From an uncultured Dehalococcoidales bacterium (GTDB taxonomy: Bacteria; Chloroflexota; Dehalococcoidia; Dehalococcoidales; CAZFRL01): a stretch of 64,000 nucleotides of DNA. Below are positions 1-64,000 of the stretch, one piece after another (within the stretch, counting starts at the first letter, position 1; each line of letters begins with the position of its first letter). Below the pieces are notes generated by a model. It had not been told where the DNA came from and searched no databases. It worked only from the letters and a program-made list of their open reading frames with translations. The DNA lies in the NCBI GenBank assembly GCA_964521325.1, contig CAZFRL010000001.1:13383-77382 (forward strand). Direction: 5' to 3'. Position numbers and translations under genes: made by a program.

Positions 1-925
1 GTGACTTTTCATACCACAAACTGGTTGTCCAAGTCGTAAAGCCGATAGAACGGTAAAGATTACAGGCTGTTTTGTTCTCGCTATCTACGGTTAATTCAAC
101 GACCTTGATGCCCTTGTTTTTAAAGTGGGATAATCCAGCCAGTAGCAGCTTCCTGCCTATTCCCTGTCCCCGGTAATTTGGGTCAACCCCAATCATGTAG
201 ATACATCCCTTACTTCCACCAGTAGCTATGTCCTGTTCAAGGTTCAGCCGTGTCCAGCAATAGCCTATATATTTTCCCCCTTTGGCAGCAAGAATTATAT
301 CCTCCAGTGAACCGTTGGCGGCGTTGATGTGGTAGATTATTTCTTCTGGTGTATTCGGATTGTATCCCCAGCCGCCCTCAAAACAGCGATTCTGAAGCTG
401 GGCTAGTTTGCCTTCCTCGCCGGATTGCAAATGAGGAAACGAAAGCGCGGGGTCATTGATACTCGGCAGGTGAATTCCTGAGATTTCCAGCCTCAACTCA
501 AGGAAGTGTCGGACTAATCTAAAACCCAATTTGGAAAGCAGACTTTTGGCAGCCATGTTGTCCTGTGATATGCATACCTGAGCTACCTGTACCTTTAGTT
601 CTCTGGCTCGGCGCATAGCGTAACTAAAGAGTTTCTCCACCAGTCCTCTTCCGTAATATTCGGGATGAACTAGACACTCAAGAATGACTCGTCTGATGCC
701 TAGCTCCGGAATAACATTTATTGAACCGACGATTTCTCCTGTGATTTCAGCTACAAACAGGTCTTGCTCAGGGGAGTAATTCGGTTGCCTTAATTTTTCA
801 CGTAAAGCCAGTGGCGAAGCCTGCCATCCGGTCGGGCAAAGCTTTATGCTTTTACTGTGCAGACGAATGTAATTATCGAGGTCGTCGGGGCGATAATTTC
901 TGATAATATAAGGGAAACTACTCAT
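1..925 (-). CDS. Tandem-GNAT N-acetyltransferase (two acetyltransferase domains, MshD-like architecture); 3' end runs off the window
   Basis: Absent from the ORF track because there is no stop inside the window. Hand translation of the minus strand from the ATG at 925 stays open to base 1 (MSSFPYIIRNYRPDDLDNY...LWYEKS). Two GNAT acetyl-CoA cores are seen: VHPEYYGRGLVEKL and VDPNYRGQGIGRKLL. Confidence 0.6.
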   Translation of the reverse strand, partial: MSSFPYIIRNYRPDDLDNYIRLHSKSIKLCPTGWQASPLALREKLRQPNYSPEQDLFVAEITGEIVGSINVIPELGIRRVILECLVHPEYYGRGLVEKLFSYAMRRARELKVQVAQVCISQDNMAAKSLLSKLGFRLVRHFLELRLEISGIHLPSINDPALSFPHLQSGEEGKLAQLQNRCFEGGWGYNPNTPEEIIYHINAANGSLEDIILAAKGGKYIGYCWTRLNLEQDIATGGSKGCIYMIGVDPNYRGQGIGRKLLLAGLSHFKNKGIKVVELTVDSENKTACNLYRSIGFTTWTTSLWYEKS

Positions 926-975
926 TTTAGGTTTTCCTGGGATAATCCCCAAAGGCAATTGTAGAAACTTACTAA

Positions 976-1013
976 AATATTATACAATTTCCATAATATT
1001 ACACAATTTCTAT
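976..1013. repeat. Tandem 19-bp direct repeat in the divergent GNAT/LmbE intergenic region (candidate regulator site)
   Basis: AATATTATACAATTTCCAT (976-994) is followed directly by AATATTACACAATTTCTAT (995-1013); 17/19 identical. Confidence 0.6.
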
Positions 1014-1038
1014 CTGGTATCTCAAACTGAGAGGTTTA

Positions 1039-1740
1039 TTGATGTTGGTGAAGCCAGCCCAAGTGATGGTAGTCACGCCTCATCCTGATGACGCCGAGTT
1101 TGGAGTCGCCGGGACCGTAGCTCGCTGGGTACAGGAGCAGAAGGAGGTTATATATGTGGTATGCACCAATGGCGATAAAGGTACCAGCGACATCAATATA
1201 AAGCCGGAGGAACTGGCTAAGACCCGGGAGGAGGAGCAATTGGCTGCCGCCAGGCTGTTAGGAGTGAGGGAGGTCATATTCCTTCGCCATCCCGACCAGG
1301 GCTTAGAGAATACTCCTGAGTTCAGGAAAGAGCTCGTCCGCTTAATAAGGATGTACCGGCCGGAGACTGTGGTAACTGCTGACCCCTATCGTCGCTATGT
1401 TTGGCATCGTGACCACCGAATTACTGGCCAGACTGTCTTGGATGCTGTTTTCCCTTGTGCCAGGGATCATCTTGCCTACCCTGAGTTGCTTGAGGAAGGA
1501 CTTCAACCGCATAAGGTTAACGAGATATTATTCTGGGCGTCGGAAGACTCAAACTACCGTGTAGATATCACCGCTACCTTTGATTTGAAGTTAGCCGCCC
1601 TGAGCTGTCATAAAAGCCAAGTGGGAGACCACCTTTCTCCAGAACTAGAAAAGCGGCTACGGAATTGGGCAGAAACGATGGCACAGGGGGAGGATTTCAA
1701 GCTAGCAGAGGCTTTTCATCAGGTTGAGATACTGTGGTAA
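1039..1740 (+). CDS. PIG-L/LmbE-family N-acetylglucosaminyl deacetylase
   Basis: N-terminal VVTPHPDDAEFGVAGT motif (PHPDD zinc site) plus a later HRDH motif; 233 aa, typical LmbE/BshB/MshB size. Confidence 0.8.
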   Translation: MMLVKPAQVMVVTPHPDDAEFGVAGTVARWVQEQKEVIYVVCTNGDKGTSDINIKPEELAKTREEEQLAAARLLGVREVIFLRHPDQGLENTPEFRKELVRLIRMYRPETVVTADPYRRYVWHRDHRITGQTVLDAVFPCARDHLAYPELLEEGLQPHKVNEILFWASEDSNYRVDITATFDLKLAALSCHKSQVGDHLSPELEKRLRNWAETMAQGEDFKLAEAFHQVEILW

Positions 1741-1748
1741 GCCCTTGG

Positions 1749-2399
1749 CTAGGATGAAAGCCAGAGTACATCCCCACATAGGTTTGAAGCGTGAGGACGG
1801 GAGGAAAACACGGCAAACTCATCCTTCTCTTTCTTCAATATCGTAGAATTACCATGTCCGGGAAAGACCTGAGTATCATCTGGCAAGACAAAGAGCTTGG
1901 TGGTTATGCTTTCAATTATCTGTTTCAGGTCAGTGGGTGAGGCTGTCTTACCCGGGCCACCGGGGAAAAGAGTATCCCCTGATATCAAATAGCGGCTTAC
2001 TAGGAAGGCTAGGCTGCCTGGGGTATGCCCTGGAGTGTGTAATACTTTCAGTTTTATTCTGCCAAAGGATACCGTATCGCCATCCTTAAGTATAATTTGT
2101 GGTGTTATCGGTAGCCTCTTACTATCTAAAAGGTGGGAAGCTACCGGTATCTTCAGTTTAGCCTCAAGCTCCAACAGAGCCCCGGTGTGGTCCATGTGGC
2201 TATGAGTCATTAATATGTATTTAGGCTTGGTCTCTTTTAATTGTTCAATAATTTTATCCGCTTCTGCCGGGGCATCTACTACCACACTATCCATAGTTGC
2301 TTTGCATATCAAGATATAGGCGTTGGTACCCCAAAGCCCCAGTTCAAGCTTCTTGATTCTTACCTCTTCCTCATCTACTACAAGCAATTGTTGCCTCAT
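1749..2399 (-). CDS. MBL-fold metallo-hydrolase (glyoxalase II-like)
   Basis: THSHMDHTG (HxHxDH) metal motif and downstream HTPGHTPGS; 216 aa. Confidence 0.8.
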   Translation of the reverse strand: MRQQLLVVDEEEVRIKKLELGLWGTNAYILICKATMDSVVVDAPAEADKIIEQLKETKPKYILMTHSHMDHTGALLELEAKLKIPVASHLLDSKRLPITPQIILKDGDTVSFGRIKLKVLHTPGHTPGSLAFLVSRYLISGDTLFPGGPGKTASPTDLKQIIESITTKLFVLPDDTQVFPGHGNSTILKKEKDEFAVFSSRPHASNLCGDVLWLSS

Positions 2400-2412
2400 T
2401 TACACCGCTGGG

Positions 2413-2667
2413 TTAAGTTTCTGCTACGGTATCACTAACCGGGTCGACCCGGACTCCCTTGGAGATAGCCCAGGCGATTCCAGCTTCAATATCGGTATCT
2501 TCACCCCTGAGTTCTAACGCAATCCAGCCTCTATCCTCAGTTAAATGAGCCTGGAGAATATTGGTTACTAGGTTGAATTGCTGACCGAGGTTATAGATAA
2601 CTGGTTCAGCAATTGTTTCCTGGGTAAAACTAAGCATTACCCGCCGTTTTGCCATTTTAGCTGCCAT
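2413..2667 (-). CDS. Stand-alone NIL-domain protein
   Basis: 84 aa. EPVIYNLGQQFNLVTNILQAHL...GWIALELRG resembles the NIL (MetN C-terminal-like) fold also found in the N-terminus of 8927-9352. Confidence 0.5.
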   Translation of the reverse strand: MAAKMAKRRVMLSFTQETIAEPVIYNLGQQFNLVTNILQAHLTEDRGWIALELRGEDTDIEAGIAWAISKGVRVDPVSDTVAET

Positions 2668-2674
2668 TCTACAC

Positions 2675-3646
2675 CTAAATTCCTGAACTATGAAGACGCT
2701 GGCTGATGAGCTTGGCCTCGCTAATTATTCTGTCAATTAATTCCCTTACTGTAGGAATATCATTTATTAATCCTACTACTTCACCGGAAAAGGCTTGCCC
2801 AGCGTCAAGGTCACCCTCAACGATTACCCTCTTGGAAGCATTACCGCCTATAATGGGTAACATCTCTTCGAGAGATGCTCCCCTTGCCTCCATTTTCAGT
2901 AGCTCGTCGGTAGCCTTACTCTTTAGCACTCTATGGGTATTTCGGAGCGACCGCATTACCAGGATGGTGTCTCTTTCAGTAGCTTCGAGTAACCACTCTT
3001 TATATTTAGGGTGAATGGGGCATTCTTTAGTAGCCATAAAGCGGGTGCCCATAACTATCCCCTCAGCCCCCAGGGCTAAGGCAGCAATAAGGCCTCGACC
3101 ATCAGCAAACCCACCTCCAGCAATAACCGGCACCTTGGCCGCATCAACCAGTATAGGGACAAGGACTAATGTGCCGACATCCTCCATACCTGTAGCTCCC
3201 CCATTCTCAATGCCTACTATGGTTACCATATCAGCTCCTGCCTCCTGTCCCCTGAGGCAGTGCCTCACTGTAGCTGCCTTGTGAATTATGATTACCTTGC
3301 CCTCTTTAAGGCGCGGCACATACTCTTCGGGGGATTGGTGCCCGGAGGTTTCTACTGCTTTAACACCCTCCTCAATGATAACCTCAATGAATTCTCTATT
3401 AGGGAGAGGTTTGATAGAGGGGAACATACTAATATTCACCCCAAAGGGTTTATCGGTGAGGCTTTTGGTTTTCCTAATCTCATCCCGTAATGCCTTTGGG
3501 GTTTCCAGATGGGCTGAGGTTATGGTGCCAAATCCGCCGGCGTTGGAGACAGACGCCACAAATTCTGCCCCAGTAATAAGATTCATCCCACCGCAAATTA
3601 TGGGATATTTTATCCCTAGCATTTCAGTAACCTTGGTTTTAAACAT
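2675..3646 (-). CDS. Nitronate monooxygenase / FabK-like FMN oxidoreductase (NMO family)
   Basis: MLGIKYPIICGGMN..., GADMVTIVGIENGGATG and VPVIAGGGFADGRG are typical of the 2-nitropropane dioxygenase/enoyl-ACP reductase II TIM-barrel family. Confidence 0.8.
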   Translation of the reverse strand: MFKTKVTEMLGIKYPIICGGMNLITGAEFVASVSNAGGFGTITSAHLETPKALRDEIRKTKSLTDKPFGVNISMFPSIKPLPNREFIEVIIEEGVKAVETSGHQSPEEYVPRLKEGKVIIIHKAATVRHCLRGQEAGADMVTIVGIENGGATGMEDVGTLVLVPILVDAAKVPVIAGGGFADGRGLIAALALGAEGIVMGTRFMATKECPIHPKYKEWLLEATERDTILVMRSLRNTHRVLKSKATDELLKMEARGASLEEMLPIIGGNASKRVIVEGDLDAGQAFSGEVVGLINDIPTVRELIDRIISEAKLISQRLHSSGI

Positions 3647-3726
3647 GGTTAGTCTCCTTTTCTAATTAGATGAGAGTAGCATCTGGGGTGGAATTAAGTC
3701 AAGAATATTGCCTCACTCCCGGCCCT

Positions 3727-4050
3727 TCATTCCGCCTCTTTATCTATCCACTGCAGATACTCTTGATTGCCACCGACAATTGGCACAGCGATTATTTCAG
3801 GAATATCATAGCTGTGAATCTCTTTAACCAGCCTGACTGATTCATTTAACTGTGATGCTTTAGTTTTGGCGATTAGAAGGCTTTCCTGAGCTGAATCAAT
3901 CTTATCTTGCCACCAGAAAAACGAGCTAACCTTGGGCACAATATTTACGCAGGCAACTTTCCTGTGCTCAAGCAACACCTTAGATATTCGGTGGGCTTCC
4001 TCAACAGTAGCTGTAGTAATAAAGAGGACTATATAAGCAGACTCTTCCAT
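3727..4050 (-). CDS. cutA: Divalent-cation tolerance protein CutA
   Basis: 107 aa; VACVNIVP...SFFWWQDKI...YDIPEIIAVPI matches the CutA1 pattern. Confidence 0.8.
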   Translation of the reverse strand: MEESAYIVLFITTATVEEAHRISKVLLEHRKVACVNIVPKVSSFFWWQDKIDSAQESLLIAKTKASQLNESVRLVKEIHSYDIPEIIAVPIVGGNQEYLQWIDKEAE

Positions 4051-4104
4051 TTCTTCTTACCAATATTTTTGAGCCAACCCATTACCTTCCCTTCTTTAAC
4101 ACCC

Positions 4105-5109
4105 CTATGTCATAATTATGGAGAAGCAATAACCCAAAGTCAAAGCCACTATACAAATGACCACCAGATAGGTAAGCAGGGTTTTGCCTCCGAATTCTTT
4201 CCTTAAAACTAGGATAGTCCCCCAGCTAGTAATCGGTCCTACCAGTAGCAGCACCAGCCCGGCTCCAATATTCATCCCCTGTGATATGAAGGCAGATACC
4301 AGGGGAACGCTGGCGGTGGAGCAAATGTACATCACCAGGCCGAAGACTAGGCTGAATAGATAACCTAAACCACCGCCAAAATAGTCCCCCACAAATTTCC
4401 CTATTGGTGCAATCGATGCTACTAATGCTGCTAGGACTAACCCTAAAAGTAGCTCGGGACCAATCCTCCTGACCATATCCACAAAGCTAAACCTGAGCGC
4501 AGAGACTAACCTCCGTTTGATGTTCCTAGCCGGTGCACTCACAATGGCATATTTATCAGGTTCCTTCTCAAAGGTTGTTTGGCAATGGGGAGAGCAAAAG
4601 TAATAATTCCTGCCTCTGTATTCTGTTTTTAGTCCTTTAACTGTATCCACGCTCATCCCGCAGATAGGGTCGGTGGCTAGCTCTCCCACTGGACCCCGTG
4701 GCTTAAACCTGATGCGGTTTCCGATAGCGCCCATAACCAGCCCCATGACAATCGCGGCAAAGAATATAAAGACGGTGAACTCTATGCCGAGCAGGGCATA
4801 ACAGACGAGAAGAGCAGTTACGGAGGTAGCTGGCGTGGCTACCAGGAAGGCCAAGACCGGTCCTAACTTGGCTCCTTTTTGATGTAGGCTCACCGCTACC
4901 GGGAGGGAACCTATGCAGCAGATGGGAAGGGCTGTCCCGACGAGGGTAGCATAGAGGAGTGGCTTTATCCCTTTTCCACCCAGATGCCTCTCCACCCACC
5001 CTGTAGGGACAAATTCATTGATTAAGCCGCTAAGCAATAAACCTACAGCCAGGAAGGGCAGTACTTCGATGAGATAATCCCTAAATACGATAAAGAATTG
5101 AACTATCAA
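4105..5109 (-). CDS. ArsP/DUF318-type permease with an embedded YHS (TRASH-like) metal-binding domain
   Basis: Multi-TM halves with Cys motifs (LPICCIGSLPV; YICSTASVPLV). The central loop DPICGMSVDTVKGLKTEYRGRNYYFCSPHCQTTFEKEPDKY fits the YHS consensus. Confidence 0.7.
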   Translation of the reverse strand: MIVQFFIVFRDYLIEVLPFLAVGLLLSGLINEFVPTGWVERHLGGKGIKPLLYATLVGTALPICCIGSLPVAVSLHQKGAKLGPVLAFLVATPATSVTALLVCYALLGIEFTVFIFFAAIVMGLVMGAIGNRIRFKPRGPVGELATDPICGMSVDTVKGLKTEYRGRNYYFCSPHCQTTFEKEPDKYAIVSAPARNIKRRLVSALRFSFVDMVRRIGPELLLGLVLAALVASIAPIGKFVGDYFGGGLGYLFSLVFGLVMYICSTASVPLVSAFISQGMNIGAGLVLLLVGPITSWGTILVLRKEFGGKTLLTYLVVICIVALTLGYCFSIIMT

Positions 5110-5231
5110 TTGCTTATCCCCTCGCTGCCATCATCGGCGTATTGAAGCTGTGGCTGATAGAAGAAACCTCTTGTCTTGGTGCAGAGCCATACCAGAAAGA
5201 GCATAAAGGGGACTATTCTTGAGCTGTATTA

Positions 5232-6005
5232 TTACGCTTTGTTTCCACGCTTATAGGCTTTTACCGTAATGCTCTGGAGCTTCTCTAGTACTTCGCCTCC
5301 CTCGCCTTCAATATAGAACTCCTTATTAGGTATCACCTGCATGTCGTTAAAGCCAGCCCTTTTTATCTTGCCTAAGTATTTCCGTTGCTCCAAAGCCCCG
5401 GCGATACATCCTGCCCAGGCATCAAGGTCCTGTTTTATCTCGTCGGGGAGTGCTCGTTCAGTAACTATGTCGGAGACCACTAGCCTTCCCCCGGGCTTCA
5501 GCACTCGGTAAGTCTCTTGGAAGACTTTAGATTTATCTGGGGAGAGATTGATAACGCAGTTGCTGATAACAACATCCACAGATTCATTTTCGATAGGGAG
5601 TTTCTCAATTTCTCCCAGGCGAAACTCTACATTATGGTAGCTATAACTTTGGGCAATCTCTTTTGCCCTATCCACCATCTCTTGGGTCATATCAACTCCG
5701 ATAACCCTGCCGGTGGAGCCAACCTTATTAGCGGCTAAGAATACATCTACCCCGGCTCCCGAGCCTAAGTCCAGGACTACCTCGCCCGACTGTAATTCTG
5801 TTATAGCTGTGGGGTTACCACACCCTACTCCTATAATTGCCTCTTCTGGGATATTCTCTAAATCTTCTCTCGAGTATCCGATAGCCTCGGCTTGAGACAG
5901 GGGAGTCACTCCACAGCCACAACTTGTGCAGCAGCTCTGCTGGTCTTGCTTAGCTAACTGGGCATATTTTGATTTTACCGCTTCTTTGATTTTATTCTCT
6001 TCCAT
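5232..6005 (-). CDS. arsM: Arsenite S-adenosylmethionine methyltransferase
   Basis: N-terminal Cys cluster (QSCCTSCGCG), GVGCGNP, SAM motif VLDLGSGAGVD, SNCVINL and AGCIAGAL cysteines. Overlaps arsR by 14 nt. Confidence 0.8.
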   Translation of the reverse strand: MEENKIKEAVKSKYAQLAKQDQQSCCTSCGCGVTPLSQAEAIGYSREDLENIPEEAIIGVGCGNPTAITELQSGEVVLDLGSGAGVDVFLAANKVGSTGRVIGVDMTQEMVDRAKEIAQSYSYHNVEFRLGEIEKLPIENESVDVVISNCVINLSPDKSKVFQETYRVLKPGGRLVVSDIVTERALPDEIKQDLDAWAGCIAGALEQRKYLGKIKRAGFNDMQVIPNKEFYIEGEGGEVLEKLQSITVKAYKRGNKA

Positions 6006-6309
6006 AATTTTCCTTCTGACACTTACATGCCGATAGCTCTGTCATCAGGGTTTCGCTATCCATAATTAACCTGGCTAACCTACTATCCGTGAGCTTATAG
6101 TAAACCTTTTGAGCCTCTTGCCTGTCCTGCACAATATTGCAGTCCTTGAGGGCTCTCAGGTGGTGCGAGATGAGGGATTGCTCCTTATTCATAACCTCGG
6201 CAAGTTCACCAACGCACCTATCGCTCTCAGCCAGCAGCTTAAGTATTTGGAGTCGTGTAGGCTCACCAATGCACCTTAGAAATCTTGCCTGGTCTTCTTC
6301 TACTGTCAT
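5992..6309 (-). CDS. arsR: ArsR/SmtB-family metalloregulator
   Basis: wHTH signature LQILKLLAESDRCVGELAEVMNKEQSLISHHLRALKD; 105 aa. Confidence 0.85.
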   Translation of the reverse strand: MTVEEDQARFLRCIGEPTRLQILKLLAESDRCVGELAEVMNKEQSLISHHLRALKDCNIVQDRQEAQKVYYKLTDSRLARLIMDSETLMTELSACKCQKENYGRE

Positions 6310-6358
6310 ATGAACTTCAGTTTATATGAATTGTAGTTCATATAACGAGTAAAGTCAA
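6308..6358 (-). promoter_or_regulatory. arsR promoter with overlapping ArsR/SmtB-type inverted-repeat operator
   Basis: Minus strand: -35 TTGACT (6353-6358), 17-nt spacer, -10 TACAAT (6330-6335). Perfect 9-bp inverted repeat ATATGAACT (6308-6316) / AGTTCATAT (6335-6343) covers the -10 and the start codon. Confidence 0.5.
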
Positions 6359-6437
6359 ATGAATTTTATCTCTAAATTCGGGGTTAGGACTACTGCTTTA
6401 GTTTCTGGGGGTTACTGGGGCATGAACTTACCCGTGA

Positions 6438-7235
6438 TTATCGGGAAAGAATATCCAGAGCTGTCTCGGCGGCTATTTTGCCGGATAAAAGCATGCCTCC
6501 GAAGATAGGTCCCATTCTGGGAGAGCCAAAAACGGCATTAGCTGCCATGCCAGCAACTATTAAACCGGGATACACCTCTTTGGTGTTCTCTATTATTTGC
6601 CTCTCTCCGATATCAGCCAGCATAGGTTTCTCTCCCATTAATCCACCAGTTTCCGTCCTTAACTTGGCACCGATTTTATTCACTACTATGTGGCAGATTT
6701 CGCTGGCATGTCCGGTAGCGTCTATTACTACCTTCGACCTTATAGCTAAGGGGTCGACATGCAATCTGGCTAGGGAAACAGCACCCCAATTTAACACTAA
6801 GCCTGTTATCCTGTTATCTTCCCTTATCATCACATCCTCAATACCCATCAGATTAAATATCCTTGCCCCAGCCTTTATTGCCTTGGTACAAATGCTCGAG
6901 GTAGCTTCTAAAGAATCGGCAATATAGTAACCCTCTTCATACTCTGTGGTTTTTACGTTGAACTCGTCTAATAGCTTCTTCCCCTCTTCCTGTACTACGA
7001 TGCGATTAAACATCATTCCCCCACCCGGCATACCACCGCCAATACGAAGTTGCCTCTCAAATATCACTGTTTTCACCTTCGCCTTGGCTGCATAATAAGC
7101 AGCCGTCATACCCGCCGGTCCGGCTCCAGCTATGGCGATGTCAACCTCCATCGCCTCAACAAAGTCTTTCATGAAGCTTTCGGTTATGGCTTTGGATATC
7201 AGTATCTCATCGATTTTCATGTTTCCTCCGGTCAT
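6438..7235 (-). CDS. thi4: Thiazole synthase Thi4 (archaeal-type, probably sulfide-dependent)
   Basis: [23 protein letters not shown] fold, [10 protein letters not shown] and [12 protein letters not shown]. The position equivalent to the yeast suicide Cys reads ATGH (no Cys). Confidence 0.8.
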
Positions 7236-7263
7236 AGTGATTCCTTCGTTGTCAGGTTCTCGT

Positions 7264-8202
7264 CTAGGCGACCTTTAGCATTCTATCTACGGCAACTTTT
7301 GCCCTCAAGCGAGTTTCTTCAGGGACTTTAACCTCAGGAGCCATCTCTTCTAGAGACCGTAGCATCTTTTCTAAGTTTATTAACTTCATTGTGGGACAAA
7401 TTGCCTGCTCAGAGAGCGGGATAAACTTTTTTCCCGGGTTCTCCTTCTTCAGTCTATGTATTATTCCAATCTCTGTTCCCACAATTATCTCTTTGGCTTC
7501 TGTGTTTTGGGCGAATTTACACATCCCACCGGTGCTCAGGACTTCATCAGCCAGGGCAATCACCTCCGGTCTACATTCCGGGTGGACTACTACCTTGGCT
7601 TGCGGGTATTCTAGTTTCAATCTGGTAATATCTTCTGGCTGGATTCTAACATGGGTGGGGCAAAAACCAGGCCAGAGAACCATCTTTTTATCAGTCTTGG
7701 TGGAGACATAATGACCTAGGTATTGGTCAGGAACAAACAGTATCTCCTCACTATCTAGGCTTTCTACAACCTCGACTGCATTGGCCGAGGTGCAGCAAAT
7801 ATCGGATTCTGCTTTGACCTCTGCTGAGGAGTTAACATAGCAAACCACAGCGGCACCTGGAAGCTCTCTTTTCTTTTCCCTCAGGCTTTCAGCCGTAATC
7901 ATATCGGCCATAGGGCAGCCAGCATGTATATCTGGGAGTAGGACTATCTTATCTGGGCAGAGGATGAAGGCTGTCTCAGCCATAAAGTGAACCCCGCAGA
8001 AAACTATCACATCAGCATCTGTTTTGGCTGCATTTTGGCTTAGCTCCAGAGAATCGCCGGTAAAATCGGCTATATCCTGAACCTCACCCAGTTGATAGTT
8101 ATGGGCTAGGATAACAGCATTCCTTTGTCGCTTAACATGTAGGATTTTCTCTATTAATTCAGTATTGTTAGAAGCCACCTGATATCCCCTTCCCTCAGGC
8201 AT
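7264..8202 (-). CDS. nadA: Quinolinate synthase
   Basis: [22 protein letters not shown] and [10 protein letters not shown] motifs; 312 aa. Confidence 0.9.
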
Positions 8203-8923
8203 AGGTTTGAGAGATTTTTACCTCTCCCCAAAGCCCTATATTATCACCTTCGATGATTATCACTCCCTTCAGTCCCTCAATGCCTTTAGCAAACTCAATG
8301 CCTTTAGTGATGTCATCGGGCTGGACAATTAAGTTGCCTATAGCAGTGGCAGCAGCATCAGCTAGAGTGGCTGATTTGGAAAGCACTATAACAGCGTCGG
8401 CCCTCCCGTAACTTAGAGAATGCCCCACTGTTCCCGAGGAGGTGCAAACACCTAATGGTGTATCCTGCCCATCGATTTCCAGACCAATTTTACCAGTTAA
8501 TGGTGATTTGCCGGCATAAATCCCTATTATCCTTTTCTTTGAGCTCTTCAAGTATATATCGCCCCCATTCTCCACAATTAGCTCTGGGGAAAAGGCTGAT
8601 AATTCATTGCCAACAAATTCAGCTATCACTCCTGCCACTGAAGCCATAGGACCAACTCTTACCTTCTCTGCTGCCTTTGCCATTTCCTTTACAATGAGCG
8701 GGGCATCTTCCCCAATGGGAATGTATTCAAGCGAAGTGAGAAAGAATGGGTGTTGCTTAATATACCTTTCCAGTGTATTACGATATTTTAATACTAGCTT
8801 AAGTGCTTTTCTTTTCAGGTTAGTTAAGGCACGAATATATAAATCTGTCTCCCCTACCACTACATTAAACGATATCAAGTCTTTATCTTTAATCCAATGG
8901 CGGTAGGTTCTGGGCTCATACAT
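8195..8923 (-). CDS. UPF0280 / COG2122 ApbE-like protein (sulfide-assimilation accessory)
   Basis: N-terminus YRHWIK...[12 protein letters not shown] is typical of UPF0280. Sits directly downstream of the COG1900/NIL-Fd pair and overlaps nadA by 8 nt. Confidence 0.6.
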
Positions 8924-8926
8924 CGA

Positions 8927-9352
8927 CTAAAAATGCACCTCCATTGCTCTTGGAGGGCAGGCCTTGATACATAGTCCGCAAGCCAGGCATTTTTCATCAT
9001 AAAACATAACCCGTCTGGTTAAAGGCTCAACCTCAAAAGCACCAGTGGGGCAGATGGTTATACAGGCACCACAATGAGTGCACCTTTCCTCATTGCGAAT
9101 AACATTTTGACTCAGCGACTGAATTTTTACTCCGCTTTCAGTTAAATACCTGATACCTTTATCATAATTTGCCTGTTTCCCACTCAGTTCTAACACCATC
9201 AAGCCTTCCTCTTCAGGGGTAACTGAAGCCTTTAAGATGTTAAATTCAAGGTCATAGTCCTTAACCAGCCGGCTGACTATAGGTCGGTCTACCAAGCGCC
9301 GGGGGAAATGCAGAACTATTCTTTTGGAAACCGCCATTCCTATCACCTCCAT
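8927..9352 (-). CDS. NIL-domain / 2x[4Fe-4S] ferredoxin fusion (homocysteine-biosynthesis partner, MA1822-like)
   Basis: N-terminal NIL-like region (RPIVSRLVKDYDLEFNILKA) followed by CTHCGACITICP and CLACGLCIKACP. Confidence 0.75.
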   Translation of the reverse strand: MEVIGMAVSKRIVLHFPRRLVDRPIVSRLVKDYDLEFNILKASVTPEEEGLMVLELSGKQANYDKGIRYLTESGVKIQSLSQNVIRNEERCTHCGACITICPTGAFEVEPLTRRVMFYDEKCLACGLCIKACPPRAMEVHF

Positions 9353-9427
9353 CGTTATTTGGTAGCTGCCTATTGAAAAATACTCTGGCTAGGTTACCCA
9401 ATCTCGTGGATTTTCAAACTAGGCTCC

Positions 9428-10636
9428 CTACTCTGCTATTGGGCGCTCTTTGAGTGGCTTAAAGGTTATACCCGATTCTACACCGGGTAGAGGAGCTACT
9501 GGTTCAGTTAATAAGAATTTTCCGCTTAGTATCCACTCTTTTAGAGTTTCGGCAATTTCTACCGCTCTTGAGTAGCTGGACAAGGAGGCAGTAGGCACCT
9601 CCCTATCCTGAATTACTACTTTGCCACTTTTCAATTGAGCATAGTTGACCTCACCCAGGATATCTGGCTTCAGATTTGAATAGGCGTTGGCATAATCTAC
9701 CACCGGGGCGAAAATATCACCATCAGTTACCGCAGTATAGGTTAAGATTTCTTCAGAGAGTATGGGGATAGGAACACCAATTCCTACTGCAAGGGTACAA
9801 CCATAGCCTAACATACTGATTCCTAACAGCCATCGTGGCTTCATCTGCTTCAAATCGCCTATTACTGAGAGCGCTCCGGCACCTCTCCTCGGCACCCCGT
9901 TCTCAGAGCGGAGCACACTTGGGTCATGTTGAGTGCCGTGCCAGGCGACGAAGCCTATCCCACCGCCAAGGAATATTTTTGTGCCGATACCAATGGTCTT
10001 ATAATATGGGTCATTTAGCAGTGGTGAGAGCTGTCCGGCACTGGAGTAATTAGCATTACCCAGGTTAGGTTTTAACACACCCATATAGGTATAAATTGTC
10101 TTATCGGAGAGATTAACTGCCACATTATAGTTCTGGTAAGCGTTCCTCAGATTAAATAGCACTGCTTGGTTGAGGTCTTGTATATTAATCCAGGTTTCAA
10201 GCCTTTTTCTGGGGTAACAATCTGTGCCGTAAGCGCTGGCTATCAGTCTAATATCCCTGCCGGCGGCAAGTTCCTCGATTACATGTCCACCACCGTAATT
10301 GAACTCGCCGGGATGGACTTTATTTCTGGGGTCATCATCAGGCAGGGCATTAGCCCCGATAAATATATCTACCGCAGCAAACGCCGCATAAGCCGGGACA
10401 TCATTAAGATAGACTCTGCCACCGCCAAGCTTTATTCGTGGCTTAGCGTGTCCAATGTTAAGGTAGGCACCAGATGAGCACATAGGACCAAAGGTGCCGG
10501 TAGTAACTACATCCACTTCCTGGGCTGCCTTTTTTACACCCTTCTGTTTAACCAGGTCTATTATCTCTTCAGCAGTAACTACTACCGCTTTGCCCTGTTG
10601 TATCTTCTCGTTTATTTCTTCAATCGTTTTTGCCAT
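9428..10636 (-). CDS. COG1900/DUF39 homocysteine biosynthesis protein (MA1821-like)
   Basis: 402 aa; VVTTGTFGPMCSSGAYLN and NYGGGHVIEEL are characteristic of DUF39. Confidence 0.8.
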   Translation of the reverse strand: MAKTIEEINEKIQQGKAVVVTAEEIIDLVKQKGVKKAAQEVDVVTTGTFGPMCSSGAYLNIGHAKPRIKLGGGRVYLNDVPAYAAFAAVDIFIGANALPDDDPRNKVHPGEFNYGGGHVIEELAAGRDIRLIASAYGTDCYPRKRLETWINIQDLNQAVLFNLRNAYQNYNVAVNLSDKTIYTYMGVLKPNLGNANYSSAGQLSPLLNDPYYKTIGIGTKIFLGGGIGFVAWHGTQHDPSVLRSENGVPRRGAGALSVIGDLKQMKPRWLLGISMLGYGCTLAVGIGVPIPILSEEILTYTAVTDGDIFAPVVDYANAYSNLKPDILGEVNYAQLKSGKVVIQDREVPTASLSSYSRAVEIAETLKEWILSGKFLLTEPVAPLPGVESGITFKPLKERPIAE

Positions 10637-10675
10637 GTCTTTAACCTTGAGGCGATTACGGAATACTAGCCTTAC

Positions 10676-10948
10676 TTATTTCGCTTCTTTAAACTTTTTG
10701 AAAATATCGAGCACCTTTTTACTATAAGGTATCTCCTGGTAGGCAACATCGCAAGGAAACTGGGGACATCTGAGACAATAATCAACCTTGTTCTTTATGG
10801 CGCACTCAAGCATCGGGCAGGGCATCCCTACCATTTGCTTTATCTTTTCCAATCTTTCCGGAGCCTTTGGGTCTGTTCCGGGAAGACATCCCCCACATAC
10901 CTCCTTTAGTCCGCATACTTCACAAGCCATACCACATGCTGCTGGCAT
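10676..10948 (-). CDS. Small cysteine-rich protein (DUF3795-like)
   Basis: 90 aa with CGMACEVCG...CGGC...CP..EC...CLRCPQFPC pattern. First gene after the minus-strand promoter at 11003-11031. Confidence 0.4.
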   Translation of the reverse strand: MPAACGMACEVCGLKEVCGGCLPGTDPKAPERLEKIKQMVGMPCPMLECAIKNKVDYCLRCPQFPCDVAYQEIPYSKKVLDIFKKFKEAK

Positions 10949-11002
10949 TGGTGGTTACCTCCTTTCGGGTTGTTACACGCTTCGTAACCGCCTCTCAATA
11001 TG

Positions 11003-11031
11003 ATGATAGTATTAAACGTCGGGCTTGTCAA
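11003..11031 (-). promoter_or_regulatory. sigma70-type promoter for the minus-strand sulfur/NAD/thiamine gene string
   Basis: Minus strand reads TTGACA (11026-11031), 17 nt, TATCAT (11003-11008); about 50 nt upstream of the 10948 start. Confidence 0.45.
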
Positions 11032-11041
11032 TTTACCCAAG

Positions 11042-11070
11042 TTGAAGAGCACCCGCTTATAAGCTATAAT
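11042..11070 (+). promoter_or_regulatory. sigma70-type promoter for aspS-tig-clpP
   Basis: TTGAAG (11042-11047), 17 nt, TATAAT (11065-11070). Confidence 0.5.
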
Positions 11071-11098
11071 CAGCTATGAAGTTCCACATTGGTAGGAG

Positions 11099-12898
11099 AT
11101 GATTTTGCTCAAGACCCATAGCTGTGGTGAGCTTCGGAAGAAGCACGTTGGTGATAAGGTAACCCTGGCTGGTTGGGTAGACCGGCGCCGAGACCATGGG
11201 GGATTAATCTTCATTGACCTCCGAGATAAAGAGGGCATAGTTCAGGTAGTATTCAACCCGGAAATATCGAAGCCATGCCATGATATAGCTAACCAGATGC
11301 GCAGTGAATATGTTGTCAGGGCTAGTGGTGAGGTTGCCCTCCGTCCTCCGGGGACTGAAAATCCAAAGCTGCCCACCGGTGACGTTGAGGTTATCGCCCA
11401 TAATACCGATATACTGAATTCTTCAAAAACACCACCTTTCTATATAAATGAGGATATAGAGGTTGAGGAAAGCCTCCGTCTTAAGTACCGCTATCTCGAC
11501 CTGCGGCGGGCTCGGATGAAAGAAAACCTGCTCCTTCGTCATCGAGTAGTGAAATTTATGCGTGATTTCTTGGATGCCAGGGGGTTTATTGAGGTAGAAA
11601 CACCTATCTTGATTAAGAGCACCCCTGAGGGGGCTCGCGATTACCTGGTGCCCAGCCGTCTTCACCCCGGAGAGTTCTATGCCCTGCCTCAGTCTCCGCA
11701 GCAACTCAAACAATTATTAATGGTAGCTGGCGTGGAGAAATACTTTCAGATAGCCAAGTGCTTTCGTGATGAGGACACCCGGGCTGACCGTCAGCCCGAA
11801 TTTACTCAGCTTGACCTGGAAATGAGCTTCGTTGAGGAAGAAGACATCCTTAACCTGCTCGAAGAGCTCTTCACCTCTATGGTGGAGGTGCTTAAACCTG
11901 AAATGCGAATAATAAAACCTTTCCCTCGTCTTAGCTATGCTGATGCGATTGAGCGTTATGGTACGGATAAACCAGATTTGCGCTTTGGTCTAGAGATGAG
12001 AGACCTGTCAGACATCGTTGCCCAATCTGACTTTTCTATTTTCCGTTCGGCTATTGCTAACGGGGGTGAGGTAAAGGGTATATGCGCCCCCGGCTGTGCT
12101 AACTATACCCGCAGTCAGCTTGACGAACTAAATAAGATGGTGCAAGGTTTTGGTGCTGAAGGGCTGGTAACTATGTCACTGGGCACGTCTACCGGTAGTT
12201 TAAGTGATTTAACCATTGAGATGGTAAGGTCGGTAGCGGCTAGGTTTCTAACCTTAGACCAGATTAAGAAAATGGCAGAACGTTTGGCAGCAAATATGGG
12301 AGACCTTCTGCTTATCATTGCTGGTAAGCCAAACTTGGTTGATATGGCACTGGGCGAGCTGCGTCGGGAGATGGGGTATCGGCTTAATCTTGCCGAGCCT
12401 GGTTTGCTCGTCTTTGCCTTTATCGTGGGTTTCCCCTTATTAGAGCGGAATGAGGAAACAGGTCATTGGGAGCCGATGCATCATCCATTCACAGCGCCCT
12501 GGGATGAAGATGTACCGTTACTGGATATTGCCCCGGAAAAGGTGCGAGGGAAACATTATGATATGGTATGCAATGGGTATGAAATTGCCGGTGGCAGTAT
12601 CAGGATTCATACCGGTAAGCTCCAGAGGAAGATATTTAGACTCCTGGGTTATAGCGATAAAGAGGTTGAGGAACGTTTCGGACATTTGTTAGAGGCTTTT
12701 GACTATGGCGCCCCGCCTCATGGTGGCATAGCCCCTGGTCTTGACCGCATTGTAATGCTGCTGGCAGGGGAGGAAAACATCAGGGAGGTAATTGCCTTTC
12801 CCAAGAATCAGAGCGCTGTTGATTTAACCTTTAATGCCCCGGCGCCAGTTAGCGAAGCGCAGCTAGCTGAATTACACTTACGTCTGCAGGAGGAGTAA
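11099..12898 (+). CDS. aspS: Aspartate--tRNA ligase (bacterial type)
   Basis: 599 aa; THSCGELR, FIDLRD, class II motifs FRDED...RQPEFTQLD and GGSIRIH...GLDR. The start could be the TTG at 11105, since the SD GGAGA abuts the ATG at 11099. Confidence 0.95.
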   Translation: MILLKTHSCGELRKKHVGDKVTLAGWVDRRRDHGGLIFIDLRDKEGIVQVVFNPEISKPCHDIANQMRSEYVVRASGEVALRPPGTENPKLPTGDVEVIAHNTDILNSSKTPPFYINEDIEVEESLRLKYRYLDLRRARMKENLLLRHRVVKFMRDFLDARGFIEVETPILIKSTPEGARDYLVPSRLHPGEFYALPQSPQQLKQLLMVAGVEKYFQIAKCFRDEDTRADRQPEFTQLDLEMSFVEEEDILNLLEELFTSMVEVLKPEMRIIKPFPRLSYADAIERYGTDKPDLRFGLEMRDLSDIVAQSDFSIFRSAIANGGEVKGICAPGCANYTRSQLDELNKMVQGFGAEGLVTMSLGTSTGSLSDLTIEMVRSVAARFLTLDQIKKMAERLAANMGDLLLIIAGKPNLVDMALGELRREMGYRLNLAEPGLLVFAFIVGFPLLERNEETGHWEPMHHPFTAPWDEDVPLLDIAPEKVRGKHYDMVCNGYEIAGGSIRIHTGKLQRKIFRLLGYSDKEVEERFGHLLEAFDYGAPPHGGIAPGLDRIVMLLAGEENIREVIAFPKNQSAVDLTFNAPAPVSEAQLAELHLRLQEE

Positions 12899-12910
12899 CT
12901 TATCAGTTAA

Positions 12911-14233
12911 ATGAAAGTGACCAAAGACAAAACAGAAAATAGCCAAGCGTTTCTGACTATTGAGATGGAGCCGACTGAGGTAGAAGAGTCGTTAGAGAAG
13001 TCGTATTACCGTTTGGCTAAGAAAACGAATGTTCCCGGCTTCCGTAAGGGAAAGGTGCCACGGGATGTACTGGAACGCTATATAGGTAAAGAAGGCTTAC
13101 TTGAGGATGCACTAAAGTATCTTGTTCCTCAAGCTTATGAGAAAGCCATCAAAGAGGCGGAAATCGAGCCTTTCGCTCAGCCGTCCATTGAAATAGCTCA
13201 AACTGACCCCTTGGTGTTCAAGGTAACAGTCCCTTTGCCGCCTACGGTTACGCTTGGTGACTACCACAATATACGACTTACGCCAGAACCGGTGGAAGTA
13301 GCTGAGGATGATATTAATGCTGCAATAGAACAACTACGACATCAGCACGCTATTTGGGAGCCTGCAGAGCGTCAAGTAAACTCTAATGATTTAGTGGTCT
13401 TAGATGTTGAAGGCAATATTGAAGGTGAGCCTTTTGTAAACCAGAAGGGGGTTCAGTATCAGGTTCTTCGTGACCAACCTGTCCCGGCACCGGGGTTTGC
13501 CGAGCAGTTAATAGGGATGAAACGGGATGAGGATAAGGAGTTCAAGCTCCAGTATCCTTCAGATTATTCTAGAAGTGAGCTGGCGGGGAAAGAGCCTTCG
13601 TTTAAGGTGAGGGTTATCGAAATAAAGCAGGAGAGGCTTCCCGAGCTAAATGATGAGTTTGCTAAAGAAATTGCCCCCGATATAGAAACCATGGACTCGC
13701 TCCGAGAGCAGGTTTCTACTCAGTTACGACTTAGAGCTGAAGAGAAAGCCAAGACGGATTTTGAGGAACGGGTGATTGAAGCCGTGGCTGATGTTAGCCA
13801 GGTGGAATTTCCGCCAATTTTGGCAGAAGCGGAAATCGCCCAATTCATTAATCGGCAAGCCCAGAGCTTGCAGATGGGTGAAGGTGGTTTGGAGGAATAT
13901 CTTAAAAGGATTAACAAGACGGGGGAGGAGCTGCGAGAAGAGCTACGTCCGCAAGCAACAAAGAGAGTCACTCAGTCGCTGGTGTTGGGAAAGGTTGCCG
14001 AAGGGGAAAAGATTGAGGTTAGTGACTCTGATATAAATGCTGAGATTGAAAACTTGACAAGTAGCGCCACTGAGGATAAAGATAAGTTAAGGCAGTTTCT
14101 GGATAATCCACAGAGCCGTGATTCGATGAAGCGATTATTAATGACACGAAAAACTGTCCAGCGCCTAATGGATATAGCTAAAGGCTTAAATATGAATACT
14201 GAAAAAGTGCAGGAGGAGGATAAACATGAATAA
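12911..14233 (+). CDS. tig: Trigger factor
   Basis: 440 aa; N-terminal ribosome-binding GFRKGKVP motif. Confidence 0.9.
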
Positions 14234-14828
14234 CCAGCCAATGAATGTTATTCCTATGGTAATTGAGAGCGGAGCCAGGGGGGAGAGAGCTTTTGATATA
14301 TACTCGCTTTTGCTAAGAGAGCGTATTGTCATGTTAGGTATGCCGATTAATGACCAGGTGGCTAATGTTGTTATTGCTCAGCTTCTCTATCTGGAGCGAG
14401 AGGACCCCGATAAGGATATAAGCCTCTATATCCATTGCCCGGGTGGTATTATCAGTGCTGGTCTGGCTATTTATGACACGATGCAGCTGGTACGCCCTGA
14501 TGTATCTACTATCTGTGTTGGGCTGGCTGCCAGTATGGGGACACTTATTCTTTGTGCTGGAGCCAAGGGCAAACGCTATGCCTTACCTAACTCGACTGTC
14601 CACCTGCACCAGGCGTTTGGTGGTGCTCAGGGGCAGGCAGCCGACGTAGAAATCGCTGCCCGTGAGATTATGCGGATGCAAGAAGTAATTCGGGGTATTA
14701 TTGCCAAACACACCGATCAGCCGATGGAAAAGATAATCCACGACACCGACCGAGACTTTTACCTTAACCCTCAACAGGCAGTTGAGTATAGGATTGTGGA
14801 TGAAATCCTGAGCAAACCACCAAAATAA
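14226..14828 (+). CDS. clpP: ATP-dependent Clp protease proteolytic subunit
   Basis: [15 protein letters not shown] and GLAASMG (active Ser) with His/Asp context. 8-nt overlap with tig. Confidence 0.95.
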
Positions 14829-14881
14829 CTACCCAAAAGCTTACTTTCGTAGCGGTAGAGGATTTTTAGTCAGTTTGCGAT

Positions 14882-15826
14882 ATGCACCCTTATGATTATC
14901 CCGGTAGCGAGACCCGTTTCCGGTTGCGCCTGAAGGAAGCAACACGGCGGTGGTCTCATTACCTCGTCACTTTCCCGACTGCTCACCCGACGCGCTATTG
15001 GGAGAATAATACTGCCTTGGGTGAGTATTTTGTACCGTCCAGTGGGGAGCGCTTTCCGCTTGTCATCTTACTCCATGGTCTGGGAGACCACTCAGTGCTA
15101 CCATGTCGGATATTAGCCCGGCATTTAGCCAGGAAGGGAATCGCCTGTTTCGTCTTATATCTTGTGTTTCACTCCCGTCGCACTCCGGAGGCTTTGAAGA
15201 CACAGCCTTTGAGTCTTACCGCGGGTGACTGGCTTGAAGTGTTTCAAGTTTCGGTCACTGATGTACGTCAGGTTATAGATTGGGCGAAGGGTCGGGAGGA
15301 GATAGATGACCAGCAGGTAGCGGTGTTCGGAATAAGCTTAGGTGGCTTTGTCTCCGCCATAGCTATGGGGATAGACAAGCGTATTATGGCTGGTGTGTTT
15401 ATGGTGACTGGAGGGAACCTGGAAGAGATAACCTGGGAGAGTAGGAGTCATGCCATACGGCGGGCGCATAGTTGCACGCAGGAAGAATGCCATAATGTCT
15501 ATGGAAGCTACCGCCAGTATCTGGCTGAGGTAAATCAGAAGGGATTTGAAAATGTTACTCCGGCTAAGGAGTGCTTTTTGTTTGACCCCACGACCTTTGC
15601 TCCTTATCTCCGTGGGCGTCCAGTATTGATGCTCAACGCCCGGTGGGATAACATTATTCCGAGGCAGTCTACACAGAGTTTTTGGGAGGCGTGCGGCAGA
15701 CCCCGTATTATATGGCTGCCGGCTAATCATATTACTATTTACCTGTGGCACCCGCTGATTAGGAGGGAAGTCACTACTTTCCTGCGGTCAACTTTCAGGA
15801 TGGAAGAAAGACCCTTACATAGTTGA
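14882..15826 (+). CDS. Alpha/beta hydrolase (dienelactone hydrolase-like)
   Basis: LLHGLGDH and nucleophile elbow GISLGG. Confidence 0.6.
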   Translation: MHPYDYPGSETRFRLRLKEATRRWSHYLVTFPTAHPTRYWENNTALGEYFVPSSGERFPLVILLHGLGDHSVLPCRILARHLARKGIACFVLYLVFHSRRTPEALKTQPLSLTAGDWLEVFQVSVTDVRQVIDWAKGREEIDDQQVAVFGISLGGFVSAIAMGIDKRIMAGVFMVTGGNLEEITWESRSHAIRRAHSCTQEECHNVYGSYRQYLAEVNQKGFENVTPAKECFLFDPTTFAPYLRGRPVLMLNARWDNIIPRQSTQSFWEACGRPRIIWLPANHITIYLWHPLIRREVTTFLRSTFRMEERPLHS

Positions 15827-15838
15827 CCAGATAAATAA

Positions 15839-16828
15839 CTATAATTCTTTCGTATAAAGTTCTCGGTAGCGTTGAGCTAGTTCAGTAGAGGTTGGGAAGC
15901 CCTGTCTTGTGCCTAGTTTAGTAACAGAGAAACGAGCTACAATATCACCAAGTCGGCCACACTCCTCGAGCCCTTTCCCTTTAAGCAGGCCATAGCTAAA
16001 TCCGGTGGCAAAAGCATCACCGGCACCGGTAGTATCTACCTCAGACCCTATATTTTGGCTGTTGGATTCGACTATATATTCACCTTCAGCGTGCTTGATG
16101 TAACAGGTAGCGGTAACTTTTTTATGGCTAACCCCGCTGCCTAGCTCTAGCCTTGTTCCTTTACCTAAGGTGACGGCAACAATTTGGCAACCTTGCCTGA
16201 GGCAACTTTCGGCTCCAGCTATAACCTCCTCCCCTGTCAATTGCCACAACTCATTCTGGTTGATAAAGAGGACATAGGTCCTACCCAGTATCGGAGCCAG
16301 AGCCTTGAGACCCTTGGCGGCATACAGTGCCCCGGGGGTAAAGCTAAGCTTAACCGATAAATCCAGTCTATCTATCAGCTTCGCTGATATTTTGAACTGC
16401 CTGTCATCAGCAAAGGAAGACAGGTGAAGCAATCTAGCCCGGTTTATATAGCTCAAATCCAGTTCATCTATTGTCAGTAGGTTATTGGCACCGGGCACAA
16501 CATAGAGGGAACGCTTGCCGAGCTTATCACTAAGACACAATACCGAACCTGTTTTTGCCTTGGGTTTTACCTTGATTTGACTGATATCTACTCCGACTTT
16601 TTGAAAGTCCTGCACCAATATTTTGCCTTCGGCATCATCACCAATAGCGCCAATAAAGCCGATGTTTACCCTGAGCTTGGCTAATCCGTAGATAGTATTG
16701 GCTGCTGAGCCGCCAGGAGATGATATTGACTCATTTACTACTGCCTCTCCATCATCAAGGATACGCTCAACCCGGTATATATGGTCTATATTCAGTGCTC
16801 CCAGTCCAACTACTTCAATATTGTTCAT
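15839..16828 (-). CDS. PfkB-family carbohydrate/nucleoside kinase
   Basis: GGSAANT N-terminal motif and DTTGAGDAFATGF C-terminal PfkB signature. Confidence 0.8.
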   Translation of the reverse strand: MNNIEVVGLGALNIDHIYRVERILDDGEAVVNESISSPGGSAANTIYGLAKLRVNIGFIGAIGDDAEGKILVQDFQKVGVDISQIKVKPKAKTGSVLCLSDKLGKRSLYVVPGANNLLTIDELDLSYINRARLLHLSSFADDRQFKISAKLIDRLDLSVKLSFTPGALYAAKGLKALAPILGRTYVLFINQNELWQLTGEEVIAGAESCLRQGCQIVAVTLGKGTRLELGSGVSHKKVTATCYIKHAEGEYIVESNSQNIGSEVDTTGAGDAFATGFSYGLLKGKGLEECGRLGDIVARFSVTKLGTRQGFPTSTELAQRYRELYTKEL

Positions 16829-16830
16829 AT

Positions 16831-17820
16831 TCAGCCTAGCTTACCGGCTTCCTCCCTGACTTTACGTCTTATTCTCTTATGAACCTCAATGACCTCATCT
16901 ATATTTTCTCTACCAGATAGCCAGTGGAAATAACTCCTGTCTCCGCTTCCTCCAATTTTCTCCTTTTCCTTTACTATTTTCTCTATCACCCTCCGATGAC
17001 CCTTTTGCCATGCTGGCAGCACCTCAGTTAGGTCACTGATAAATGTGGAAGCCAGGCTCATGGTTGAGTAGGGCAGGGCATATTCATTAGCATTAAAAGC
17101 AATAGCTAGCCCTCCCTCTTGCTCTACTGCCTGGAGCATCCTGAAATCGGTAATGCTATCGCCAACTACTACCCAGCTGGATAACGGTTGAGCATAAGTA
17201 TCAGCGAATCTATTCAGGGCAGCTACCTTGCGTCGTCCACCTACTGGCTTCACTTCTTTTATTGCCATGCCCAGGTTAGTAGTCGGCAGTTCCTCCCAGA
17301 AGAAGTGGTCTAAGCTCTGCTTGATTCGGTCATCATCGGCAACCGGGTGCATGGTCAATATATCTGCCTCAGCCTGCTGTAGCAGCTTGGTATCTTCTTT
17401 ACTTAAAGTTAGGCGAAATTTATCTAGAGGAAATGAAGTGCAAGCAACATTATGGGCATAAATACCCAGTTTCTGGGTAATGTGAGTGGCATATTGCTTA
17501 TAGCTGGTGCTGATACAGAATACCTTCCAGTTGCTATACTGGAGCCAGGAGATAAGCTTGTCGGCACCGCCAGTTAGCCCTGCTTTACTGGCGAGGCGAG
17601 CTATATTATCTTCTGAGATATTATGGAGTACCAGAAAGGGCACTATAAGAGCTAAGGTATCCCCTGGTTCATAGCCCTCTCTTTCTTCCAGCGTCAGCAG
17701 GTCATCATAGCGGCTGATAACCTCGAAAATCTTATCCCCGTTAGGGAAAAGCTTCATTAGCTCGTAGGCATTATCCTGAGGTGATAGCGGTCCTTCAAGG
17801 TCAAAACATATAAAGTTCAT
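16831..17820 (-). CDS. HAD-superfamily-like protein of unknown function
   Basis: Begins MNFICFDLEGPLS (DxE/DxD-type HAD motif I) and has a later VVGDSITD motif. From uncertain memory it resembles proteins annotated EhaR-like. Confidence 0.4.
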   Translation of the reverse strand: MNFICFDLEGPLSPQDNAYELMKLFPNGDKIFEVISRYDDLLTLEEREGYEPGDTLALIVPFLVLHNISEDNIARLASKAGLTGGADKLISWLQYSNWKVFCISTSYKQYATHITQKLGIYAHNVACTSFPLDKFRLTLSKEDTKLLQQAEADILTMHPVADDDRIKQSLDHFFWEELPTTNLGMAIKEVKPVGGRRKVAALNRFADTYAQPLSSWVVVGDSITDFRMLQAVEQEGGLAIAFNANEYALPYSTMSLASTFISDLTEVLPAWQKGHRRVIEKIVKEKEKIGGSGDRSYFHWLSGRENIDEVIEVHKRIRRKVREEAGKLG

Positions 17821-18644
17821 TATCGATTCACCTCTTTTACCTGTTCGTTTATCTCATCGGTCAAATTATAGCCGCTTATAGGATTCCCTTCAGCATCAAC
17901 GACTTTGCCCGCCATTATTTTAATTTTACCCTGGCTAAACGCCTTGAGGGTAGATGTTATTAGTGGGAATTCTCGAGCCAGCCCATGTTGCCGAATGAGC
18001 TTAAACAAGGGATTACTTTCGCCCGGCTCTCTTTTTATCGCTTCCACGGGATGCCCTTCTATTTCATCCCAATATCTATCAAATGGGTTGCCTCTAATGG
18101 AAAAGGTGCAGTAGGTTACCGGTGGGCCTTTGTCCAGTTCTGGGGTGACCAGGTGCATCATTACCCCTGTTTCCTCAGCCTTGCTGTCAATAAGTTGCCA
18201 GATTACCTCCTGCCAGCTTCCGGCAGGTCCGCCGGGGGCTGCCGGGTGAAGGTTAATCATATTGTATCTTCGGCACATCTCTTCTCCCACGATGAGCATG
18301 TAACCAGCCAGCACACACAGGTCAGGGTAAAAGTCTTGTAGCCGATTCATCACCTCTCTGTCGTAGTCAACTCTCCATGGTGGTAAGCTTTCTGACTGTC
18401 CCATAGTGAGATAGCCTTTCCCGGCTTTAAACTTGTGATAGGAGAAGCAGATAAGGGGGATATGATAATCCTGAGCCAGTCTGAGGAATAAATCGGTCTC
18501 TTCTGATTCGCCAGGCTCACGGTTACAGAAGATAAAGGCTATCTCAGCTTTAATCTTACCCAGCTTGATGTTGCTGTTTACTACCTGTAAAAGGTCTCTG
18601 GCTGCCTTATCTCTACCTGTGGAAAACCAGCCAATCCTATACAT
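17820..18644 (-). CDS. Formyltransferase-fold protein (PurN-like, atypical)
   Basis: IGWFSTGRD..., VLAGYMLIV and MINLHPAAPGGP resemble the PurN/Fmt N-terminal fold, but with a long insert and C-terminal extension (274 aa). Confidence 0.55.
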   Translation of the reverse strand: MYRIGWFSTGRDKAARDLLQVVNSNIKLGKIKAEIAFIFCNREPGESEETDLFLRLAQDYHIPLICFSYHKFKAGKGYLTMGQSESLPPWRVDYDREVMNRLQDFYPDLCVLAGYMLIVGEEMCRRYNMINLHPAAPGGPAGSWQEVIWQLIDSKAEETGVMMHLVTPELDKGPPVTYCTFSIRGNPFDRYWDEIEGHPVEAIKREPGESNPLFKLIRQHGLAREFPLITSTLKAFSQGKIKIMAGKVVDAEGNPISGYNLTDEINEQVKEVNR

Positions 18645-18654
18645 CGCTCACCAT

Positions 18655-19302
18655 CTATTTAAAATTACGCTTTAGCTTTGCCCAAGCGCTGCTAAAACGA
18701 ACTAGGGGGTTTGTTCTGTGCCCAAAAATCTTACCCTTGACTAGAGCGTTTAGAAATTCATCCTTGCCGTTGAATTCGGGCATCTCTACATAGGCATTAC
18801 CTATTTCACCAGGAGTATGGGCATCACTACCAGCACTTTTAGCAATGCCGTATTTCTCGGCGAAGGCTCTAGCTTTAGCTGAAGCCCGGAGAAGGGGACT
18901 TCTTGAGTTAAATACCTCTAGAATATCAATTTGCCCCACCAGTTCTTCTAATATCTTGCCACCTAACCCAATCCGTTTAAATGTATCGAACGGGTGTGGG
19001 ATGCATACCAGGGCATCTTGAGCCCTGATTCTGGATATTGTCTGTTCAATGGATAGACCGCTGGGTATGCCCTCTTTCAGAAACATACCCATTATCTCAC
19101 CATATGGAGTTAGAATCTCTTCAGCTACAATTACGGGGAAGGGGGCTAGGCTCTGCATCTTTAGTGCTCCCTCAATATTGCCATGGTCAGCTATGGCAAT
19201 GCAGTTTATCCCAATCTTCAAGCAGCGGTTGATAACCTGCTCCAGGGGCGTATTGCAATCCATTGAATATTCAGTGTGAATGTGGAGGTCAGCCTTTAGC
19301 AA
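18655..19302 (-). CDS. PHP-domain metal-dependent phosphoesterase
   Basis: ADLHIHTEYSMDC, IAIADHG and GSDAH motifs. Confidence 0.8.
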   Translation of the reverse strand: MLKADLHIHTEYSMDCNTPLEQVINRCLKIGINCIAIADHGNIEGALKMQSLAPFPVIVAEEILTPYGEIMGMFLKEGIPSGLSIEQTISRIRAQDALVCIPHPFDTFKRIGLGGKILEELVGQIDILEVFNSRSPLLRASAKARAFAEKYGIAKSAGSDAHTPGEIGNAYVEMPEFNGKDEFLNALVKGKIFGHRTNPLVRFSSAWAKLKRNFK

Positions 19303-19313
19303 TTTAGTTTATC

Positions 19314-19871
19314 TCAACCAATCCTTTCTAGGTAGCTACCACTACGAGTATCAACCTTGATAGTATCCCCGTTATTAATAAACACGGGAACCTGAATAGT
19401 GATACCGGTCTCCACTTTAGCTGGTTTGGTACCGGCCGTCGCCGTATCCCCCTTAAAACCAGGGCCGGTATCAGTTACCTTAAGCTCAACAGTAATGGGT
19501 AATTCTACCCCTAATAGCTCACCCTTATAGCTCGATATCTCCACAGACATGCCTTCTTTCAAGTAGTTGAGGGCGTCACCTAATTGGCTGGCATTAAGGG
19601 GTGTCTGTTCAAAACTTTCCTCGTCCATGAAATAATATAGGTCACCATCATTGTAGAGATACTGCATACTGCGATAGTCGAGGCGTGCCTTAGTAAACTT
19701 CTCGTCAGACTGGAAGGTTCGTTCAATACTATGCCCGGCTTGGATATCACGAAGCTTTACCCGAGCCAAGGCGGTTCGCTTCATCTTGACATGCTGGTAG
19801 TCAACAACCTGATACAGCTTACCTTCCTGTTCAATGATAACCCCTTTCCTCAGTTCACTGCCACTAATCAT
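19314..19871 (-). CDS. efp: Elongation factor P
   Basis: 185 aa; the KPG-loop region of EF-P reads HVKMKRTALARVKLRD here, followed by GDTIKVDTRSGSYLER. Confidence 0.95.
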   Translation of the reverse strand: MISGSELRKGVIIEQEGKLYQVVDYQHVKMKRTALARVKLRDIQAGHSIERTFQSDEKFTKARLDYRSMQYLYNDGDLYYFMDEESFEQTPLNASQLGDALNYLKEGMSVEISSYKGELLGVELPITVELKVTDTGPGFKGDTATAGTKPAKVETGITIQVPVFINNGDTIKVDTRSGSYLERIG

Positions 19872-19872
19872 G

Positions 19873-20946
19873 TCAAATTCTCCTCGCTTTCGAAAGTATT
19901 CTGGCTTTACCGCCTTCCATTACAAATAAATCCTCAATTCTCACTCCTCCCCAACCGGCAAGATAGATACCGGGCTCAATAGTAAACACCATGCCATCAA
20001 CAAGTTGGTCCAATGATCTTGGACCAAGGCGTGGCTGCTCATGAGGGGCTAGCCCAATGCCATGCCCCAAGCTGTGGCCAAAGGCTTCACCATAGCCTGC
20101 CTGCTCAATAACTGTCCTGGCTAGGTTATCCGCCTCCTCGCCGTTCATTCCCGCCTTAACCGTAGCCATGGCTGCTTGCTGTGCCCTTAGGACAGTATCA
20201 TATATCTGGTTAAAGGTATCATCAGGAGTATCAAGGCAGATAGTCCGGCTCAGGTCACTGGAGTAACCCCCGTGACTGGCGCCAATATCGATTATTATCG
20301 GCTCACCGGAATGAATGGCACGCTGGGAAGGTTTGGCATGGGGTAAAGCCGAGTTTGGGCCTGAGGCAGCAATAATATCAAAGGGCGTTGTCTCGCTACC
20401 TTGCTCACGCATGAATTTCTCTATCTCCCAGGCTATCTCTTTCTCTTTCATACCAGTATGAATTATATCTTGAATGTATTCAAAAGCACTGTCACTTATC
20501 GCCACGGCTTTAGTAATAAGCTTAATCTCCTCTGGCTCTTTTATTGCCCTGAGGGATTCTACCAGCCCATATGTAGGAACGAGTTCGAGCTTGGATTGGG
20601 CTTTATTCAATATATCAGTTAACTGCCGATGCTCGGCAAAGGTGATATGTTCGGCTTCAAATCCCAGTCGCTTCAACCCCAGGTCAGTTACCAGTTTAGG
20701 CAACCAGTCTCCTATATCATTAGTTATCCGGAGAACCTTATAGTCAGGGGCTTGCCTTTTGGCTTGCTCGATGTAGCGGAAGTCGGTAGCTAAAATCGTG
20801 TTTTGTGGTGTAATCAGTAAGTAGCCTGACGAGCCATCGAAGCCGGAAAGGTAGCGTCTGTTCTCTGGCTGAGAGATGAGAATTGCGTCAATCTCCTTTT
20901 CCGCCAGTTTTTGACGCAGCCTCTGTAGCCTGTTATTTATCTTCAA
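19873..20946 (-). CDS. pepP: Xaa-Pro aminopeptidase (M24B)
   Basis: DIGASHGGYSSDLSRT, HSLGHGIGL and EPGIY metal-ligand motifs; classic pepP-efp adjacency. Confidence 0.85.
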   Translation of the reverse strand: MKINNRLQRLRQKLAEKEIDAILISQPENRRYLSGFDGSSGYLLITPQNTILATDFRYIEQAKRQAPDYKVLRITNDIGDWLPKLVTDLGLKRLGFEAEHITFAEHRQLTDILNKAQSKLELVPTYGLVESLRAIKEPEEIKLITKAVAISDSAFEYIQDIIHTGMKEKEIAWEIEKFMREQGSETTPFDIIAASGPNSALPHAKPSQRAIHSGEPIIIDIGASHGGYSSDLSRTICLDTPDDTFNQIYDTVLRAQQAAMATVKAGMNGEEADNLARTVIEQAGYGEAFGHSLGHGIGLAPHEQPRLGPRSLDQLVDGMVFTIEPGIYLAGWGGVRIEDLFVMEGGKARILSKARRI

Positions 20947-21850
20947 GGTTGTTTTCCTTTTTCTGTGCCATGGGGTGGGCTGCTAGATATACCTTTCTCG
21001 CCTGGCTTTTACTTACATGAGTATAAATCTGGGTAGAGGATAGATTGGCATGCCCCAGAAGCTCCTGAACCACCCTTAAATCAGCTCCTCCGTCAAGGAG
21101 ATGTGTGGCAAAGGTATGACGCAACAGGTGGGGGTGAACCCTCTTACTTATACCGGCTATACTGGCATATTTCTCTAATATCCTTTGCACCCTCCGTTCT
21201 ATAAGGCGCTGCCCATAGCGATTAAGGAACAGGGCATTGCTCCTTTTTTCAGCTAAGAGCCTGGGTCTGCCCTGACTGAGGTAGGTAATGAGGGCGGTGG
21301 CGGCTGGCTTACCCATCAGCACCACCCGCTCCTTAGACCCCTTGCCCCAGACGCGGATTTCACAGGTTTCAAGATTAACCTGCTCCAGTTTCAGGTTCGC
21401 CAGTTCACTTACCCTGAGACCGGAGGCATAGAGTAGCTCAATTAAAGCCCGGTCGCGCTGCCCCTGTGGCGTAGATAAATCAGGGGCTTCCAGAAGTCGG
21501 TTTATCTCTTCGGCAGTAAGGAAGGAGGGTAAGCGCTTATCCAGCTTGGGTGAAGAGGTAGTTGCTACCGGGCTGGTGGCTATCATTTCCTCTCGAAGCA
21601 GGTAGCGGTAGAAGGAACGAATCGCTGACAGCTTGCGGGCAATGCTTGCCTTGACAAAGCCCTGCTCCATAAGCCGGGACAGATAATCACGCAACACATG
21701 CCTATCTACCTTCTTCAGTGAATCAATTTTCTTCTCTCTGAGAAACTGGAAAAAGTCCAGCAAATCAGTGGTATAATTCCGCACCGTATAGGGTGAAGCA
21801 TTCCGCTCCGCCTCAAGGTAATTTACGTATTTATTAAAGACTTCTTGCAT
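20933..21850 (-). CDS. xerC: Tyrosine recombinase XerC/XerD
   Basis: ASGLRVSEL, HLLRHTFATHLL and LLGHANLSSTQIYTHV catalytic motifs. Confidence 0.85.
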   Translation of the reverse strand: MQEVFNKYVNYLEAERNASPYTVRNYTTDLLDFFQFLREKKIDSLKKVDRHVLRDYLSRLMEQGFVKASIARKLSAIRSFYRYLLREEMIATSPVATTSSPKLDKRLPSFLTAEEINRLLEAPDLSTPQGQRDRALIELLYASGLRVSELANLKLEQVNLETCEIRVWGKGSKERVVLMGKPAATALITYLSQGRPRLLAEKRSNALFLNRYGQRLIERRVQRILEKYASIAGISKRVHPHLLRHTFATHLLDGGADLRVVQELLGHANLSSTQIYTHVSKSQARKVYLAAHPMAQKKENNLEDK

Positions 21851-21867
21851 AATAACCTTAGCAAATT

Positions 21868-22857
21868 CTATGTTAACTTTGCTATCTTATTACCCCATGG
21901 AGCATCTTTGGGAACATGGAAAGGGTTACTAACGATTCCCTTAATAATTGGGGTGCTTGGGTCTTGTGGATTTATAGCTTGTACATAAAAAATAAGCTGA
22001 AAATTCCGATTATTACTGTCGCCGAAACTATCGTCTAGTTCCATACCGGCGTTGTAACTTTCTATAATCCATCTGATTCGCTGTGGGGTAGTTTGAGTAA
22101 CCTGAAATGGCGACTCCAGTCCCTCTGGTTCTAAGACGTGATATGAGGGTAAACTGAGATATCCATCTTTATAAGAGGCTTTTTCCCATCCCCATTGTCT
22201 TATTCTGAGTGACATGAATTCGATGATGATTGGTTGCTGACTAGTATTGAGGATAAGAACAGTCCATTCAATTCTATAAGGATATCTTTGATTATTATAC
22301 GTCAGCTCCCCTGTTATTGGAGTTTCTGCGGATCTCAAGAGTATCTGTGAATCAAAAAGAAGTCTATGTTCAGTTTGCCGTAGCTTGTATTGCTGGTAAG
22401 CAAATACCGCTAAAGCGATGCCAGTTAGTAATGCTGCAATAGCAGCAAAAGCGGTGAAGAATGCTTGATAGCCCTGAGGTGTAGGTGGTAACTGCCTTGC
22501 AACAAAGATGAGACCTATAACAACGGCCACTAAGATTAGTAGCCCTATTGAAATCCATCTATTACGACCAGACTGCTCCATGTGCGTAAGTACTGCTGTG
22601 TTGTCCTGCTGGTTACTGTGTCTTCGAGTGGAGCGACTGCGGGCATCAGAAACTAGTACTATTAGCCCGGCAATGAGGAAAAGGATTAATGCAATCAATA
22701 GCCAGAAACGAGTATTCTCGGGCATGAGAGATAGGACATTAACAACGGTCAATATCGCTAGAATCATCCCAAAAATCCACGTGAAAAACCTGGCCCAAGT
22801 CTCAACCACTCGAGGAAGTTTATTCATGATAAAGTCTTTAGGTATCTTAAACCTCAC
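21868..22857 (-). CDS. Hypothetical membrane protein (about 4 TM plus a C-terminal soluble domain)
   Basis: Long ORF tightly packed between topA (6-nt gap) and xerC (17-nt gap). Hydrophobic helices in the first ~170 aa; no recognisable motif. Confidence 0.5.
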   Translation of the reverse strand: MRFKIPKDFIMNKLPRVVETWARFFTWIFGMILAILTVVNVLSLMPENTRFWLLIALILFLIAGLIVLVSDARSRSTRRHSNQQDNTAVLTHMEQSGRNRWISIGLLILVAVVIGLIFVARQLPPTPQGYQAFFTAFAAIAALLTGIALAVFAYQQYKLRQTEHRLLFDSQILLRSAETPITGELTYNNQRYPYRIEWTVLILNTSQQPIIIEFMSLRIRQWGWEKASYKDGYLSLPSYHVLEPEGLESPFQVTQTTPQRIRWIIESYNAGMELDDSFGDSNNRNFQLIFYVQAINPQDPSTPIIKGIVSNPFHVPKDAPWGNKIAKLT

Positions 22858-22863
22858 AAACTA

Positions 22864-24987
22864 TCACCTCAATTTTACTGCTTCTTTTTCTGCCACCTTC
22901 CCTTTATAGCTGCATTTGGTGCATTTGGCCCAGTTTTTTCGGTATTGGGTGAGCAGTCCGCCGCATTTGGGGCAGGGCTGGGGGAGGGGTCTAAAATTGG
23001 TGGCAAACTGGCAATTCGGGTAATTGCTACAACCATAAAAGGTGCGCTTCTTTTTGTTTAGTCTTTCTATCAGCTCACTACCACACTCAGGGCACTTAAC
23101 ACCGAGCTTAATCTGAAACGGTTTGGTAGATTTGCACTCAGGATAACCGCTACAGGCTAGGAATTTCCCGTAGCGCCCAAATTTGATTACCATCGGCTTA
23201 CCGCATTTTGGGCAAATTTCCTCGGTTACCTCATCGGCTAACTGTACCTTTTCCATAAGCCGGGAGGCATTTTTAAGATTTTCCTCAAAGGGAGTATAGA
23301 AATCTTGAACAGTGAGCACCCAGTCTCTATTATTGTTGGCTATTTCATCTAGTTCATCTTCCATGTGGGCGGTGAACTCAATGTCAACGATGTCAGAGAA
23401 ATGCTTGTTGAGTAAGTCATTAACCACAATTCCCAGCTCGGTCGGCTGAAAGCTGCCCCCGGTCTTGGTGACATAACCACGCTCTTGAATGGTGGACAGG
23501 ATGGGGGCATAGGTGCTGGGACGCCCGATACCCCATTGCTCTAGCATTTTAATCAGGGTGGCTTCGGTGAAACGGGGCGGGGGCTGGGTAAAATGCTGCT
23601 CCGGGAAAAGCCCCAGAAGCTCAAGTTTATCGCCTTTTTCCAACTGGGGGAGCAGCGAGCTTTTCTTTTCCTCCTCGGCTTCGTCTTTGCCCTCAGTATA
23701 AAGAATCATGAAGCCGGGAAACCGGCTCACCGAGCGGGAAGTCCTGAATAGATAGTCGGATTTAGAAATCGGGCATTTGGCTTTAATGTCAACAGTAGTG
23801 TTATCAAATATAGCCGCTGCCATCTGGCTGGCTACCATTCGTTTCCAGATAAGCTCATACAGCTTAAACTGGGCAGTAGTAAGGTGAGGTTTGATTAGTG
23901 ATGGCTCCCGCCGAACCTTAGTTGGTCGAATAGCTTCGTGAGCTTCCTGTGCCCATTTGGTACTTCTGACAAAGGAGCGGGCGTGTGGCGGAAGAAATTG
24001 AGAGCCGTATTTATTACTGATAAATTCTCTGGTTTCAACTATAGCCGAGCGGGCTACCCGAGTAGAATCGGTGCGCATATAGGTAATAAGCCCTACCCTT
24101 CCCTCGTTGCCTATGGGCAGACCTTCATATAGCTGTTGAGCCACAGCCATAGTCTGCTTGGTGGTGAAGCCGAGCTTACGCCAGGATTCCTGTTGTAAGG
24201 TGCTGGTGATAAATGGTGGGGGTGGCTGGCGGGTAACTTTTTTGGTCATTACTTTAATAACACTGTAGCTGGCTGGTTTAAGCTCGTCACTGAGCTCATT
24301 GGCTTGTTCCTGGGTATGAATATCCAGCTTTGTGCCATCGATAAGACCAATAAGCATAGCTCGGAAGGCTACTGCCCCAGCAGCTATTTCCTTGGCTAGC
24401 TCAGCCTCAATAGTCCAGTATTCTACGGGGATAAATTTCTCAATTTCCCGCTCTCGGTCAACAATAATCTTTAACGCCACCGACTGAACTCTGCCTGCGG
24501 AGAGACCCCTTCTTACCTTCTGCCAGAGCAGGGGGCTAATCTTATACCCGACTAACCTGTCCAGAATACGCCGGGCTTGCTGGGCATTGACTAATTGCAT
24601 GTCTATAGAACGAGGATGCTTAAAGGCATGTTCAATAGCCTCTTTGGTTATTTCGTGAAAGACGACACGGCGGTAGGGTATCCGATTATGTTTTGTCACC
24701 TCAGCTAGATGCCAGGAGATGGCTTCTCCCTCGCGGTCCGGGTCTGTGGCTAGATATACGGTGGAGGCGGTTTTAGCTGCATTTTTAAGCTCATTTACAA
24801 CCTTGGTTTTCTGCCTGGGAACCACATATTTGGGGGCAAAGCCATTTTCTATATCTACCCCTAATCGACTCTTGGGCAGGTCTCTGACATGTCCCACGGA
24901 GGATTTAAGGCTGTAGTTTTTGCCCAAAATCTTGCCCAGCGTCCTTGCCTTAGCCGGTGACTCAACTATGACCAGATTTTTCTTCAT
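22864..24987 (-). CDS. topA: DNA topoisomerase I with C-terminal Zn-ribbon repeats
   Basis: Toprim start LVIVESPAKA, DPDREGEAI, and several CPKCG...C..YPEC zinc ribbons. Confidence 0.95.
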   Translation of the reverse strand: MKKNLVIVESPAKARTLGKILGKNYSLKSSVGHVRDLPKSRLGVDIENGFAPKYVVPRQKTKVVNELKNAAKTASTVYLATDPDREGEAISWHLAEVTKHNRIPYRRVVFHEITKEAIEHAFKHPRSIDMQLVNAQQARRILDRLVGYKISPLLWQKVRRGLSAGRVQSVALKIIVDREREIEKFIPVEYWTIEAELAKEIAAGAVAFRAMLIGLIDGTKLDIHTQEQANELSDELKPASYSVIKVMTKKVTRQPPPPFITSTLQQESWRKLGFTTKQTMAVAQQLYEGLPIGNEGRVGLITYMRTDSTRVARSAIVETREFISNKYGSQFLPPHARSFVRSTKWAQEAHEAIRPTKVRREPSLIKPHLTTAQFKLYELIWKRMVASQMAAAIFDNTTVDIKAKCPISKSDYLFRTSRSVSRFPGFMILYTEGKDEAEEEKKSSLLPQLEKGDKLELLGLFPEQHFTQPPPRFTEATLIKMLEQWGIGRPSTYAPILSTIQERGYVTKTGGSFQPTELGIVVNDLLNKHFSDIVDIEFTAHMEDELDEIANNNRDWVLTVQDFYTPFEENLKNASRLMEKVQLADEVTEEICPKCGKPMVIKFGRYGKFLACSGYPECKSTKPFQIKLGVKCPECGSELIERLNKKKRTFYGCSNYPNCQFATNFRPLPQPCPKCGGLLTQYRKNWAKCTKCSYKGKVAEKEAVKLR

Positions 24988-24991
24988 CGCC

Positions 24992-26122
24992 TTAATCTAC
25001 TTTCACCCTGTATTCCTGCCTGGCTTCCCGCGCCAGAACGTAGTTCATAGGTGTTACTTGCTTTACCAAGCCCTTAAGCTCCATCATGGCCAGAGTGCTG
25101 CTGACTGTGGGTATAGGCAAGCCACTGCTGCGGCAGACCTCATCGATGTGGGTAGGCTCAGCACCTAGCTGCTTTAGTAACAGGGACTCGGTATCCGAGG
25201 AGGGGATAATCTCCTTCATTTCTATCTGGCGAGCTACAGCCGTCAGGTTCAATTCTTCTAGAATATCAGTGTAGTCATCAACTAGCTTGGCTTCTCCTTG
25301 CTGGATAAGGTGATTAGTCCCGTTACTGGCTGGTGATAAAATACTGCCCGGAATAGCAAATACCTCCCTGTTTTGCTCCAGTGCCAGATGAGCGGTAATC
25401 ATTGCCCCGCTGGTCTTACCAGCCTCAGTTACCAGAACTCCCAGGCTCATCCCGCTCATTATTCGATTACGCCGGGGGAAATTATCAGCCCTGGGTTTGG
25501 TACCCAGGGGATACTCGCTTATCACAGCCCCCTGCTGAATAATACTGCGTGCCAGATTGGCATTCTCACCGGGGTAGACAATATCAAGCCCGCAGGCAAA
25601 CACAGCAATAGTTCTGCCACCGGCGTCTAAAGCACTACGGTGGGCTACTGAATCAATCCCTTTAGCCAGGCCGCTTACAATAGTAATTTTATTTTGAGCC
25701 AGGTCAGTCACTATCTCCTCAGTCACCTGTTTCCCGTAGACAGTAGCCCGGCGGGTGCCGACCACTGCCAGGCACCACTCATCCTCAGGGAGCAGGGAGC
25801 CCCTGACATAGAGTAGCGGTGGATAATCATATATCTCCTTGAGCCGGGATGGGTAATTCGGGTCATTCCGGGTAAGCACTTTAGCCCCGTAGCGGTCTAG
25901 CTTTTCCATCTCTGCCTCTAGCGAAATCTTGGGTCGCCACGAGGTAATGGCATTTATTGAATTGCTATCCAGACCGGCGTGCTTCAAATCAGCCGGGGCA
26001 GCCTGCCACGCCTCCTCCAGATTGGCAAAGTAGTTCTCAAGCTGGGTTAATTTAACCCGACCAATGCCCGGGATAAGACTAAAGCCCACCCGGTATTTAA
26101 TGTCCTGGTTACTCACTTTCAA
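24992..26122 (-). CDS. dprA: DNA-processing protein DprA
   Basis: VSGLAKGIDSVAHR and Rossmann-like DprA core; upstream of topA as in many bacteria. Confidence 0.9.
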   Translation of the reverse strand: MKVSNQDIKYRVGFSLIPGIGRVKLTQLENYFANLEEAWQAAPADLKHAGLDSNSINAITSWRPKISLEAEMEKLDRYGAKVLTRNDPNYPSRLKEIYDYPPLLYVRGSLLPEDEWCLAVVGTRRATVYGKQVTEEIVTDLAQNKITIVSGLAKGIDSVAHRSALDAGGRTIAVFACGLDIVYPGENANLARSIIQQGAVISEYPLGTKPRADNFPRRNRIMSGMSLGVLVTEAGKTSGAMITAHLALEQNREVFAIPGSILSPASNGTNHLIQQGEAKLVDDYTDILEELNLTAVARQIEMKEIIPSSDTESLLLKQLGAEPTHIDEVCRSSGLPIPTVSSTLAMMELKGLVKQVTPMNYVLAREARQEYRVKVD

Positions 26123-26160
26123 AGTAATGCCATTCTAGCATAGAGGCAAATTGAGGGCAA

Positions 26161-26190
26161 TTGATAGAGCTTGTTGCGAAACTCTAAAAT
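26161..26190 (+). promoter_or_regulatory. Possible sigma70 promoter for 26224 ORF
   Basis: TTGATA (26161-26166), 18 nt, TAAAAT (26185-26190). Confidence 0.35.
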
Positions 26191-26223
26191 GAAGATGCAG
26201 AGAAGATGTGATAGAATTGGGGC

Positions 26224-26727
26224 ATGTCTTACCATGCAAAAGAGTGGGCAGGTCCAGGAATTCTGGCTATTGTCGCACTGGGGTTTCAGGTGAGTCCAAT
26301 AGAGAGTATGCTGATTGCTATTGTGCTTTGGTCAATAGCGGCTTTGTGGGCAATACTTGTGCTTATTCGTTGGCCACCTATATGGCTAAGATTGGCTTTT
26401 GTAAAAATAGAAGTTCAAGGCAATGGCATTAGGGGGGTCTATCCGCCACTTCCTGATAATCTGATATATGGAAAGATGGAGCCATTAGAAGTTAAATTCA
26501 ACTTGTCCTCTAAGTTAAGGGTGCAATTAGACTATGCTAAATTATGCATAGATAATAATGTCTTTGGTTCCCACACTTTTCGTCACGAGGCAGGAAGAAT
26601 TTCTGGCGCTATCTTTGAGATTCCAATTAATTGGTTTAAGAGCAAATCAAGAAAGGCTTATATAATCGTGTCGGCTAAGGGCAGAGAATGGCGTTCACAA
26701 GAGTTTGAAATCAGGGTGGATGACTAA
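26224..26727 (+). CDS. Hypothetical membrane protein (2 TM plus small C-terminal domain)
   Basis: ORF with hydrophobic N-terminus and no recognisable motif. Lies just outside the tRNA-Ser 3' fragment. Confidence 0.4.
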   Translation: MSYHAKEWAGPGILAIVALGFQVSPIESMLIAIVLWSIAALWAILVLIRWPPIWLRLAFVKIEVQGNGIRGVYPPLPDNLIYGKMEPLEVKFNLSSKLRVQLDYAKLCIDNNVFGSHTFRHEAGRISGAIFEIPINWFKSKSRKAYIIVSAKGREWRSQEFEIRVDD

Positions 26728-26837
26728 AGTGAAAGGGCATTACATTGTTCCCAAGTTGCAGCATAAACACATTGCCTAACCAAGAATACTTGATTACTGG
26801 TAGTACTACGCAAGGCTTGTGCTTGGATAATAATGGG

Positions 26838-26885
26838 TGGCGGAGAGGGTGGGATTCGAACCCACGCTCCGCTAAATGCGGAGAC
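26838..26885 (-). pseudogene. 3'-half fragment of tRNA-Ser (att-like direct repeat of the tRNA-Ser(CGA) 3' end)
   Basis: 48 nt (TGGCGGAGAGGGTGGGATTCGAACCCACGCTCCGCTAAATGCGGAGAC) match 41667-41714 with one mismatch. They cover CCA, acceptor 3' strand, T-arm and variable arm. No 5' acceptor strand (GGAGAGG) or anticodon arm follows. Confidence 0.75.
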
Positions 26886-26976
26886 TTAGTTAAAAACCCA
26901 GCTACTAAGCATTTTTGCCTAGTGTGCACGCCAGAATTAATTCATTTTGCTTACGCTGTGATGAGACACGTCTTTA

Positions 26977-27005
26977 TTGAAGGGTTAAGTAAAGTGGGTT
27001 ATAAT
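26977..27005 (+). promoter_or_regulatory. sigma70-type promoter for the response regulator/kinase operon
   Basis: TTGAAG (26977-26982), 17 nt, TATAAT (27000-27005). Confidence 0.5.
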
Positions 27006-27032
27006 TGAATTAGGGTAATAGCCAAGGATGTT

Positions 27033-27698
27033 ATGGATAAGATCAAGATTTTGCTGGCTGAAGACCACATCATAGTCCGGGAAGGTAGCCACGAGCTGGT
27101 GGAGAAGGAACTGGACATGGAAGTCGTTGGTGAAGCCGGCGACGGAGTGGAAGCAGTTGAGCTAGCTAACAAGCTCAAGCCGGATGTAATCATAATGGAT
27201 ATCGCAATGCCTAAGCTTAATGGCATAGAAGCTACCAAACAGATAAAGGCGCTTAACCCAGCTATGGCAGTGCTAGTACTTACTGCGTATGATAATGACC
27301 AGTACATTTTCGCTCTCCTGGAAGCTGGAGCAGCCGGCTATTTACTCAAGAATGCACGAGGACGTGAACTAATTGACGCTATTCGAGAAGTACATGCTGG
27401 TGAGTCAGTTCTTCACCCCACAATTGCCCGCAGGGTCATAGAGCGCCTAACCTCTCAGACATCCACTGGCACCCAGTCAAAAGGGACAGAGCCTCTTACT
27501 GAACGCGAGATGGAGGTATTGAAGTTAGCCGCCAAAGGTATAAGGAATAAAGATATCTCTGAGCAACTTTTCCTTAGCCCACGTACAGTTCAAGCCCATC
27601 TAGGAAGCATTTTTAACAAGCTGGGTGTTGCTTCGCGTACGGAGGCCGTATTATGCGCTTTAAGAAGAGGCTGGGTGGACCTGGAAAACCTTCCCTAA
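27033..27698 (+). CDS. NarL/FixJ-family response regulator (REC + LuxR HTH)
   Basis: ILLAEDH...DVIIMDIAMPKLNG receiver domain; C-terminal LTEREMEVLKLAAKGIRNKDISEQLFLSPRTVQAHL. Confidence 0.9.
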   Translation: MDKIKILLAEDHIIVREGSHELVEKELDMEVVGEAGDGVEAVELANKLKPDVIIMDIAMPKLNGIEATKQIKALNPAMAVLVLTAYDNDQYIFALLEAGAAGYLLKNARGRELIDAIREVHAGESVLHPTIARRVIERLTSQTSTGTQSKGTEPLTEREMEVLKLAAKGIRNKDISEQLFLSPRTVQAHLGSIFNKLGVASRTEAVLCALRRGWVDLENLP

Positions 27699-27711
27699 CC
27701 TTCAACCTTAT

Positions 27712-29196
27712 TTGAAGCGCTCAAAGGGCAATATGCAAACGGGTCTACATCTAGGAAGCCGAGCATCACGGACTATACGTAACACCCATTTCTGGATTGT
27801 GCTGGCACTATTTGCCATTGTTATAGTCCTACATTACCCGCAACAGATACTAAACACAGAGTCAGCATCTCTTTTCTCATTTATTGGTCTAACCAGACAC
27901 GCCCTAGAGCGGGTTCTTTTCCTGCTGCCGGTGACCTACGCCGGCTTTGTCTTTGGGATAAGGGCAGGGCTGGCTAGCTTAGCCGTGGCACTAATCATCA
28001 TGCTGCCTCGTGTTTTTCTAATCTCTCTACACCCCCCTGATGCTCTGCTTGAGACCTGTAGCATTATCGTCATTGGTGGTGTGGTGAACTTGTTGCTTCA
28101 GATGTACCGAAAGGAAAAGGAACGCTATCAACAAGCCCTTTCGGCAGTAGAAGCAGCCCACCAGGAATTGCAGAAGTCGCAGAAAAGCTATAAAGACTTA
28201 TTCGAGGATGCCTATGATGCTATTTGGGTTCACGACTTAGATGGTAACATTCAAGCAGCAAATAGAGCAGCCGCTAAGCTTACCGGCTATCCTCTGGAAG
28301 AATTGTTGAAAATGAATGTGAAGTCCTTTCTCAGTGATAAAACCCTAAGCTTAGCTAGAGAGGTAAAGGGTAAGCTAATTCAACACCAACCTATGGATCT
28401 TCCCTACGAGCAGATACTGATTAGGAAGGATGGCTCAGAAGCAATATGCATGATTACCACTAACTTGATTACCAGTGATGGTAAGCCAAAGGGTTTTCAA
28501 AATATTGCCAGAGATGTCACCGAAGAGAAACACATGCAAGAGAATCTGCGCTACTATCTACAGCACATTACCAAAGCTCAAGAAGAAGAGCGCTCACGCA
28601 TCGCCCGAGAGCTTCACGATGATACAGCTCAGGAACTAGTTGTACTATCACGTCGTTTGGATAGCTTTATTTCTACTGCTGATCACTTATCACCGCCAGA
28701 TATCACATATCTGGAGGATATGAGAGAGCAAACCGATAAGATATTGGATGAGGTGCATCGTTTTAGCCAAGACTTACGACCATCAGTGCTAGACGACTTA
28801 GGCCTCTTGCCCGCACTGGAATCGTTGACCTCTGACCTGACTGAGCACTTCGGCATAGTTATTGGTACGGGTATAGTCGGCCCTGTGTGCCGTCTCCCCC
28901 CCGAGACAGAGTTAGTACTGTTCCGCATTGCTCAGGAAGCATTGAGGAACGTGTGGAAGCACTCCCAAGCAACAAAAGCCTGGGTTACAGTAGAATTTAA
29001 GGATGATAGGGTCATTTTGAATATTAAAGATAATGGCGAGGGCTTTGCCTTACCACAGAGAGTGGGAGACCTACCCGGCGAGGGCAAACTTGGGCTAGCC
29101 GGGATGCAAGAGCGAGCGCGGCTCATTGGAGGTAATCTAACTATACAATCGGAGTTGGACAAAGGGACAACCATAACTGTTGAGGTATCGGTTTAG
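27712..29196 (+). CDS. Membrane PAS sensor histidine kinase (HisKA_3/NarX-DegS type)
   Basis: N-terminal TM helices, a PAS region (YKDLFEDAYDAIWVHDLDGN), the H-box ARELHDDTAQ and an HATPase_c end. The start may be the ATG at 27733 instead of the TTG at 27712. Confidence 0.85.
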   Translation: MKRSKGNMQTGLHLGSRASRTIRNTHFWIVLALFAIVIVLHYPQQILNTESASLFSFIGLTRHALERVLFLLPVTYAGFVFGIRAGLASLAVALIIMLPRVFLISLHPPDALLETCSIIVIGGVVNLLLQMYRKEKERYQQALSAVEAAHQELQKSQKSYKDLFEDAYDAIWVHDLDGNIQAANRAAAKLTGYPLEELLKMNVKSFLSDKTLSLAREVKGKLIQHQPMDLPYEQILIRKDGSEAICMITTNLITSDGKPKGFQNIARDVTEEKHMQENLRYYLQHITKAQEEERSRIARELHDDTAQELVVLSRRLDSFISTADHLSPPDITYLEDMREQTDKILDEVHRFSQDLRPSVLDDLGLLPALESLTSDLTEHFGIVIGTGIVGPVCRLPPETELVLFRIAQEALRNVWKHSQATKAWVTVEFKDDRVILNIKDNGEGFALPQRVGDLPGEGKLGLAGMQERARLIGGNLTIQSELDKGTTITVEVSV

Positions 29197-29221
29197 ACAA
29201 CCTCTGGCTCACTCAATTCCC

Positions 29222-30781
29222 TCATCCCATGACCGCACTGATATATGATGCTTGGTTTATTAGGGCATCTGTAGCCGGATTTACTATCGTATTAACAATT
29301 AGGCCGGGAAACAAGCTAAAGAAGATAATGATTGCGGTCAGGATACCCATGGCGGTCAACATCGACTTAGGAACCTCTTTTACATCTTTATATCGGGGTA
29401 ACTGAGGTCCTGTAAATGCTGATTGGAAGACCTTAACAAAGGAGGCCAAGGTTATAATTGATACCATAATAGCTATTATGGATAGTATCGGACTGAATTG
29501 ATAAACAGATTCATATATCATAATTTTTGAGGCAAAACCATTGAAAGGAGGAATACCAGCGATGGATAAAGCTCCGATTATGAAAAATATCGAGGTATAT
29601 TTCATATTATGAGCTAAACCGCCCATTTTATTGAGGTCTCTTGTGCCGATACGATGGAATATAGCCCCGGCAGTTAAGAATAGAAGCGACTTATACAAAG
29701 CATGGTTTATTACATGGAAAATGCCTCCACTTATAGCCTGTCTTCCATAAGCAGCCAGGGCTTCCGGGTTACCCAAAACAGCAAGCCCAACACCTACCCC
29801 TAGCAGCATATATCCGGTCTGGGAGACAGCGTGATAAGCCATCATTCGTTTGATATCTGATTGATAGATAGCCATAGTAACTCCAACGAACATGCTTAAC
29901 AATCCCATGATTATTATTATCCATCCTGTTGTAGCCGTGTTCAAAGTAACCCCGTAGAGGGTAAAGCAGACTCGAAAGAGGGCATACATACATGTCTGGC
30001 TGGCTACTACCAACATAGCGGTTATGCTCGCCGGGGCAACAGTATAGGTGTCTGGAACCCACATATGTAAAGGTACACTTCCCATTTTCATAGCAAGTGC
30101 TGCTATCAATATGACTAAAGCTATCTTATCCAGCATTGTATATTGCAGTACCTGGGCGAGAGCTCCTATATTGAGCAAGTTATACTGAGCGTAAAATAAG
30201 CCAATGGCAAATAAAACCATCAAAGCCGAAACTGCCGATATGACAATATATTTGAATCCGCCTTCTGCAGTATCAGCAAACCTTATTCTGAAGGCAGCCA
30301 AAGCTGCTCCCGAGAAAGAAAGTATTTCCAGGAAGACGAATAGGTTGAACATGTCTCCAGTTAGTTCCAGTCCTTCCATGCCTGCCGTTAGCAGGAGTAG
30401 AAGGACAAAAAATCTGCCTCTACCTGTTTCTTCTTTCATAAAGGAAAGGGAATATATAGCGGCTATTAAAGCAACAGTATCCGATATGATAGCCATAAAT
30501 GCGGACATAGCATCTACTTCCAGAATTATGCGCACTGGCACCGTGTAGTGTTCTGGGATACCAAGGGTGGCAAAAGGTGCACCAAGTGTATAGATGTGTA
30601 TTCCGTTGAAGAAAACATCCAGGGCTAAAAAAATAACCAGCAATTCTACAAAGGCTAGAATTGCTATTACGAATACATTCCTGGCTTTTTCGTTGGCCCT
30701 GCTTATTAAAGGAACTAAAAATCCTGCTAACAGCGGGAGCGCTATTACCAGGATTGGGGAGTGCACTAGCAGAATGTCCAA
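29222..30781 (-). CDS. Orphan proton-conducting antiporter-like subunit (MrpD/NuoN/NuoM family)
   Basis: 519 aa, about 14 TM. Motifs such as WVPDTY, MAYHAVSQTGYM and HVINHALYKSLLF are typical of Proton_antipo_M. No other Mrp/Nuo/Hyf subunits are nearby. Confidence 0.8.
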   Translation of the reverse strand: MDILLVHSPILVIALPLLAGFLVPLISRANEKARNVFVIAILAFVELLVIFLALDVFFNGIHIYTLGAPFATLGIPEHYTVPVRIILEVDAMSAFMAIISDTVALIAAIYSLSFMKEETGRGRFFVLLLLLTAGMEGLELTGDMFNLFVFLEILSFSGAALAAFRIRFADTAEGGFKYIVISAVSALMVLFAIGLFYAQYNLLNIGALAQVLQYTMLDKIALVILIAALAMKMGSVPLHMWVPDTYTVAPASITAMLVVASQTCMYALFRVCFTLYGVTLNTATTGWIIIIMGLLSMFVGVTMAIYQSDIKRMMAYHAVSQTGYMLLGVGVGLAVLGNPEALAAYGRQAISGGIFHVINHALYKSLLFLTAGAIFHRIGTRDLNKMGGLAHNMKYTSIFFIIGALSIAGIPPFNGFASKIMIYESVYQFSPILSIIAIMVSIITLASFVKVFQSAFTGPQLPRYKDVKEVPKSMLTAMGILTAIIIFFSLFPGLIVNTIVNPATDALINQASYISAVMG

Positions 30782-30854
30782 TTCTTCATCCTCTCATCTA
30801 CACTTAAGCCTTCAACCCACTCGTTGTTCAATGAGAGCTCATTCTGCTCGCAAG

Positions 30855-31082
30855 TTAGTTATGGATTTCGTATCGGTTTACGAGCGGTCCAACAATGCCA
30901 ATAACCCCGATAACTGCAATTAGAGCGGTCAAGACGATGCTCCATGTCGGTGATGGATTAAAGATAGCCGCTCCAAGGAACCCTACCCATATCACTCCTA
31001 GCACGAGCATAGCTATCGTCCACACCTTCATTGTTTTCTCCGTCCATTCCGTTGCTTGCGTCCTGCGAGTTATCGCTACCAT
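30855..31082 (-). CDS. Small 2-TM membrane protein
   Basis: 75 aa with two hydrophobic helices. GGGAGG Shine-Dalgarno 7 nt before the ATG; directly downstream of repeat copy A. Confidence 0.4.
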   Translation of the reverse strand: MVAITRRTQATEWTEKTMKVWTIAMLVLGVIWVGFLGAAIFNPSPTWSIVLTALIAVIGVIGIVGPLVNRYEIHN

Positions 31083-31120
31083 TTTCTTGCCTCCCTTCTC
31101 GTGAATTTGAATAGTCCTTT

Positions 31121-31262
31121 ACCCACTCTCAGCTTACTATATTGCTTACCAAGTGCCATCCGATATACAGCTTACTTTTGGCTACCAGAGCAACCTAATT
31201 AGAAGCTCATTTTACTAGTTGTTTTCTCCTATACGATACGTTGAAACTAGGCATTTTTGCCT
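31121..31262 (-). repeat. ~140-bp intergenic element, copy A (inverted relative to B and C)
   Basis: The reverse complement aligns by eye with 41336-41475 along its whole length. Conserved blocks: GCCTAGTTTCAAC, CTAGTAAAA, GAGCTTCTAATTAGG, GATGGCACTTGGTAAGCAATATAGTAAGCTGAGAGTGGGT. Confidence 0.8.
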
Positions 31263-31516
31263 ATATGCCACCAGGGTAGGCCATGATTCATAATTGCAGA
31301 GGCAGAGATTTTTTAGAAGGGAACAACCGTTATCGCCGATGTTCCAATGCAATAATCGATGATAACAAAGAGAAACTTATTCTGCTCCAGCCCAAGCCCA
31401 AAAATCTTGCCCTATACAAGGCATTGACCCTATCCATAACTCCCCAGATACTTCCCGGCAGCAACTATGACCGTCTTACCCATCACCCCAAATAAAGGTA
31501 ATTCCCCTATAGCTTA

Positions 31517-31653
31517 AGCAAAATTGCTTAGTCCCAGCATGCTCAGCTGGCGAAAATGCTCAGAACAAGGGTTTTCTAATTAGGGCTTTCCAGCAGTCAA
31601 AAATAAGCGGTATATCAGATGGCGCTTGGTAAGCAATATAGTAAGCTGAGAGT
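31517..31653 (+). repeat. ~140-bp intergenic element, copy B (upstream of the Hdr-like operon)
   Basis: The last 80 nt (TTCTAATTAGGGCTTTCCAGCAGTCAAAAATAAGCGGTATATCAGATGGCGCTTGGTAAGCAATATAGTAAGCTGAGAGT) differ from copy C at about 10 positions. The 5' end AGCAAAATTGCTTAGT matches AGTAAAATTGCCTAGT. Confidence 0.8.
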
Positions 31654-31714
31654 TAATAGTTGGGCTGGTGGGGGGTTCCGACTAGCCAGACTCAGCAAAA
31701 AGGGGAGGAGAGAA

Positions 31715-32056
31715 ATGTCAGCGAAGGCCTATTTCCTAATCAGTGTGGTAAGGGAATTTTGCCAGTGCCAGTATGACTATCAAGAGGCAGTGAGAGAGCT
31801 GGAAGCTATACCCGAGGTAAAATCCATCGAGCCTATCTTTGGTGCGTGCGACCTTATAGTGAAAGTGGAGGCACCGATAAGGCTGATTTCCGTAGCTGAC
31901 AAGATATTACCCAAGAAATGGGTCAAACGGTTAGTTATCCTCAAGGTTGAGCCCTTCCGATTTAACGGAAACTCCACGGTTAGAGCTCGCGAGCTTCTGA
32001 AAGTTCGAAGTCCCCTGACAACGGAGAGTAAAGGCCTAACGGAGCAAGTAGTATAG
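31715..32056 (+). CDS. Stand-alone Lrp/AsnC-type ligand-binding (RAM) domain protein
   Basis: KAYFLISVV...LEAIPEVKSIEPIFGACDLIVKVEAP fits the AsnC_trans_reg pattern, and there is no HTH. Start moved to the ATG at 31715 (GGGGAGGAG SD 5 nt upstream), because the track start 31619 lies inside repeat B. Confidence 0.5.
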   Translation: MSAKAYFLISVVREFCQCQYDYQEAVRELEAIPEVKSIEPIFGACDLIVKVEAPIRLISVADKILPKKWVKRLVILKVEPFRFNGNSTVRARELLKVRSPLTTESKGLTEQVV

Positions 32057-32148
32057 ATGCTCGCTATTAGGCTTAGCATTGTTGTCGTTTTGTTCCTCAT
32101 GGGTTACATCACTAAACCTAATTAATAGGATAGAGAAAGGGTATCAAT

Positions 32149-33312
32149 ATGGTAGCAGTGAATCAGGTGATAGAAACGGTAGATGCTTTAACGGTAGATG
32201 CTCTACTGGAGGAAGGTGGTAAAGCCCTTGAATTATGCTACCAATGTGGCCTTTGTACTGGCGCTTGCCCCTGGAATTTAGTGAGGAGTTTCACCGTACG
32301 TAGGATGATCCATCAGGCGCAGTTGGGTTTAGTTGATTTCGAAGACGAAGACATGTGGCTCTGTGCTACTTGTGGGGCCTGTGTTGAGCAGTGTCCTCGC
32401 GGTGTAGAAGTAATAGATATTATAAGGGCTCTGCGGAGAACAATAGTGGAGTTAGGTGTGGGTAAGGTTCCCGAGTCACTTCGGCTCGCAGCAAAAAATA
32501 TTTCTGGCGTGGGTAATCCACTAGGAGAGCCACTGGAGAAACGGGCGGATTGGGCAGAAGGCATGGGCGTAAAGGCATTCACTGAGGGTACTGAGTTACT
32601 ATATTTCCCCTGCTGTCTCTCTTGTTATGATAATCATATGATAGGGATAGCCCAGGCAACAGCGGACATCCTCAAGAAAGTAAGGGTGGATTTTGGCACC
32701 CTAGGCACTAGAGAAACCTGCTGTGGAGAAGCAATTCGCAAAGCGGGAAACGAAAGCCTATTCCAAAGCCTAGCCCAAAAGAACATTGCTACATTTGCTG
32801 AAAATGGCGTTAGGAAAATCCTGGTCAGCTCACCTCATTGCTATCACACCTTTAAGAATGAGTACCCTGAGCTTGGAAGCAACTTTGAGGTGATTCATTC
32901 TACTCAGTATCTATTAGGGCTTATCAAAGACCAGAAGCTGAAGTTTACCAAAGAACTGCCCAAGAGAGTCGTCTACCATGACCCATGTTACCTTGGACGG
33001 CATAATGGCATATATGATGAGCCTCGAGAGATTTTAAGGAGCATCCCCGGCTTGGAGTTGGTTGAATTTCAAGATTATGGTGAAGATAGTATCTGCTGCG
33101 GCGGCGGGTCAGGAAGGCTTTGGATGGACACAAGGAAGGGAGAAAGGTTCTCTGATATTAGGCTGGAACAGGCTATTGATTTAGGGGCTGAAACACTAGC
33201 TGTTGCCTGTCCCTATTGCATGTGCATGTTTAAGGGCAGTCAGTTGACAATAGCTAAAGGTACGACTATCGAAGTCAAGGATGTCTCAGAATTAGTCCAG
33301 GAGGCAATGTAG
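32149..33312 (+). CDS. HdrD-type subunit 1 (HdrC-like 2x[4Fe-4S] fused to HdrB-like double CCG domain)
   Basis: CYQCGLCTGACPW and CATCGACVEQCPRG, then CCG motifs ETCCGEA and DPCYLGRH...SICCGGGSG. Confidence 0.8.
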   Translation: MVAVNQVIETVDALTVDALLEEGGKALELCYQCGLCTGACPWNLVRSFTVRRMIHQAQLGLVDFEDEDMWLCATCGACVEQCPRGVEVIDIIRALRRTIVELGVGKVPESLRLAAKNISGVGNPLGEPLEKRADWAEGMGVKAFTEGTELLYFPCCLSCYDNHMIGIAQATADILKKVRVDFGTLGTRETCCGEAIRKAGNESLFQSLAQKNIATFAENGVRKILVSSPHCYHTFKNEYPELGSNFEVIHSTQYLLGLIKDQKLKFTKELPKRVVYHDPCYLGRHNGIYDEPREILRSIPGLELVEFQDYGEDSICCGGGSGRLWMDTRKGERFSDIRLEQAIDLGAETLAVACPYCMCMFKGSQLTIAKGTTIEVKDVSELVQEAM

Positions 33313-33329
33313 CCAGCAGGGGCATAAAT

Positions 33330-35309
33330 ATGGATAGAAATGGGCACAGGAAAATCGGAGTATATGTTTGCCACTGTGGTTTAAATATTGCAGGCACAGT
33401 GGATGTAGAAAAGGTGGCTGAATATGCCGGAACTCTAGACGCGGTAGTAGTGTCCCGTCACTACAGGTATATGTGTTCTGAGCCGGGGCAAGCAATTATT
33501 AAAGATGATATCAAACAGTACGAACTCAATCGAGTTGTAGTTGCCTCATGCTCGCCGCGAATGCATGAGCTTACCTTTCGTGCCGCTTGCCAGGATGCCG
33601 GACTGAATCCCTACCTATATGAGCACGCAAATATCAGGGAGCAGTGCAGCTGGGTTCACAAAAATAGAGAGTTAGCTACAGAGAAAGCCAAAGCCTTGGT
33701 GCGTGCTGCAGTAAGGCGTGTGTTCTACCAAGAGCCTCTGGAGGTTAAGGAAGCACCCGTTAATCCGAATGTGTTAGTCGTAGGCGGAGGTATCGCTGGC
33801 ATCCAAGCTGCTTTGGATATCGCTAACGGTGAGCACAAGGTCTATATGGTGGAGAGGGAGCCCAGTATCGGGGGACACATGGCCCAGCTCGATAGGACTT
33901 TCCCTACCTTGGATTGCTCCGAATGCATTCTTACCCCCAAGATGACTGAAGTTGGGCACCATCCTTTTATCGAGCTTCTAGCCTATAGCGAGGTAGAGGC
34001 AGTCTCAGGCTCTATAGGCAATTTTAAGGTGAAGGTCAGGAAGAAGGCACGGTATGTGGATGAAAGTAAATGCATCGGCTGCGGTGTGTGTGAGGAGAAA
34101 TGTCCGTGGAAGGTGGATAGTGAGTTTGAGGTCGGCTTAGCCAAGAGGAAAGCGATTTACATCCCATTTGCCCAGGCTATCCCCAATGTTGCCACTATCG
34201 ATAGGGAGCATTGCGCTTATTTCAAAACAGGTAAATGCCGAGCTTGTGAGAAGTTCTGCGAGGCTAAAGCTATTGATTTTGAACAGACGGATGAGAGTAT
34301 TGAAATAGAAGTGGGCTCAATCATCGTAACCACTGGCTACGATATATTTGACCCCTCGGTTATATCTCAATATGGCTATGGTAGATATGAAAATGTTATC
34401 ACCAGTCTTGAATTTGAGAGGATAACCTGTGCCGGAGGGCCAACTGGAGGGAGAATTCTCTTAAAGGATGGTCGGGAACCAGAAAGTGTAGCCATTATCC
34501 ACTGCGTAGGTAGCCGTGACCAGAAGTATCATGAGTATTGCTCTCGGGTTTGTTGCATGTATGGGCTTAAATATGCCCATCTGATAAGAGAGTTTACAAA
34601 TGCCAAAGTGTATGAAATGTATATTGATATGCGTTGCTTTGGAGAGGGGTATGAAGAGTTCTATAAGCGTGTATCGGAAGAAGGCGTCAAGTTCATAAGA
34701 GGAAAGGTGGCTAGGGTTACCGACCGCACTATAAGTGAAGAGGAGAAGGGAAAGCTAATTGTCCTTGTTGAAGATACCTTACTGGGGAAGATGATACGGG
34801 TTCCGGTAGATATGGTTATCCTATGCATCGCCCTAGAAGCGCGCTCTGACACAGAGCAAGTTGCCAAAATTTTTAGTCTTAACCAAAGAGCAGATGGCTT
34901 CTTCATGGAGCGACATGTCAAGCTTGACCCGGTAGCTACAGCCTCCGACGGGGTTTTTATCGCTGGCTGTTGCGAAGGTCCAAAGGATATCCCTGATACT
35001 GTAGCTCAAGCCTCAGCAGCGGCAGCCAAAGCCTTGTCGCTGATAAGCAAAGGCAGGATTACGCTCGAGGCTGCCACAGCCCATGTAGATGAGATTCTAT
35101 GCCAGGGCTGTGGGCGGTGTGAAGAAACATGTGATTTTCACGCCCCTAAGGTCATTCATAGGGATGGGCGCTGGGTTTCCACGGTAAATGAAACCGTGTG
35201 TAAGGGCTGCGGCGCCTGTGCCGTTGTTTGCCCTACGGGAGCTATGTCCATCAGGAACTTTACCCGGAAGCAGATACTCAGCATGGTCGATGCCTTAGTT
35301 GAGGTGTAA
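33330..35309 (+). CDS. HdrA-like flavoprotein 1 (full-length type)
   Basis: N-terminal VYVCHCGLNIAG cluster, VVGGGIAGIQAALD FAD fold, inserted ferredoxin CIGCGVCEEKCP/CRACEKFC, CSRVCCMYGLK, and C-terminal CQGCGRCEETC/CKGCGACAVVCP. Confidence 0.85.
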   Translation: MDRNGHRKIGVYVCHCGLNIAGTVDVEKVAEYAGTLDAVVVSRHYRYMCSEPGQAIIKDDIKQYELNRVVVASCSPRMHELTFRAACQDAGLNPYLYEHANIREQCSWVHKNRELATEKAKALVRAAVRRVFYQEPLEVKEAPVNPNVLVVGGGIAGIQAALDIANGEHKVYMVEREPSIGGHMAQLDRTFPTLDCSECILTPKMTEVGHHPFIELLAYSEVEAVSGSIGNFKVKVRKKARYVDESKCIGCGVCEEKCPWKVDSEFEVGLAKRKAIYIPFAQAIPNVATIDREHCAYFKTGKCRACEKFCEAKAIDFEQTDESIEIEVGSIIVTTGYDIFDPSVISQYGYGRYENVITSLEFERITCAGGPTGGRILLKDGREPESVAIIHCVGSRDQKYHEYCSRVCCMYGLKYAHLIREFTNAKVYEMYIDMRCFGEGYEEFYKRVSEEGVKFIRGKVARVTDRTISEEEKGKLIVLVEDTLLGKMIRVPVDMVILCIALEARSDTEQVAKIFSLNQRADGFFMERHVKLDPVATASDGVFIAGCCEGPKDIPDTVAQASAAAAKALSLISKGRITLEAATAHVDEILCQGCGRCEETCDFHAPKVIHRDGRWVSTVNETVCKGCGACAVVCPTGAMSIRNFTRKQILSMVDALVEV

Positions 35310-35311
35310 CA

Positions 35312-35743
35312 ATGAATGAATTTGAACCTGTAATTATAGCCTTTTGCTGCAATTGGTGTACTTATGCAGCCGCCGATATAGCCGGAACAAGCCGTATCCA
35401 GTATCCGCACAATGTGAGTATCGTGAGGGTAATGTGTAGTGGGATGGTAGACCCCATATATGTTCTCAGGGCCTTTGAGGGGGGCGCTGACGGGGTCATC
35501 ATTGCCGGCTGTAGTTACGTAGACTGTCATTACATCAATGGGCCAGTAAAGTGCGATGCCATGTTTGAAAGACTGAAGGGGATAGTTCATACCCTTGGCT
35601 TAGAGGATGAGCGCTTGAGGCGCGAAATGATATCTACCTCGGAGTCGATAGTATTTGCCCACGTAGTTGAGGAGATGGTTGGCCAGCTTAAAAAAGTGGG
35701 TCCCTCACCTTTCAGAAAGGTCAGAGAGGACATCACAGTATGA
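35312..35743 (+). CDS. MvhD-like [2Fe-2S] electron-transfer subunit
   Basis: IIAFCCNWCTYAAADIAG...MCSGMVDP...IAGCSYVDCHY is typical of the methyl-viologen-reducing hydrogenase delta subunit family. Confidence 0.85.
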   Translation: MNEFEPVIIAFCCNWCTYAAADIAGTSRIQYPHNVSIVRVMCSGMVDPIYVLRAFEGGADGVIIAGCSYVDCHYINGPVKCDAMFERLKGIVHTLGLEDERLRREMISTSESIVFAHVVEEMVGQLKKVGPSPFRKVREDITV

Positions 35744-36888
35744 CCTTAGATGATATTATCAAGGAAACCAACACGTTCTATTGCCTAGAGTGCGGCAAAT
35801 GTTCCAGCATATGCCCTATATCCAGATATAACCCGGCTTACTCACCACGGGTGATGGTGGAACACGCACTTTTAGGACTGGAAGATGATTTGGTTTATAA
35901 CCGGGAGTTATTTTCTTGCTTGACCTGTTATGCTTGCCAACTCAAGTGTCCTTCCGATGTCAACTACCCGCTCTTCATCCAGAAAATGAGAGCCATAGCC
36001 TCAAATAATGGTGAACACGGGGAGTGCGCTCATTCCGGAACCTTGCAATCTCTGACACGACTCGTGACGAATCCGGCCGTCAAGCAGAGGAGACTGGAAT
36101 GGCTATCTGATGAATTTCGTACCTCTGACCGGAGTGATGTCCTTTTCTTTGTTGGTTGTGCCCCCTATTTTGAGCACATCTTTGACTTTGAGACAAAAAG
36201 CATTGACATTGTAAAAGCTAGCTTAAAAATACTCAATTACTTTGGTATCGAGCCTGTGCTGCTTCCAAACGAGAGATGCTGTGGGCACGACATGCTCTGG
36301 ACGGGAGATGTGGAGACCTTCAGGAGACTGGCTGAGCATAACGCAGCTCTGATAAGTGAGTCTGGAGTAAAAAAGATAATCTTCTCCTGTCCCGAGTGTT
36401 ACCAGACGTTCAAAGAGAATTACCCCAATTATGTGAAGATAGATTGCGAGTTACAGCATATCAGCGAATTCCTATCTGAGGCGATAGAAAAAGATGAATT
36501 GAGTTTTAAGGAGACTAAAAGAAAAGTAACCTACCACGACCCCTGTAGACTCGGTAGGCATATGGGAATATACGAACCGCCAAGGAAAGTGCTTGAGGCG
36601 ATTCCAGGCATAGAATTGGTTGAAATGAAACATAGTAAAGAGGAATCTCTTTGTTGCGGCACCAGCGCTTTTACTAACTGCGACTTATACTCAAAACAGA
36701 TAAGGGTTGAGCGGTTGCTTGAAGCGAAAGATACTGGTGCCGAGACTCTCATAACATCATGTCCGAAATGTCAGATTCACTTCAGATGTGCCATGGTAAA
36801 TAAAGGAGAGGAAAAGGGGCCGGACGTCGAGATTGAGGTTATGGATATGGTGAATTTAGTGGCAAATGCTTTGGAGGAGAAGAATTAA
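35740..36888 (+). CDS. HdrD-type subunit 2 (HdrC-like + HdrB-like CCG domains)
   Basis: CLECGKCSSICP and CLTCYACQLKCP, then ERCCGHD and DPCRLGRH...SLCCGTS. 4-nt overlap with the mvhD-like gene. Confidence 0.8.
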   Translation: MTLDDIIKETNTFYCLECGKCSSICPISRYNPAYSPRVMVEHALLGLEDDLVYNRELFSCLTCYACQLKCPSDVNYPLFIQKMRAIASNNGEHGECAHSGTLQSLTRLVTNPAVKQRRLEWLSDEFRTSDRSDVLFFVGCAPYFEHIFDFETKSIDIVKASLKILNYFGIEPVLLPNERCCGHDMLWTGDVETFRRLAEHNAALISESGVKKIIFSCPECYQTFKENYPNYVKIDCELQHISEFLSEAIEKDELSFKETKRKVTYHDPCRLGRHMGIYEPPRKVLEAIPGIELVEMKHSKEESLCCGTSAFTNCDLYSKQIRVERLLEAKDTGAETLITSCPKCQIHFRCAMVNKGEEKGPDVEIEVMDMVNLVANALEEKN

Positions 36889-39635
36889 TGACTGAAGCTG
36901 CGAATAGCCCTGCCTTAGTAATCGGCGGCGGTATAGCTGGCATCCAAGCCTCTATTGACCTGGCTAATATGGGCTTTCCGGTTTATCTGGTGGAGAGATC
37001 ACCCAGTATCGGGGGCAGGATGGCTCAGCTAGACAAGACCTTCCCCACTAATGATTGTGCCATGTGCATCCTTGCCCCCAAGATGAATGAGTGTTATCGA
37101 CACCAAAATATCAGGGTATTAAGTTATTCAGAAGTCGCTGAGGTTGGGGGTGAACTGGGTAACTTTGAAGTCAAGATACTGAGGAAACCAAGGTATATCG
37201 ATGAGACCAAGTGTACTGGTTGCGGGGAATGCGCCCAGGTATGCCCGGTCGAAGTCAAAAGCGAATTCGACCAAGGGATGGGCAACAGAAAAGCAATATA
37301 CAAACCGTTTGCTCAAGCGATTCCCAACCTTTATGTCATTGATAAAAGGGGAACTCCTCCTTGCAGAGTAGCCTGTCCTGCCGGGGTGGATATCCAGGGC
37401 TATGTTGCCCTCATTTCTCAGGGCAAGTTTAAAGAAGCACTCAGTCTCATCAGACAGAAGATTACTCTACCCGCTACTGTCGGTAGGGTATGCACTCACC
37501 CATGTGAGACGGAGTGCAATCGGGGGGAAGTCGATGAACCAATTGCCATCGCCGCTCTTAAACGGTTCGTGGCTGACTATGAGCTGACTGTGGGGGTGGA
37601 GGAGGTGACACCTGCCCCCCGGACCAAAGACGAGAAAGTAGCTGTTATCGGTTCTGGGCCAGCTGGCTTAACTGCGGCTCATGATTTAGTGCTCATGGGC
37701 TACGAGGTAACCATTTTTGAGGCGCTGCCTGTCCCCGGTGGTATGTTGGCAGTAGGCATTCCTGAATACCGCTTACCCAAGAAGGTGCTTCAAACCGAGA
37801 TTGAGGCTATCCAGAAACTGGGGGTCGAGATAAAATTAAATAGCCCTGTAGGCAAAAACGGCTTGACTCTAGATGACCTCCGGCAACAGGATCACAAGGC
37901 GATTTTCATTGCCGTGGGTGCCCACCGGAGTATGAAGCTTGATATCCCCGGCGAGAACTTGAAAGGTGTCTATCACGGTGTCTCCTTCCTGAAGGATGTC
38001 AACCTTGGGAAGAAGGTTATGGTTGGGGAAAAGGTAGCAGTAGTTGGTGGTGGCAATGTAGCCATTGATGCTGCTCGAACCGCCCTCCGCCTCGGCTCCA
38101 GAGAAGTAACTATTCTATATCGTAGGTCGAGGCAGGAGATGCCAGCAAGTCAAGAGGAGATAGCGGAGGCTGAGCATGAGGGGGTTAAGATTCATTACCT
38201 AGCTACCCCAGTTACAATTCTGGGCAAGGATAGGAAAGTCGTGGGTATGAAGTGTATTCGGATGAAGCTGGGAGAGCCTGATGCCAGCGGTAGGAGACGA
38301 CCTATACCCATTAAGGACTCAGAGTTTACTATCGATGTGGACATGGTTATTCCAGCCATAGGTCAAGTGCCCGACCTCGCCTTCCTACCCGAAAATAGTA
38401 GCTTCCAAGTATCACCCAGAGGAACATTTGAGGTCGACAGCAAAAGCCTAGCTACCGCTATACCTGGGGTGTTTGCTGGCGGAGATGCTGTGCTTGGACC
38501 GGCCTCTGTGGTACAGGCTATAGCAACCGGACACAGAGCAGCCACTGCCATTGACAACTACCTGCAAGGGGAAACACTCTTGCCTGAAGAAGAGCCACTC
38601 CCGACTGTAACCATTGAGGATATAGACCTAACCGACGTAGAGAAGAGAAATCGGTTGGTAATGCCTACTATTCCCTCCAAAGAGAGGTTAGCCGGCTTTA
38701 CCGAGGTAAACCTTGGCCTCAACCAGGAGATGGCTATAGAGGAAGCAAAGAGATGCCTAAACTGTGGTGTTTGCTCTGGATGCCGGGAGTGTGAAAAGGT
38801 TTGCCAGGCTAAGGCTATAAACCACGAAATGAAGGAGGAATACCTGAACCTGAATGTTGGTAGCATTATCCTGGCTACCGGACTGGACTTTTATGATATT
38901 TCAAAGCTTGGAGAATATGGCTACGGAAGGATAGCCAATGTAATCACTGCCATTGAGTACGAGAGGCTGACCTCAGCCTCCGGTCCTACCGAGGGTGAAC
39001 TCAAGCGCCCTTCAGATGGGAAGATTCCATCCAATACAGCTTTCATTCAGTGTGTTGGCTGCCGTGATTTCAAAAACAAGCCATACTGCTCAAGCGTATG
39101 CTGTATGTGTGCTACCAAAGAGGCAATACTAGCCTATGAGCACCAGCCGGGAACAAAGTCAACCATCTTCTATATGGACCTGAGAGCGGTGGGCAAACGC
39201 TTCCAAGAGTATGTCACCCGAGCCAAAGAAGAATACAATGTAACGTATGTCAGAGGCCGTCCTGGGAGAATCGAAGTAAACCCTGAAAATGGTAATCCGA
39301 TTATCTGGCATGAGGATACTACTACCGGAGAAACGAAACCGTTTGAGACCGAGCTAGTGATTCTCTCCCAGGCTATGACTCCCTCCGGTGGCATTGAAAG
39401 GCTAGCCAGCATATTGGGCATAAGTCTAGACCAACATGGGTTTGCCGAAGTCCCAGATAAGTTATTCTACCCTCTGGACACCACGAGACCTGGTATCTTT
39501 GCCTGTGGCTATGCTCATAGTCCACGGGATATCCCTGACTCCGTGGTTCAAGGCTCAGCGGCGGCGGCTAGAGTGGCTGAAGCGGTGGCATTTAGAGTGC
39601 CTAGTCTGGCAACGGGAGGTGTTTACCGTGACTGA
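36888..39635 (+). CDS. HdrA-like flavoprotein 2 with inserted GltD/NfnB-like NAD(P)H oxidoreductase module
   Basis: Starts directly at the FAD fold (VIGGGIAGIQASID, no CHCG domain). The insert has PPCRVACPAGVDIQGY...CTHPCETECNRG, VAVIGSGPAGLTAAHDL and VAVVGGGNVAIDAART. It then returns to an HdrA-type C-half (CVGCRD...CSSVCCMCATKEA). Confidence 0.8.
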   Translation: MTEAANSPALVIGGGIAGIQASIDLANMGFPVYLVERSPSIGGRMAQLDKTFPTNDCAMCILAPKMNECYRHQNIRVLSYSEVAEVGGELGNFEVKILRKPRYIDETKCTGCGECAQVCPVEVKSEFDQGMGNRKAIYKPFAQAIPNLYVIDKRGTPPCRVACPAGVDIQGYVALISQGKFKEALSLIRQKITLPATVGRVCTHPCETECNRGEVDEPIAIAALKRFVADYELTVGVEEVTPAPRTKDEKVAVIGSGPAGLTAAHDLVLMGYEVTIFEALPVPGGMLAVGIPEYRLPKKVLQTEIEAIQKLGVEIKLNSPVGKNGLTLDDLRQQDHKAIFIAVGAHRSMKLDIPGENLKGVYHGVSFLKDVNLGKKVMVGEKVAVVGGGNVAIDAARTALRLGSREVTILYRRSRQEMPASQEEIAEAEHEGVKIHYLATPVTILGKDRKVVGMKCIRMKLGEPDASGRRRPIPIKDSEFTIDVDMVIPAIGQVPDLAFLPENSSFQVSPRGTFEVDSKSLATAIPGVFAGGDAVLGPASVVQAIATGHRAATAIDNYLQGETLLPEEEPLPTVTIEDIDLTDVEKRNRLVMPTIPSKERLAGFTEVNLGLNQEMAIEEAKRCLNCGVCSGCRECEKVCQAKAINHEMKEEYLNLNVGSIILATGLDFYDISKLGEYGYGRIANVITAIEYERLTSASGPTEGELKRPSDGKIPSNTAFIQCVGCRDFKNKPYCSSVCCMCATKEAILAYEHQPGTKSTIFYMDLRAVGKRFQEYVTRAKEEYNVTYVRGRPGRIEVNPENGNPIIWHEDTTTGETKPFETELVILSQAMTPSGGIERLASILGISLDQHGFAEVPDKLFYPLDTTRPGIFACGYAHSPRDIPDSVVQGSAAAARVAEAVAFRVPSLATGGVYRD

Positions 39636-41307
39636 GGTTCGCATTGGTGTCTTCATATGTCACTGTGGCAAGAATATCGGAGGCTACGTGGACGTCCCCC
39701 AGGTGGTGGAGTACGCCAGACAACTGCCGAACGTTGCCTATGCTGAGCATAACCTATACACGTGCTCCGAAGAGGGAACCTCCTCAATAAAGAAGAGTAT
39801 CCTAGAATATACCTTAAACCGGGTTGTAGTAGCCTCCTGCACTCCGAGAACCCATGAGCCATTATTTAGGACTGCCTGTGAGGAAGCCGGCCTCAACAAG
39901 TATCTATTTGAATTTGCTAACATCAGGGAGCAAGTCTCCTGGGTTCATATGAACCTGCCACAGGAGGCCACTGAAAAAGCTAAGAGCCTGGTTAGAGCAG
40001 CGGTAGCTAAAGCCCGATTACTTGAGCCATTAGAAGAAGTTGAGGTGGAAGTGCTTCCATCCTGTATGGTAATCGGTGGCGGTATAGCCGGAATGAGCGC
40101 AACTTTAAATCTAGCGAAACAAGGTTTCGATGTTCATCTTGTAGAAAAAGGGGCAGAGCTTGGTGGTACTCTGTTGGATCTCCATAAGCTCTTCCCCACT
40201 AACAAGGAAGCAAGAGACTTAATTAATCCGCTAATACACGAGTTGAAGGAACACGATAGGATAAAAACCTATCTTGGGACGAAAGTTAAAGAAGTAGCCG
40301 GGTTTATCGGCAATTTCGATGTTACTTTAGACCACGGAGATAGGGAGAGCAAGCTTAATGTAGGCACGATTATAGTTGCCATTGGAGCTACGGAATTCAA
40401 ACCAATAGGCCAATATAGTTATGGAGAAATGACAGGGGTCCTTACTCAACTGGAGCTGGAAAAGCAAATGAAAGAGGGTACGGTCGATGGCCAGAATATT
40501 GTGATGATCAACTGTGTTGGCGCTCGGGTTGCTGAGAGAGCATATTGTGGCCGCTTCTGCTGCCTAACTGCAATAAAGAATGCTGCGCTCATTAAGGAAA
40601 ATAACCCAGCGGCAAAGGTATGGATTCTTCATCGTGATTTGATGGCTTACGGAGTGGATTTCGAGGATTACTACCGGAAGGCTATGGAAGCGGGTGTCAG
40701 ATTCATCCGTTACAGCCTGACAAGCCCGCTCAAGGTTATCGGGAATGGGAGGGTTGAACGGGTGAAGGTATACCACCAATTAATACAGAAGGAAATTGAG
40801 CTCCCCTGCGATACAGTGGTACTCACCACTCCCCTTATTCCCCACGTTGATAATGAGGAGCTCTCCAAGATGCTCAAGGTTCCCTTGGGCCAGGAGGGTT
40901 TTTTCCTAGAAGCACACCTCAAACTACAGCCGGTAGAATTTGCTACAGATGGCATCTATATCTGTGGCTCGGCCCGCTGGCCTGTAGAGGTGACTGAGGC
41001 TATCTTCCAGGGTTATGCCAGTGCCTCAAAGGCAGCAATACCCATGAGCAGGGGCTATGTGAGACCTGAGGCCATAACCGCCTCTGTAAATAAAGATGCC
41101 TGTGCCGGCTGTGGTATCTGTGTTACTCTGTGCCCATATAGCGCCATAACGATAAACACTGAGAATGGCAGAAGGGTTTCCAATGTTATTTCTGCGCTGT
41201 GTAAAGGTTGCGGAACCTGTGGAGCTGCCTGTCCCTCCGGGGCAATCTCAATGAACCACTTCACCGATGAGCAGCTCTTCGCCCAAATAGAGGCTTTGGT
41301 GGCGTGA
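39628..41307 (+). CDS. HdrA-like flavoprotein 3 (lacks the inserted ferredoxin domain)
   Basis: Start reassigned to the GTG at 39628 (GGGAGG 8 nt upstream, GTGACTGA overlap with the previous stop). Begins VTEVRIGVFICHCGKNIGGYVD, parallel to HdrA-1. Also MVIGGGIAGMSATL, CGRFCCLTAIK, and C-terminal CAGCGICVTLCP/CKGCGTCGAACP. Confidence 0.8.
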   Translation: MTEVRIGVFICHCGKNIGGYVDVPQVVEYARQLPNVAYAEHNLYTCSEEGTSSIKKSILEYTLNRVVVASCTPRTHEPLFRTACEEAGLNKYLFEFANIREQVSWVHMNLPQEATEKAKSLVRAAVAKARLLEPLEEVEVEVLPSCMVIGGGIAGMSATLNLAKQGFDVHLVEKGAELGGTLLDLHKLFPTNKEARDLINPLIHELKEHDRIKTYLGTKVKEVAGFIGNFDVTLDHGDRESKLNVGTIIVAIGATEFKPIGQYSYGEMTGVLTQLELEKQMKEGTVDGQNIVMINCVGARVAERAYCGRFCCLTAIKNAALIKENNPAAKVWILHRDLMAYGVDFEDYYRKAMEAGVRFIRYSLTSPLKVIGNGRVERVKVYHQLIQKEIELPCDTVVLTTPLIPHVDNEELSKMLKVPLGQEGFFLEAHLKLQPVEFATDGIYICGSARWPVEVTEAIFQGYASASKAAIPMSRGYVRPEAITASVNKDACAGCGICVTLCPYSAITINTENGRRVSNVISALCKGCGTCGAACPSGAISMNHFTDEQLFAQIEALVA

Positions 41308-41335
41308 TAAGGCAAGGGGTATAAATAGTGTGATA

Positions 41336-41475
41336 AGTAAAATTGCCTAGTTTCAACATATTGGTAGTAGAAAATAACTAGTAAAACGAGCTTCTAATTA
41401 GGTCTTTCCAGTAGTCAAAGATTAGCGTTATAGCAGATGGTGCTTGGCAAGCAATATAGTAAGCTAAGAGTGGGT
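41336..41475 (+). repeat. ~140-bp intergenic element, copy C (downstream of the Hdr-like operon)
   Basis: Same orientation as copy B. Core GATGGTGCTTGGCAAGCAATATAGTAAGCTAAGAGTGGGT. No plus-strand gene follows until 41844, and two minus-strand tRNAs intervene. Confidence 0.8.
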
Positions 41476-41529
41476 ACGGAGCCAGACGAGATTAGCTGTT
41501 GCGAAATGAGGAACTAATGGTGGGAATAG

Positions 41530-41618
<89 letters not shown>

Positions 41619-41666
41619 ATAAATAATACCTGGGCGAGAAGTCGGATTATATTCTATGTAAATGGG

Positions 41667-41757
41667 TGGCGGAGAGGGTGGGATTCGAACCCACGCTCCA
41701 CTAAATGCGGAGACCGCTTTTCGAGAGCGGCACCATGAACCACTCGGACACCTCTCC
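41667..41757 (-). tRNA. tRNA-Ser (anticodon CGA)
   Basis: Reverse complement GGAGAGGTGTCCGAGTGGTTCATGGTGCCGCTCTCGAAAAGCGGTCTCCGCATTTAGTGGAGCGTGGGTTCGAATCCCACCCTCTCCGCCA. Anticodon loop CTCGAAA, long variable arm, encoded CCA. Confidence 0.9.
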
Positions 41758-41843
41758 TCAATTATAGCAATTATAACACATCACCCCACTATGTCAGCTA
41801 TATGCTTTACGAGCTTGCCCCGATATAGTATGCTGTCAGCAGG

Positions 41844-42869
41844 TTGTTAGTTGAAGCTTTGATTTGGTTGAAGTTCCTGTTTTGTCTTGGCGTTATCCTG
41901 TTCGCCGGGACAAGGCTAGCCCGCTATGGGGATGCTATTGCCAAGAAAACGGGGCTGGGGGGGATATGGGTAGGTCTGGTGCTTCTGGCTGCCATTACCT
42001 CTATACCGGAGCTGGTTACCGGCGTAAGCTCAGCTGCCCTGGTTAAACTCCCCGATTTAGCCGTGGGTACTCTCTTCGGCAGTTGCATGTTCAATCTGGC
42101 TATTCTGGCTTTACTCGATATCCTGCATCGCCGCACCCCTGTTTTAAGTGAGGTAAGGCGATGGCATATAGCATTGGCCGGTGTTGGGATATTGCTTATC
42201 GCTGTCGCTGCCGTTAGCATCTTTGCCGGGGAAAGGCTTTCCGGGTTAGTTCTGGGGTGGGTGGGCGTCCCCAGCATTATCATCCTCGTCCTGTATTTAG
42301 TATCAGTATGGGGGATGTTCCGCTTTGAGCGCAGCCAGCCTGTACAGCGGGTAGAGGCTGCCTCACCACAATATGCGGAGATTCCAATAAGGTCGGTGTA
42401 CTTCAGATTTACACTGGCGGCTATAGCGGTTATTGGTGCTGGAATATGGTTGTCATTTATTGGTGATGAGATTGGTCAGACTTATGCTTGGGATGCCAGC
42501 TTTGTCGGGAGTCTATTTCTAGCGATCAGTTCCTCGATGCCGGAGTTAGTGGTTACTATTGCTGCCCTCCGTCTGGGCGCCATAGATATGGCAGTCGCTG
42601 ACATACTAGGCAGCAATATGTTTAACATCGCCATTATTTTCCTGGTTGATCTTTCCTTTAGGCGAGGGGCTATTCTGTCTTCGGTGTCAGGTGCTCATCT
42701 CACCACAGCTATAGTAGCCGTGGTGATGACTCTGCTGGTTATTATTGGGCTCCGATTTCGACAGAAGAGTAAGACCTTTATTGTCATCAGTTGGTATGCT
42801 CTCGCCTTAATCGGGCTCTATATTTTTGGCGCTTATGCTTTGTTTGTTTCGGGCGTAGGTTTGGGGTGA
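41844..42869 (+). CDS. CaCA-family cation/Ca2+ antiporter (YrbG-like)
   Basis: Two alpha-repeat regions (SIPELVTG...GSCMFNLAIL and SMPELVVT...GSNMFNIAII) in about 10 TM helices. Confidence 0.75.
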   Translation: MLVEALIWLKFLFCLGVILFAGTRLARYGDAIAKKTGLGGIWVGLVLLAAITSIPELVTGVSSAALVKLPDLAVGTLFGSCMFNLAILALLDILHRRTPVLSEVRRWHIALAGVGILLIAVAAVSIFAGERLSGLVLGWVGVPSIIILVLYLVSVWGMFRFERSQPVQRVEAASPQYAEIPIRSVYFRFTLAAIAVIGAGIWLSFIGDEIGQTYAWDASFVGSLFLAISSSMPELVVTIAALRLGAIDMAVADILGSNMFNIAIIFLVDLSFRRGAILSSVSGAHLTTAIVAVVMTLLVIIGLRFRQKSKTFIVISWYALALIGLYIFGAYALFVSGVGLG

Positions 42870-42914
42870 GCCGTTGTTTAGATGAGGCAGCCTCTTTGGA
42901 GTTAATATGCTTTC

Positions 42915-42943
42915 TTGACTTTACGGAGGTTTTTTGCTAAAAT
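42915..42943 (+). promoter_or_regulatory. sigma70-type promoter for the A/V-ATPase operon
   Basis: TTGACT (42915-42920), 17 nt, TAAAAT (42938-42943). Implies a ~200-nt leader before the GTG at 43153. Confidence 0.5.
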
Positions 42944-43152
42944 CCAACGCTTGAGACTACTTTTCTTACATTATCAAACCCAGAGGGCGATATTGCCTTC
43001 GGCTAATGGTTTGCACCGTAGTTAGTGGCGTAAGGTTGAGTTATGGAGCCTGATGAGTATGAGGTTAACTACAATGGAGTTCAGTTTACTCAAAGGGCTA
43101 ATCTTCAGATACTACCTCATGTTAGCTTGAAAATCCTTAAAGGAGGCATGTT

Positions 43153-43473
43153 GTGGCTAGGGAAGAAGTGATTAGTAGTGTAGAAACTATCGAGGGTGAA
43201 GCGGAAAAGATACTTGAAGAGGCTCGAAGCAGAGCTAACGAAATTCTCCGTAAGGCCAATGAAGAAGCCAGCAAAATTCTCTCGTCCAAGGTGACCCTGG
43301 ATGAAGTCAAAAAGGAGCGTGAGCAGATTATACATAAGGCTGAAAAGGAAGCTAACAAAGAGGTCGAAGAGTCGAAGAAGAAAGCAGCTGAGGTTAGAAC
43401 TGCTACTGATAAGGAAGTGGAGAAAATTGCCAAGCGCATAGTAAACCTCATCACTGGGGTAGAGTCGGAATGA
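43153..43473 (+). CDS. atpH: A/V-type ATPase subunit H (peripheral-stalk coiled coil)
   Basis: 106-aa Glu/Lys-rich coiled coil. AGGAGG 6 nt before the GTG; first gene of the operon, overlapping the next by 4 nt. Confidence 0.7.
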   Translation: MAREEVISSVETIEGEAEKILEEARSRANEILRKANEEASKILSSKVTLDEVKKEREQIIHKAEKEANKEVEESKKKAAEVRTATDKEVEKIAKRIVNLITGVESE

Positions 43474-45479
43474 TACCTCTCATTGTCAACAGCCCTGAGT
43501 CTATGGTCAAAGTTAGAGTAATGACGATGAAGGATTACTCAGAGCCGGCGCTTAAAACTTTGCATAGAATCGGGGTGCTCCATGTTGAGGAAGGTAAAGA
43601 GTTAAAGCCTGTAGATAAAGCCGCTCTTGAATCTGAACGAAAAGAGGTCAGCGAGCTATTAACCTTCGTTGACAGTGTGCTAAGTTACATACCAAAGAAA
43701 GAGCGAGTGCCTTTAGGCGAGGATGTTGAGGTAATATACACCAGACCCTTTAGCGAGATTAGCGGCGAAGTAAGATTACTATACAACAAGATTAATAAGC
43801 TGAACGAGAGAGCTGTTAAACTTAATGACGAGGCTCAGCAGTTAACCGAACTGAAGAAGTATATTGAAGCTCTGGCTGGACAAATTGACCTTAGACTGAG
43901 AGACCTGAATTTTTCTGGAGACTACCTTTTTTCTAGACTTTTTGTCCTGCCTGGTGAGGCATACGAAGCTTTATCTACCCGCCTGAAAAACTACCTGTTT
44001 GAGGATGTTGTTGCCAGCGTAGAAAACGAGACTATATTTTATGTGGTGGCTAGGGTCAGGGACCAGAAAATCATAGAGTCTATAGTTAGTGATGCCGGGG
44101 GCAAAATTTTACCAATACCTGACGAAGATTTAACCTTGAGGGACTTTCTGGAAATAGCCAGCGGTAAAATTCGCAGTCTTGAAGAGGAATTAACAAAACT
44201 TCGTGAAGAACTTCAGAGTAAGGCTAGAGAGGATTTAAATAGGATTGCCCTTTTGAGGGAAGCGTTAGCAGCCGAAAATGAAAGGTTATCAGTTTTAGAA
44301 AAAGCCTGTGAAGCCAAATATGTAACCTTAATTGAGGGATGGATTCCAGAGAACAATATTGAGTCTGCAATCTCTGAGGTTAAACAGAGTATAGACTATG
44401 TATTTATTGACACCAGAAAACCGGAAGAGGAAGAAGAACCGCCTACCAAACTAAAGAATCCGAAGGGATTCAAGCCATTTCAGGTTGTTGTAAACTTATT
44501 TGCTATCCCGAAGTACAGGGAATGGGACCCCACACCGATAATAGCTTATTCTTTTGCTATTTTCTTCGGACTTATGATGGCCGATGTGGTTTATGCTATC
44601 GGCGTTATCCTGTTGGCGAGATTTCTTGTATCTAGATTTCTTGGTGACCCAGGATCCGAAGGCATTAAACTATTTAAAAATCTGCTCTATATCAGTGGCG
44701 GTGTGGCTCTTGTTTTGGGTTTGCTTAGCGGAAGCTACTTAGGCAATATCTATGAACTCTTCGGATTTGGGTCTGTAGCCCTTGTTAAGGGAATTGAACA
44801 ATTATTTCAAGACCCCCTACAGTTCATAATAATAGCCCTGATAATAGGTCTTATCCATGTGAATATAGGCCATCTGCTGGCACTAATTAAAGGGGTGAAG
44901 GAAAGAGACAGGGGGATAATAGTAAATAAAATTGGTTTATTTCTAGTCCAACTTGGAATACCTTTCCTGCTTAACTTCCTTAAATTAGAATACCTTCTCT
45001 ACACTACATTGCCTGTGGATTTACCAACGTTTACTGAACAGATATATACAATCTCTTTGTATGGTATGTTGGTAGGTGTGATATTAGTCATTGCTGGCTC
45101 CATCATACAGAGTGGTGGTTTGGGATTTATTCTCTGGATTTTCGACTTAACTGGCATCTTGGGTGATGTCATGTCGTATTGCCGATTAGCCGGAGTGGGA
45201 TTAGCTACATTCTACCTTGGCGCAAGCTTTAATATGCTGGCAGAGGTATTCAGTGGGATATTCCCTGGTGGATTTGGGCTTATATTGGGGAGTATTGTCG
45301 CCATTTTGATTCTCATCGCGGGGCATATGATTAATCTGTCTCTTGGCATGATCACCGGTGTTATACATTCTCTTAGACTGTGCTTTGTTGAATTCCTGTT
45401 TAAATTCTATGAGGGAGGAGGTAGGCAATATAGCCCATTCAAGTTGAAGAAGCGTATATCGGCGCCGGTCACAACATAA
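43470..45479 (+). CDS. atpI: A/V-type ATPase subunit I (a-subunit, membrane stator)
   Basis: 669 aa; soluble N-terminal half plus C-terminal multi-TM half containing the conserved Arg region (MSYCRLAGVGLA). Confidence 0.85.
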   Translation: MIPLIVNSPESMVKVRVMTMKDYSEPALKTLHRIGVLHVEEGKELKPVDKAALESERKEVSELLTFVDSVLSYIPKKERVPLGEDVEVIYTRPFSEISGEVRLLYNKINKLNERAVKLNDEAQQLTELKKYIEALAGQIDLRLRDLNFSGDYLFSRLFVLPGEAYEALSTRLKNYLFEDVVASVENETIFYVVARVRDQKIIESIVSDAGGKILPIPDEDLTLRDFLEIASGKIRSLEEELTKLREELQSKAREDLNRIALLREALAAENERLSVLEKACEAKYVTLIEGWIPENNIESAISEVKQSIDYVFIDTRKPEEEEEPPTKLKNPKGFKPFQVVVNLFAIPKYREWDPTPIIAYSFAIFFGLMMADVVYAIGVILLARFLVSRFLGDPGSEGIKLFKNLLYISGGVALVLGLLSGSYLGNIYELFGFGSVALVKGIEQLFQDPLQFIIIALIIGLIHVNIGHLLALIKGVKERDRGIIVNKIGLFLVQLGIPFLLNFLKLEYLLYTTLPVDLPTFTEQIYTISLYGMLVGVILVIAGSIIQSGGLGFILWIFDLTGILGDVMSYCRLAGVGLATFYLGASFNMLAEVFSGIFPGGFGLILGSIVAILILIAGHMINLSLGMITGVIHSLRLCFVEFLFKFYEGGGRQYSPFKLKKRISAPVTT

Positions 45480-45504
45480 TCCAAGAAAAGGAGGGTTAAA
45501 AAAA

Positions 45505-45975
45505 ATGATATTTGATCCAACTTCTTTAGCTACTCTAGGCGGAGCCTTAGCCTTGATTGGTGGCTTGGTCGGTTCCTCAATAGGTATAGCCAAGGCAGCG
45601 TCTGCCGGAACAGCTACCTTATCTGAGGATCCGGGGCAATTCAGGAGTGTTATAGTGCTATCGTCTCTACCAATGACTCAAAGCTTCTATGGGCTCATAG
45701 TATTGATACTTATTATAACAGCAGTAGTGCCTAAAGTGGTAGAAACAGGTGGCAGTGGCATGACTGTGCTTGGCATTGGGCTCATAGCATGCTTGGCGGA
45801 ACTGTTCTCAGCAATATACCAGGGCAGTGTGTGTGCTTCGGGTATCTCACTCCTGCCCAAGACAAAGGGACAGATATTTACCAGTAGCATGATGCTAGCT
45901 GTGTTTGTCGAGCTACTGGGTGTGTTGGGACTCGTGTTCACCATAATGGCATTAACTATGTTAGGGCTTATGTAG
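45505..45975 (+). CDS. atpK: A/V-type ATPase proteolipid subunit K (duplicated 4-TM c subunit)
   Basis: 156 aa, four helices. LPMTQSFYG, SAIYQGSV and VFVELLG align by eye with the Enterococcus hirae NtpK ion-site segments. Confidence 0.85.
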   Translation: MIFDPTSLATLGGALALIGGLVGSSIGIAKAASAGTATLSEDPGQFRSVIVLSSLPMTQSFYGLIVLILIITAVVPKVVETGGSGMTVLGIGLIACLAELFSAIYQGSVCASGISLLPKTKGQIFTSSMMLAVFVELLGVLGLVFTIMALTMLGLM

Positions 45976-45985
45976 AGGGAGTCTT

Positions 45986-46576
45986 ATGAGCGGAATGGAG
46001 AAAATAAGCGAGGCTATCTTAGACAGGGTAAAGGTGGATGCCCAGAATATAGTAAAAGAGGCTGAGAATAAAGCACGGGAAGGGATAGAGAAAGCTAAAA
46101 AGCAGCAGAAAGCAAAACTTGAGGAGGATAGAGGTAAGCTTATAGAAGAAGCTGAAGCTGAGGCTGCCCGAATCCTGGCTCAAGCTTCTATAAAGGTTCG
46201 CCAAGAGTTATTAACCGCCAAAACGGCAGTAATTGATGAGATAGTCGGCAGGGCGAAAAAGGCGTTGTCTGGGTCTTCGCATGATGAAAGCTTAGTCTTA
46301 AACCTGACTAAGGAAGCCATTAATACACTTGATATTGATAAAGCCAGGGTTTATGTTTCGCCCAGAGATAGTGCCGCTGTGAAAAAACTCATTAAGGGGG
46401 ATAAAGAATTAGCTAGTAAAGTAACGGAAGTAAAGGAGTTTGATTGCACCGGTGGGGTTATAGTTGAGGACATTGATGGTAAAATCAGGATAGATAATAC
46501 TTATGAGACCAGACTTGAGATGTTACTACCAAGACTATTGCCCGAGATAAATAAGGAGCTCTTTAAAGGTTTATAG
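45986..46576 (+). CDS. atpE: A/V-type ATPase subunit E
   Basis: 196 aa; N-terminal charged helix plus C-terminal globular domain (IRIDNTYETRLE). Confidence 0.8.
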   Translation: MSGMEKISEAILDRVKVDAQNIVKEAENKAREGIEKAKKQQKAKLEEDRGKLIEEAEAEAARILAQASIKVRQELLTAKTAVIDEIVGRAKKALSGSSHDESLVLNLTKEAINTLDIDKARVYVSPRDSAAVKKLIKGDKELASKVTEVKEFDCTGGVIVEDIDGKIRIDNTYETRLEMLLPRLLPEINKELFKGL

Positions 46577-46577
46577 G

Positions 46578-47624
46578 ATGGGTTTTTTTGATACCAGGTA
46601 TGCATTTATGTCGGCCTACCTGAAAGGTGAGGAGTCTAAAATTGTGACTGCCGATTATATTGATAGGATGTCGAATGTATCCAGTGTCCAGGATGTGTTA
46701 CAAATTATTAGAGGGACTGATATAGGGAGTTACCTTGAAGGAGTAACAGCTGAAACCTTTGATGATATTGATGAATACCTGTGGAGGTATTTGGGAGGGT
46801 GTCTTGAGCGCCTGGAATGGTTTAGGCCTGTGCCGGCTGACATACTTAAGGTATTGAGAGCGCATATAATAAAATACGATGTGTTAAATATCAAGGCTGC
46901 TTTGCAGGGTATTTCAATAGGTAGGGAAGCCCGTAGGCTACCGCTAGGGGTTATCCATAATTATGGGTTACTGGACGAGCTTTTCACTGCCGAAGATGTG
47001 GATAGCGTTATAGAGCTACTCAACAAATGCAAGCTTGGGGATTACGCATCTATCCTAAGGGAATACAAGGTAGATGGAGAGGTAAAATCAAACCTCTTGA
47101 CCGAAGCTAGATTAGATGGGGAGTATTATAAGAACCTGATAAATATGACCAGAGATACAGAAGAGGGCTCCATATTGGCCAAAGCCTTCAGTATCATAAT
47201 AGATTTGATAAACTTGCAGGTTATATTAAGAGCTGTAATTGAGGGTAGAGGGGTTGAAGCGGCTGAATCCACCATTGGCGGAGGGTATATAATATCAGGT
47301 GGACTCATTAGGGAGCTATTATCGCTTAAATTGACTGAGATACCCGGCAGGCTAAGGAATACTCTATACCACAATGTGGTGGAGGAAGTAGTAAGTAGCT
47401 ATGATAGAACTAAGAGCCTCATGGCTATAGATGAAATTATTGAGAAGCACAAGTTCAGATTGAGCAAGGAGATACTATCGCCGAGGGTGCTATCCCCTCT
47501 AGTGTTAGTTTGGTATTTAATGATTAAAGAGGTTGAAATACGAAACTTAAGGCTGATTCTAAAGGCAATGTTTGATAACATACCCGTGGAAGAAATAAAG
47601 ACGTATCTGGTATTTGCATCATGA
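46578..47624 (+). CDS. atpC: A/V-type ATPase subunit C (V-type d homologue)
   Basis: 348 aa; position and size fit, with YAFMSAYLKGEESK at the start. Confidence 0.75.
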   Translation: MGFFDTRYAFMSAYLKGEESKIVTADYIDRMSNVSSVQDVLQIIRGTDIGSYLEGVTAETFDDIDEYLWRYLGGCLERLEWFRPVPADILKVLRAHIIKYDVLNIKAALQGISIGREARRLPLGVIHNYGLLDELFTAEDVDSVIELLNKCKLGDYASILREYKVDGEVKSNLLTEARLDGEYYKNLINMTRDTEEGSILAKAFSIIIDLINLQVILRAVIEGRGVEAAESTIGGGYIISGGLIRELLSLKLTEIPGRLRNTLYHNVVEEVVSSYDRTKSLMAIDEIIEKHKFRLSKEILSPRVLSPLVLVWYLMIKEVEIRNLRLILKAMFDNIPVEEIKTYLVFAS

Positions 47625-47974
47625 TGCCGATTAAGCAAATGGGCATAGCCGTCATAGGAGACGAAGACCTAGTTAGTGGGATGAGATTAGCTGGTATCGG
47701 TAGATATCATCTAATAAAGGAAGACCACGATACTGGGGAAGAGGTTAGACAGGTTCTAAGTGGGCTGATAGCTGAGCCTGATGTTGGTGTGATAGTGATA
47801 CTGGAAGATTATGCGGAATACGTCAGTGATTTACTGACTCAAGTTAAAGAAGGTAAGAAAGTAACCCCGGTGATTGTTGAAGTTCCGTCAAAACGTGGCA
47901 GGGGCTATCAGGATGCCAGAGAATATTACAAGGCATATATTCGGAAATTTATCGGGTTTGATATAGAAATTTAA
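47621..47974 (+). CDS. atpF: A/V-type ATPase subunit F
   Basis: 117 aa; IAVIGDEDLVSGMRLAGI pattern. Confidence 0.8.
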   Translation: MMPIKQMGIAVIGDEDLVSGMRLAGIGRYHLIKEDHDTGEEVRQVLSGLIAEPDVGVIVILEDYAEYVSDLLTQVKEGKKVTPVIVEVPSKRGRGYQDAREYYKAYIRKFIGFDIEI

Positions 47975-48001
47975 CCCGAGTTTTACGGAGGTAATAAGGC
48001 T

Positions 48002-49753
48002 ATGGGAAGAATATGGAGGGTGTCAGGTCCCCTGGTTATAGCTGAGGATATGAAGGGAGCTCAGGTTTATGAGATTGTTGAGATAGGTGAGGAGGAACTT
48101 GTCGGCGAAATAATAGGCCTAGAAGGGGATAAGGCGATAATCCAGGCCCATGAGGAAACCTTGGAGTTAGAGGTTGGCCAGAAGGTTAGGGGAACAGGTA
48201 AAATTCTAACTGCTGAGTTGGGTCCGGGGATTGTGGGCTCCATTTATGACGGACTTCAAAAATCTTTGACCGAGTTGATGCAAGAAAGCTCGTTTATAAA
48301 GCGAGGGACAAAGGCGCTTGCGCTTGCCCGGGACAAAAAATGGCAGTTTACACCCAAAGTCAAGGCCGGGGATAAAGTTAATGAAGGGGATATAATTGGC
48401 ACGGTTCCTGAGACCGAGCTTATAGAACATAGAATAATGGTGCCCCAGGGGATTAGAGGTGTGGTAAAAAAGATAGGTAAAGGTGACTATACTGTTGAAG
48501 AACCAATAGCCCAGATAGAGCAGGACGGGAAAGTAAAAGAGATTAAACTAATGCAAGAATGGCCGGTAAGAAAACCAAGACCCTATAAGCGAAGACTAGA
48601 CCCATCGAAATTGCTCGTTACCGGCATGAGGATTATAGACTACATGTTTCCTTTAGCCTTAGGTGGTAAAGGTGCCATACCCGGAGGCTTTGGCACCGGA
48701 AAGACTGTTGCCTTACAGCAATTGGCTAGATGGGCTCAGACCCAGCTCAATATTTATGTTGGCTGCGGCGAAAGAGGCAATGAGATGGCTGATGTGCTTT
48801 ATAGCTTCAGGAAGCTTAAAGACCCGACGACAGACAGGTTGTTGCAAGAGAAGGAAATATTTCTGGCTAACACTTCCAATATGCCTGTTGTTGCCCGTGA
48901 ATCAAGTATCTTTGTTGGTATCACTATCGGTGAGTACTTTAGGGATATGGGTTATGACGTTCTACTGGTCGCAGATTCAACCTCGAGGTGGGCTGAAGCC
49001 ATGAGGGAAATCAGCGGAAGACTGGAAGAGATGCCGGGGGAGGAAGGCTTCCCGGCATATCTTGGGTCACGGCTCTCCTCATTTTATGAAAGGGCAGGAT
49101 TAGTCGAATGCTTGGGCAGTCCAGATAGAACCGGCTCGGTAACAGTAGCCGGTGCAGTAAGCCCTCCCGGGGCTGACTTCAGCGAGCCGGTAACTCAGCA
49201 TACCCTCAGAATAGTAGATGCCTTATACTCTCTGGATGTTGCGCTAGCCAACAGAAGGCACTTCCCAGCGATAAGTTGGCTCACTAGCTACAGTCTATAT
49301 GCTGAGGATGTTAAAGATTGGTGGAGTGAGTTCGCTCCAGAATGGGCAGATACAAGAGCCACGGCACTGAAGGTTTTACAGGAGGAGGCGGCGCTGGAGG
49401 AGATTGTAAGACTTGTCGGTCCTGAGGCTTTGCCCGAAAGGGACAAATTGTTACTGCTAGTGGCAAGGATGATACGCGAGGATTTCCTCATGCAAAGTGC
49501 CTACCATGAAATTGATACCTACTGCATGCCGGCAAGGGCTCATCTCATGCTCATGACCATAGTAAAGTTTTACCAATTAGCGCAGGAGATGTTGGATTCT
49601 GGGGTAGATGTTGGCCAGATTCGCTCTTCCCCGATGGTGCCTAGAATATCTAGGATGAAAGATATACCCAACGATGTCTTTGAGCAGAGAATCAAGGAAT
49701 TATGGTCGGAGATGGAAGTAAGCCTAGTAGCTGAGAAGGGAGGGGTCTCATGA
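48002..49753 (+). CDS. atpA: A/V-type ATPase catalytic subunit A
   Basis: 583 aa; Walker [11 protein letters not shown], the non-homologous insert region, and GERGNEM. Confidence 0.95.
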
Positions 49754-51144
49754 GTCTTTACATTAAAGAAGCAAGAGCAATTAACCGGGCTAAAGGGTCT
49801 TTGCTCGTAGCCGAGAGTATCCCCGGTATAAAATTTGGGGAGATAGTTGATGTCCAACTCTCAACTGGTGAGGTAAAGCGGGGTCAGGCAATAGACATTA
49901 GCAAAGAGGTAACCATAATCCAGGTATTTGGTGGCATTAGTGAAGTCGACCTTATTGGAAGTAAGATAAGGTGCAGAGGCGAGACTTTAAAGCTGCCGGT
50001 ATCAATCGATATCTTGGGAAGGGTCTTTAACGGAATGGGAGAGCCTATAGATGGTGGCCCACCTGTTATCCCTGAAGACTATCTAGATGTTAGTGGTGAG
50101 CCGATGAACCCCGCCTCCCGTGAGCCCCCGGCTGAGTTTATTGAAACCGGAATATCAGCCATAGACGGCTTAAATGCTTTGGTCAGGGGACAGAAACTGC
50201 CAATATTCAGTGGCTCGGGTCTACCCCATAATCGAATCGTAGCTCAAGTTATTCGACAGGCTAAAGTTCGGGGTAAAGAGGAAAAATTTGCCATAGTGTT
50301 TGCTGCCATTGGTGTTAGTTATGATGATGCCTCCTTTTTCATGGCAAATCTTGAGAAGACAGGGGCTCGGGAAAGAACGGTAGCCTTCATCAATACAGCT
50401 TCAGACCCGGTTATAGAGCGAATATCAACGCCTAAGTTAGCCTTAACCGCTGCCCAGTATCTATCCTGGGAACACAGTATGCATGTGCTGGCAATACTTA
50501 CTGATATGACCAATTATTGTGAAGCCCTTCGTGAACTTTCTGCCATGCGAGAGGAGATACCATCAAGGAGAGGATATCCTGGATACATGTATACCGACCT
50601 AGCCACAATGTATGAGAGGGCGGGTAGAATTTCTGGAAGGGAAGGCTCAGTAACCATAATGCCCATTTTAACCATGCCTAATGATGACATAACTCATCCT
50701 ATACCTGACCTTACCGGCTATATTACTGAAGGGCAGATTGTGCTTTCTCGAGAGCATGAGAGGAAGGGGATATACCCGCCAATAGATGTGTTCTTGTCGC
50801 TGTCGCGGATGATGAAGGAAGGAATCGGGCCGGGTAAGACTAGGGAAGACCATAACAATGTCTTTATGCAGTTATACGCCGCCTATGCCGAAGGGTGCAG
50901 CCTCAGGGAGATATCAACCATCATCGGGGCTGAGGCATTGAGTGATAGGGACAAAATTTACCTGACCAATGCAGACTCGTTTGAGAGAGAATTCATATCT
51001 CAGGGTGAGTTTGAAAGCAGAACGGTAGAAGAAACCCTGGATACAGGCTGGAAATTATTTTCAGCATTACCTGAGGAAGACCTGAAGCTAATTAGCGAGG
51101 AACTAATTAAAAAATATCTCTCCAAGCATTCGGAAAAGACGTAG
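49750..51144 (+). CDS. atpB: A/V-type ATPase subunit B
   Basis: 464 aa; SGSGLPHN degenerate P-loop and [13 protein letters not shown]. Confidence 0.95.
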
Positions 51145-51153
51145 GATGGGTGA

Positions 51154-51786
51154 ATGCCTCAGCAATTAATCAAAGTTAGGCCGACAAAGATTGAGCTTAT
51201 TAAGCTAAAGCGTCGACTTTCATTGGCCGAGAGAATACAGAAGATAGTAAAAGACAGACTGTCAATACTAACCATGGAGTTTTTGCAGACAGCCAGAGAG
51301 ATTGTAGGGGCTAAAGGTAAACTACTTACCCAGATTTTTGAGGATTATAAGGCGCTATCAATGGCTGCCGGGTATCATGGCTACATAACATTGGAGAAAG
51401 AGCTAATAGCCAATGAGACCGAATTAAAGTTGGTCACCGGCTCAAGAAATATAGCCGGAGTGAAAACCCCTTCCTTTGAACTAGCCGAGAAGGAAAAGAC
51501 AGTAAGAGGGTATAGCTTATTTGATACCTCTTCATACTTGGATCAGGCAGCACAACTATCGGGAAAATGCCTTGAGGCTATTGTCGAGCTGGCTGAGCTC
51601 CAGAGGGGTCTTGAGTTATTGGGAATGGAAATAAATAGGACAAAAAGAATAGTTAATGCCTTAGAATATATAATAATTCCCGGGTTACAAGAGACAATAA
51701 GAGACTTAGATATGAAGTTTGAGGAAAGGGATAGGGAGGAGAAATCACGGCTGAAGCGGGTAAAGGTGCTACTTCAACGAGGGTAG
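51154..51786 (+). CDS. atpD: A/V-type ATPase subunit D (central stalk)
   Basis: 210 aa; VRPTKIELIKLKRRL start and coiled-coil ends. Confidence 0.85.
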   Translation: MPQQLIKVRPTKIELIKLKRRLSLAERIQKIVKDRLSILTMEFLQTAREIVGAKGKLLTQIFEDYKALSMAAGYHGYITLEKELIANETELKLVTGSRNIAGVKTPSFELAEKEKTVRGYSLFDTSSYLDQAAQLSGKCLEAIVELAELQRGLELLGMEINRTKRIVNALEYIIIPGLQETIRDLDMKFEERDREEKSRLKRVKVLLQRG

Positions 51787-51790
51787 ATAG

Positions 51791-52228
51791 ATGGCTAACG
51801 AATCGCCTTACGAAAGGATGCTTCACGAGTGTTTAAAGAACGAGCTCAGGGTGCTAAACGCCCATCTGCCATACCGTCAAAAACCGCTATCGGGTTTATT
51901 AGACGAGGAATACCCTCATGTAGTATGCAATGATGGCAGCACCCATCTTTTCAAAAGGAAAGAGTTAGAGTACCTGGCAGGCATGTTAAATACCGAGGAG
52001 CAGGAAGTATTGTTACTGCCCATGCTTATACAACTGGGTCCAAATCAAGATGAGGCGGCGATAATATGTGAGCAAGGAATCGAGGAGAAGATTATTTCAA
52101 AGATTCTTAAAATGCCCCTCACCTCCAAGGGGAAAAGGATTACGATATACAAGCCGCAGTTAGGCGTACTAAGGAAGGTATTAAAAACAACAACGCAGTA
52201 TCTATTTTCCCCTGAAACCCTCACCTAA
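51791..52228 (+). CDS. UPF0216/DUF61-family protein (archaeal-type)
   Basis: LNAHLPYRQKPLSGLLDEEYPHVVCNDGSTHLFKRKELEYLA...LLLPMLI...KTTTQYLF matches my memory of the archaeal UPF0216 pattern. 4 nt after the atpD stop. Confidence 0.55.
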   Translation: MANESPYERMLHECLKNELRVLNAHLPYRQKPLSGLLDEEYPHVVCNDGSTHLFKRKELEYLAGMLNTEEQEVLLLPMLIQLGPNQDEAAIICEQGIEEKIISKILKMPLTSKGKRITIYKPQLGVLRKVLKTTTQYLFSPETLT

Positions 52229-52347
52229 CCTGTCTTCTTTCGTAACTACTAATGCCACCCACTCAATTTTGAAATTAATACACTGCTTGTTGTCACCTCG
52301 ATAAATATAAAAACTCTTGACGTTATACACGGTTTCGTGTAAAGTAA

Positions 52348-53745
52348 ATGAGGGGGGATTATAGGTTTTTGGGCTATTCGGTAGGAGAACAAGTAAAAGT
52401 ACCAGAGAGTTTGGTGGTTAAAATCTGGCAGCGCCTGCTATTGGATGGAACAGAGCTGACCACTGAGGAAGGTGAGTCAGTAAAGATAATCTACCCGGGA
52501 AGGTCTAATGATGACCAAGGGGCTGATTTCCGGGATGTGGTTCTTACTATCAGTGGCAGGTTGGCAATCGGGGATATAGAAGTTCATACTAAATCTAGTG
52601 ATTGGCAAGCGCACCGGCACCAGGACAACCCCGTCTATAACCGGGTAATCTTGCATGTGGTGATGTGGGACGATACCGGGATAGCTACCAATCTCCCCAA
52701 CGGAGAGACTATTCCTACTGTTGTCCTTCACAAATACATAAAGAGCCCGATTAGCCAGTGGACTAACCCTCTGCCTACCATAAGTGTGCCTTGCCTTAAA
52801 GCTGCAGAACGCCTGACTAAAGGCGTTATAGTCGAATTCCTAGATAGTGCCGGGGAGGAACGGTTTTTAGCCAAGGCTGCCCGGTTTCAAACAGATTTAG
52901 GTCAGATGGAGGCAGGTCAGTGCCTTTATCAGGGGATAATGGGTGCTCTGGGTTACTCCAAGAATAAGTTACCCTTCCTGGAGTTAGCCAGCAGGTTGTC
53001 ACTCCAGCGTCTAGAATCTATAAGCCGGGGTAAAATATCAGATGGGGAATGTCTTGCTTGGCAACAGGCTTTATTATTAGGTACTGCTGGGCTACTTCCC
53101 TCACAGCGCCCCAATTGGCACCTAGGGAATGATGAGTGGGTAGATACATTAGAGGGGCTATGGACTTCTTCTTGTCAGGCTAGGGCAATGTCCCATGGTG
53201 ATTGGCACCTGTTCAAGGTCAGACCAAACAACTTCCCCATTCGCCGCATAGTAGCTATGAGTTACCTCATACTTCGCTGTAGGGAGAGGGGGATATTGGA
53301 TGAGGTGGTTAATATGATAAGAGGTGTGGCTATCAACAAAAACCACCGCGGATTAGAAGAGGGGTTAACAGTTACCACCAGTGATTACTGGGCAAGCCAC
53401 TTTGACTTTGGGTCAGGTTGTAGAATAAAAACGCCAACTCTTCTTGGTAGCAGGCGAGCGGCTGGTATTGTGGTCAATGTCGTTCTGCCCTTCGCTTACG
53501 CCTGGAGCAGAGTTAACTCTCATCCAGAAATTGAGAAGGAGGCATTTGACCTTTATCATAGTTATCCTCGGCTGGCAGTAAACGCCGTGGAAAGGCATAT
53601 GAGGAACCAGCTTGGGTTAAACAATAGCCTAGTCAACTCAGCCCGACGTCAACAAGGGCTGATTCACATCTATAATACTCTGTGCACTCGAGGTAAATGT
53701 AACTGCTGCCCTTTAAGCCAGCCTGAGGCTGGGAATCACGTCTAA
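52348..53745 (+). CDS. DUF2851-family protein
   Basis: KIWQ...[14 protein letters not shown]...[15 protein letters not shown]...[13 protein letters not shown] is the DUF2851 N-terminal signature. The start codon is uncertain (see findings). Confidence 0.6.
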
Positions 53746-54705
53746 ATCTAAGCCATCAATCTTGCCTGCCTGGAGCCGGTAATAGCCGCAAGCAGCAATC
53801 ATAGCGGCATTATCAGTGCATAACACCGGCTCAGGAACCAGGACGGGGATGGATGAGTTTTGTGCTAGCCGCTGACGAAGTAATTCATTTGATGCCACCC
53901 CACCAGCCAGTAGAATCTGCTTTACCCGGTGCTCTTTGGCTACGGCTACAGTCTTGGTCACCAGAACATCAACTACTGCTTCCTGAAAGCTGGCAGCAGC
54001 ATCAGCCTCGTTTGAGACCATTCCCTTCTCCACTGCTCGTAACAGGGCTGTCTTGACGCCGCTAAAGCTGAAGTCGCTTGTCCCCTTTAGCCAGGCACGA
54101 GGTAGCTGAATAGAGACAGCATTCCCACTCCTGGCTGCCTGCTCAATAGCCGGACCCCCGGGATAACCCAGCCCTAATATCCTGGCAGCTTTGTCAAAGG
54201 CTTCGCCGGCGGCGTCATCCCGTGTCCGTCCTAATATTACATAATCTCCGTGTCCTCTCATTAGTACCAGGTCACTATGCCCCCCGGAAACAATGAGGCA
54301 TAACAAGGGGAAGTCAGGAACAGAACCAGGGCTGCTGTCACCCAGCCAATTAGCATAGATATGACCTTCAAGATGATTAACCCCGGTAATAGATAGCCCT
54401 TGAGCTAAAGCAGTAGCCTTAGCCACATTTACTCCGACCAGCAATGAGCCAGCCAGACCAGGACCGATGGTGACAGCAATGCCATCCAAATCACTCCAGG
54501 TAGCCCTGGCTTCAGCCATTGCCTGTTCAATAATGGGGATAATAGCCAGAATGTGTTGCCTGGAGGCTACCTCAGGCACAATACCCCCGTGGCGAGCATG
54601 GATTTCCACCTGAGAGGCAATCTGATTGGACAGAATTCTGGCTCCATCCTCCACCACCGCCGCTGCTGTTTCATCACAAGAGGTCTCAATGCCCAGAATT
54701 TTCAT
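53713..54705 (-). CDS. tsaD: tRNA N6-adenosine threonylcarbamoyltransferase
   Basis: [18 protein letters not shown] and HLEGH metal motif; 330 aa. Confidence 0.95.
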
Positions 54706-54779
54706 ACATCTGGATTATAGCATAGCCATTAGGGAACAAAACACCGCTGGAGGTTGGTAATAAATATCACATAATTGTT

Positions 54780-54808
54780 TTGACACCCCTATTAGCCAAT
54801 GCTATGAT
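54780..54808 (+). promoter_or_regulatory. sigma70-type promoter for the 54864 operon
   Basis: TTGACA (54780-54785), 17 nt, TATGAT (54803-54808). Confidence 0.5.
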
Positions 54809-54863
54809 GATTGAAAGGAATACTTAAGGGAGGTCTTATTCAATAAGAGTGGGGTGATGTTAT

Positions 54864-56138
54864 ATGTCTAGTATCGGAATAATATACCTAATACCTCTTG
54901 TCGTTTGTCTTTTGCTATCAGCCTTCTTCTCCAGTTCGGAAACAGCCTTTGTTTCCCTGGAGCGGTTCAGGGTGGAGCACATGGTTAACACTAAGGTAAA
55001 GGGGGCAGAACGAGTAGCCAGGATGGTTCAGAGACCAGAGAAGTTTCTATCCACTGTCCTGCTGGGTAACAACCTGGTAAACACCGCCGCCGCTGCTCTC
55101 GGTACGGCGCTGGCTATCCATTTTTGGGGTGAAAAAGGAATCCTTATTTCCACCATAGGAGTAACCGTCCTTCTCCTGATATTTTGTGAAACTACCCCTA
55201 AAACCATAGCTACCCAGCATGCTGAGAGGTTGTCGTTAGCCTTTGCTCGACCAATAGAGATAGTATCGTGGATATTTACTCCTTTTGTGATAGTGCTGAG
55301 CTGGATAGCCACCGGATTTAGTAAGCTGGCGGGAGGAGCACCTGTGCCCAGGTCCCTGGTCAGCGATGAAGAAATTCGCACCATGATATCAGTGGGACAC
55401 AGGGAAGGAACGGTAGAGGAGTCCGAAGCCGAGATGCTGCACAAGGTCTTTGACTTTGGTGACCGGCCGGTTAGGGAGGCTACAGTCCCACGTACCGAAG
55501 TGATAAGCGTAGAGAAAGGGACTAAGCTAGCTGATTTCCTTAGTCTCTATGCTGAGAATCCGATGTCTCGGTTTCCAGTATATCAGGATAATATGGATAA
55601 TGTAGTTGGCATCTTATCGGTAAAAGATGTGCTCATGGCTGAGGCTAAGGGGACTATTACTAAAGAGGATGCCATTGATGACCTGATTCGTCCGGCTTAT
55701 TTTGCCCCTGAGAGCAAGCGTATTAACGAGCTGTTTGCTGAGATGCGTGATAATAACTATCGGATGTGCGTGGTGGTAGATGAATTTGGTGGCACTGCTG
55801 GTGTAGTCAGCCTCAGCCGCTTGGTTGAAGAGATTGTTGGCCCGGTAGGGGATGAGCTAGCTGCGGTAGAAAAGGAGTACGAGGCAATTAATGAGTATAC
55901 CTTCCAAATCGATGGTGGTATGCGTATTGAGGAGGCAAATGAGGAGATGGGTTTGGAGTTGCCCTCGGGTGATTATGAAACAGTAGCTGGCTTCGTGCTC
56001 AACCTTTTGGGGCATATACCTAGGCTAGGCGAGCAGTTAAGGTATAAAGGCATGAAGCTAGTGATAACAGAAATGCGGGGAGTAAAAATCGAAAAAATCC
56101 TGTTGACCAAGGAAAAACATGCAGCGTCTGCGCGTTAG
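54864..56138 (+). CDS. CNNM/HlyC-CorC family transporter (DUF21 + CBS pair + CorC_HlyC)
   Basis: N-terminal 4-TM DUF21 (SSSETAF), a CBS pair and a C-terminal transporter-associated domain. Confidence 0.8.
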   Translation: MSSIGIIYLIPLVVCLLLSAFFSSSETAFVSLERFRVEHMVNTKVKGAERVARMVQRPEKFLSTVLLGNNLVNTAAAALGTALAIHFWGEKGILISTIGVTVLLLIFCETTPKTIATQHAERLSLAFARPIEIVSWIFTPFVIVLSWIATGFSKLAGGAPVPRSLVSDEEIRTMISVGHREGTVEESEAEMLHKVFDFGDRPVREATVPRTEVISVEKGTKLADFLSLYAENPMSRFPVYQDNMDNVVGILSVKDVLMAEAKGTITKEDAIDDLIRPAYFAPESKRINELFAEMRDNNYRMCVVVDEFGGTAGVVSLSRLVEEIVGPVGDELAAVEKEYEAINEYTFQIDGGMRIEEANEEMGLELPSGDYETVAGFVLNLLGHIPRLGEQLRYKGMKLVITEMRGVKIEKILLTKEKHAASAR

Positions 56139-56766
56139 GTTCTACCGGGGGCAAGAGGTAAAGTTCATCTCACACCTGGACATGATGCGCTTATGGCAGA
56201 GAGCGTTTCGCCGGGCGGGGGTATCATTAGCCTACTCGCAGGGGTTTAGCCCCCAGCCCCGAATATCACTGGCCTTGCCCTTGGCCGTAGGCGTAACCAG
56301 TGAAGTTGAGCTAATGGATATTTTTACCGCCAAATGGGTTTCCCCACATGGTTTCACCACTGCTGTGAGCCAGCAGCTACCGCCTGGCATTAATATATTT
56401 CAGGTATATCAAATACCACCAGCAATGCCATCTTTACAATCACAGGTTGTTTATGCCGAATATAAGGTTGAAGTGGAAACCGAAAAAGGGCAAAAGGATA
56501 TAGAGGCGGGGCTTATCTCTTTGCTCTCGGTAAAGCACTTGCCATGGCAACATCAGAGGGATACCGGCACGCGAAACTACGACCTGAGGGCTTTAATTGA
56601 TGACCTGTGGCTTGTTGATTGGCGTAGTGGATGTTGCACTATCGGTATGAGGTTACGTTGTGATAGCCGTGGTTCAGGCAGACCAGAGCAGGTTACCGCC
56701 GCTCTAGGTTTTGACCATCAGCCACAATCTATACATCGCACCAAACTTATTCTAAAAACAAGTTAG
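56119..56766 (+). CDS. DUF2344 (TIGR03936) radical-SAM-associated protein, stand-alone
   Basis: RVRFYRGQEVKFISHLDMMRLWQRAFRRAGVSLAYSQGFSPQPRISLALPLAVG is the family signature. Confidence 0.7.
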   Translation: MQRLRVRFYRGQEVKFISHLDMMRLWQRAFRRAGVSLAYSQGFSPQPRISLALPLAVGVTSEVELMDIFTAKWVSPHGFTTAVSQQLPPGINIFQVYQIPPAMPSLQSQVVYAEYKVEVETEKGQKDIEAGLISLLSVKHLPWQHQRDTGTRNYDLRALIDDLWLVDWRSGCCTIGMRLRCDSRGSGRPEQVTAALGFDHQPQSIHRTKLILKTS

Positions 56767-56768
56767 CA

Positions 56769-57944
56769 TTGAATATGTCCCAGTCCGATGCAAACTCTGC
56801 AGGTGAGCCAGCCCTAGACCAGTTAAGGCAGGTAAAGGCAAGAAAATACGCTAAGTCCAGGCGATACCTAGCCATCGGTAACTTGTCACTAGCTGGTGTT
56901 TTGTTGCTGCTCTTGGTGTTCGGTGGCCTTTCCCTAAGGCTAACCGGGTTGTTTAATTTACCGACAGTCCCGTTAGCCGTTGTTTACTTTGCTATTCTGG
57001 TGGTAGCCTACGAAGTGCTGTCAGCACCGCTAAGCTACTACCAGGGCTTTGTCCTGCCTCACCGCTACGGACTGTCCATTCAAAGATTTAATGGCTGGTT
57101 AGGTGATGAAGCCAAGACCGGGGTAATAAGCCTGACACTTGGCGCCGGGATTGTAGCTGCTGTCTACTGGTTTATTACTAGCTTCCCACAGATGTGGTGG
57201 CTGCTTAGCTGGGCTCTGATAATTTTACTCAGCTTGATACTGGCCAATCTAGCCCCGCGTATTATAGGTGCCCTCTTCTTCAAGATGACGCCTCTCAGTG
57301 ATACCGACCTTAAGCTAAGGCTGGAGCAACTGGCACAGCGAGCCGGAACGAATGTCAGTGGTGTCTATACTATCGAGTTGAGCAGTAAAGGCACTATGGC
57401 TAATGCCGCTTTGATGGGATTGGGTAATACCAAACGGATTGTTCTCAGCGATACCTTACTCCAGCGATATTCACCGCCAGAGATTGAAATAATCACCGCC
57501 CATGAGCTAGGGCACTACCTCCATAACGATATTTTCAGGCTCTTTGTTGTCCAGTCAGCTATATGGTTGGTCGGGTTCTACGTCACAGACATTGCCTTGA
57601 GAGTCAGTGTGGTGCCTCTGGGTTTTAATAGCATATCGGATGTGGCCGCTCTGCCGTTGCTGATGCTCATATTTGCTGTCTTCAGCTTGCTGGTAGCACC
57701 CCTGGCCCGTGCTTATAGTCGTCACCGGGAAGTGGCTGCCGATGAGTATGCCTTGAGGTTGACTGATGACCCCAAATCGTTTATTAATGCTATGACTAGG
57801 CTTACTGACCAGAATCTGTCTGTGGCGCAACCCAGCCGCTGGGTAGAGCTTTTACTATATAACCATCCCAGTTACAGTAAGCGGGTAGAGCATGCCCGCT
57901 ACTATTCATCACACAGCCTCAACCGACAAGGCGAAGGTAATTAG
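56769..57944 (+). CDS. M48-family (Ste24/HtpX-like) membrane zinc metalloprotease
   Basis: TAHELGHY HExxH motif and multi-TM N-terminal half. Confidence 0.75.
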   Translation: MNMSQSDANSAGEPALDQLRQVKARKYAKSRRYLAIGNLSLAGVLLLLLVFGGLSLRLTGLFNLPTVPLAVVYFAILVVAYEVLSAPLSYYQGFVLPHRYGLSIQRFNGWLGDEAKTGVISLTLGAGIVAAVYWFITSFPQMWWLLSWALIILLSLILANLAPRIIGALFFKMTPLSDTDLKLRLEQLAQRAGTNVSGVYTIELSSKGTMANAALMGLGNTKRIVLSDTLLQRYSPPEIEIITAHELGHYLHNDIFRLFVVQSAIWLVGFYVTDIALRVSVVPLGFNSISDVAALPLLMLIFAVFSLLVAPLARAYSRHREVAADEYALRLTDDPKSFINAMTRLTDQNLSVAQPSRWVELLLYNHPSYSKRVEHARYYSSHSLNRQGEGN

Positions 57945-59360
57945 ATGCAACAACAGCTAGAGCAGAGGGTGCTAGGTTTCATCCGGGAAAATCAACTGGT
58001 ATCAAGCCAGCAGAAGTTGCTGGTGGCAGTATCCGGTGGTCCGGATTCAGTCTGTCTAATCTATATCCTGGCTAAGCTCCAGGAAGAGCTTGACATAAGG
58101 CTACACGTGGCTCATCTTAATCATCAACTGCGAGGTGCTGAGTCTGAGGCTGATGCCCGGTATGTTTCCGACTTAGCCCACCGCCTCGGTATTCCAGCTA
58201 CCGTGGACCAGCGTGATGTAAAGGCGTATCAAGCCCAGCAACACCTTTCGTTAGAGGAAGCCGCCCGTGAGGTACGATATGCCTTTCTGGCTCAGGTAGC
58301 CAGGTTTATCGGGGCTAACCGAGTGGCAGTGGGGCATACTATTGACGACCATATAGAGACTATACTGATGCATCTAATTCGGGGAACAGGGATCACGGGG
58401 CTTCGTGGACTGCAATCGGGTAGCCTGTGGCAGTCTTTAGAGGATAGTCTTACTGTAGTAAGACCTCTCCTGGCGGTAAGCCGACAGGAAACAGCCAGCT
58501 ATTGTCATGACCACCAGCTTATGCCCAGGCTTGATGCCTCCAACCTGTCATTATCTTCACTAAGAAACCGGATTCGTCATCAGCTCCTGCCTCTGCTACA
58601 GAGTTATAACCCGCGAGTGGCTGATGCCTTGCTCCGAACTGCCCGCATGGCTGGTGATGACCTTGCCTTTATTGATAAAGAAATTGCCTCATTATGGGGT
58701 GAAATTGTCCAGGAACAAGAAAAGGCGATTATTTTAGATAAGGAAAGGTTTCTTGAGTTACCTTCCACCCTGCAACGATACCTGCTCCGGGCAGTCATAG
58801 AAAGGCTGTTGGGCAATCTTAAGGATATTGAGGTGCGTCACATTGAAGAAATAATGGGTGTCTTAACCAAGCCGGCAGGGAAAAGAATCAGCCTGCCCGG
58901 GGGCTTAATCTTTTCCATTGAATATGATAAATACCTGGTAAGTCCAGACCCGGCGGCTGTATCTCCCTTCCCAGCACTAAGCGGTGAATTCCGACTAAAG
59001 ATACCGGGTGAGACACTGCTACCCGGCTGGCGCGTGGAAGCGAGCATTATAAACCGGGAACAGATGGGCGAGGCAGATGAGGACTTTGTCGCCTACTTTG
59101 ACCTTGATAAAGCTGGTGATAAATTGATGGTGCGCTCTCGCCAGCCCGGTGACAGGTTTCAGCCACTGGGCTTGAGCCAGCCCAAGAAGCTGGGCGAGTT
59201 TATGATTGATACCAAAATCCCTCAAGCTTGGCGTCAGCGAGTCCCAATCGTCTGTTCACCCGAGCATATCCTGTGGGTTGTTGGCTGGCGCATAGATGAC
59301 CGGGTAAAGGTTACCGAAAGCACTAGCCAGATTCTATGTCTGAAATTTGAGCAGCGCTAA
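57945..59360 (+). CDS. tilS: tRNA(Ile)-lysidine synthase
   Basis: PP-loop VAVSGGPDSVCL, GHTIDD, and a C-terminal TilS substrate domain. Confidence 0.9.
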   Translation: MQQQLEQRVLGFIRENQLVSSQQKLLVAVSGGPDSVCLIYILAKLQEELDIRLHVAHLNHQLRGAESEADARYVSDLAHRLGIPATVDQRDVKAYQAQQHLSLEEAAREVRYAFLAQVARFIGANRVAVGHTIDDHIETILMHLIRGTGITGLRGLQSGSLWQSLEDSLTVVRPLLAVSRQETASYCHDHQLMPRLDASNLSLSSLRNRIRHQLLPLLQSYNPRVADALLRTARMAGDDLAFIDKEIASLWGEIVQEQEKAIILDKERFLELPSTLQRYLLRAVIERLLGNLKDIEVRHIEEIMGVLTKPAGKRISLPGGLIFSIEYDKYLVSPDPAAVSPFPALSGEFRLKIPGETLLPGWRVEASIINREQMGEADEDFVAYFDLDKAGDKLMVRSRQPGDRFQPLGLSQPKKLGEFMIDTKIPQAWRQRVPIVCSPEHILWVVGWRIDDRVKVTESTSQILCLKFEQR

Positions 59361-60153
59361 TCTCTGGTTCGGCTAATTCTGGCGTCTTTCTCCAGCGGAG
59401 CCACAGAGCTCCACCTGTTACCAGCAGTGCCCAGACAGCGACAAATATTTCCAGGTGGATGGCTGTCATTAGCCCCATTTGTAGAGGAATAACGCTGTAG
59501 TTCAAGAAGGCATGCAGAAAAGAGGCTATAAGATAGAACTGCCAGCCCCAACCTTTAGCCAGACCATACCCAGCCAGAGCGCTGGAAGCAGTATGAAAGG
59601 CTACAGTAAAGAATCTCTCCCAGAATGGAGCCAGTGCTGTCAGCCCTCCGGTTTGCACCAATTCCCAGCTCCAGCCGGAGGCAAAGACGAGGTTATGTGC
59701 CCACAGTGCCTCAAAAATGCCAAGTCCCAGCCCGGCTACAGCTCCGATAATCAGCCCCAGTTTAGGGTCAATATTTTTGCCCTTACGCCACCAGTAGACA
59801 ACCACCGGTATGAGCTTTGACCCTTCCTGGACCAATCCACTGAGGAGTATTTGGGGTATCCCGGCAAACAGGAGCGAGCTCACTAGAATTTCCTGACTCC
59901 AGAAGTGACTTAATGCCTGCCCGGCCCAGAGTTGCAGCGGAATTTGAACAAACGAAACAGCAATCCAGCTCACAATGGCACCACCGACGAGAACCGCCCA
60001 AGCCCATGGTTTCTTGAATATTGGCGTCCAGTAGGGAGCAAACCAGAATGCGCCAAATGCTATAGCCAGCCCAACCCCCAAGAGCAGTTTTGTCCACGGG
60101 AGACCAGGGTAGATAAACCCGGAGACAAAGAAACCAATCATTCTTTCTATCAT
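59323..60153 (-). CDS. Polytopic membrane protein, possibly a PrsW/YhfC-like intramembrane protease
   Basis: About 8 TM. LVQEGSKL, FHTASSAL and FLHAFLNY loosely recall ExxxK / HxxxN motifs; weak. Confidence 0.35.
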   Translation of the reverse strand: MIERMIGFFVSGFIYPGLPWTKLLLGVGLAIAFGAFWFAPYWTPIFKKPWAWAVLVGGAIVSWIAVSFVQIPLQLWAGQALSHFWSQEILVSSLLFAGIPQILLSGLVQEGSKLIPVVVYWWRKGKNIDPKLGLIIGAVAGLGLGIFEALWAHNLVFASGWSWELVQTGGLTALAPFWERFFTVAFHTASSALAGYGLAKGWGWQFYLIASFLHAFLNYSVIPLQMGLMTAIHLEIFVAVWALLVTGGALWLRWRKTPELAEPEISAAQISDIESG

Positions 60154-60183
60154 AGTATTTTCCTTTATTTGGTAATAATTAGT

Positions 60184-61713
60184 TTACATTATACGCTTTA
60201 GCCTGGGGTTAGGGGTAATGCCGGGGATTCTGCCCCTTTTAGCTACTGGTTTTCCTTCTATCTGGTGCAGGTCAGCGGTAAAATCAATGGGCTTGGCATC
60301 ACTGATATAGCTGCCGACACCAAAGCCGTCAACCGGAGCCCCATTTTCAATAAAGTAGGTAATACGCTCCGGGTCAATGCCGCCACTAACAAAAATGCCT
60401 ACCTTGTTGAAGCCGGCTAAGTCCAATCTGGCCCTTACCTCCTTGACCAGGTCAGTGGTAACCCCACCCCGCTCGCCCGGGGTATCAAGCCGAACTGAAT
60501 TAAGCTTCTCCCCCAGTGCTTGAGCCACCAGCAGGCTTTCTTCAGCCTCATCCTTAAAAGTATCAACCAGAGACACGCGAGGCACATCAGCCGGCATATA
60601 TTTATCAAAGGCTAGGGTAGCCTTAACCGTATCACCCATAATTATAATCAGGGCGTGGGGCATGGTCCCTGATGGTGTAATGCCAGCCAGCTTAGCGCCA
60701 GCTATACTGGAGCAACCGGCACAGCCACCAACCATAGCTGAATAATCCATTACTCCGGCAACTAATGGGTGAACATGGCGGGCACCAAAGCTGATGATTG
60801 GTATCCCCTTGGCTGCTTCCACGCACTCTCTAGCTACTGTTGCCCAACCACTACAGTAGGCTAGAATCCCATCTATGGCTGTTTCATATAGTCCATAGCT
60901 CTGGTAGGGAGCAGTTATACGCAATACCACTTCCTTCTTCTTCATTTCCTTACCCTCAGCCAGAGCCCATACCTCCCTGTTGGCCTCAGGTAAAACCTTA
61001 TTTAGCAGAGCCTTGACCTCTTCCATGCCACAGAGTATCCCGGCTTGCCTGGGGAATATCTCCATGGTGGCTACCGGGTTAAGTGCCTCATGACGCAATA
61101 TATCTATGGTGTTGGCAAAGTAAATATCGGCTGTCTCTCCAGACAAGACAGCCTCACCGGGCTCGAATTTAGGTAGCTGAATTTGGCTAACGTTGGTATT
61201 GGTTAGCTTTGCCCCGAGGGTCTTTTCCATATGTTCCAGGGCAGGGTAGTGTGCCTTTTCATTGAAGGTGGTAACGCAGTCAACGGGCACCTCTACCTGA
61301 TAGTCCTTGTTTCTGGCGTAGGCCACCGTGTGCAATACACAAATATCAGTGCAGACACCACAAACAATAACCTTCTCTGGCTTGAGCTCAAGCAACTTCT
61401 CCTCAAGGGGTGTATCAAAGAAGGCACTTAACTTCCTTTTGGGTATTACCTCGCCCTGGTATTGGGCTAATTCCGGGATGAGCTCTGTCTCGACAGTTCC
61501 CTCAATGCAGTGGGGAGGAAACATTTTGAATTCGGGGTCATCGGGAGCATGGTGGTCACAAAGGAAGAATACCTTGGAACCTCGGGCGAGCTCTTGTTCT
61601 AGGAGGGATTGCACCTTAGGAATTATGCGGCGGGCTCTATTACCACAATATAAAGGATGGCCCGCCTCCAGGAAGCCCCTGACCATATCCAGAACTAAAA
61701 TCGCATTAGCCAT
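60184..61713 (-). CDS. Fusion protein: nicotinamidase (PncA, isochorismatase fold) + nicotinate phosphoribosyltransferase (archaeal-type PncB)
   Basis: The N-terminal ~175 aa carry VLDM (Asp), CDHH...PPHC metal site, KRKLSAFF (Lys) and VCGVCTDICV (Cys). The C-terminal ~330 aa form a type II PRTase barrel (GARHVHP, GTMPHALI, VRLDTPGERGG, VSGGID). Confidence 0.75.
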   Translation of the reverse strand: MANAILVLDMVRGFLEAGHPLYCGNRARRIIPKVQSLLEQELARGSKVFFLCDHHAPDDPEFKMFPPHCIEGTVETELIPELAQYQGEVIPKRKLSAFFDTPLEEKLLELKPEKVIVCGVCTDICVLHTVAYARNKDYQVEVPVDCVTTFNEKAHYPALEHMEKTLGAKLTNTNVSQIQLPKFEPGEAVLSGETADIYFANTIDILRHEALNPVATMEIFPRQAGILCGMEEVKALLNKVLPEANREVWALAEGKEMKKKEVVLRITAPYQSYGLYETAIDGILAYCSGWATVARECVEAAKGIPIISFGARHVHPLVAGVMDYSAMVGGCAGCSSIAGAKLAGITPSGTMPHALIIIMGDTVKATLAFDKYMPADVPRVSLVDTFKDEAEESLLVAQALGEKLNSVRLDTPGERGGVTTDLVKEVRARLDLAGFNKVGIFVSGGIDPERITYFIENGAPVDGFGVGSYISDAKPIDFTADLHQIEGKPVAKRGRIPGITPNPRLKRIM

Positions 61714-61737
61714 AGTTCTGATTTCCCAATTAACGGC

Positions 61738-63282
61738 TTAATGTCTAAAATGCCTGATACCGGTAAAGACCATAGCTATATTATTCTTATTAGCTGCCTT
61801 AATCGAGTCTTCGTCTCTTATTGAACCGCCGGGCTGGATAATGGCGGTTACCCCAGCTGCCGCTGCTGCCTCTACAACATCAGGGAAGGGGAACATAGCA
61901 TCCGAAGCCAGAACACCGCCCTTGGTTTTGTCTCCAGCCTTCTCTTTAGCTACTTGGGCACTGACAATACGACTGGGTTGTCCCGCCCCCATCCCCAGGA
62001 GTGTCTTATCCTTAACCAGCAAAATAGCGTTTGACTTTACGTGCTTGACCGCCCGCCAGGCAAAGAGTAAATCTTTTACTTCGGCTGGCGTTGGCTCACG
62101 ATTAGTTACCGTTTTCAGGCTAACACTATCCTCAGGTAGAGAATCAGAGCTCTGGATAAGAAACCCGCCCTTGACCCGACGGAAATCAAGGTAGCCCGGT
62201 TCAATCTTGCCATAGCCGGGTGGTAGCTCAGCAACGAGAATACGCAAGTTTTTCTTTTGCTTCAATACTTCCAGAGCCTTAGCCTCATACTCAGGAGCAA
62301 TAACTATCTCATAAAAGGTCTTATCAATTTCTTCGGCAGTAGCCAGGTCAATAGCTCTATTGGAAGCAACAATGCCGCCGAAGGCAGCTACCGGATCACC
62401 ACTTAGCGCTCGCCGGTAGGCTTCGGTGATGTCTTCATGGCTGGCCAGGCCACAGGGATTGGTATGCTTGATAACAGCCACCGTAGGCGCAGAAAAGTCA
62501 GTAACTACTCCCCAGGCAGCATCGGCGTCCAGAATATTATTAAATGAAAGCTCCTTGCCCCCTAACTGCTCAGCCCAGGTGATACCAGTTGCCTTCTTTT
62601 CACCAACCGCCGGCTCAGCGTAGAAGGCAGCCTGCTGGTGGGGATTCTCACCATAGCGAAGTCCATAGCGCTTCTTTAAGGCAATGGTCATATCCTCGGG
62701 GAAGCCTTCCGTATCCTGCCTCAGGTACTGGGCAATAGCTGTATCATAAACGGCTACATGCTGGAAAGCTTTCTGAGCCAGCCTCTTTCGCTCAGCTAGT
62801 TCTATGCTCCCCTGCTTCAATTTCTCCACAACCGGCTGGTAATCAGCCGGGTCTACTACTACGATAACACTGGCAAAATTCTTAGCCGCTGCCCGAATCA
62901 TGCTTGGACCACCAATGTCAATATTCTCCACCGCTTCGTCCTGGGTGACACCTTCCTTGGATACAGTCTGGACAAAGGGGTAGAGGTTAACCGCAATCAG
63001 GTCAATAGGCTCAATGGTATGCTCGGCTAGCTGTGACATATGTTCAGGAAGGTCACGTCTAGCTAGAATGCCGCCATAAACAATCGGGTGCAGAGTCTTT
63101 ACCCTGCCATCGAGAATCTCAGGAAACCCGGTAAGCCCGGAGACGCTTTTCACCGGCACCCCAGCCTTTTCCAATGCCTTTTGAGTGCCGCCGGTGCTAA
63201 ATATTTCAAACCCCAACTGACTTAAGTCTTTGGCAAAGTCGGTCACGCCACTCTTGTCAGATACACTAATAATAGCTCGCAT
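61738..63282 (-). CDS. purH: Bifunctional AICAR transformylase / IMP cyclohydrolase
   Basis: MRAIISVSDKSG..., GGTQKAL, VVVDPADY, IKHTNPCG and GQPSR. Confidence 0.95.
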   Translation of the reverse strand: MRAIISVSDKSGVTDFAKDLSQLGFEIFSTGGTQKALEKAGVPVKSVSGLTGFPEILDGRVKTLHPIVYGGILARRDLPEHMSQLAEHTIEPIDLIAVNLYPFVQTVSKEGVTQDEAVENIDIGGPSMIRAAAKNFASVIVVVDPADYQPVVEKLKQGSIELAERKRLAQKAFQHVAVYDTAIAQYLRQDTEGFPEDMTIALKKRYGLRYGENPHQQAAFYAEPAVGEKKATGITWAEQLGGKELSFNNILDADAAWGVVTDFSAPTVAVIKHTNPCGLASHEDITEAYRRALSGDPVAAFGGIVASNRAIDLATAEEIDKTFYEIVIAPEYEAKALEVLKQKKNLRILVAELPPGYGKIEPGYLDFRRVKGGFLIQSSDSLPEDSVSLKTVTNREPTPAEVKDLLFAWRAVKHVKSNAILLVKDKTLLGMGAGQPSRIVSAQVAKEKAGDKTKGGVLASDAMFPFPDVVEAAAAAGVTAIIQPGGSIRDEDSIKAANKNNIAMVFTGIRHFRH

Positions 63283-63304
63283 AAATACCTCCCACTTATC
63301 CTAG

Positions 63305-64000
63305 CTAATCGATAATTACCCTTGCCTTCCCCGTCTGCTCTACCACCTCACCAATGACCTTAGCCTCAGGTAGGGCTGTTGTAAGCTGGTCAACATTGTC
63401 AGGTGAGCAAATAACAACCATACCAATACCCATATTAAACACACGATACATCTCGTCTCGAGCCACATTGCCTCGTTGCTGAATAAGCTGGAAAATAGGG
63501 GGTATAGTCCATGCCTGACTACGGAACTGTGTTGCCAGGCCCTGAGGCAGAATCCTGGGCACATTATCAATCAAGCCGCCGCCGGTGATATGTGCCATGC
63601 CTTTAATAACCGGCAGTAGTGGCTTCAACTGGTGATAGTAGCAGTGGTGAGGCTCCAGAAGCTCCTCACCCAGGGTTCGACCTAACTCAGGGTAGCGGGT
63701 GTTTAATGCTGATTGGCTAATGCCAAAGAGCTGGCGCACCAGGGAATAACCGTTAGTATGCAGCCCGCTGGAGGGTAAGCCAATGGCGGTGTCGCCAACC
63801 ACAATTGTTTTCCCCATAATAAGCTTTTCTTTCTCAACCACCCCAATTATAAAACCTGCCAGGTCATAATCCTCCCTGGCGTATAGGCCGGGCATCTCTG
63901 CCGTTTCACCACCAATGAGAGCACAGCCTGCGTCACGGCAAGCTTGAGCCAGCCCTTGAGCAATAGCTTCCACCGGCTCTGGTACCAGCTTACCCATAGC
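63305..64000 (-). CDS. purM: Phosphoribosylformylglycinamidine cyclo-ligase (N-terminus beyond window)
   Basis: CALIGGETAEMPGLY, GLPSSGLHTNGYSL and HITGGG. The reading frame stays open to the window edge. Confidence 0.9.
   Translation of the reverse strand, partial: AMGKLVPEPVEAIAQGLAQACRDAGCALIGGETAEMPGLYAREDYDLAGFIIGVVEKEKLIMGKTIVVGDTAIGLPSSGLHTNGYSLVRQLFGISQSALNTRYPELGRTLGEELLEPHHCYYHQLKPLLPVIKGMAHITGGGLIDNVPRILPQGLATQFRSQAWTIPPIFQLIQQRGNVARDEMYRVFNMGIGMVVICSPDNVDQLTTALPEAKVIGEVVEQTGKARVIID

Follow-up and report, generated by a model that had tools for sequence, protein, structure and literature searches.

Several palindromic boxes are bound cooperatively by DevR in the DevR/DosR regulon of Mycobacterium, the proximal one lying beside the -35 element, and the DevR operon itself is autoregulated. 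The NarL/NarP promoters of E. coli (narG, fdnG, napF and yeaR) belong to the same regulator family and also have multiple sites per promoter. NarL dimers recognize inverted heptamers (7-2-7), and narG is activated from the -89 and -195 regions (PMC4549865). Sigma-54 promoters with upstream activator sequences and repeat-borne promoters (MITEs, REP, ERIC) are two further types of control region that resemble the one described here.

This work describes a conserved element in DNA of an uncultured Dehalococcoidales bacterium; the whole stretch analysed, 64,000 nucleotides long, is referred to as the window. We consider it likely that the element is a composite promoter-plus-operator module, namely an activator-dependent sigma-70 promoter with response-regulator sites, which was duplicated within its regulon. 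Sequence comparison supports the co-regulation of an MbhH-derived antiporter subunit, an acetyl-CoA synthetase and an Hdr-like operon. A literature search returned no account of this regulon or motif.

The initial annotation reported an inverted pair of elements of about 140 bp between the MrpD-like and Hdr-like genes, and this pair was recovered. A repeat search of the window yielded inverted arms of 105 nt (31125-31229 and 31549-31653) that are 77% complementary, and the 36-nt core quoted in that annotation occurs three times in the window, compared to 0.00 expected from 100 shuffles. A profile search widened copies A and B to the limits given in Table 1. The element is larger than originally stated (~145 bp), and the window holds three full copies and one truncated copy, with copy C and the truncated copy having been missed previously. 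Using a profile built from the eight GTDB orthologs only, copies B, C and A score 110.4 bits (E 4e-33), 81 bits and 76.6 bits (E 1e-22), respectively, and the truncated copy scores 33 bits (E 3e-9). Copy C is 81-82% identical to A and B and points at the 3' ends of two convergent tRNA genes, tRNA-Ser(gga) and tRNA-Ser(cga). Downstream of it no credible ORF and no visible target were found, and the profile search did not detect this copy in the L009-type relatives. The truncated copy is located 80 nt upstream of the response-regulator gene, is ended by a tRNA-Ser 3'-half remnant (26832-26885) and is homologous to the Acs-proximal copy of L009.

Table 1. Positions of the element copies, their parts and the surrounding features in the window.
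Feature	Position	Strand	Remarks
Truncated copy	26881-26953	-	Boxes only; profile positions 2-75
Truncated copy, Box I	26938-26953	-	
Truncated copy, Box II	26906-26921	-	
Regulator-gene promoter	26977-27005	+	Canonical sigma-70, TTGAAG-17-TATAAT; 23 nt beyond Box I
Two-component system, both genes	27033-29196	+	
NarL/LuxR-type response regulator	27033-27698	+	Pfam
Sensor kinase	27712-29196	+	About 4 predicted transmembrane segments, PAS, HisKA_3, HATPase; Pfam, transmembrane scan
Unit predicted to be driven by copy A	29222-31082	-	
Stand-alone MrpD/MbhH-like antiporter subunit	29222-30781	-	
75-aa protein	30855-31082	-	Two predicted transmembrane segments; transmembrane scan
Copy A	31120-31263	-	Faces 75-aa membrane protein and MrpD-like genes
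Copy A, predicted start	near 31124	-	
Copy A, -10-like TAAGCT	31131-31136	-	
Copy A, -35-like ATGGCA	31154-31159	-	
Copy A, Box II	31216-31231	-	
Copy A, Box I	31248-31263	-	
Spacer, relics of two regulator promoter regions	31264-31514	.	Head to head
Copy B	31515-31658	+	Ortholog of the element upstream of the Hdr-like operon in all relatives
Copy B, Box I	31515-31530	+	
Copy B, Box II	31547-31562	+	
Copy B, -35-like ATGGCG	31619-31624	+	
Copy B, -10-like TAAGCT	31642-31647	+	
Copy B, predicted start	near 31654	+	
Hairpin in predicted 5'UTR of Hdr-like operon	31658-31692	+	Downstream of module; -19.1 kcal/mol, z = -2.1
Unit predicted to be driven by copy B	31715-41307	+	
113-aa protein	31715-32056	+	Resembles AsnC ligand-binding domain; first gene of copy B unit
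Copy C	41334-41476	+	Orphan full-length copy past last Hdr-like gene
Copy C, Box I	41334-41349	+	
Copy C, Box II	41365-41380	+	
Copy C, ATGGTG	41437-41442	+	
Copy C, TAAGCT	41460-41465	+	

The gene distances and Shine-Dalgarno sites given in the initial annotation agree with our measurements: copy A ends about 38-42 nt ahead of the ATG at 31082, which is preceded by GGGAGG, and copy B ends about 57-61 nt ahead of the ATG at 31715, which is preceded by GGGGAGGAG. The closest homologs of the MrpD-like unit (72-79% identity) are subunits of Mbh-type [NiFe]-hydrogenase operons; as these operons lack the element, it was rejected as part of the normal context of MrpD-like genes. On the other side, the 113-aa gene is followed by an Hdr-like operon encoding two HdrD/TfrB-like proteins, HdrA, MvhD, a GltD-HdrA fusion and a third HdrA-like protein. 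The hairpin listed for the 5'UTR of this operon lies in a stretch where the orthologs differ in sequence, several of them having hairpins by eye. The regulator is a full-length NarL/VraR/DevR-type protein (nearest solved structures: VraR, DevR, NarL and DesR) with an output domain that is LuxR-type, not AAA+.

The absence of a convincing gene in the spacer between copies A and B holds, since its 70-aa ORF has no Pfam match and is not a credible gene, but the spacer does contain relics. An indel in the spacer separates the window from the close relative L002, and on both grounds a protein-coding spacer was rejected in favour of promoter and gene relics. At its B-side (31514 down to about 31400), the minus strand aligns to the -35/-10, 5'UTR and first codons of the regulator gene (TTATGGATAGGGTCAATGCC versus TTATGGATAAGATCAAGATT), while the A-side keeps GGTAGGCCATGATTCATAATTG versus GGTGGGTTATAATTG. 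Copies A and B both have a perfectly palindromic Box I next to a regulator promoter that has decayed, which argues that the boxes are kept for the target promoter.

The element carries two 16-bp palindromes, TARGC-N6-GCYTA, with a spacing from Box I to Box II of 31-33 nt and from Box I to the -10 of 125-127 nt in all 12 diverged copies. Two very diverged, short copies in L023 both show a distance of exactly 72 nt from box to -35. Out of 14 exact TARGC-N6-GCYTA matches in 181 kb, 13 are located inside elements, which account for 1.5% of the bases, and the fourteenth is itself a diverged copy; the palindrome is thus specific to the element. All three full window copies have a degenerate Box II. 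Further motifs highlighted in the initial annotation were only partly conserved. GG-N10-GC and TATAGT were recovered in each of the three window copies, and GCTT-N3-AAGC is present in A and B; copy C has GCTT-N3-CAAGC instead, and the dyad was dropped as a conserved feature because it is not kept outside the clade of the window. TATAGT had been proposed as the -10 box. In diverged orthologs its second base, here A, can be G or T, whereas the overlapping TAAGCT retains TAnnnT in 12/12 copies, exactly 17 bp past a conserved ATGGCA, and TATAGT was therefore rejected.

The resulting core promoter, ATGGCA-17-TAAGCT, matches the consensus at only 7 of 12 positions, and this pair, which we assigned ourselves, is not called by a consensus scan. 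That scan found no canonical promoter inside the module, which fits activator dependence. Elsewhere the organism uses canonical promoters, for example for a tRNA gene and for the regulator gene, the promoter of which (TTGAAG/TTGAAA/TTGAGA/TTGAGG-17-TATAAT) is kept in 12/12 loci examined. An opposite-strand promoter inside the element was looked for by eye, but none of the hexamer pairs kept a final T. Paralogous copies lose similarity at about +5 of the predicted start, as fits a promoter with upstream sites and not a transcribed leader. The module further has a conserved proximal block, AATTAGGTCTTTCC...ATAAGC...CAGATGGCA. This block, and CAGATGGCA above all, is conserved more strongly than a -35 alone requires, and a further factor or an alternative sigma could act here. 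TAAGC-like half-sites in the block show no clean helical periodicity, so no specific proximal sites are claimed.

In related genomes (8/8 GTDB Dehalococcoidia loci; L015-L018, L019), the element directly precedes the small-protein gene that opens the Hdr-like operon, with E-values of the orthologs ranging from 2e-38 to 2e-5. Its position is orthologous even where the proteins are only about 50-60% identical. Regulator orthologs (57-78% identity) and a HisKA_3 kinase adjoin the element in every related locus, and a NarL-family regulator with a HisKA_3 kinase is linked to the promoter in the window, L001, L009-L019, L021-L028 and L032. The kinases of some relatives carry GAF domains. In L001, the regulator-plus-element pair precedes a TPR protein gene; in L032, regulator and element are found directly ahead of a p75-like/MrpD-like unit; and in close relatives, a copy of the module also precedes acetyl-CoA synthetase. 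The mean pairwise identity of the element is 69%, against 27% for the adjacent 5'UTR (the same as shuffled) and 50% for the third codon positions of the neighbouring gene. By this comparison of 69% with 27%, the non-coding element appears to be under purifying selection.

These observations sustain the earlier proposal that both units share a special regulatory input. The same conserved module stands ahead of both, and the orthologous two-component system and element front the Hdr-like operon or, in L032, the small-protein/MrpD-like unit. Among the inputs that had been put forward, the evidence favours the activator site. The linkage of the two-component system is a circumstantial pointer to the binding protein; we infer the transcription start, the binding protein and the sign of regulation.

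The module may instead be a promoter or operator that does not serve the adjacent regulator, either because an alternative sigma-70-family factor recognizes GATGGCA-N16-GTAAGCT or because another protein binds the palindromes or the proximal block. We regard this as possible but unlikely. In its favour, CAGATGGCA and GTAAGCT hardly vary between copies and do not resemble the canonical promoters that these genomes use, and binding of the boxes by the regulator is a prediction. The NarL-type two-component system is, however, the only regulator conserved beside the element in all of roughly 15 lineages, 16-bp inverted repeats like the palindrome are typical of the NarL family, and no sigma or other regulator gene is conserved near the element.

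An RNA leader had been named as another option, and a cis-regulatory leader RNA or small RNA that is transcribed from farther upstream and acts by its structure was accordingly considered; we judge it very unlikely. It could draw on a weak promoter-like site upstream of copy B (TTGACC-17-GATACT, 31424-31452), on the ability of Box I to form a 6-bp hairpin and on the long leaders at some targets, such as about 265 nt in L032. The count of promoter-like sites in the region is nevertheless not above that of shuffles, and in several orthologs Box I and the -35 of the divergently oriented regulator promoter are only 12-15 nt apart, so that an upstream promoter would hardly fit. The folding and covariation check proposed with the initial annotation was carried out with RNAalifold on 12 diverged copies and gave -1.5 kcal/mol; the covariation term was -0.04 and the number of compensatory pairs 0. 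Single sequences showed no excess folding (z-scores of -0.31, -0.09 and +0.95). Pairing of the boxes amounts to 75.8%, compared to 74.3% in shuffles, and 127 of 500 shuffles did as well. The boxes were not accepted as RNA hairpins, given A-C mismatches in several orthologs and covariation not above shuffles. Against Rfam, at gathering and E-value thresholds, the window gave just two tRNA hits and the element gave none.

A dispersed or mobile repeat of the MITE or REP kind, devoid of a dedicated regulatory role, is a highly improbable reading of the element. Several copies occur within 15 kb, including the orphan copy C and the truncated copy, tandem partial copies occur in relatives, and copies apparently recombined with one another and so rearranged the locus. 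Set against this are the orthologous position upstream of the same operon across genomes with about 50-60% protein identity, and the fact that all full copies but C point to a gene beginning 40-70 nt further on (about 265 nt in L032). Neither terminal inverted repeats nor target-site duplications turned up: the repeat search reported no inverted repeat inside a copy, and the flanks of A, B, C and the L001 copy share no duplicated bases. Beyond these copies, a profile search found none in the window and none in three unrelated loci of 11-14 kb, and across the window and about 250 kb of related sequence, copies were found only at loci linked to the two-component system. The exact 22-mer core has 0 matches in GTDB genome representatives, and a metagenome scan with it returned only 3 loci. 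The block 26832-41757 was also considered as a tRNA-associated genomic island: it has a direct repeat of a tRNA 3'-part at both ends (26832-26885 is 98% identical to 41661-41714), and no integrase or recombinase gene was present among its Pfam-scanned ORFs. On the left, the block boundary falls inside an element copy, suggestive of illegitimate recombination.

Least probable is that the element is a sigma-54 promoter (TGGCAC-N5-..GC.), an option raised by the initial annotation, and that the upstream palindromes are enhancer sites: the window copies agree with the consensus at 7-9 of 11 positions and have the proper GG-N10-GC spacing, and dyads about 100-130 bp from the start recall enhancer-dependent promoters, but the -12 GC occurs in only 5/12 homologous copies (CC, TC, CT, GG or GT in the rest), the -24 GG occurs in 11/12, TT precedes GC in none, six-frame translations of the window and of 312 kb of related loci contain no GAFTGA, ESELFG or RpoN-box motifs, and the linked NarL-type regulator lacks an AAA+ domain.

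Under the preferred reading of a response-regulator-dependent promoter, the module would span roughly -139 to +5 relative to the predicted start and would consist of a weak sigma-70-type core (ATGGCA, exactly 17 bp, TAAGCT), the proximal block and two upstream palindromes of 7-2-7-like geometry, centred near -99.5 and -131.5. The membrane-anchored PAS/HisKA_3 kinase would provide the signal. The phosphorylated NarL-family regulator would then bind the palindromes as dimers, probably together with weaker, half-site-like repeats in the proximal block, and would activate a promoter that RNA polymerase alone uses poorly. At about -99.5 and -131.5, the boxes lie a long way upstream for simple class I activation, and cooperative proximal binding or DNA bending is therefore assumed. 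The ancestral layout probably comprised the kinase and regulator genes on one side, reading away from the module, and the small-protein gene and Hdr-like operon on the other. In the clade of the window, the module and a piece of the regulator promoter would have been duplicated, placing new copies ahead of the 75-aa/MrpD-like unit (copy A) and, in close relatives, of acetyl-CoA synthetase.

The repeat most likely reflects ordinary wiring of a regulon rather than a novel mode of gene control. It nevertheless offers a first candidate, testable regulon for uncultured marine-sediment Dehalococcoidia, which have no genetics. The proposed components are a NarL-type two-component system, a probable operator (TARGC-N6-GCYTA) and a promoter layout, and the profile can be used to find targets in any MAG. 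The presumed targets bear on energy metabolism, as they include a multi-HdrA electron-bifurcation-type complex, a solitary Mbh-derived antiporter subunit and acetyl-CoA synthetase, and their co-regulation would be a clue to energy conservation in these Dehalococcoidia. The regulon probably also illustrates growth by duplication, in which a whole promoter module is copied and relics of the regulator promoter are left behind. 'Hdr-IFO' complexes have been postulated for marine Chloroflexi (PMC5736913). As a speculative and rather doubtful extension, the antiporter-like MbhH-derived subunit, the small two-TM protein and the soluble HdrA/MvhD/HdrD/GltD-like complex might form a membrane-coupled, ion-translocating Hdr machine that is switched on by a membrane/PAS-sensing two-component system; if so, it would supply the missing membrane part of the 'Hdr-IFO' complexes. 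In a weaker version, the two-component system and module may form a conserved 'socket' with downstream cargo swapped between lineages; the syntenic site holds the Hdr-like operon in L015 and the MrpD-like unit in L032.

Compared to the described systems, the locus comes close to NarL/NarP in pairing a receiver plus LuxR/GerE helix-turn-helix regulator with a HisKA_3 kinase, and in its 16-bp inverted repeats that are readable as 7-2-7 (TAAGCAA-AA-TTGCTTA in copy B). It differs in its half-site, TARGC(A) versus TACYYMT for NarL, in its Dehalococcoidia lineage, in its signal and in its targets, namely an Hdr-like complex, an antiporter-like subunit and acetyl-CoA synthetase versus nitrate respiration. 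Binding is predicted here, and no FNR- or IHF-type partner was identified at the module. The DevR/DosR regulon, with its tandem Dev boxes, is related through DevR, one of the closest solved homologs of the regulator, and through the GAF domains of DevS/DosT, which recur in kinases of some relatives. Box sequence and spacing are different, the kinase of the window has PAS and about 4 transmembrane segments, and cooperative binding as by DevR would be expected at the module. Sigma-54 promoters share a footprint of about 140 bp with upstream dyads and, in the window copies, GG-N10-GC; unlike in such promoters, the -12 GC is not conserved, and no enhancer-binding protein or RpoN signal was found in the sequences scanned. 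Like repeat-borne promoters, the module is a multi-copy promoter unit with inter-copy recombination that appears to have put new genes under one control. Unlike these, it is without transposon hallmarks and its primary copy is an ancient orthologous intergenic region; as the duplicates carry relics of the neighbouring regulator promoter, they point to segmental duplication rather than transposition.

A repeat search bore out the inverted pair described in the initial annotation (arms of 105 nt, 77% complementary), and the two copies of the element (~145 bp), A and B, share 78% column identity in a pairwise alignment. The distances from A and B to the outward genes and the Shine-Dalgarno sequences of these genes were also correct as annotated. 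The window has three matches to a 36-nt core, where shuffled sequence would give 0.00. The third match belongs to copy C, a full-length copy overlooked until now and 81-82% identical to A and B. Copy C follows the last Hdr-like gene, 27 nt past its stop codon, and faces two tRNA genes, tRNA-Ser(gga) and tRNA-Ser(cga), from their 3' side. A profile search added a truncated fourth copy, which lies ahead of the response-regulator gene at a distance of 80 nt. When a profile built solely from eight GTDB orthologs was run on the 64-kb window, no match besides these four was better than E = 0.1; the scores therefore mark B as the ortholog, with A and C as paralogous duplicates.

Features of the window and of related contigs (bit scores from the ortholog-only profile)
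Feature	Position	Strand	Remarks
ORF	17820-18644	-	
Inverted repeat, 45 nt	18407-18451 / 18502-18546		71% complementary, 50-nt gap
tRNA-Ser(cga) 3'-half remnant	26832-26885		54 nt
Truncated copy	26881-26953	-	33 bits
NarL/LuxR-type response regulator	27033-27698	+	further left than MrpD-like gene
Sensor kinase	27712-29196	+	further left than MrpD-like gene; ~4 predicted transmembrane segments, PAS, HisKA_3, HATPase
MrpD-like protein, 519 aa	29222-30781	-	left of copy A
75-aa protein	left of copy A	-	two predicted transmembrane segments (transmembrane scan)
Copy A	31120-31263	-	77 bits
Inverted arms of A and B	31125-31229; 31549-31653		
Copy B	31515-31658	+	110 bits
113-aa protein	right of copy B		resembles AsnC ligand-binding domain
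Hdr-like operon	right of copy B		two HdrD/TfrB-like proteins, HdrA, MvhD, GltD-HdrA fusion, third HdrA-like protein
Tandem duplication, 15 nt	32175-32204		
Repeats linking HdrA-like genes	33774-33826, 36915-36967, 40066-40118; 34978-35031, 39520-39573		
Cys codon / TGA in CKGCGTCG	~41209-41211 / L003 563-565		
Copy C	41334-41476	+	81 bits
Region of intact tRNA-Ser(cga)	41661-41757		
L003 segment	1-347		matches L009 4861-5208 (acetyl-CoA synthetase start and its element copies)
L003 segment	330-389		matches window 31246-31305
L003 segment	381-1006		matches window 41027-41652
L023 short module copies	1302-1450, 6590-6780		-35-like hexamer ATGACG/ATGGCG
Leader stretch, L032 (also L033)	1977-2100 (1-150)		

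With 72-79% identity, the MrpD-like protein is closest to antiporter-like subunits encoded in Mbh-type [NiFe]-hydrogenase operons, which include MnhE/F/G, MbhD/E, MnhB/C, hydrogenase subunits, HycI and HypA/B. No element is present at these operons (comparison loci L029-L031), and the MrpD-like gene of the window is therefore a recruited solitary paralog. The operon in L030 directly follows V-type ATPase genes. Within the Hdr-like operon, nucleotide repeats of 60-78% at the FAD-binding motif and a second conserved segment of the three HdrA-like genes reflect paralogy. The first HdrD-like gene carries, close to its 5' end, a perfect-register tandem duplication (AACGGTAGATGCTTT / AACGGTAGATGCTCT), and the 45-nt inverted repeat lies within or beside the listed ORF. 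In the last HdrA-like gene, the Cys codon of the window is replaced by TGA in contig L003, perhaps a selenocysteine variant or else a sequencing error.

The 22-nt core has no match in GTDB representative genomes and matches on three metagenome contigs. Relatives were collected by searching with the 113-aa protein, and the alignment of the homologs encoded on the resulting contigs was used to scan GTDB genomes. This yielded ~13 independent loci titled Dehalococcoidia, Dehalococcoidales or Chloroflexota. At all of them, an element homolog (E-values 2e-38 to 2e-5) immediately precedes the first of the small-protein genes in the Hdr-like operon and is adjoined by a regulator ortholog (57-78% identity) and a HisKA_3 kinase, usually in divergent order, with regulator and kinase reading away from the element and operon. 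In L001, a TPR protein lies downstream of the regulator-plus-element pair. Locus L032 combines a regulator of 76% identity with a full element (102 bits) ahead of a 75-aa-protein homolog and a stand-alone MrpD-like gene, and this unit occupies the site before AIRS-TsaE-TsaD that holds the Hdr-like operon in L015. The proposed co-regulation of the membrane unit and the Hdr-like operon gains comparative support across relatives. In L009-L014, which are close relatives, acetate-CoA ligase has two partial copies in tandem ahead of it, in divergent orientation to the regulator gene.

The first genes past the element, homologs of the 113-aa protein, occur as one to four tandem copies ahead of the Hdr-like genes (L015, L019, L022, L024-L027), one being fused to a ferredoxin/HdrC-like protein in L015-L018. 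In L032, the element and the p75-like gene are separated by a leader of ~265 nt with a tandem repeat of 36-nt units (3.5 copies, 67% matches), after which come apparent GC-rich hairpins; Rfam gave no match in the listed L032 stretch.

The anatomy of the module was read from an alignment of 12-15 diverged copies. The most upstream block, Box I (TAAGC-N6-GCYTA), is followed 31-33 nt downstream by Box II (TARGN-N6-GCTTA) and then by the conserved blocks AATTAGGTCTTTCC, ATAAGC and CAGATGGCA. The latter includes ATGGCA, and exactly 17 nt past this hexamer lies a GTAAGCT block. T1, A2 and T6 of TAAGCT are kept in 12/12 copies; TATAGT, previously taken as the -10, loses A2 in several orthologs. All 12 copies place Box I at 125-127 nt from the predicted -10. 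Similarity between paralogous copies stops ~5 nt past the predicted start, and the element thus spans roughly -139 to +5. A consensus scan found no textbook-type promoter within the element. The organism otherwise uses such promoters, namely TTGAAG-17-TATAAT at the regulator gene (near-identical in 12/12 loci, mostly 12-23 nt beyond Box I) and CTGACA-16-TATAAT at the tRNA gene.

Among nine orthologs, mean pairwise identity is 69% in the element, 27% in the adjacent 5'UTR (equal to shuffled sequence) and 50% at third codon positions in the best-conserved part of the neighbouring gene. The window paralogs are 75-82% identical to each other and 66-81% to orthologs of other genomes; as they are as distant mutually as from these orthologs, unconstrained positions look saturated. 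In 181 kb of non-redundant loci, TARGC-N6-GCYTA has 14 exact matches, 13 of them inside elements. Three are in the window, all within elements; copy C has one mismatch. The fourteenth and one more box in L023 belong to very diverged short module copies with one box each, located exactly 72 nt from the -35-like hexamer, the Box II distance of the full element. Both copies precede paralogous small membrane proteins (~50 aa), the second followed by acetyl-CoA synthetase.

Read away from B, the 251-bp A-B spacer aligns to the -35/-10, 5'UTR and first codons of the regulator (TTATGGATAGGGTCAATGCC vs TTATGGATAAGATCAAGATT), and a -10-like remnant is retained on the A side. The duplicated unit therefore took in part of the regulator promoter, and these relics argue for segmental duplication rather than transposition. 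The window counterpart of the ligase-proximal copies is cut at profile position 75 by the tRNA-Ser remnant, which is 98% identical to its source and includes 6 nt of downstream flank. Remnant and intact tRNA bracket 14.8 kb of sequence reaching from the regulator gene as far as copy C and tRNA-Ser(gga). No integrase was found within this block, and its left junction interrupts an element copy with microhomology of only ~4-5 nt (GTCT); illegitimate recombination seems likelier here than site-specific integration. L003 (Ga0315545_1138716, 1-1018) is a mosaic contig; one of its junctions falls within an element box, and a 9-nt overlap marks the other. Either the assembly is chimeric, or recombination between element copies removed the regulator-to-Hdr cluster from this strain.

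We propose that the kinase supplies the signal and that the phosphorylated regulator would bind the boxes as dimers, recruiting RNA polymerase to a predicted weak ATGGCA-17-TAAGCT promoter directly or via cooperative occupation of the proximal blocks. Several points count against activation by the regulator: the boxes lie far from the predicted start, CAGATGGCA is conserved unusually strongly, Box II is degenerate in the window copies, and copy C is an orphan. The main rival, an alternative sigma or other factor acting on the same DNA, seems improbable next to a regulator linked to the element at every locus. The earlier sigma-54 suggestion is rejected: GG-N10-GC is present in the window, yet the -12 GC is kept in just 5/12 homologous copies, no enhancer-binding-protein or RpoN motifs were found in the window or 312 kb of related sequence, and the linked regulator is a NarL/VraR/DevR-type protein. 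The suggested RNA leader is rejected as well. RNAalifold on 12 copies gave -1.5 kcal/mol, with covariation contributing -0.04 and compensatory pairs absent, the palindromes paired as hairpins in 75.8% of cells versus 74.3% in shuffles (equalled by 127/500), folding z-scores of the three window copies were -0.31, -0.09 and +0.95, and Rfam had no match on the element. The palindromes are conserved half-site by half-site, like protein sites, without RNA-stem covariation. Nor does the element pass as a MITE, no terminal inverted repeats or target-site duplications having been seen.

The module is most likely a new, well-defined case of an already known regulatory type, and the uncultured lineage that carries it is ecologically interesting. 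The copy B box, TAAGCAA-AA-TTGCTTA, forms an inverted repeat with 7-2-7 geometry, as bound by a NarL dimer, and NarL activates narG from the -89 and -195 regions (PMC4549865). On its testable features, with binding and start predicted, the module belongs with NarL-/DevR-type multi-site promoters and would work alike, the tested likenesses being the linked regulator family and a promoter-specific inverted-repeat operator.

Follow-up and report, generated by a model that had tools for sequence, protein, structure and literature searches.

A putative NADPH-linked Hdr-type electron-bifurcation cluster with a split HdrL in an uncultured Dehalococcoidales bacterium

The window analysed here, a 64-kb stretch of DNA from an uncultured Dehalococcoidales bacterium, carries between positions 31715 and 41307 seven co-oriented genes that encode, in order, a RAM-like protein, HdrD1, HdrA-1, MvhD, HdrD2, HdrA-2, and HdrA-3 (Table 1). 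ORF coordinates gave successive intergenic spacings of 92, 17, and 2 nt, followed by overlaps of 4 nt (MvhD/HdrD2), 1 nt, and 8 nt (HdrA-2/HdrA-3), which confirmed the gene order and junctions described in an initial annotation of this DNA. The overlaps, together with a ribosome-binding site before each gene of the Hdr cluster, suggested co-translation, in agreement with the tight translational coupling that the annotation had proposed. HdrA-3 starts at a GTG codon served by a GGAGGTG site and agrees with HdrA-1 at its N-terminus (VRIGVFICHCG); a longer version of the RAM-like ORF, from 31619, has no ribosome-binding site. Hydrophobic segments were absent from all cluster products, promoter and terminator scans of the cluster were uninformative, and a pair of tRNA-Ser genes marks the 3' end of the operon. 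Co-transcription is in itself no proof of a single complex.

Table 1 Features of the Hdr/Mvh locus and its surroundings in the 64-kb window.
Feature	Position	Strand	Details
NarL/LuxR-type response regulator	27033-27698	+	Pfam
PAS-HisKA_3 histidine kinase	27712-29196	+	Pfam
RAM-like gene	31715-32056	+	113 aa; start carries AGGGGAGGAG ribosome-binding site
HdrD1, fused HdrC-HdrB-like	32149-33312	+	Fer4 dicluster and two CCG domains
HdrA-1, canonical full-length HdrA	33330-35309	+	full-length alignment to 5odc_A
MvhD-type [2Fe-2S] adaptor	35312-35743	+	143 aa; Pfam FlpD E 1.7e-45
HdrD2, fused HdrC-HdrB-like, complete Cys set	35740-36888	+	domain and motif searches
HdrA-2, predicted N-unit of split HdrL	36888-39635	+	915 aa; domains, ligand map, tree
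Predicted NADPH cassette within HdrA-2 (residues ~153-626)	37344-38765	+	PDB matches, alignment
HdrA-3, predicted C-unit of split HdrL	39628-41307	+	559 aa; motifs, ligand map, tree
Two tRNA-Ser genes (GGA, CGA)	41530-41757	-	opposite strand to Hdr operon

HdrA-1 aligned with the methanogen HdrA (PDB 5odc_A) at 750 bits over residues 8-655 and kept every ligand of that structure in the alignment (FAD, K409, E356, the CxxC motif, and six [4Fe-4S] clusters); against the NCBIfam HdrA2 model it scored 863 bits, below the cutoff of 1100. Its N-terminal cluster domain, FAD/TrxR core, HA4 cluster, and C-terminal di-cluster ferredoxin domain are all present, its inserted ferredoxin domain is unobstructed, and it clustered with canonical single HdrAs in the tree. 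The adjoining MvhD, which uses only Cys and no selenocysteine, matched NCBIfam VhuD (128 bits) and the C-terminal part of HdrA2 (160 bits). This protein is the sole MvhD of the locus, encoded two genes upstream of HdrA-2.

HdrD1 and HdrD2 share 33% identity, and each combines a Fer4 dicluster with two CCG domains (E 1e-30 to 3e-31). The claim that both keep two CxxCxxCxxxCP and two CCG motifs held at that level, and HdrD2 carries the full pattern of two CxxCxxCxxxCP and two CX~39CCX35CXXC motifs; in the first CCG domain of HdrD1, however, the CxxC reads S-S-P-H-C, with the first Cys replaced by Ser. HdrD2 accordingly retains 10/10 of the CCG-domain Cys residues of HdrB, and HdrD1 9/10 with a conserved Ser at the remaining position. 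In an alignment of 14 HdrD1 and HdrD2 sequences this position read SSPHC versus SCPEC; the substitution was present in 7/7 HdrD1 orthologues examined, and the Ser occupied the alignment column of the leading Cys in the CNGC motif of HdrB (5odc_B) and in the CPHC motif of 9ojn_A. Because this conserved Cys-to-Ser change falls in a cluster ligand, the proposed presence of two catalytic CCG modules became uncertain: the Cys set of HdrD2 is complete, but HdrD1 may, judging from this motif, not be a disulfide reducer.

These features raise the alternative, which we regard as unlikely, that one or both HdrDs are electron-output modules serving an ETF, a quinone-linked protein, or another redox protein, and not disulfide reductases. 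The altered residue of HdrD1 lies in a non-cubane-cluster motif; the best NCBIfam matches of both proteins are TfrB, LdhH, and GlpC-type proteins and not HdrB; the best PDB match of HdrD1 is 9ojn_A, a 1,042-aa "iron-sulfur-binding reductase"; and thiol-carrier candidates (DsrC, TusE, LbpA, CoM/CoB genes) were not seen in the window. A possible precedent comes from BamD, the HdrD-like subunit of the BamDEF complex from the class II benzoyl-CoA reductase of Geobacter metallireducens, in which a Cys-to-Ser exchange remodels the distal cluster, the heterodisulfide pocket is blocked, and the high-potential electron is handed to ETF (cryo-EM preprint, 10.64898/2026.04.10.717634). Against this alternative stand the intact HdrB-type Cys set of HdrD2 and the Pfam annotation of the window's major ORFs, which showed neither an ETF nor a quinone-linked partner.

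The two remaining HdrA proteins proved complementary. HdrA-2 has an FAD/TrxR core with CxxC (C57/C60), the HA4 Cys, the inserted ferredoxin domain, and E692 and K744 as the retained equivalents of E356 and K409, and it lacks the N-terminal cluster domain and the C-terminal ferredoxin domain. HdrA-3 supplies an N-terminal cluster domain, an FAD/TrxR core with the Glu, Lys, and HA4 Cys, and a C-terminal di-cluster ferredoxin domain, and lacks the CxxC (NKEARD instead) and the entire inserted ferredoxin domain. Every accessory HdrA domain occurs exactly once in the pair, and fused homologues of 1,470-1,565 aa are colinear with the two proteins. The corresponding units are fused in 41/45 complete loci from other genomes of many phyla, in ORFs of ~1,475-1,500 aa. 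Across this family, CxxC and inserted-ferredoxin Cys were found in 100% of N-units and N- or C-terminal domain Cys in 0%, C-units showed the reverse pattern, and the HA4 Cys residues were conserved in 100% of both.

The HdrA phylogeny grouped HdrA-2 with the N-terminal halves of fused HdrL and tandem HdrA proteins (clade bootstrap 61/100) and HdrA-3 with their C-terminal halves (95/100). The split also occurs in L081-L087, L002, L052, and L068, and its retention in seven related contigs rules out an assembly error. Of the three divergent HdrA paralogues noted initially, HdrA-1 therefore stands as a separate protein, whereas the fusions, the tree, and the complementary domains identify HdrA-2 and HdrA-3, by sequence, as the N- and C-units of one "large HdrA" (HdrL), elsewhere a single protein of ~1,480 aa, and not as independent paralogues. 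Domain searches likewise confirmed the HdrD, FlpD, HdrA, and GltD-insert assignments, the RAM match being weak.

HdrA-2 is interrupted by a GltD/NfnB-type insert (residues ~153-626) with HdrA segments on both flanks, located between the cluster motifs C109-C119 and C629-C639 of its inserted ferredoxin domain. This cassette comprises an FAD site, an NADPH Rossmann fold, and two [4Fe-4S] clusters of the StnC/Bfu-Nfn type, and scored higher against 9bov_A (454 bits), 9n5u_A (443), and StnC (8oh5_C, 407) than against NfnB (4ylf_B, 375). Compared with stand-alone NfnB its segments are permuted: NfnB 49-465 aligns with HdrA-2 158-561 and NfnB 7-45 (..RCLxC) with HdrA-2 588-626. The same order, core first and then ..RCLxC, is seen in StnC, and K225 of HdrA-2, invariant in 26 homologues, aligns with the cluster ligand K170 of StnC, at which position NfnB has Glu. 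By these sequence comparisons the module is the cassette of StnC-type transhydrogenases, including the Lys cluster ligand.

StnABC (8oh5; PMC10482914) and Bfu-type Nfn (9bov, 9n5u) share with HdrA-2 an NADPH-FAD-2[4Fe-4S] cassette placed in a host Fe-S domain, but the host of StnC is NuoG/FdhF-like and here it is HdrA; StnABC moreover has a bifurcating HydBC-type StnAB module that is missing from the window, and Cys114 of StnC is Ile in HdrA-2. NfnAB differs in its Glu-ligated proximal cluster and its NfnA partner, which the window lacks. GGGNVA and YRRS motifs in the cassette indicated NADPH, and the module is, as first proposed, the sole substrate-binding module visible in the window. The flavin of StnC has been shown experimentally to be non-bifurcating and to shuttle NADPH electrons into an Fe-S chain (PMC10482914). 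Because HdrA-2 holds two FAD-type Rossmann sites, the three HdrA-type proteins contain four such sites and not the three that the earlier count of flavoproteins suggested.

The RAM-like protein of the window matched Pfam AsnC_trans_reg at E 6e-4, which is below Pfam's cutoff. Its family gave firmer results, as 10/10 members matched AsnC_trans_reg and no other Pfam family (best E 7e-6) and the family profile found stand-alone RAM proteins of 75-83 aa (2e1a, 2cvi, 2zbc) as its best PDB matches, so that the RAM assignment, weak for the single protein, was borne out by the family. It contains no DNA-binding domain, its family shows no conserved Cys residues, and from its sequence it is likely a stand-alone RAM (Lrp/AsnC ligand-binding) domain acting as a small-ligand sensor or regulator. 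One to five tandem copies precede HdrD1 in L081, L085, and L087, and none turned up ahead of HdrD1 in L083 and L086, two loci of clade B; the RAM protein would be a lineage-specific accessory and does not belong to the conserved core of the Hdr cluster. A PAS kinase and NarL-type regulator pair, which probably controls expression of the cluster, lies upstream of it in the window; in L081, L085, and L087, orthologues of this pair (73-76% and 65% identity) immediately follow HdrA-3.

Searching for redox partners by Pfam annotation of the major ORFs in the 64-kb window, we found no hydrogenase, FDH, Flx, MetF, Qmo, Dsr, or Apr genes, nor qmoC, flxABCD, or metFV as adjacent partners, and tblastn of the window with MvhG, MvhA, HycI, and NfnA queries returned nothing. 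The BamB/BamC catalytic module, a tungsten enzyme of aldehyde-oxidoreductase type, and the NuoEFG-like BamGHI input module were likewise not found in the window, and no mcr genes were seen there. Bacterial markers are present in the window (DprA, TopA, trigger factor, EF-P, TilS), in line with the proposal, supported by the analysis, that a non-methanogen here encodes a system of Hdr type that probably bifurcates or confurcates electrons at flavins.

A gene-order search recovered the same six Hdr/Mvh genes in identical order in seven other, independent contigs. In relatives at 60-64% identity (L082, L083/L084, L086) they are followed directly by mvhD-mvhG-mvhA-hycI, at the site occupied by the tRNA-Ser genes in the window. 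The reported absence of a hydrogenase partner therefore holds only for the window and its closest relatives, and the missing hydrogenase is a lineage-specific trait. In clade A, which consists of the window, L081, L085, and L087, 4/4 loci have the PAS kinase/regulator pair and no hydrogenase genes adjoining the cluster, and all lack the additional MvhD located ahead of mvhGA in clade B (50-53% identity between the window MvhD and this second copy in L083 and L086). A separate NfnAB pair was limited to L082 and L086.

As the sister lineages carry mvhDGA-hycI, H2 may also serve as the third substrate in this bacterium by way of genes that lie beyond the window; in such a hydrogen-dependent Mvh-Hdr system, a MvhAG [NiFe] hydrogenase encoded elsewhere in the genome would dock through MvhD, and H2 would reduce NADP+, on the low-potential branch of HdrL, together with the HdrD acceptor. 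A HydS-like sensor kinase upstream of the cluster in L086 and HdrL-MvhD-MvhGA arrangements in three other phyla (L018, L044, and L062, from Acidobacteriota, Chloroflexota, and Thermotogota) agree with this idea, as does the position of the NADP(H) cassette on the branch through which low-potential electrons exit in the HdrA and BamE structures. We nonetheless judge it improbable, given that the window contains neither a hydrogenase gene nor a remnant of one and that the clade A loci have neither adjoining hydrogenase genes nor the second MvhD and carry the kinase/regulator pair instead. If true, such a system would be an advantage in subsurface habitats, where H2 pressures are low.

The architecture of the locus has been preceded by HdrL clusters since 2009, and the split HdrL without an adjoining hydrogenase is the variant found here. 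An HdrA/glutamate-synthase fusion with MvhD was described as HdrL in Desulfobacterium autotrophicum HRM2 in 2009 (PMC2702500), and an expressed HdrABC/HdrL cluster in Syntrophobacter fumaroxidans (Sfum_0819-0824) in 2018, whose proteins, including a canonical HdrA beside HdrL, were abundant under sulfate reduction (PMC5947623). These systems share with the window an HdrA-like protein with a GltD-type NAD(P)H module, an MvhD nearby without MvhA, a canonical HdrA with HdrB/C-type subunits (here HdrA-1 and HdrD1), and a non-methanogenic anaerobic host for which NAD(P)H-linked bifurcation or confurcation was proposed. They differ in that HdrL is one polypeptide of ~1,400-1,500 aa with two HdrA-like units, whereas the window version occupies two genes, HdrB and HdrC are fused here as HdrD in two copies, one of them with the Cys-to-Ser change, MvhD lies upstream and not downstream of HdrL, and selenocysteine is unused. 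No dsr genes lie nearby, so DsrC is not an obvious acceptor here.

NfnB-inserted HdrA was also reported from ANME-1 in 2022 (HdrA9-11; PMC9012536) and as type III HdrA with a GltD insert in 2025 (PMC12054007). Type III HdrA of ANME-1 and Bathyarchaeota likewise bears an NADPH-type domain inside its inserted ferredoxin domain and keeps K409 and E356, and ANME-1 clusters also contain several HdrA copies and sometimes HdrD (PMC12054007, PMC9012536). The archaeal proteins are predicted to use NAD+, whereas GXGXXA with YRRS in the window points to NADPH in a bacterial host, and the N- and C-terminal domains come here from the separate HdrA-3.

BamDEF, in turn, consists of a fused HdrA pseudo-dimer (BamE) with one bifurcating FAD, the HdrD-like subunit, and an MvhD-like adaptor (10.64898/2026.04.10.717634). 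It resembles the window in its tandem HdrA with permuted complementary domains (two genes in the window), its unit with CxxC and bifurcating FAD, the Cys-to-Ser change in a non-cubane cluster of the HdrD-like protein, its adaptor, and the idea of two coupled electron-bifurcation modules. BamE has no NADPH cassette, however, and Gln replaces Lys at its second FAD where HdrA-3 keeps Lys, and BamF is Sec-containing and >100 aa longer than the Cys-only MvhD of the window. The MvhAGD-HdrABC complex (5odc) shares the cofactor ligands of HdrA-1, MvhD, and the full HdrC/HdrB Cys set of HdrD2, but the window has no MvhA or MvhG in 64 kb, a bacterial host, fused HdrB and HdrC, and the extra HdrL module with its putative NADPH input; CoM-S-S-CoB is unlikely as a substrate here. 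A search for any assignment of this gene order and architecture to a biochemically characterised complex found none. Because no HdrL-class member was found purified or structurally solved in the literature, we infer its substrates and direction.

We put at slightly better than even the chance that the six Hdr/Mvh genes encode a soluble cytoplasmic NADPH-linked Hdr-type electron-bifurcation system of two modules. Module 1 would comprise HdrD1, the canonical HdrA-1, and MvhD, as a split equivalent of the HdrA2B2C2/HdrABC-MvhD type with its ferredoxin-interacting domain free, and module 2 would comprise HdrD2 and a pseudo-dimer of HdrA-2 and HdrA-3, of which HdrA-2 carries in its sequence a bifurcation-type FAD site with CxxC, Glu, and Lys. 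In solved HdrA and BamE structures the HA4 cluster leads to the HdrC/HdrD-type subunit, and in solved complexes the C-terminal di-cluster domain works with MvhD. NADP(H) would bind, as in StnC, at a flavin that does not bifurcate, and would be reversibly coupled to a high-potential acceptor at the HdrD subunits, which may be a disulfide or another carrier, with participation of a third, MvhD-linked partner. This partner would be H2 through MvhAG in the sister lineages; in the lineage of the window the sole encoded candidate would be module 1, exchanging electrons with ferredoxin, and the net reaction would be NADPH-dependent ferredoxin reduction driven by reduction of the HdrD acceptor, or the same reaction run backwards. 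Canonical HdrA and BamE use the inserted ferredoxin domain as their low-potential outlet, and with NADP(H) on this branch, NADP+ in the role of acceptor would fit no less well than NADPH in that of donor. That two modules have one encoded MvhD also counts against this explanation.

The two triplets could also be independent, co-transcribed enzymes between which no electrons pass: HdrD1/HdrA-1/MvhD a ferredoxin-linked (or F420H2-linked) HdrA2B2C2-like reductase, and HdrD2/HdrA-2/HdrA-3 a self-contained NADPH-dependent HdrL reductase. Both triplets include a separate HdrD and a separate FAD/HA4 route, two Smithella loci (L007, L008) contain two triplets ~5 kb apart, each with its own MvhD, and canonical HdrA lies near HdrL in only 4/45 loci; in addition, HdrA2B2C2 of M. 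acetivorans is reported to work alone (PMC5296606). Yet MvhD and HdrD2 overlap and the six-gene order is invariant in the seven contigs, canonical HdrA(BC/D) recurs beside HdrL in unrelated phyla (the two Smithella loci, L025 from Bacillota, and L030 from Gemmatimonadota), and HdrL is normally followed directly by its own MvhD (32/45 loci), so that two independent enzymes would have to share the one MvhD encoded here. On this evidence we hold such independence to be possible, though somewhat unlikely.

Beyond the favoured two-module system, all six proteins may form one particle in which the bifurcating flavins of HdrA-2 and HdrA-1 act in series through the single MvhD, an arrangement that we consider distinctly doubtful. 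NADPH would enter through the StnC-type cassette, a first bifurcation would pay one electron to HdrD2, and the low-potential electron would pass to HdrA-1 to be bifurcated again between HdrD1 and ferredoxin; HdrD1, with its Cys-to-Ser change, might then serve a non-thiol acceptor. If this were true, the complex would act as a two-stage redox amplifier that needs no hydrogenase, comparable to the hierarchical coupling of modules reported recently for class II benzoyl-CoA reductase.

The seven co-oriented genes of the initial annotation were confirmed by ORF listing and translation, each preceded by a Shine-Dalgarno-like motif. The genes were spaced in order by 92 nt, 17 nt and 2 nt and then overlapped by 4, 1 and 8 nt, and the ORF listing bore out the junctions previously read from the 2-nt gap onward. 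No hydrophobic segment was found in any product of the locus, and scans of 30700-42000 for sigma-70 promoters and intrinsic terminators gave counts no higher than shuffled expectation. Bacterial housekeeping genes in the window (DprA, TopA, trigger factor, ClpP, EF-P, TilS) show the host to be a bacterium; the closest named HdrA-2 homologues belong to Dehalococcoidia, at 62% identity. An exact-sequence lookup of HdrA-2 matched no recorded contig, although a cluster representative identical at 100% exists, and AspRS of the window matched environmental proteins only, at 83-99% identity. Further features were seen around the locus. The Proton_antipo_M gene has no further gene of complex I or Mrp near it, and the ~930 bp 5' of the RAM-like gene held no convincing ORF and no Rfam match. 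In this genome with bacterial housekeeping genes, a V/A-type ATPase operon begins 2.2 kb beyond the downstream end of the Hdr cluster. HcyBio (COG1900) adjoins a NIL-domain ferredoxin gene, a pair that we take to be the one known from methanogens for sulfide-dependent homocysteine synthesis.

Coordinates of features in the window and in homologous loci of other genomes (L0xx)
Sequence	Feature	Position	Strand	Annotation and basis
Window	HcyBio and NIL-domain ferredoxin	8927-10636	-	
Window	Two-component pair	27033-29196		NarL-type regulator, PAS-HisKA_3 kinase
Window	Lone Proton_antipo_M gene, then ~930 bp up to the RAM-like gene	29222-31714	- (gene)	NuoL/MrpD-like gene
Window	RAM-like protein	31715-32056	+	ORF, translation
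Window	HdrD1	32149-33312	+	Fer4 dicluster and two CCG domains (Pfam, NCBIfam)
Window	HdrA-1	33330-35309	+	HdrA match (Pfam, NCBIfam)
Window	MvhD	35312-35743	+	FlpD match (Pfam, NCBIfam)
Window	HdrD2	35740-36888	+	Fer4 dicluster and two CCG domains (Pfam, NCBIfam)
Window	HdrA-2	36888-39635	+	HdrA with GltD/NfnB-type insert (Pfam, NCBIfam)
Window	HdrA-3	39628-41307	+	GTG start; HdrA match (Pfam, NCBIfam)
Window	Two tRNA-Ser genes	41530-41757	-	Anticodons GGA and CGA; directly after HdrA-3, end of operon
Window	V/A-type ATPase operon	43470-52228	+	Complete: subunits I, K, E, C, F, A, B, D, then DUF61 protein
L071 (Fidelibacterota)	789-aa fusion and neighbours	9884-15961		
L081	RAM-like tandem paralogues	211-3098		5' of HdrD1
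L085	RAM-like tandem paralogues	3558-5161		5' of HdrD1
L087	RAM-like tandem paralogues	4432-5171		5' of HdrD1
L082	Sensor kinase and regulator	1-3531		
L086	Sensor kinase and regulator	1-3225		
L082	HdrA with own GltD-type insert	5064-8429		
L086	HdrA with own GltD-type insert	5055-8429		

We aligned the three HdrA proteins to the solved methanogen HdrA 5odc_A and then surveyed 78 sequences. All three match HdrA, and HdrA-1 aligns with 5odc_A over its whole length (750 bits).

Domain survey of the three HdrA proteins (HA4, the cluster that leads to the HdrC/HdrD-type subunit in solved HdrA and BamE structures)
Element	HdrA-1	HdrA-2	HdrA-3
N-terminal cluster domain	present	absent	present
Flavin-adjacent CxxC	C196/C199	C57/C60	lost (NKEARD)
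Inserted ferredoxin domain	present, unobstructed	present, split by NADPH cassette	deleted
E356 and K409 equivalents	present	E692, K744	present
HA4 cluster Cys	present	present	present
C-terminal di-cluster ferredoxin domain	present	absent	present

HdrA-2 and HdrA-3 were not independent paralogues, as they matched the N- and C-units of HdrL, the large tandem HdrA. Across the 78 sequences, domain-specific cysteines were complementary at 100% between 32 N-units and 33 C-units, while the HA4 cysteines were 100% conserved in both. HdrA-2 homologues fell into two length classes (~900-915 and ~1,470-1,565 aa). A genome scan for HdrL returned at least 600 stretches with at least 593 confirmed relatives, from which 80 loci of many phyla were kept. 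Among the matches listed, a single ORF was colinear with HdrA-2[10-890] plus HdrA-3[3-557] in 41 loci and the split form was present in 4 loci, and of the 45 complete loci 32 had MvhD directly 3' of HdrL. A neighbour-joining tree built on the FAD core placed HdrA-3 among the C-halves of fused HdrL and of tandem HdrA proteins (bootstrap 95/100), HdrA-2 among the N-halves (61/100), and HdrA-1 among the canonical single HdrAs, including the methanogen enzyme. Judged from sequence, HdrA-2 and HdrA-3 are thus a split HdrL. The split is real and not an assembly error, because it recurs in seven independent related contigs.

Tandem HdrAs of ~1,000-1,080 aa without the NADPH cassette, resembling BamE of class II benzoyl-CoA reductase (BCRII), occur in L002, L003, L016, L020, L026, L059, L062 and L065, often near an HdrL of the same genome, and an MvhD-like ORF of up to 327 aa follows most of them. 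The tandem-HdrA halves of L003 and L020 pair in the tree with the corresponding halves of the local HdrL. These relationships suggest that a duplication occurred recently and that the cassette was gained or lost. In L007, L008, L014, L024, L030 and L064, the MvhD ORF after HdrL stops at ~66-79 residues and downstream homology sometimes resumes, consistent with a selenocysteine at an in-frame TGA; the window MvhD has Cys67 near that point.

The insert of HdrA-2 (residues ~153-626) scored best against 9bov_A (454 bits), 9n5u_A (443) and StnC of the StnABC transhydrogenase (8oh5_C, 407), all above NfnB of NfnAB (4ylf_B, 375). Its segment order is permuted relative to stand-alone NfnB, with NfnB 49-465 corresponding to HdrA-2 158-561 and NfnB 7-45 (ending in RCLxC) to HdrA-2 588-626; halves of the distal-cluster motif therefore lie at both ends of the insert, beside the ferredoxin-domain motifs of HdrA. 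Because StnC, 9bov_A and 9n5u_A have the same order, the cassette is a shared insertable unit. Its GGGNVA and YRRS motifs are of the NfnB type and presumably point to NADPH. At the non-Cys ligand position of the flavin-proximal cluster, where NfnB has Glu, HdrA-2 has Lys225, a residue that matches StnC K170 in the alignment and does not vary across 26 homologues. The StnC flavin is experimentally non-bifurcating and passes NADPH electrons to the Fe-S chain (PMC10482914).

The cassette was also seen in other settings. In L082 and L086, the HdrA-1 position is taken by a canonical HdrA of 1,121-1,124 aa with its own GltD-type insert, which clusters with HdrA-1 orthologues in the tree and implies an independent insertion. 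In L071, a 789-aa protein unites MvhD with the NADPH cassette and a ferredoxin domain of the C-terminal type; its neighbours are an HdrD2-like gene and an HdrA-MvhD fusion. The 789-aa protein ties the NADPH module to MvhD as a Rosetta-stone link.

Both HdrD-like proteins had been credited with two CCG motifs each. HdrD2 has all ten CCG-domain cysteines. In HdrD1, S-S-P-H-C takes the place of the CxxC in the first CCG domain, with Ser aligned to the leading Cys of CNGC (HdrB) and of CPHC (9ojn_A), and this Ser is conserved in 7/7 orthologues. Among solved structures, HdrD1 best matches 9ojn_A (236 bits), a 1,042-aa "iron-sulfur-binding reductase", with HdrB and HdrC scoring far lower. In BamD, the HdrD-like subunit of BCRII, a Cys-to-Ser change remodels the distal non-cubane cluster, and ETF is reduced while heterodisulfide is not bound (BCRII cryo-EM preprint). 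HdrD1 and BamD thus each have a Cys-to-Ser change in a cluster motif, a likeness drawn from the preprint's description of BamD and not implying equivalent positions. A rival explanation is that the HdrD subunits serve non-thiol acceptors.

Among the major ORFs of the 64-kb window, none was annotated by Pfam as hydrogenase, formate dehydrogenase, Flx, MetF, Qmo, Dsr or Apr, and tblastn with MvhG, MvhA, HycI and NfnA gave no match there, extending to the whole window the earlier remark that no hydrogenase or formate dehydrogenase partner lies nearby. Membership of the QmoABC, FlxABCD-Hdr, MetFV-Hdr and BCRII systems was rejected on the absence of their partner genes from the window annotation. 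The spacer 41308-41843 contains no mvh remnant; the tRNA-Ser pair there occupies the position of mvhDGA-hycI in sister lineages.

Related loci formed two clades. Clade A (the window, L081, L085 and L087; HdrA-2 identity 78-84%) combines the six Hdr/Mvh genes with RAM-like genes, one to five in tandem, and with a two-component pair, located upstream in the window and downstream in the other loci (regulator orthologues 73-76% identical, kinases 65%); none of its loci contains hydrogenase genes. Clade B (L082, L083/L084 and L086; identity 60-64%) keeps the six-gene order, with mvhD-mvhG-mvhA-hycI directly after and an NfnAB pair in between in L082 and L086. HdrL-MvhD-MvhGA also occurs in Acidobacteriota (L018), Chloroflexota (L044) and Thermotogota (L062). 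The lack of hydrogenase is therefore a feature of the window lineage's locus and not of the cluster type; a rival explanation is that a hydrogenase is encoded elsewhere in the genome. The Hdr-Mvh cluster of L086 is preceded by a HydS-like sensor kinase, whose input domain resembles [FeFe]-hydrogenase (Fe_hyd_lg_C), and then a sigma-54 response regulator, an arrangement that suggests H2- or redox-responsive control. The layout in L082 is the same, the kinase being cut by the locus end so that only its HisKA/HATPase part is visible.

All ten members of the RAM-like family matched only AsnC_trans_reg (best E 7e-6), and the best PDB matches of the family profile were stand-alone RAM proteins; a single-sequence AlphaFold2 model was poor (pLDDT 46). 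A role as thiol/disulfide or redox substrate was rejected, as Cys is not conserved among the paralogues. L081, L085 and L087 carry 2-5 copies and the window one; an unrelated, internally repeated small ORF lies amid those of L081 and L085. Within clade B, L083 and L086 showed no family member 5' of HdrD1.

Modelling the branches on solved HdrA and BamE complexes, we propose that HdrA-2 and HdrA-3 would form a pseudo-dimer with one complete electron path, in which the HdrA-2 flavin is the likely bifurcation site and HA4 would lead to HdrD2. The ferredoxin-domain branch would be hard-wired to NADP(H) rather than free ferredoxin. As the cassette occupies what is canonically the low-potential branch, NADPH oxidation is no more plausible than NADP+ reduction. 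The third branch would comprise the HdrA-3 C-terminal domain and MvhD, leading in clade B probably to MvhAG. In the window, HdrA-1/HdrD1 is the only encoded candidate partner, with its ferredoxin site free, and our preferred reading is therefore a bifurcating or confurcating system that links NADPH, ferredoxin and an acceptor. A rival explanation is that the genes encode two independent enzymes; a serial two-flavin amplifier appears unlikely. The initial annotation is supported in its Hdr-type, probably bifurcating or confurcating system, but not in three independent paralogues, and its two catalytic CCG modules are uncertain.

The definition of HdrL with MvhD comes from D. autotrophicum (PMC2702500), and an HdrABC/FeS/MvhD/HdrL cluster is abundant in S. 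fumaroxidans grown on sulfate (PMC5947623). NfnB-inserted HdrA and clusters of several HdrAs with HdrD are described in ANME-1 (PMC9012536), and HdrAs with the GltD insert are classed as type III (PMC12054007). We found no biochemistry or structure for the HdrL class in the literature or PDB, nor any biochemically characterised complex there to which this gene order and architecture had been assigned. Compared with known HdrL clusters, the window locus has HdrL divided between two genes, carries two HdrD subunits that are both fused and of which one has the Cys-to-Ser change, places MvhD upstream, and lacks hydrogenase and selenocysteine. It is a variant of an already described HdrL-type cluster, its novelty is modest, and current ideas stand.

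Hdr-like clusters outside methanogens are among the commonest unexplained redox modules in anaerobe genomes, and for the HdrL-type loci, at least about 600, the papers and solved structures searched gave no substrate, direction or structure. The window locus is a clean, naturally dissected HdrL, with the two units as separate genes, a cassette recognisable as StnC type and two distinguishable HdrD subunits, making its operon a reasonable candidate for heterologous expression. Comparison with sister lineages, which differ only in having an Mvh hydrogenase, yields a testable prediction of which branch serves H2, NADP(H), ferredoxin and the acceptor.
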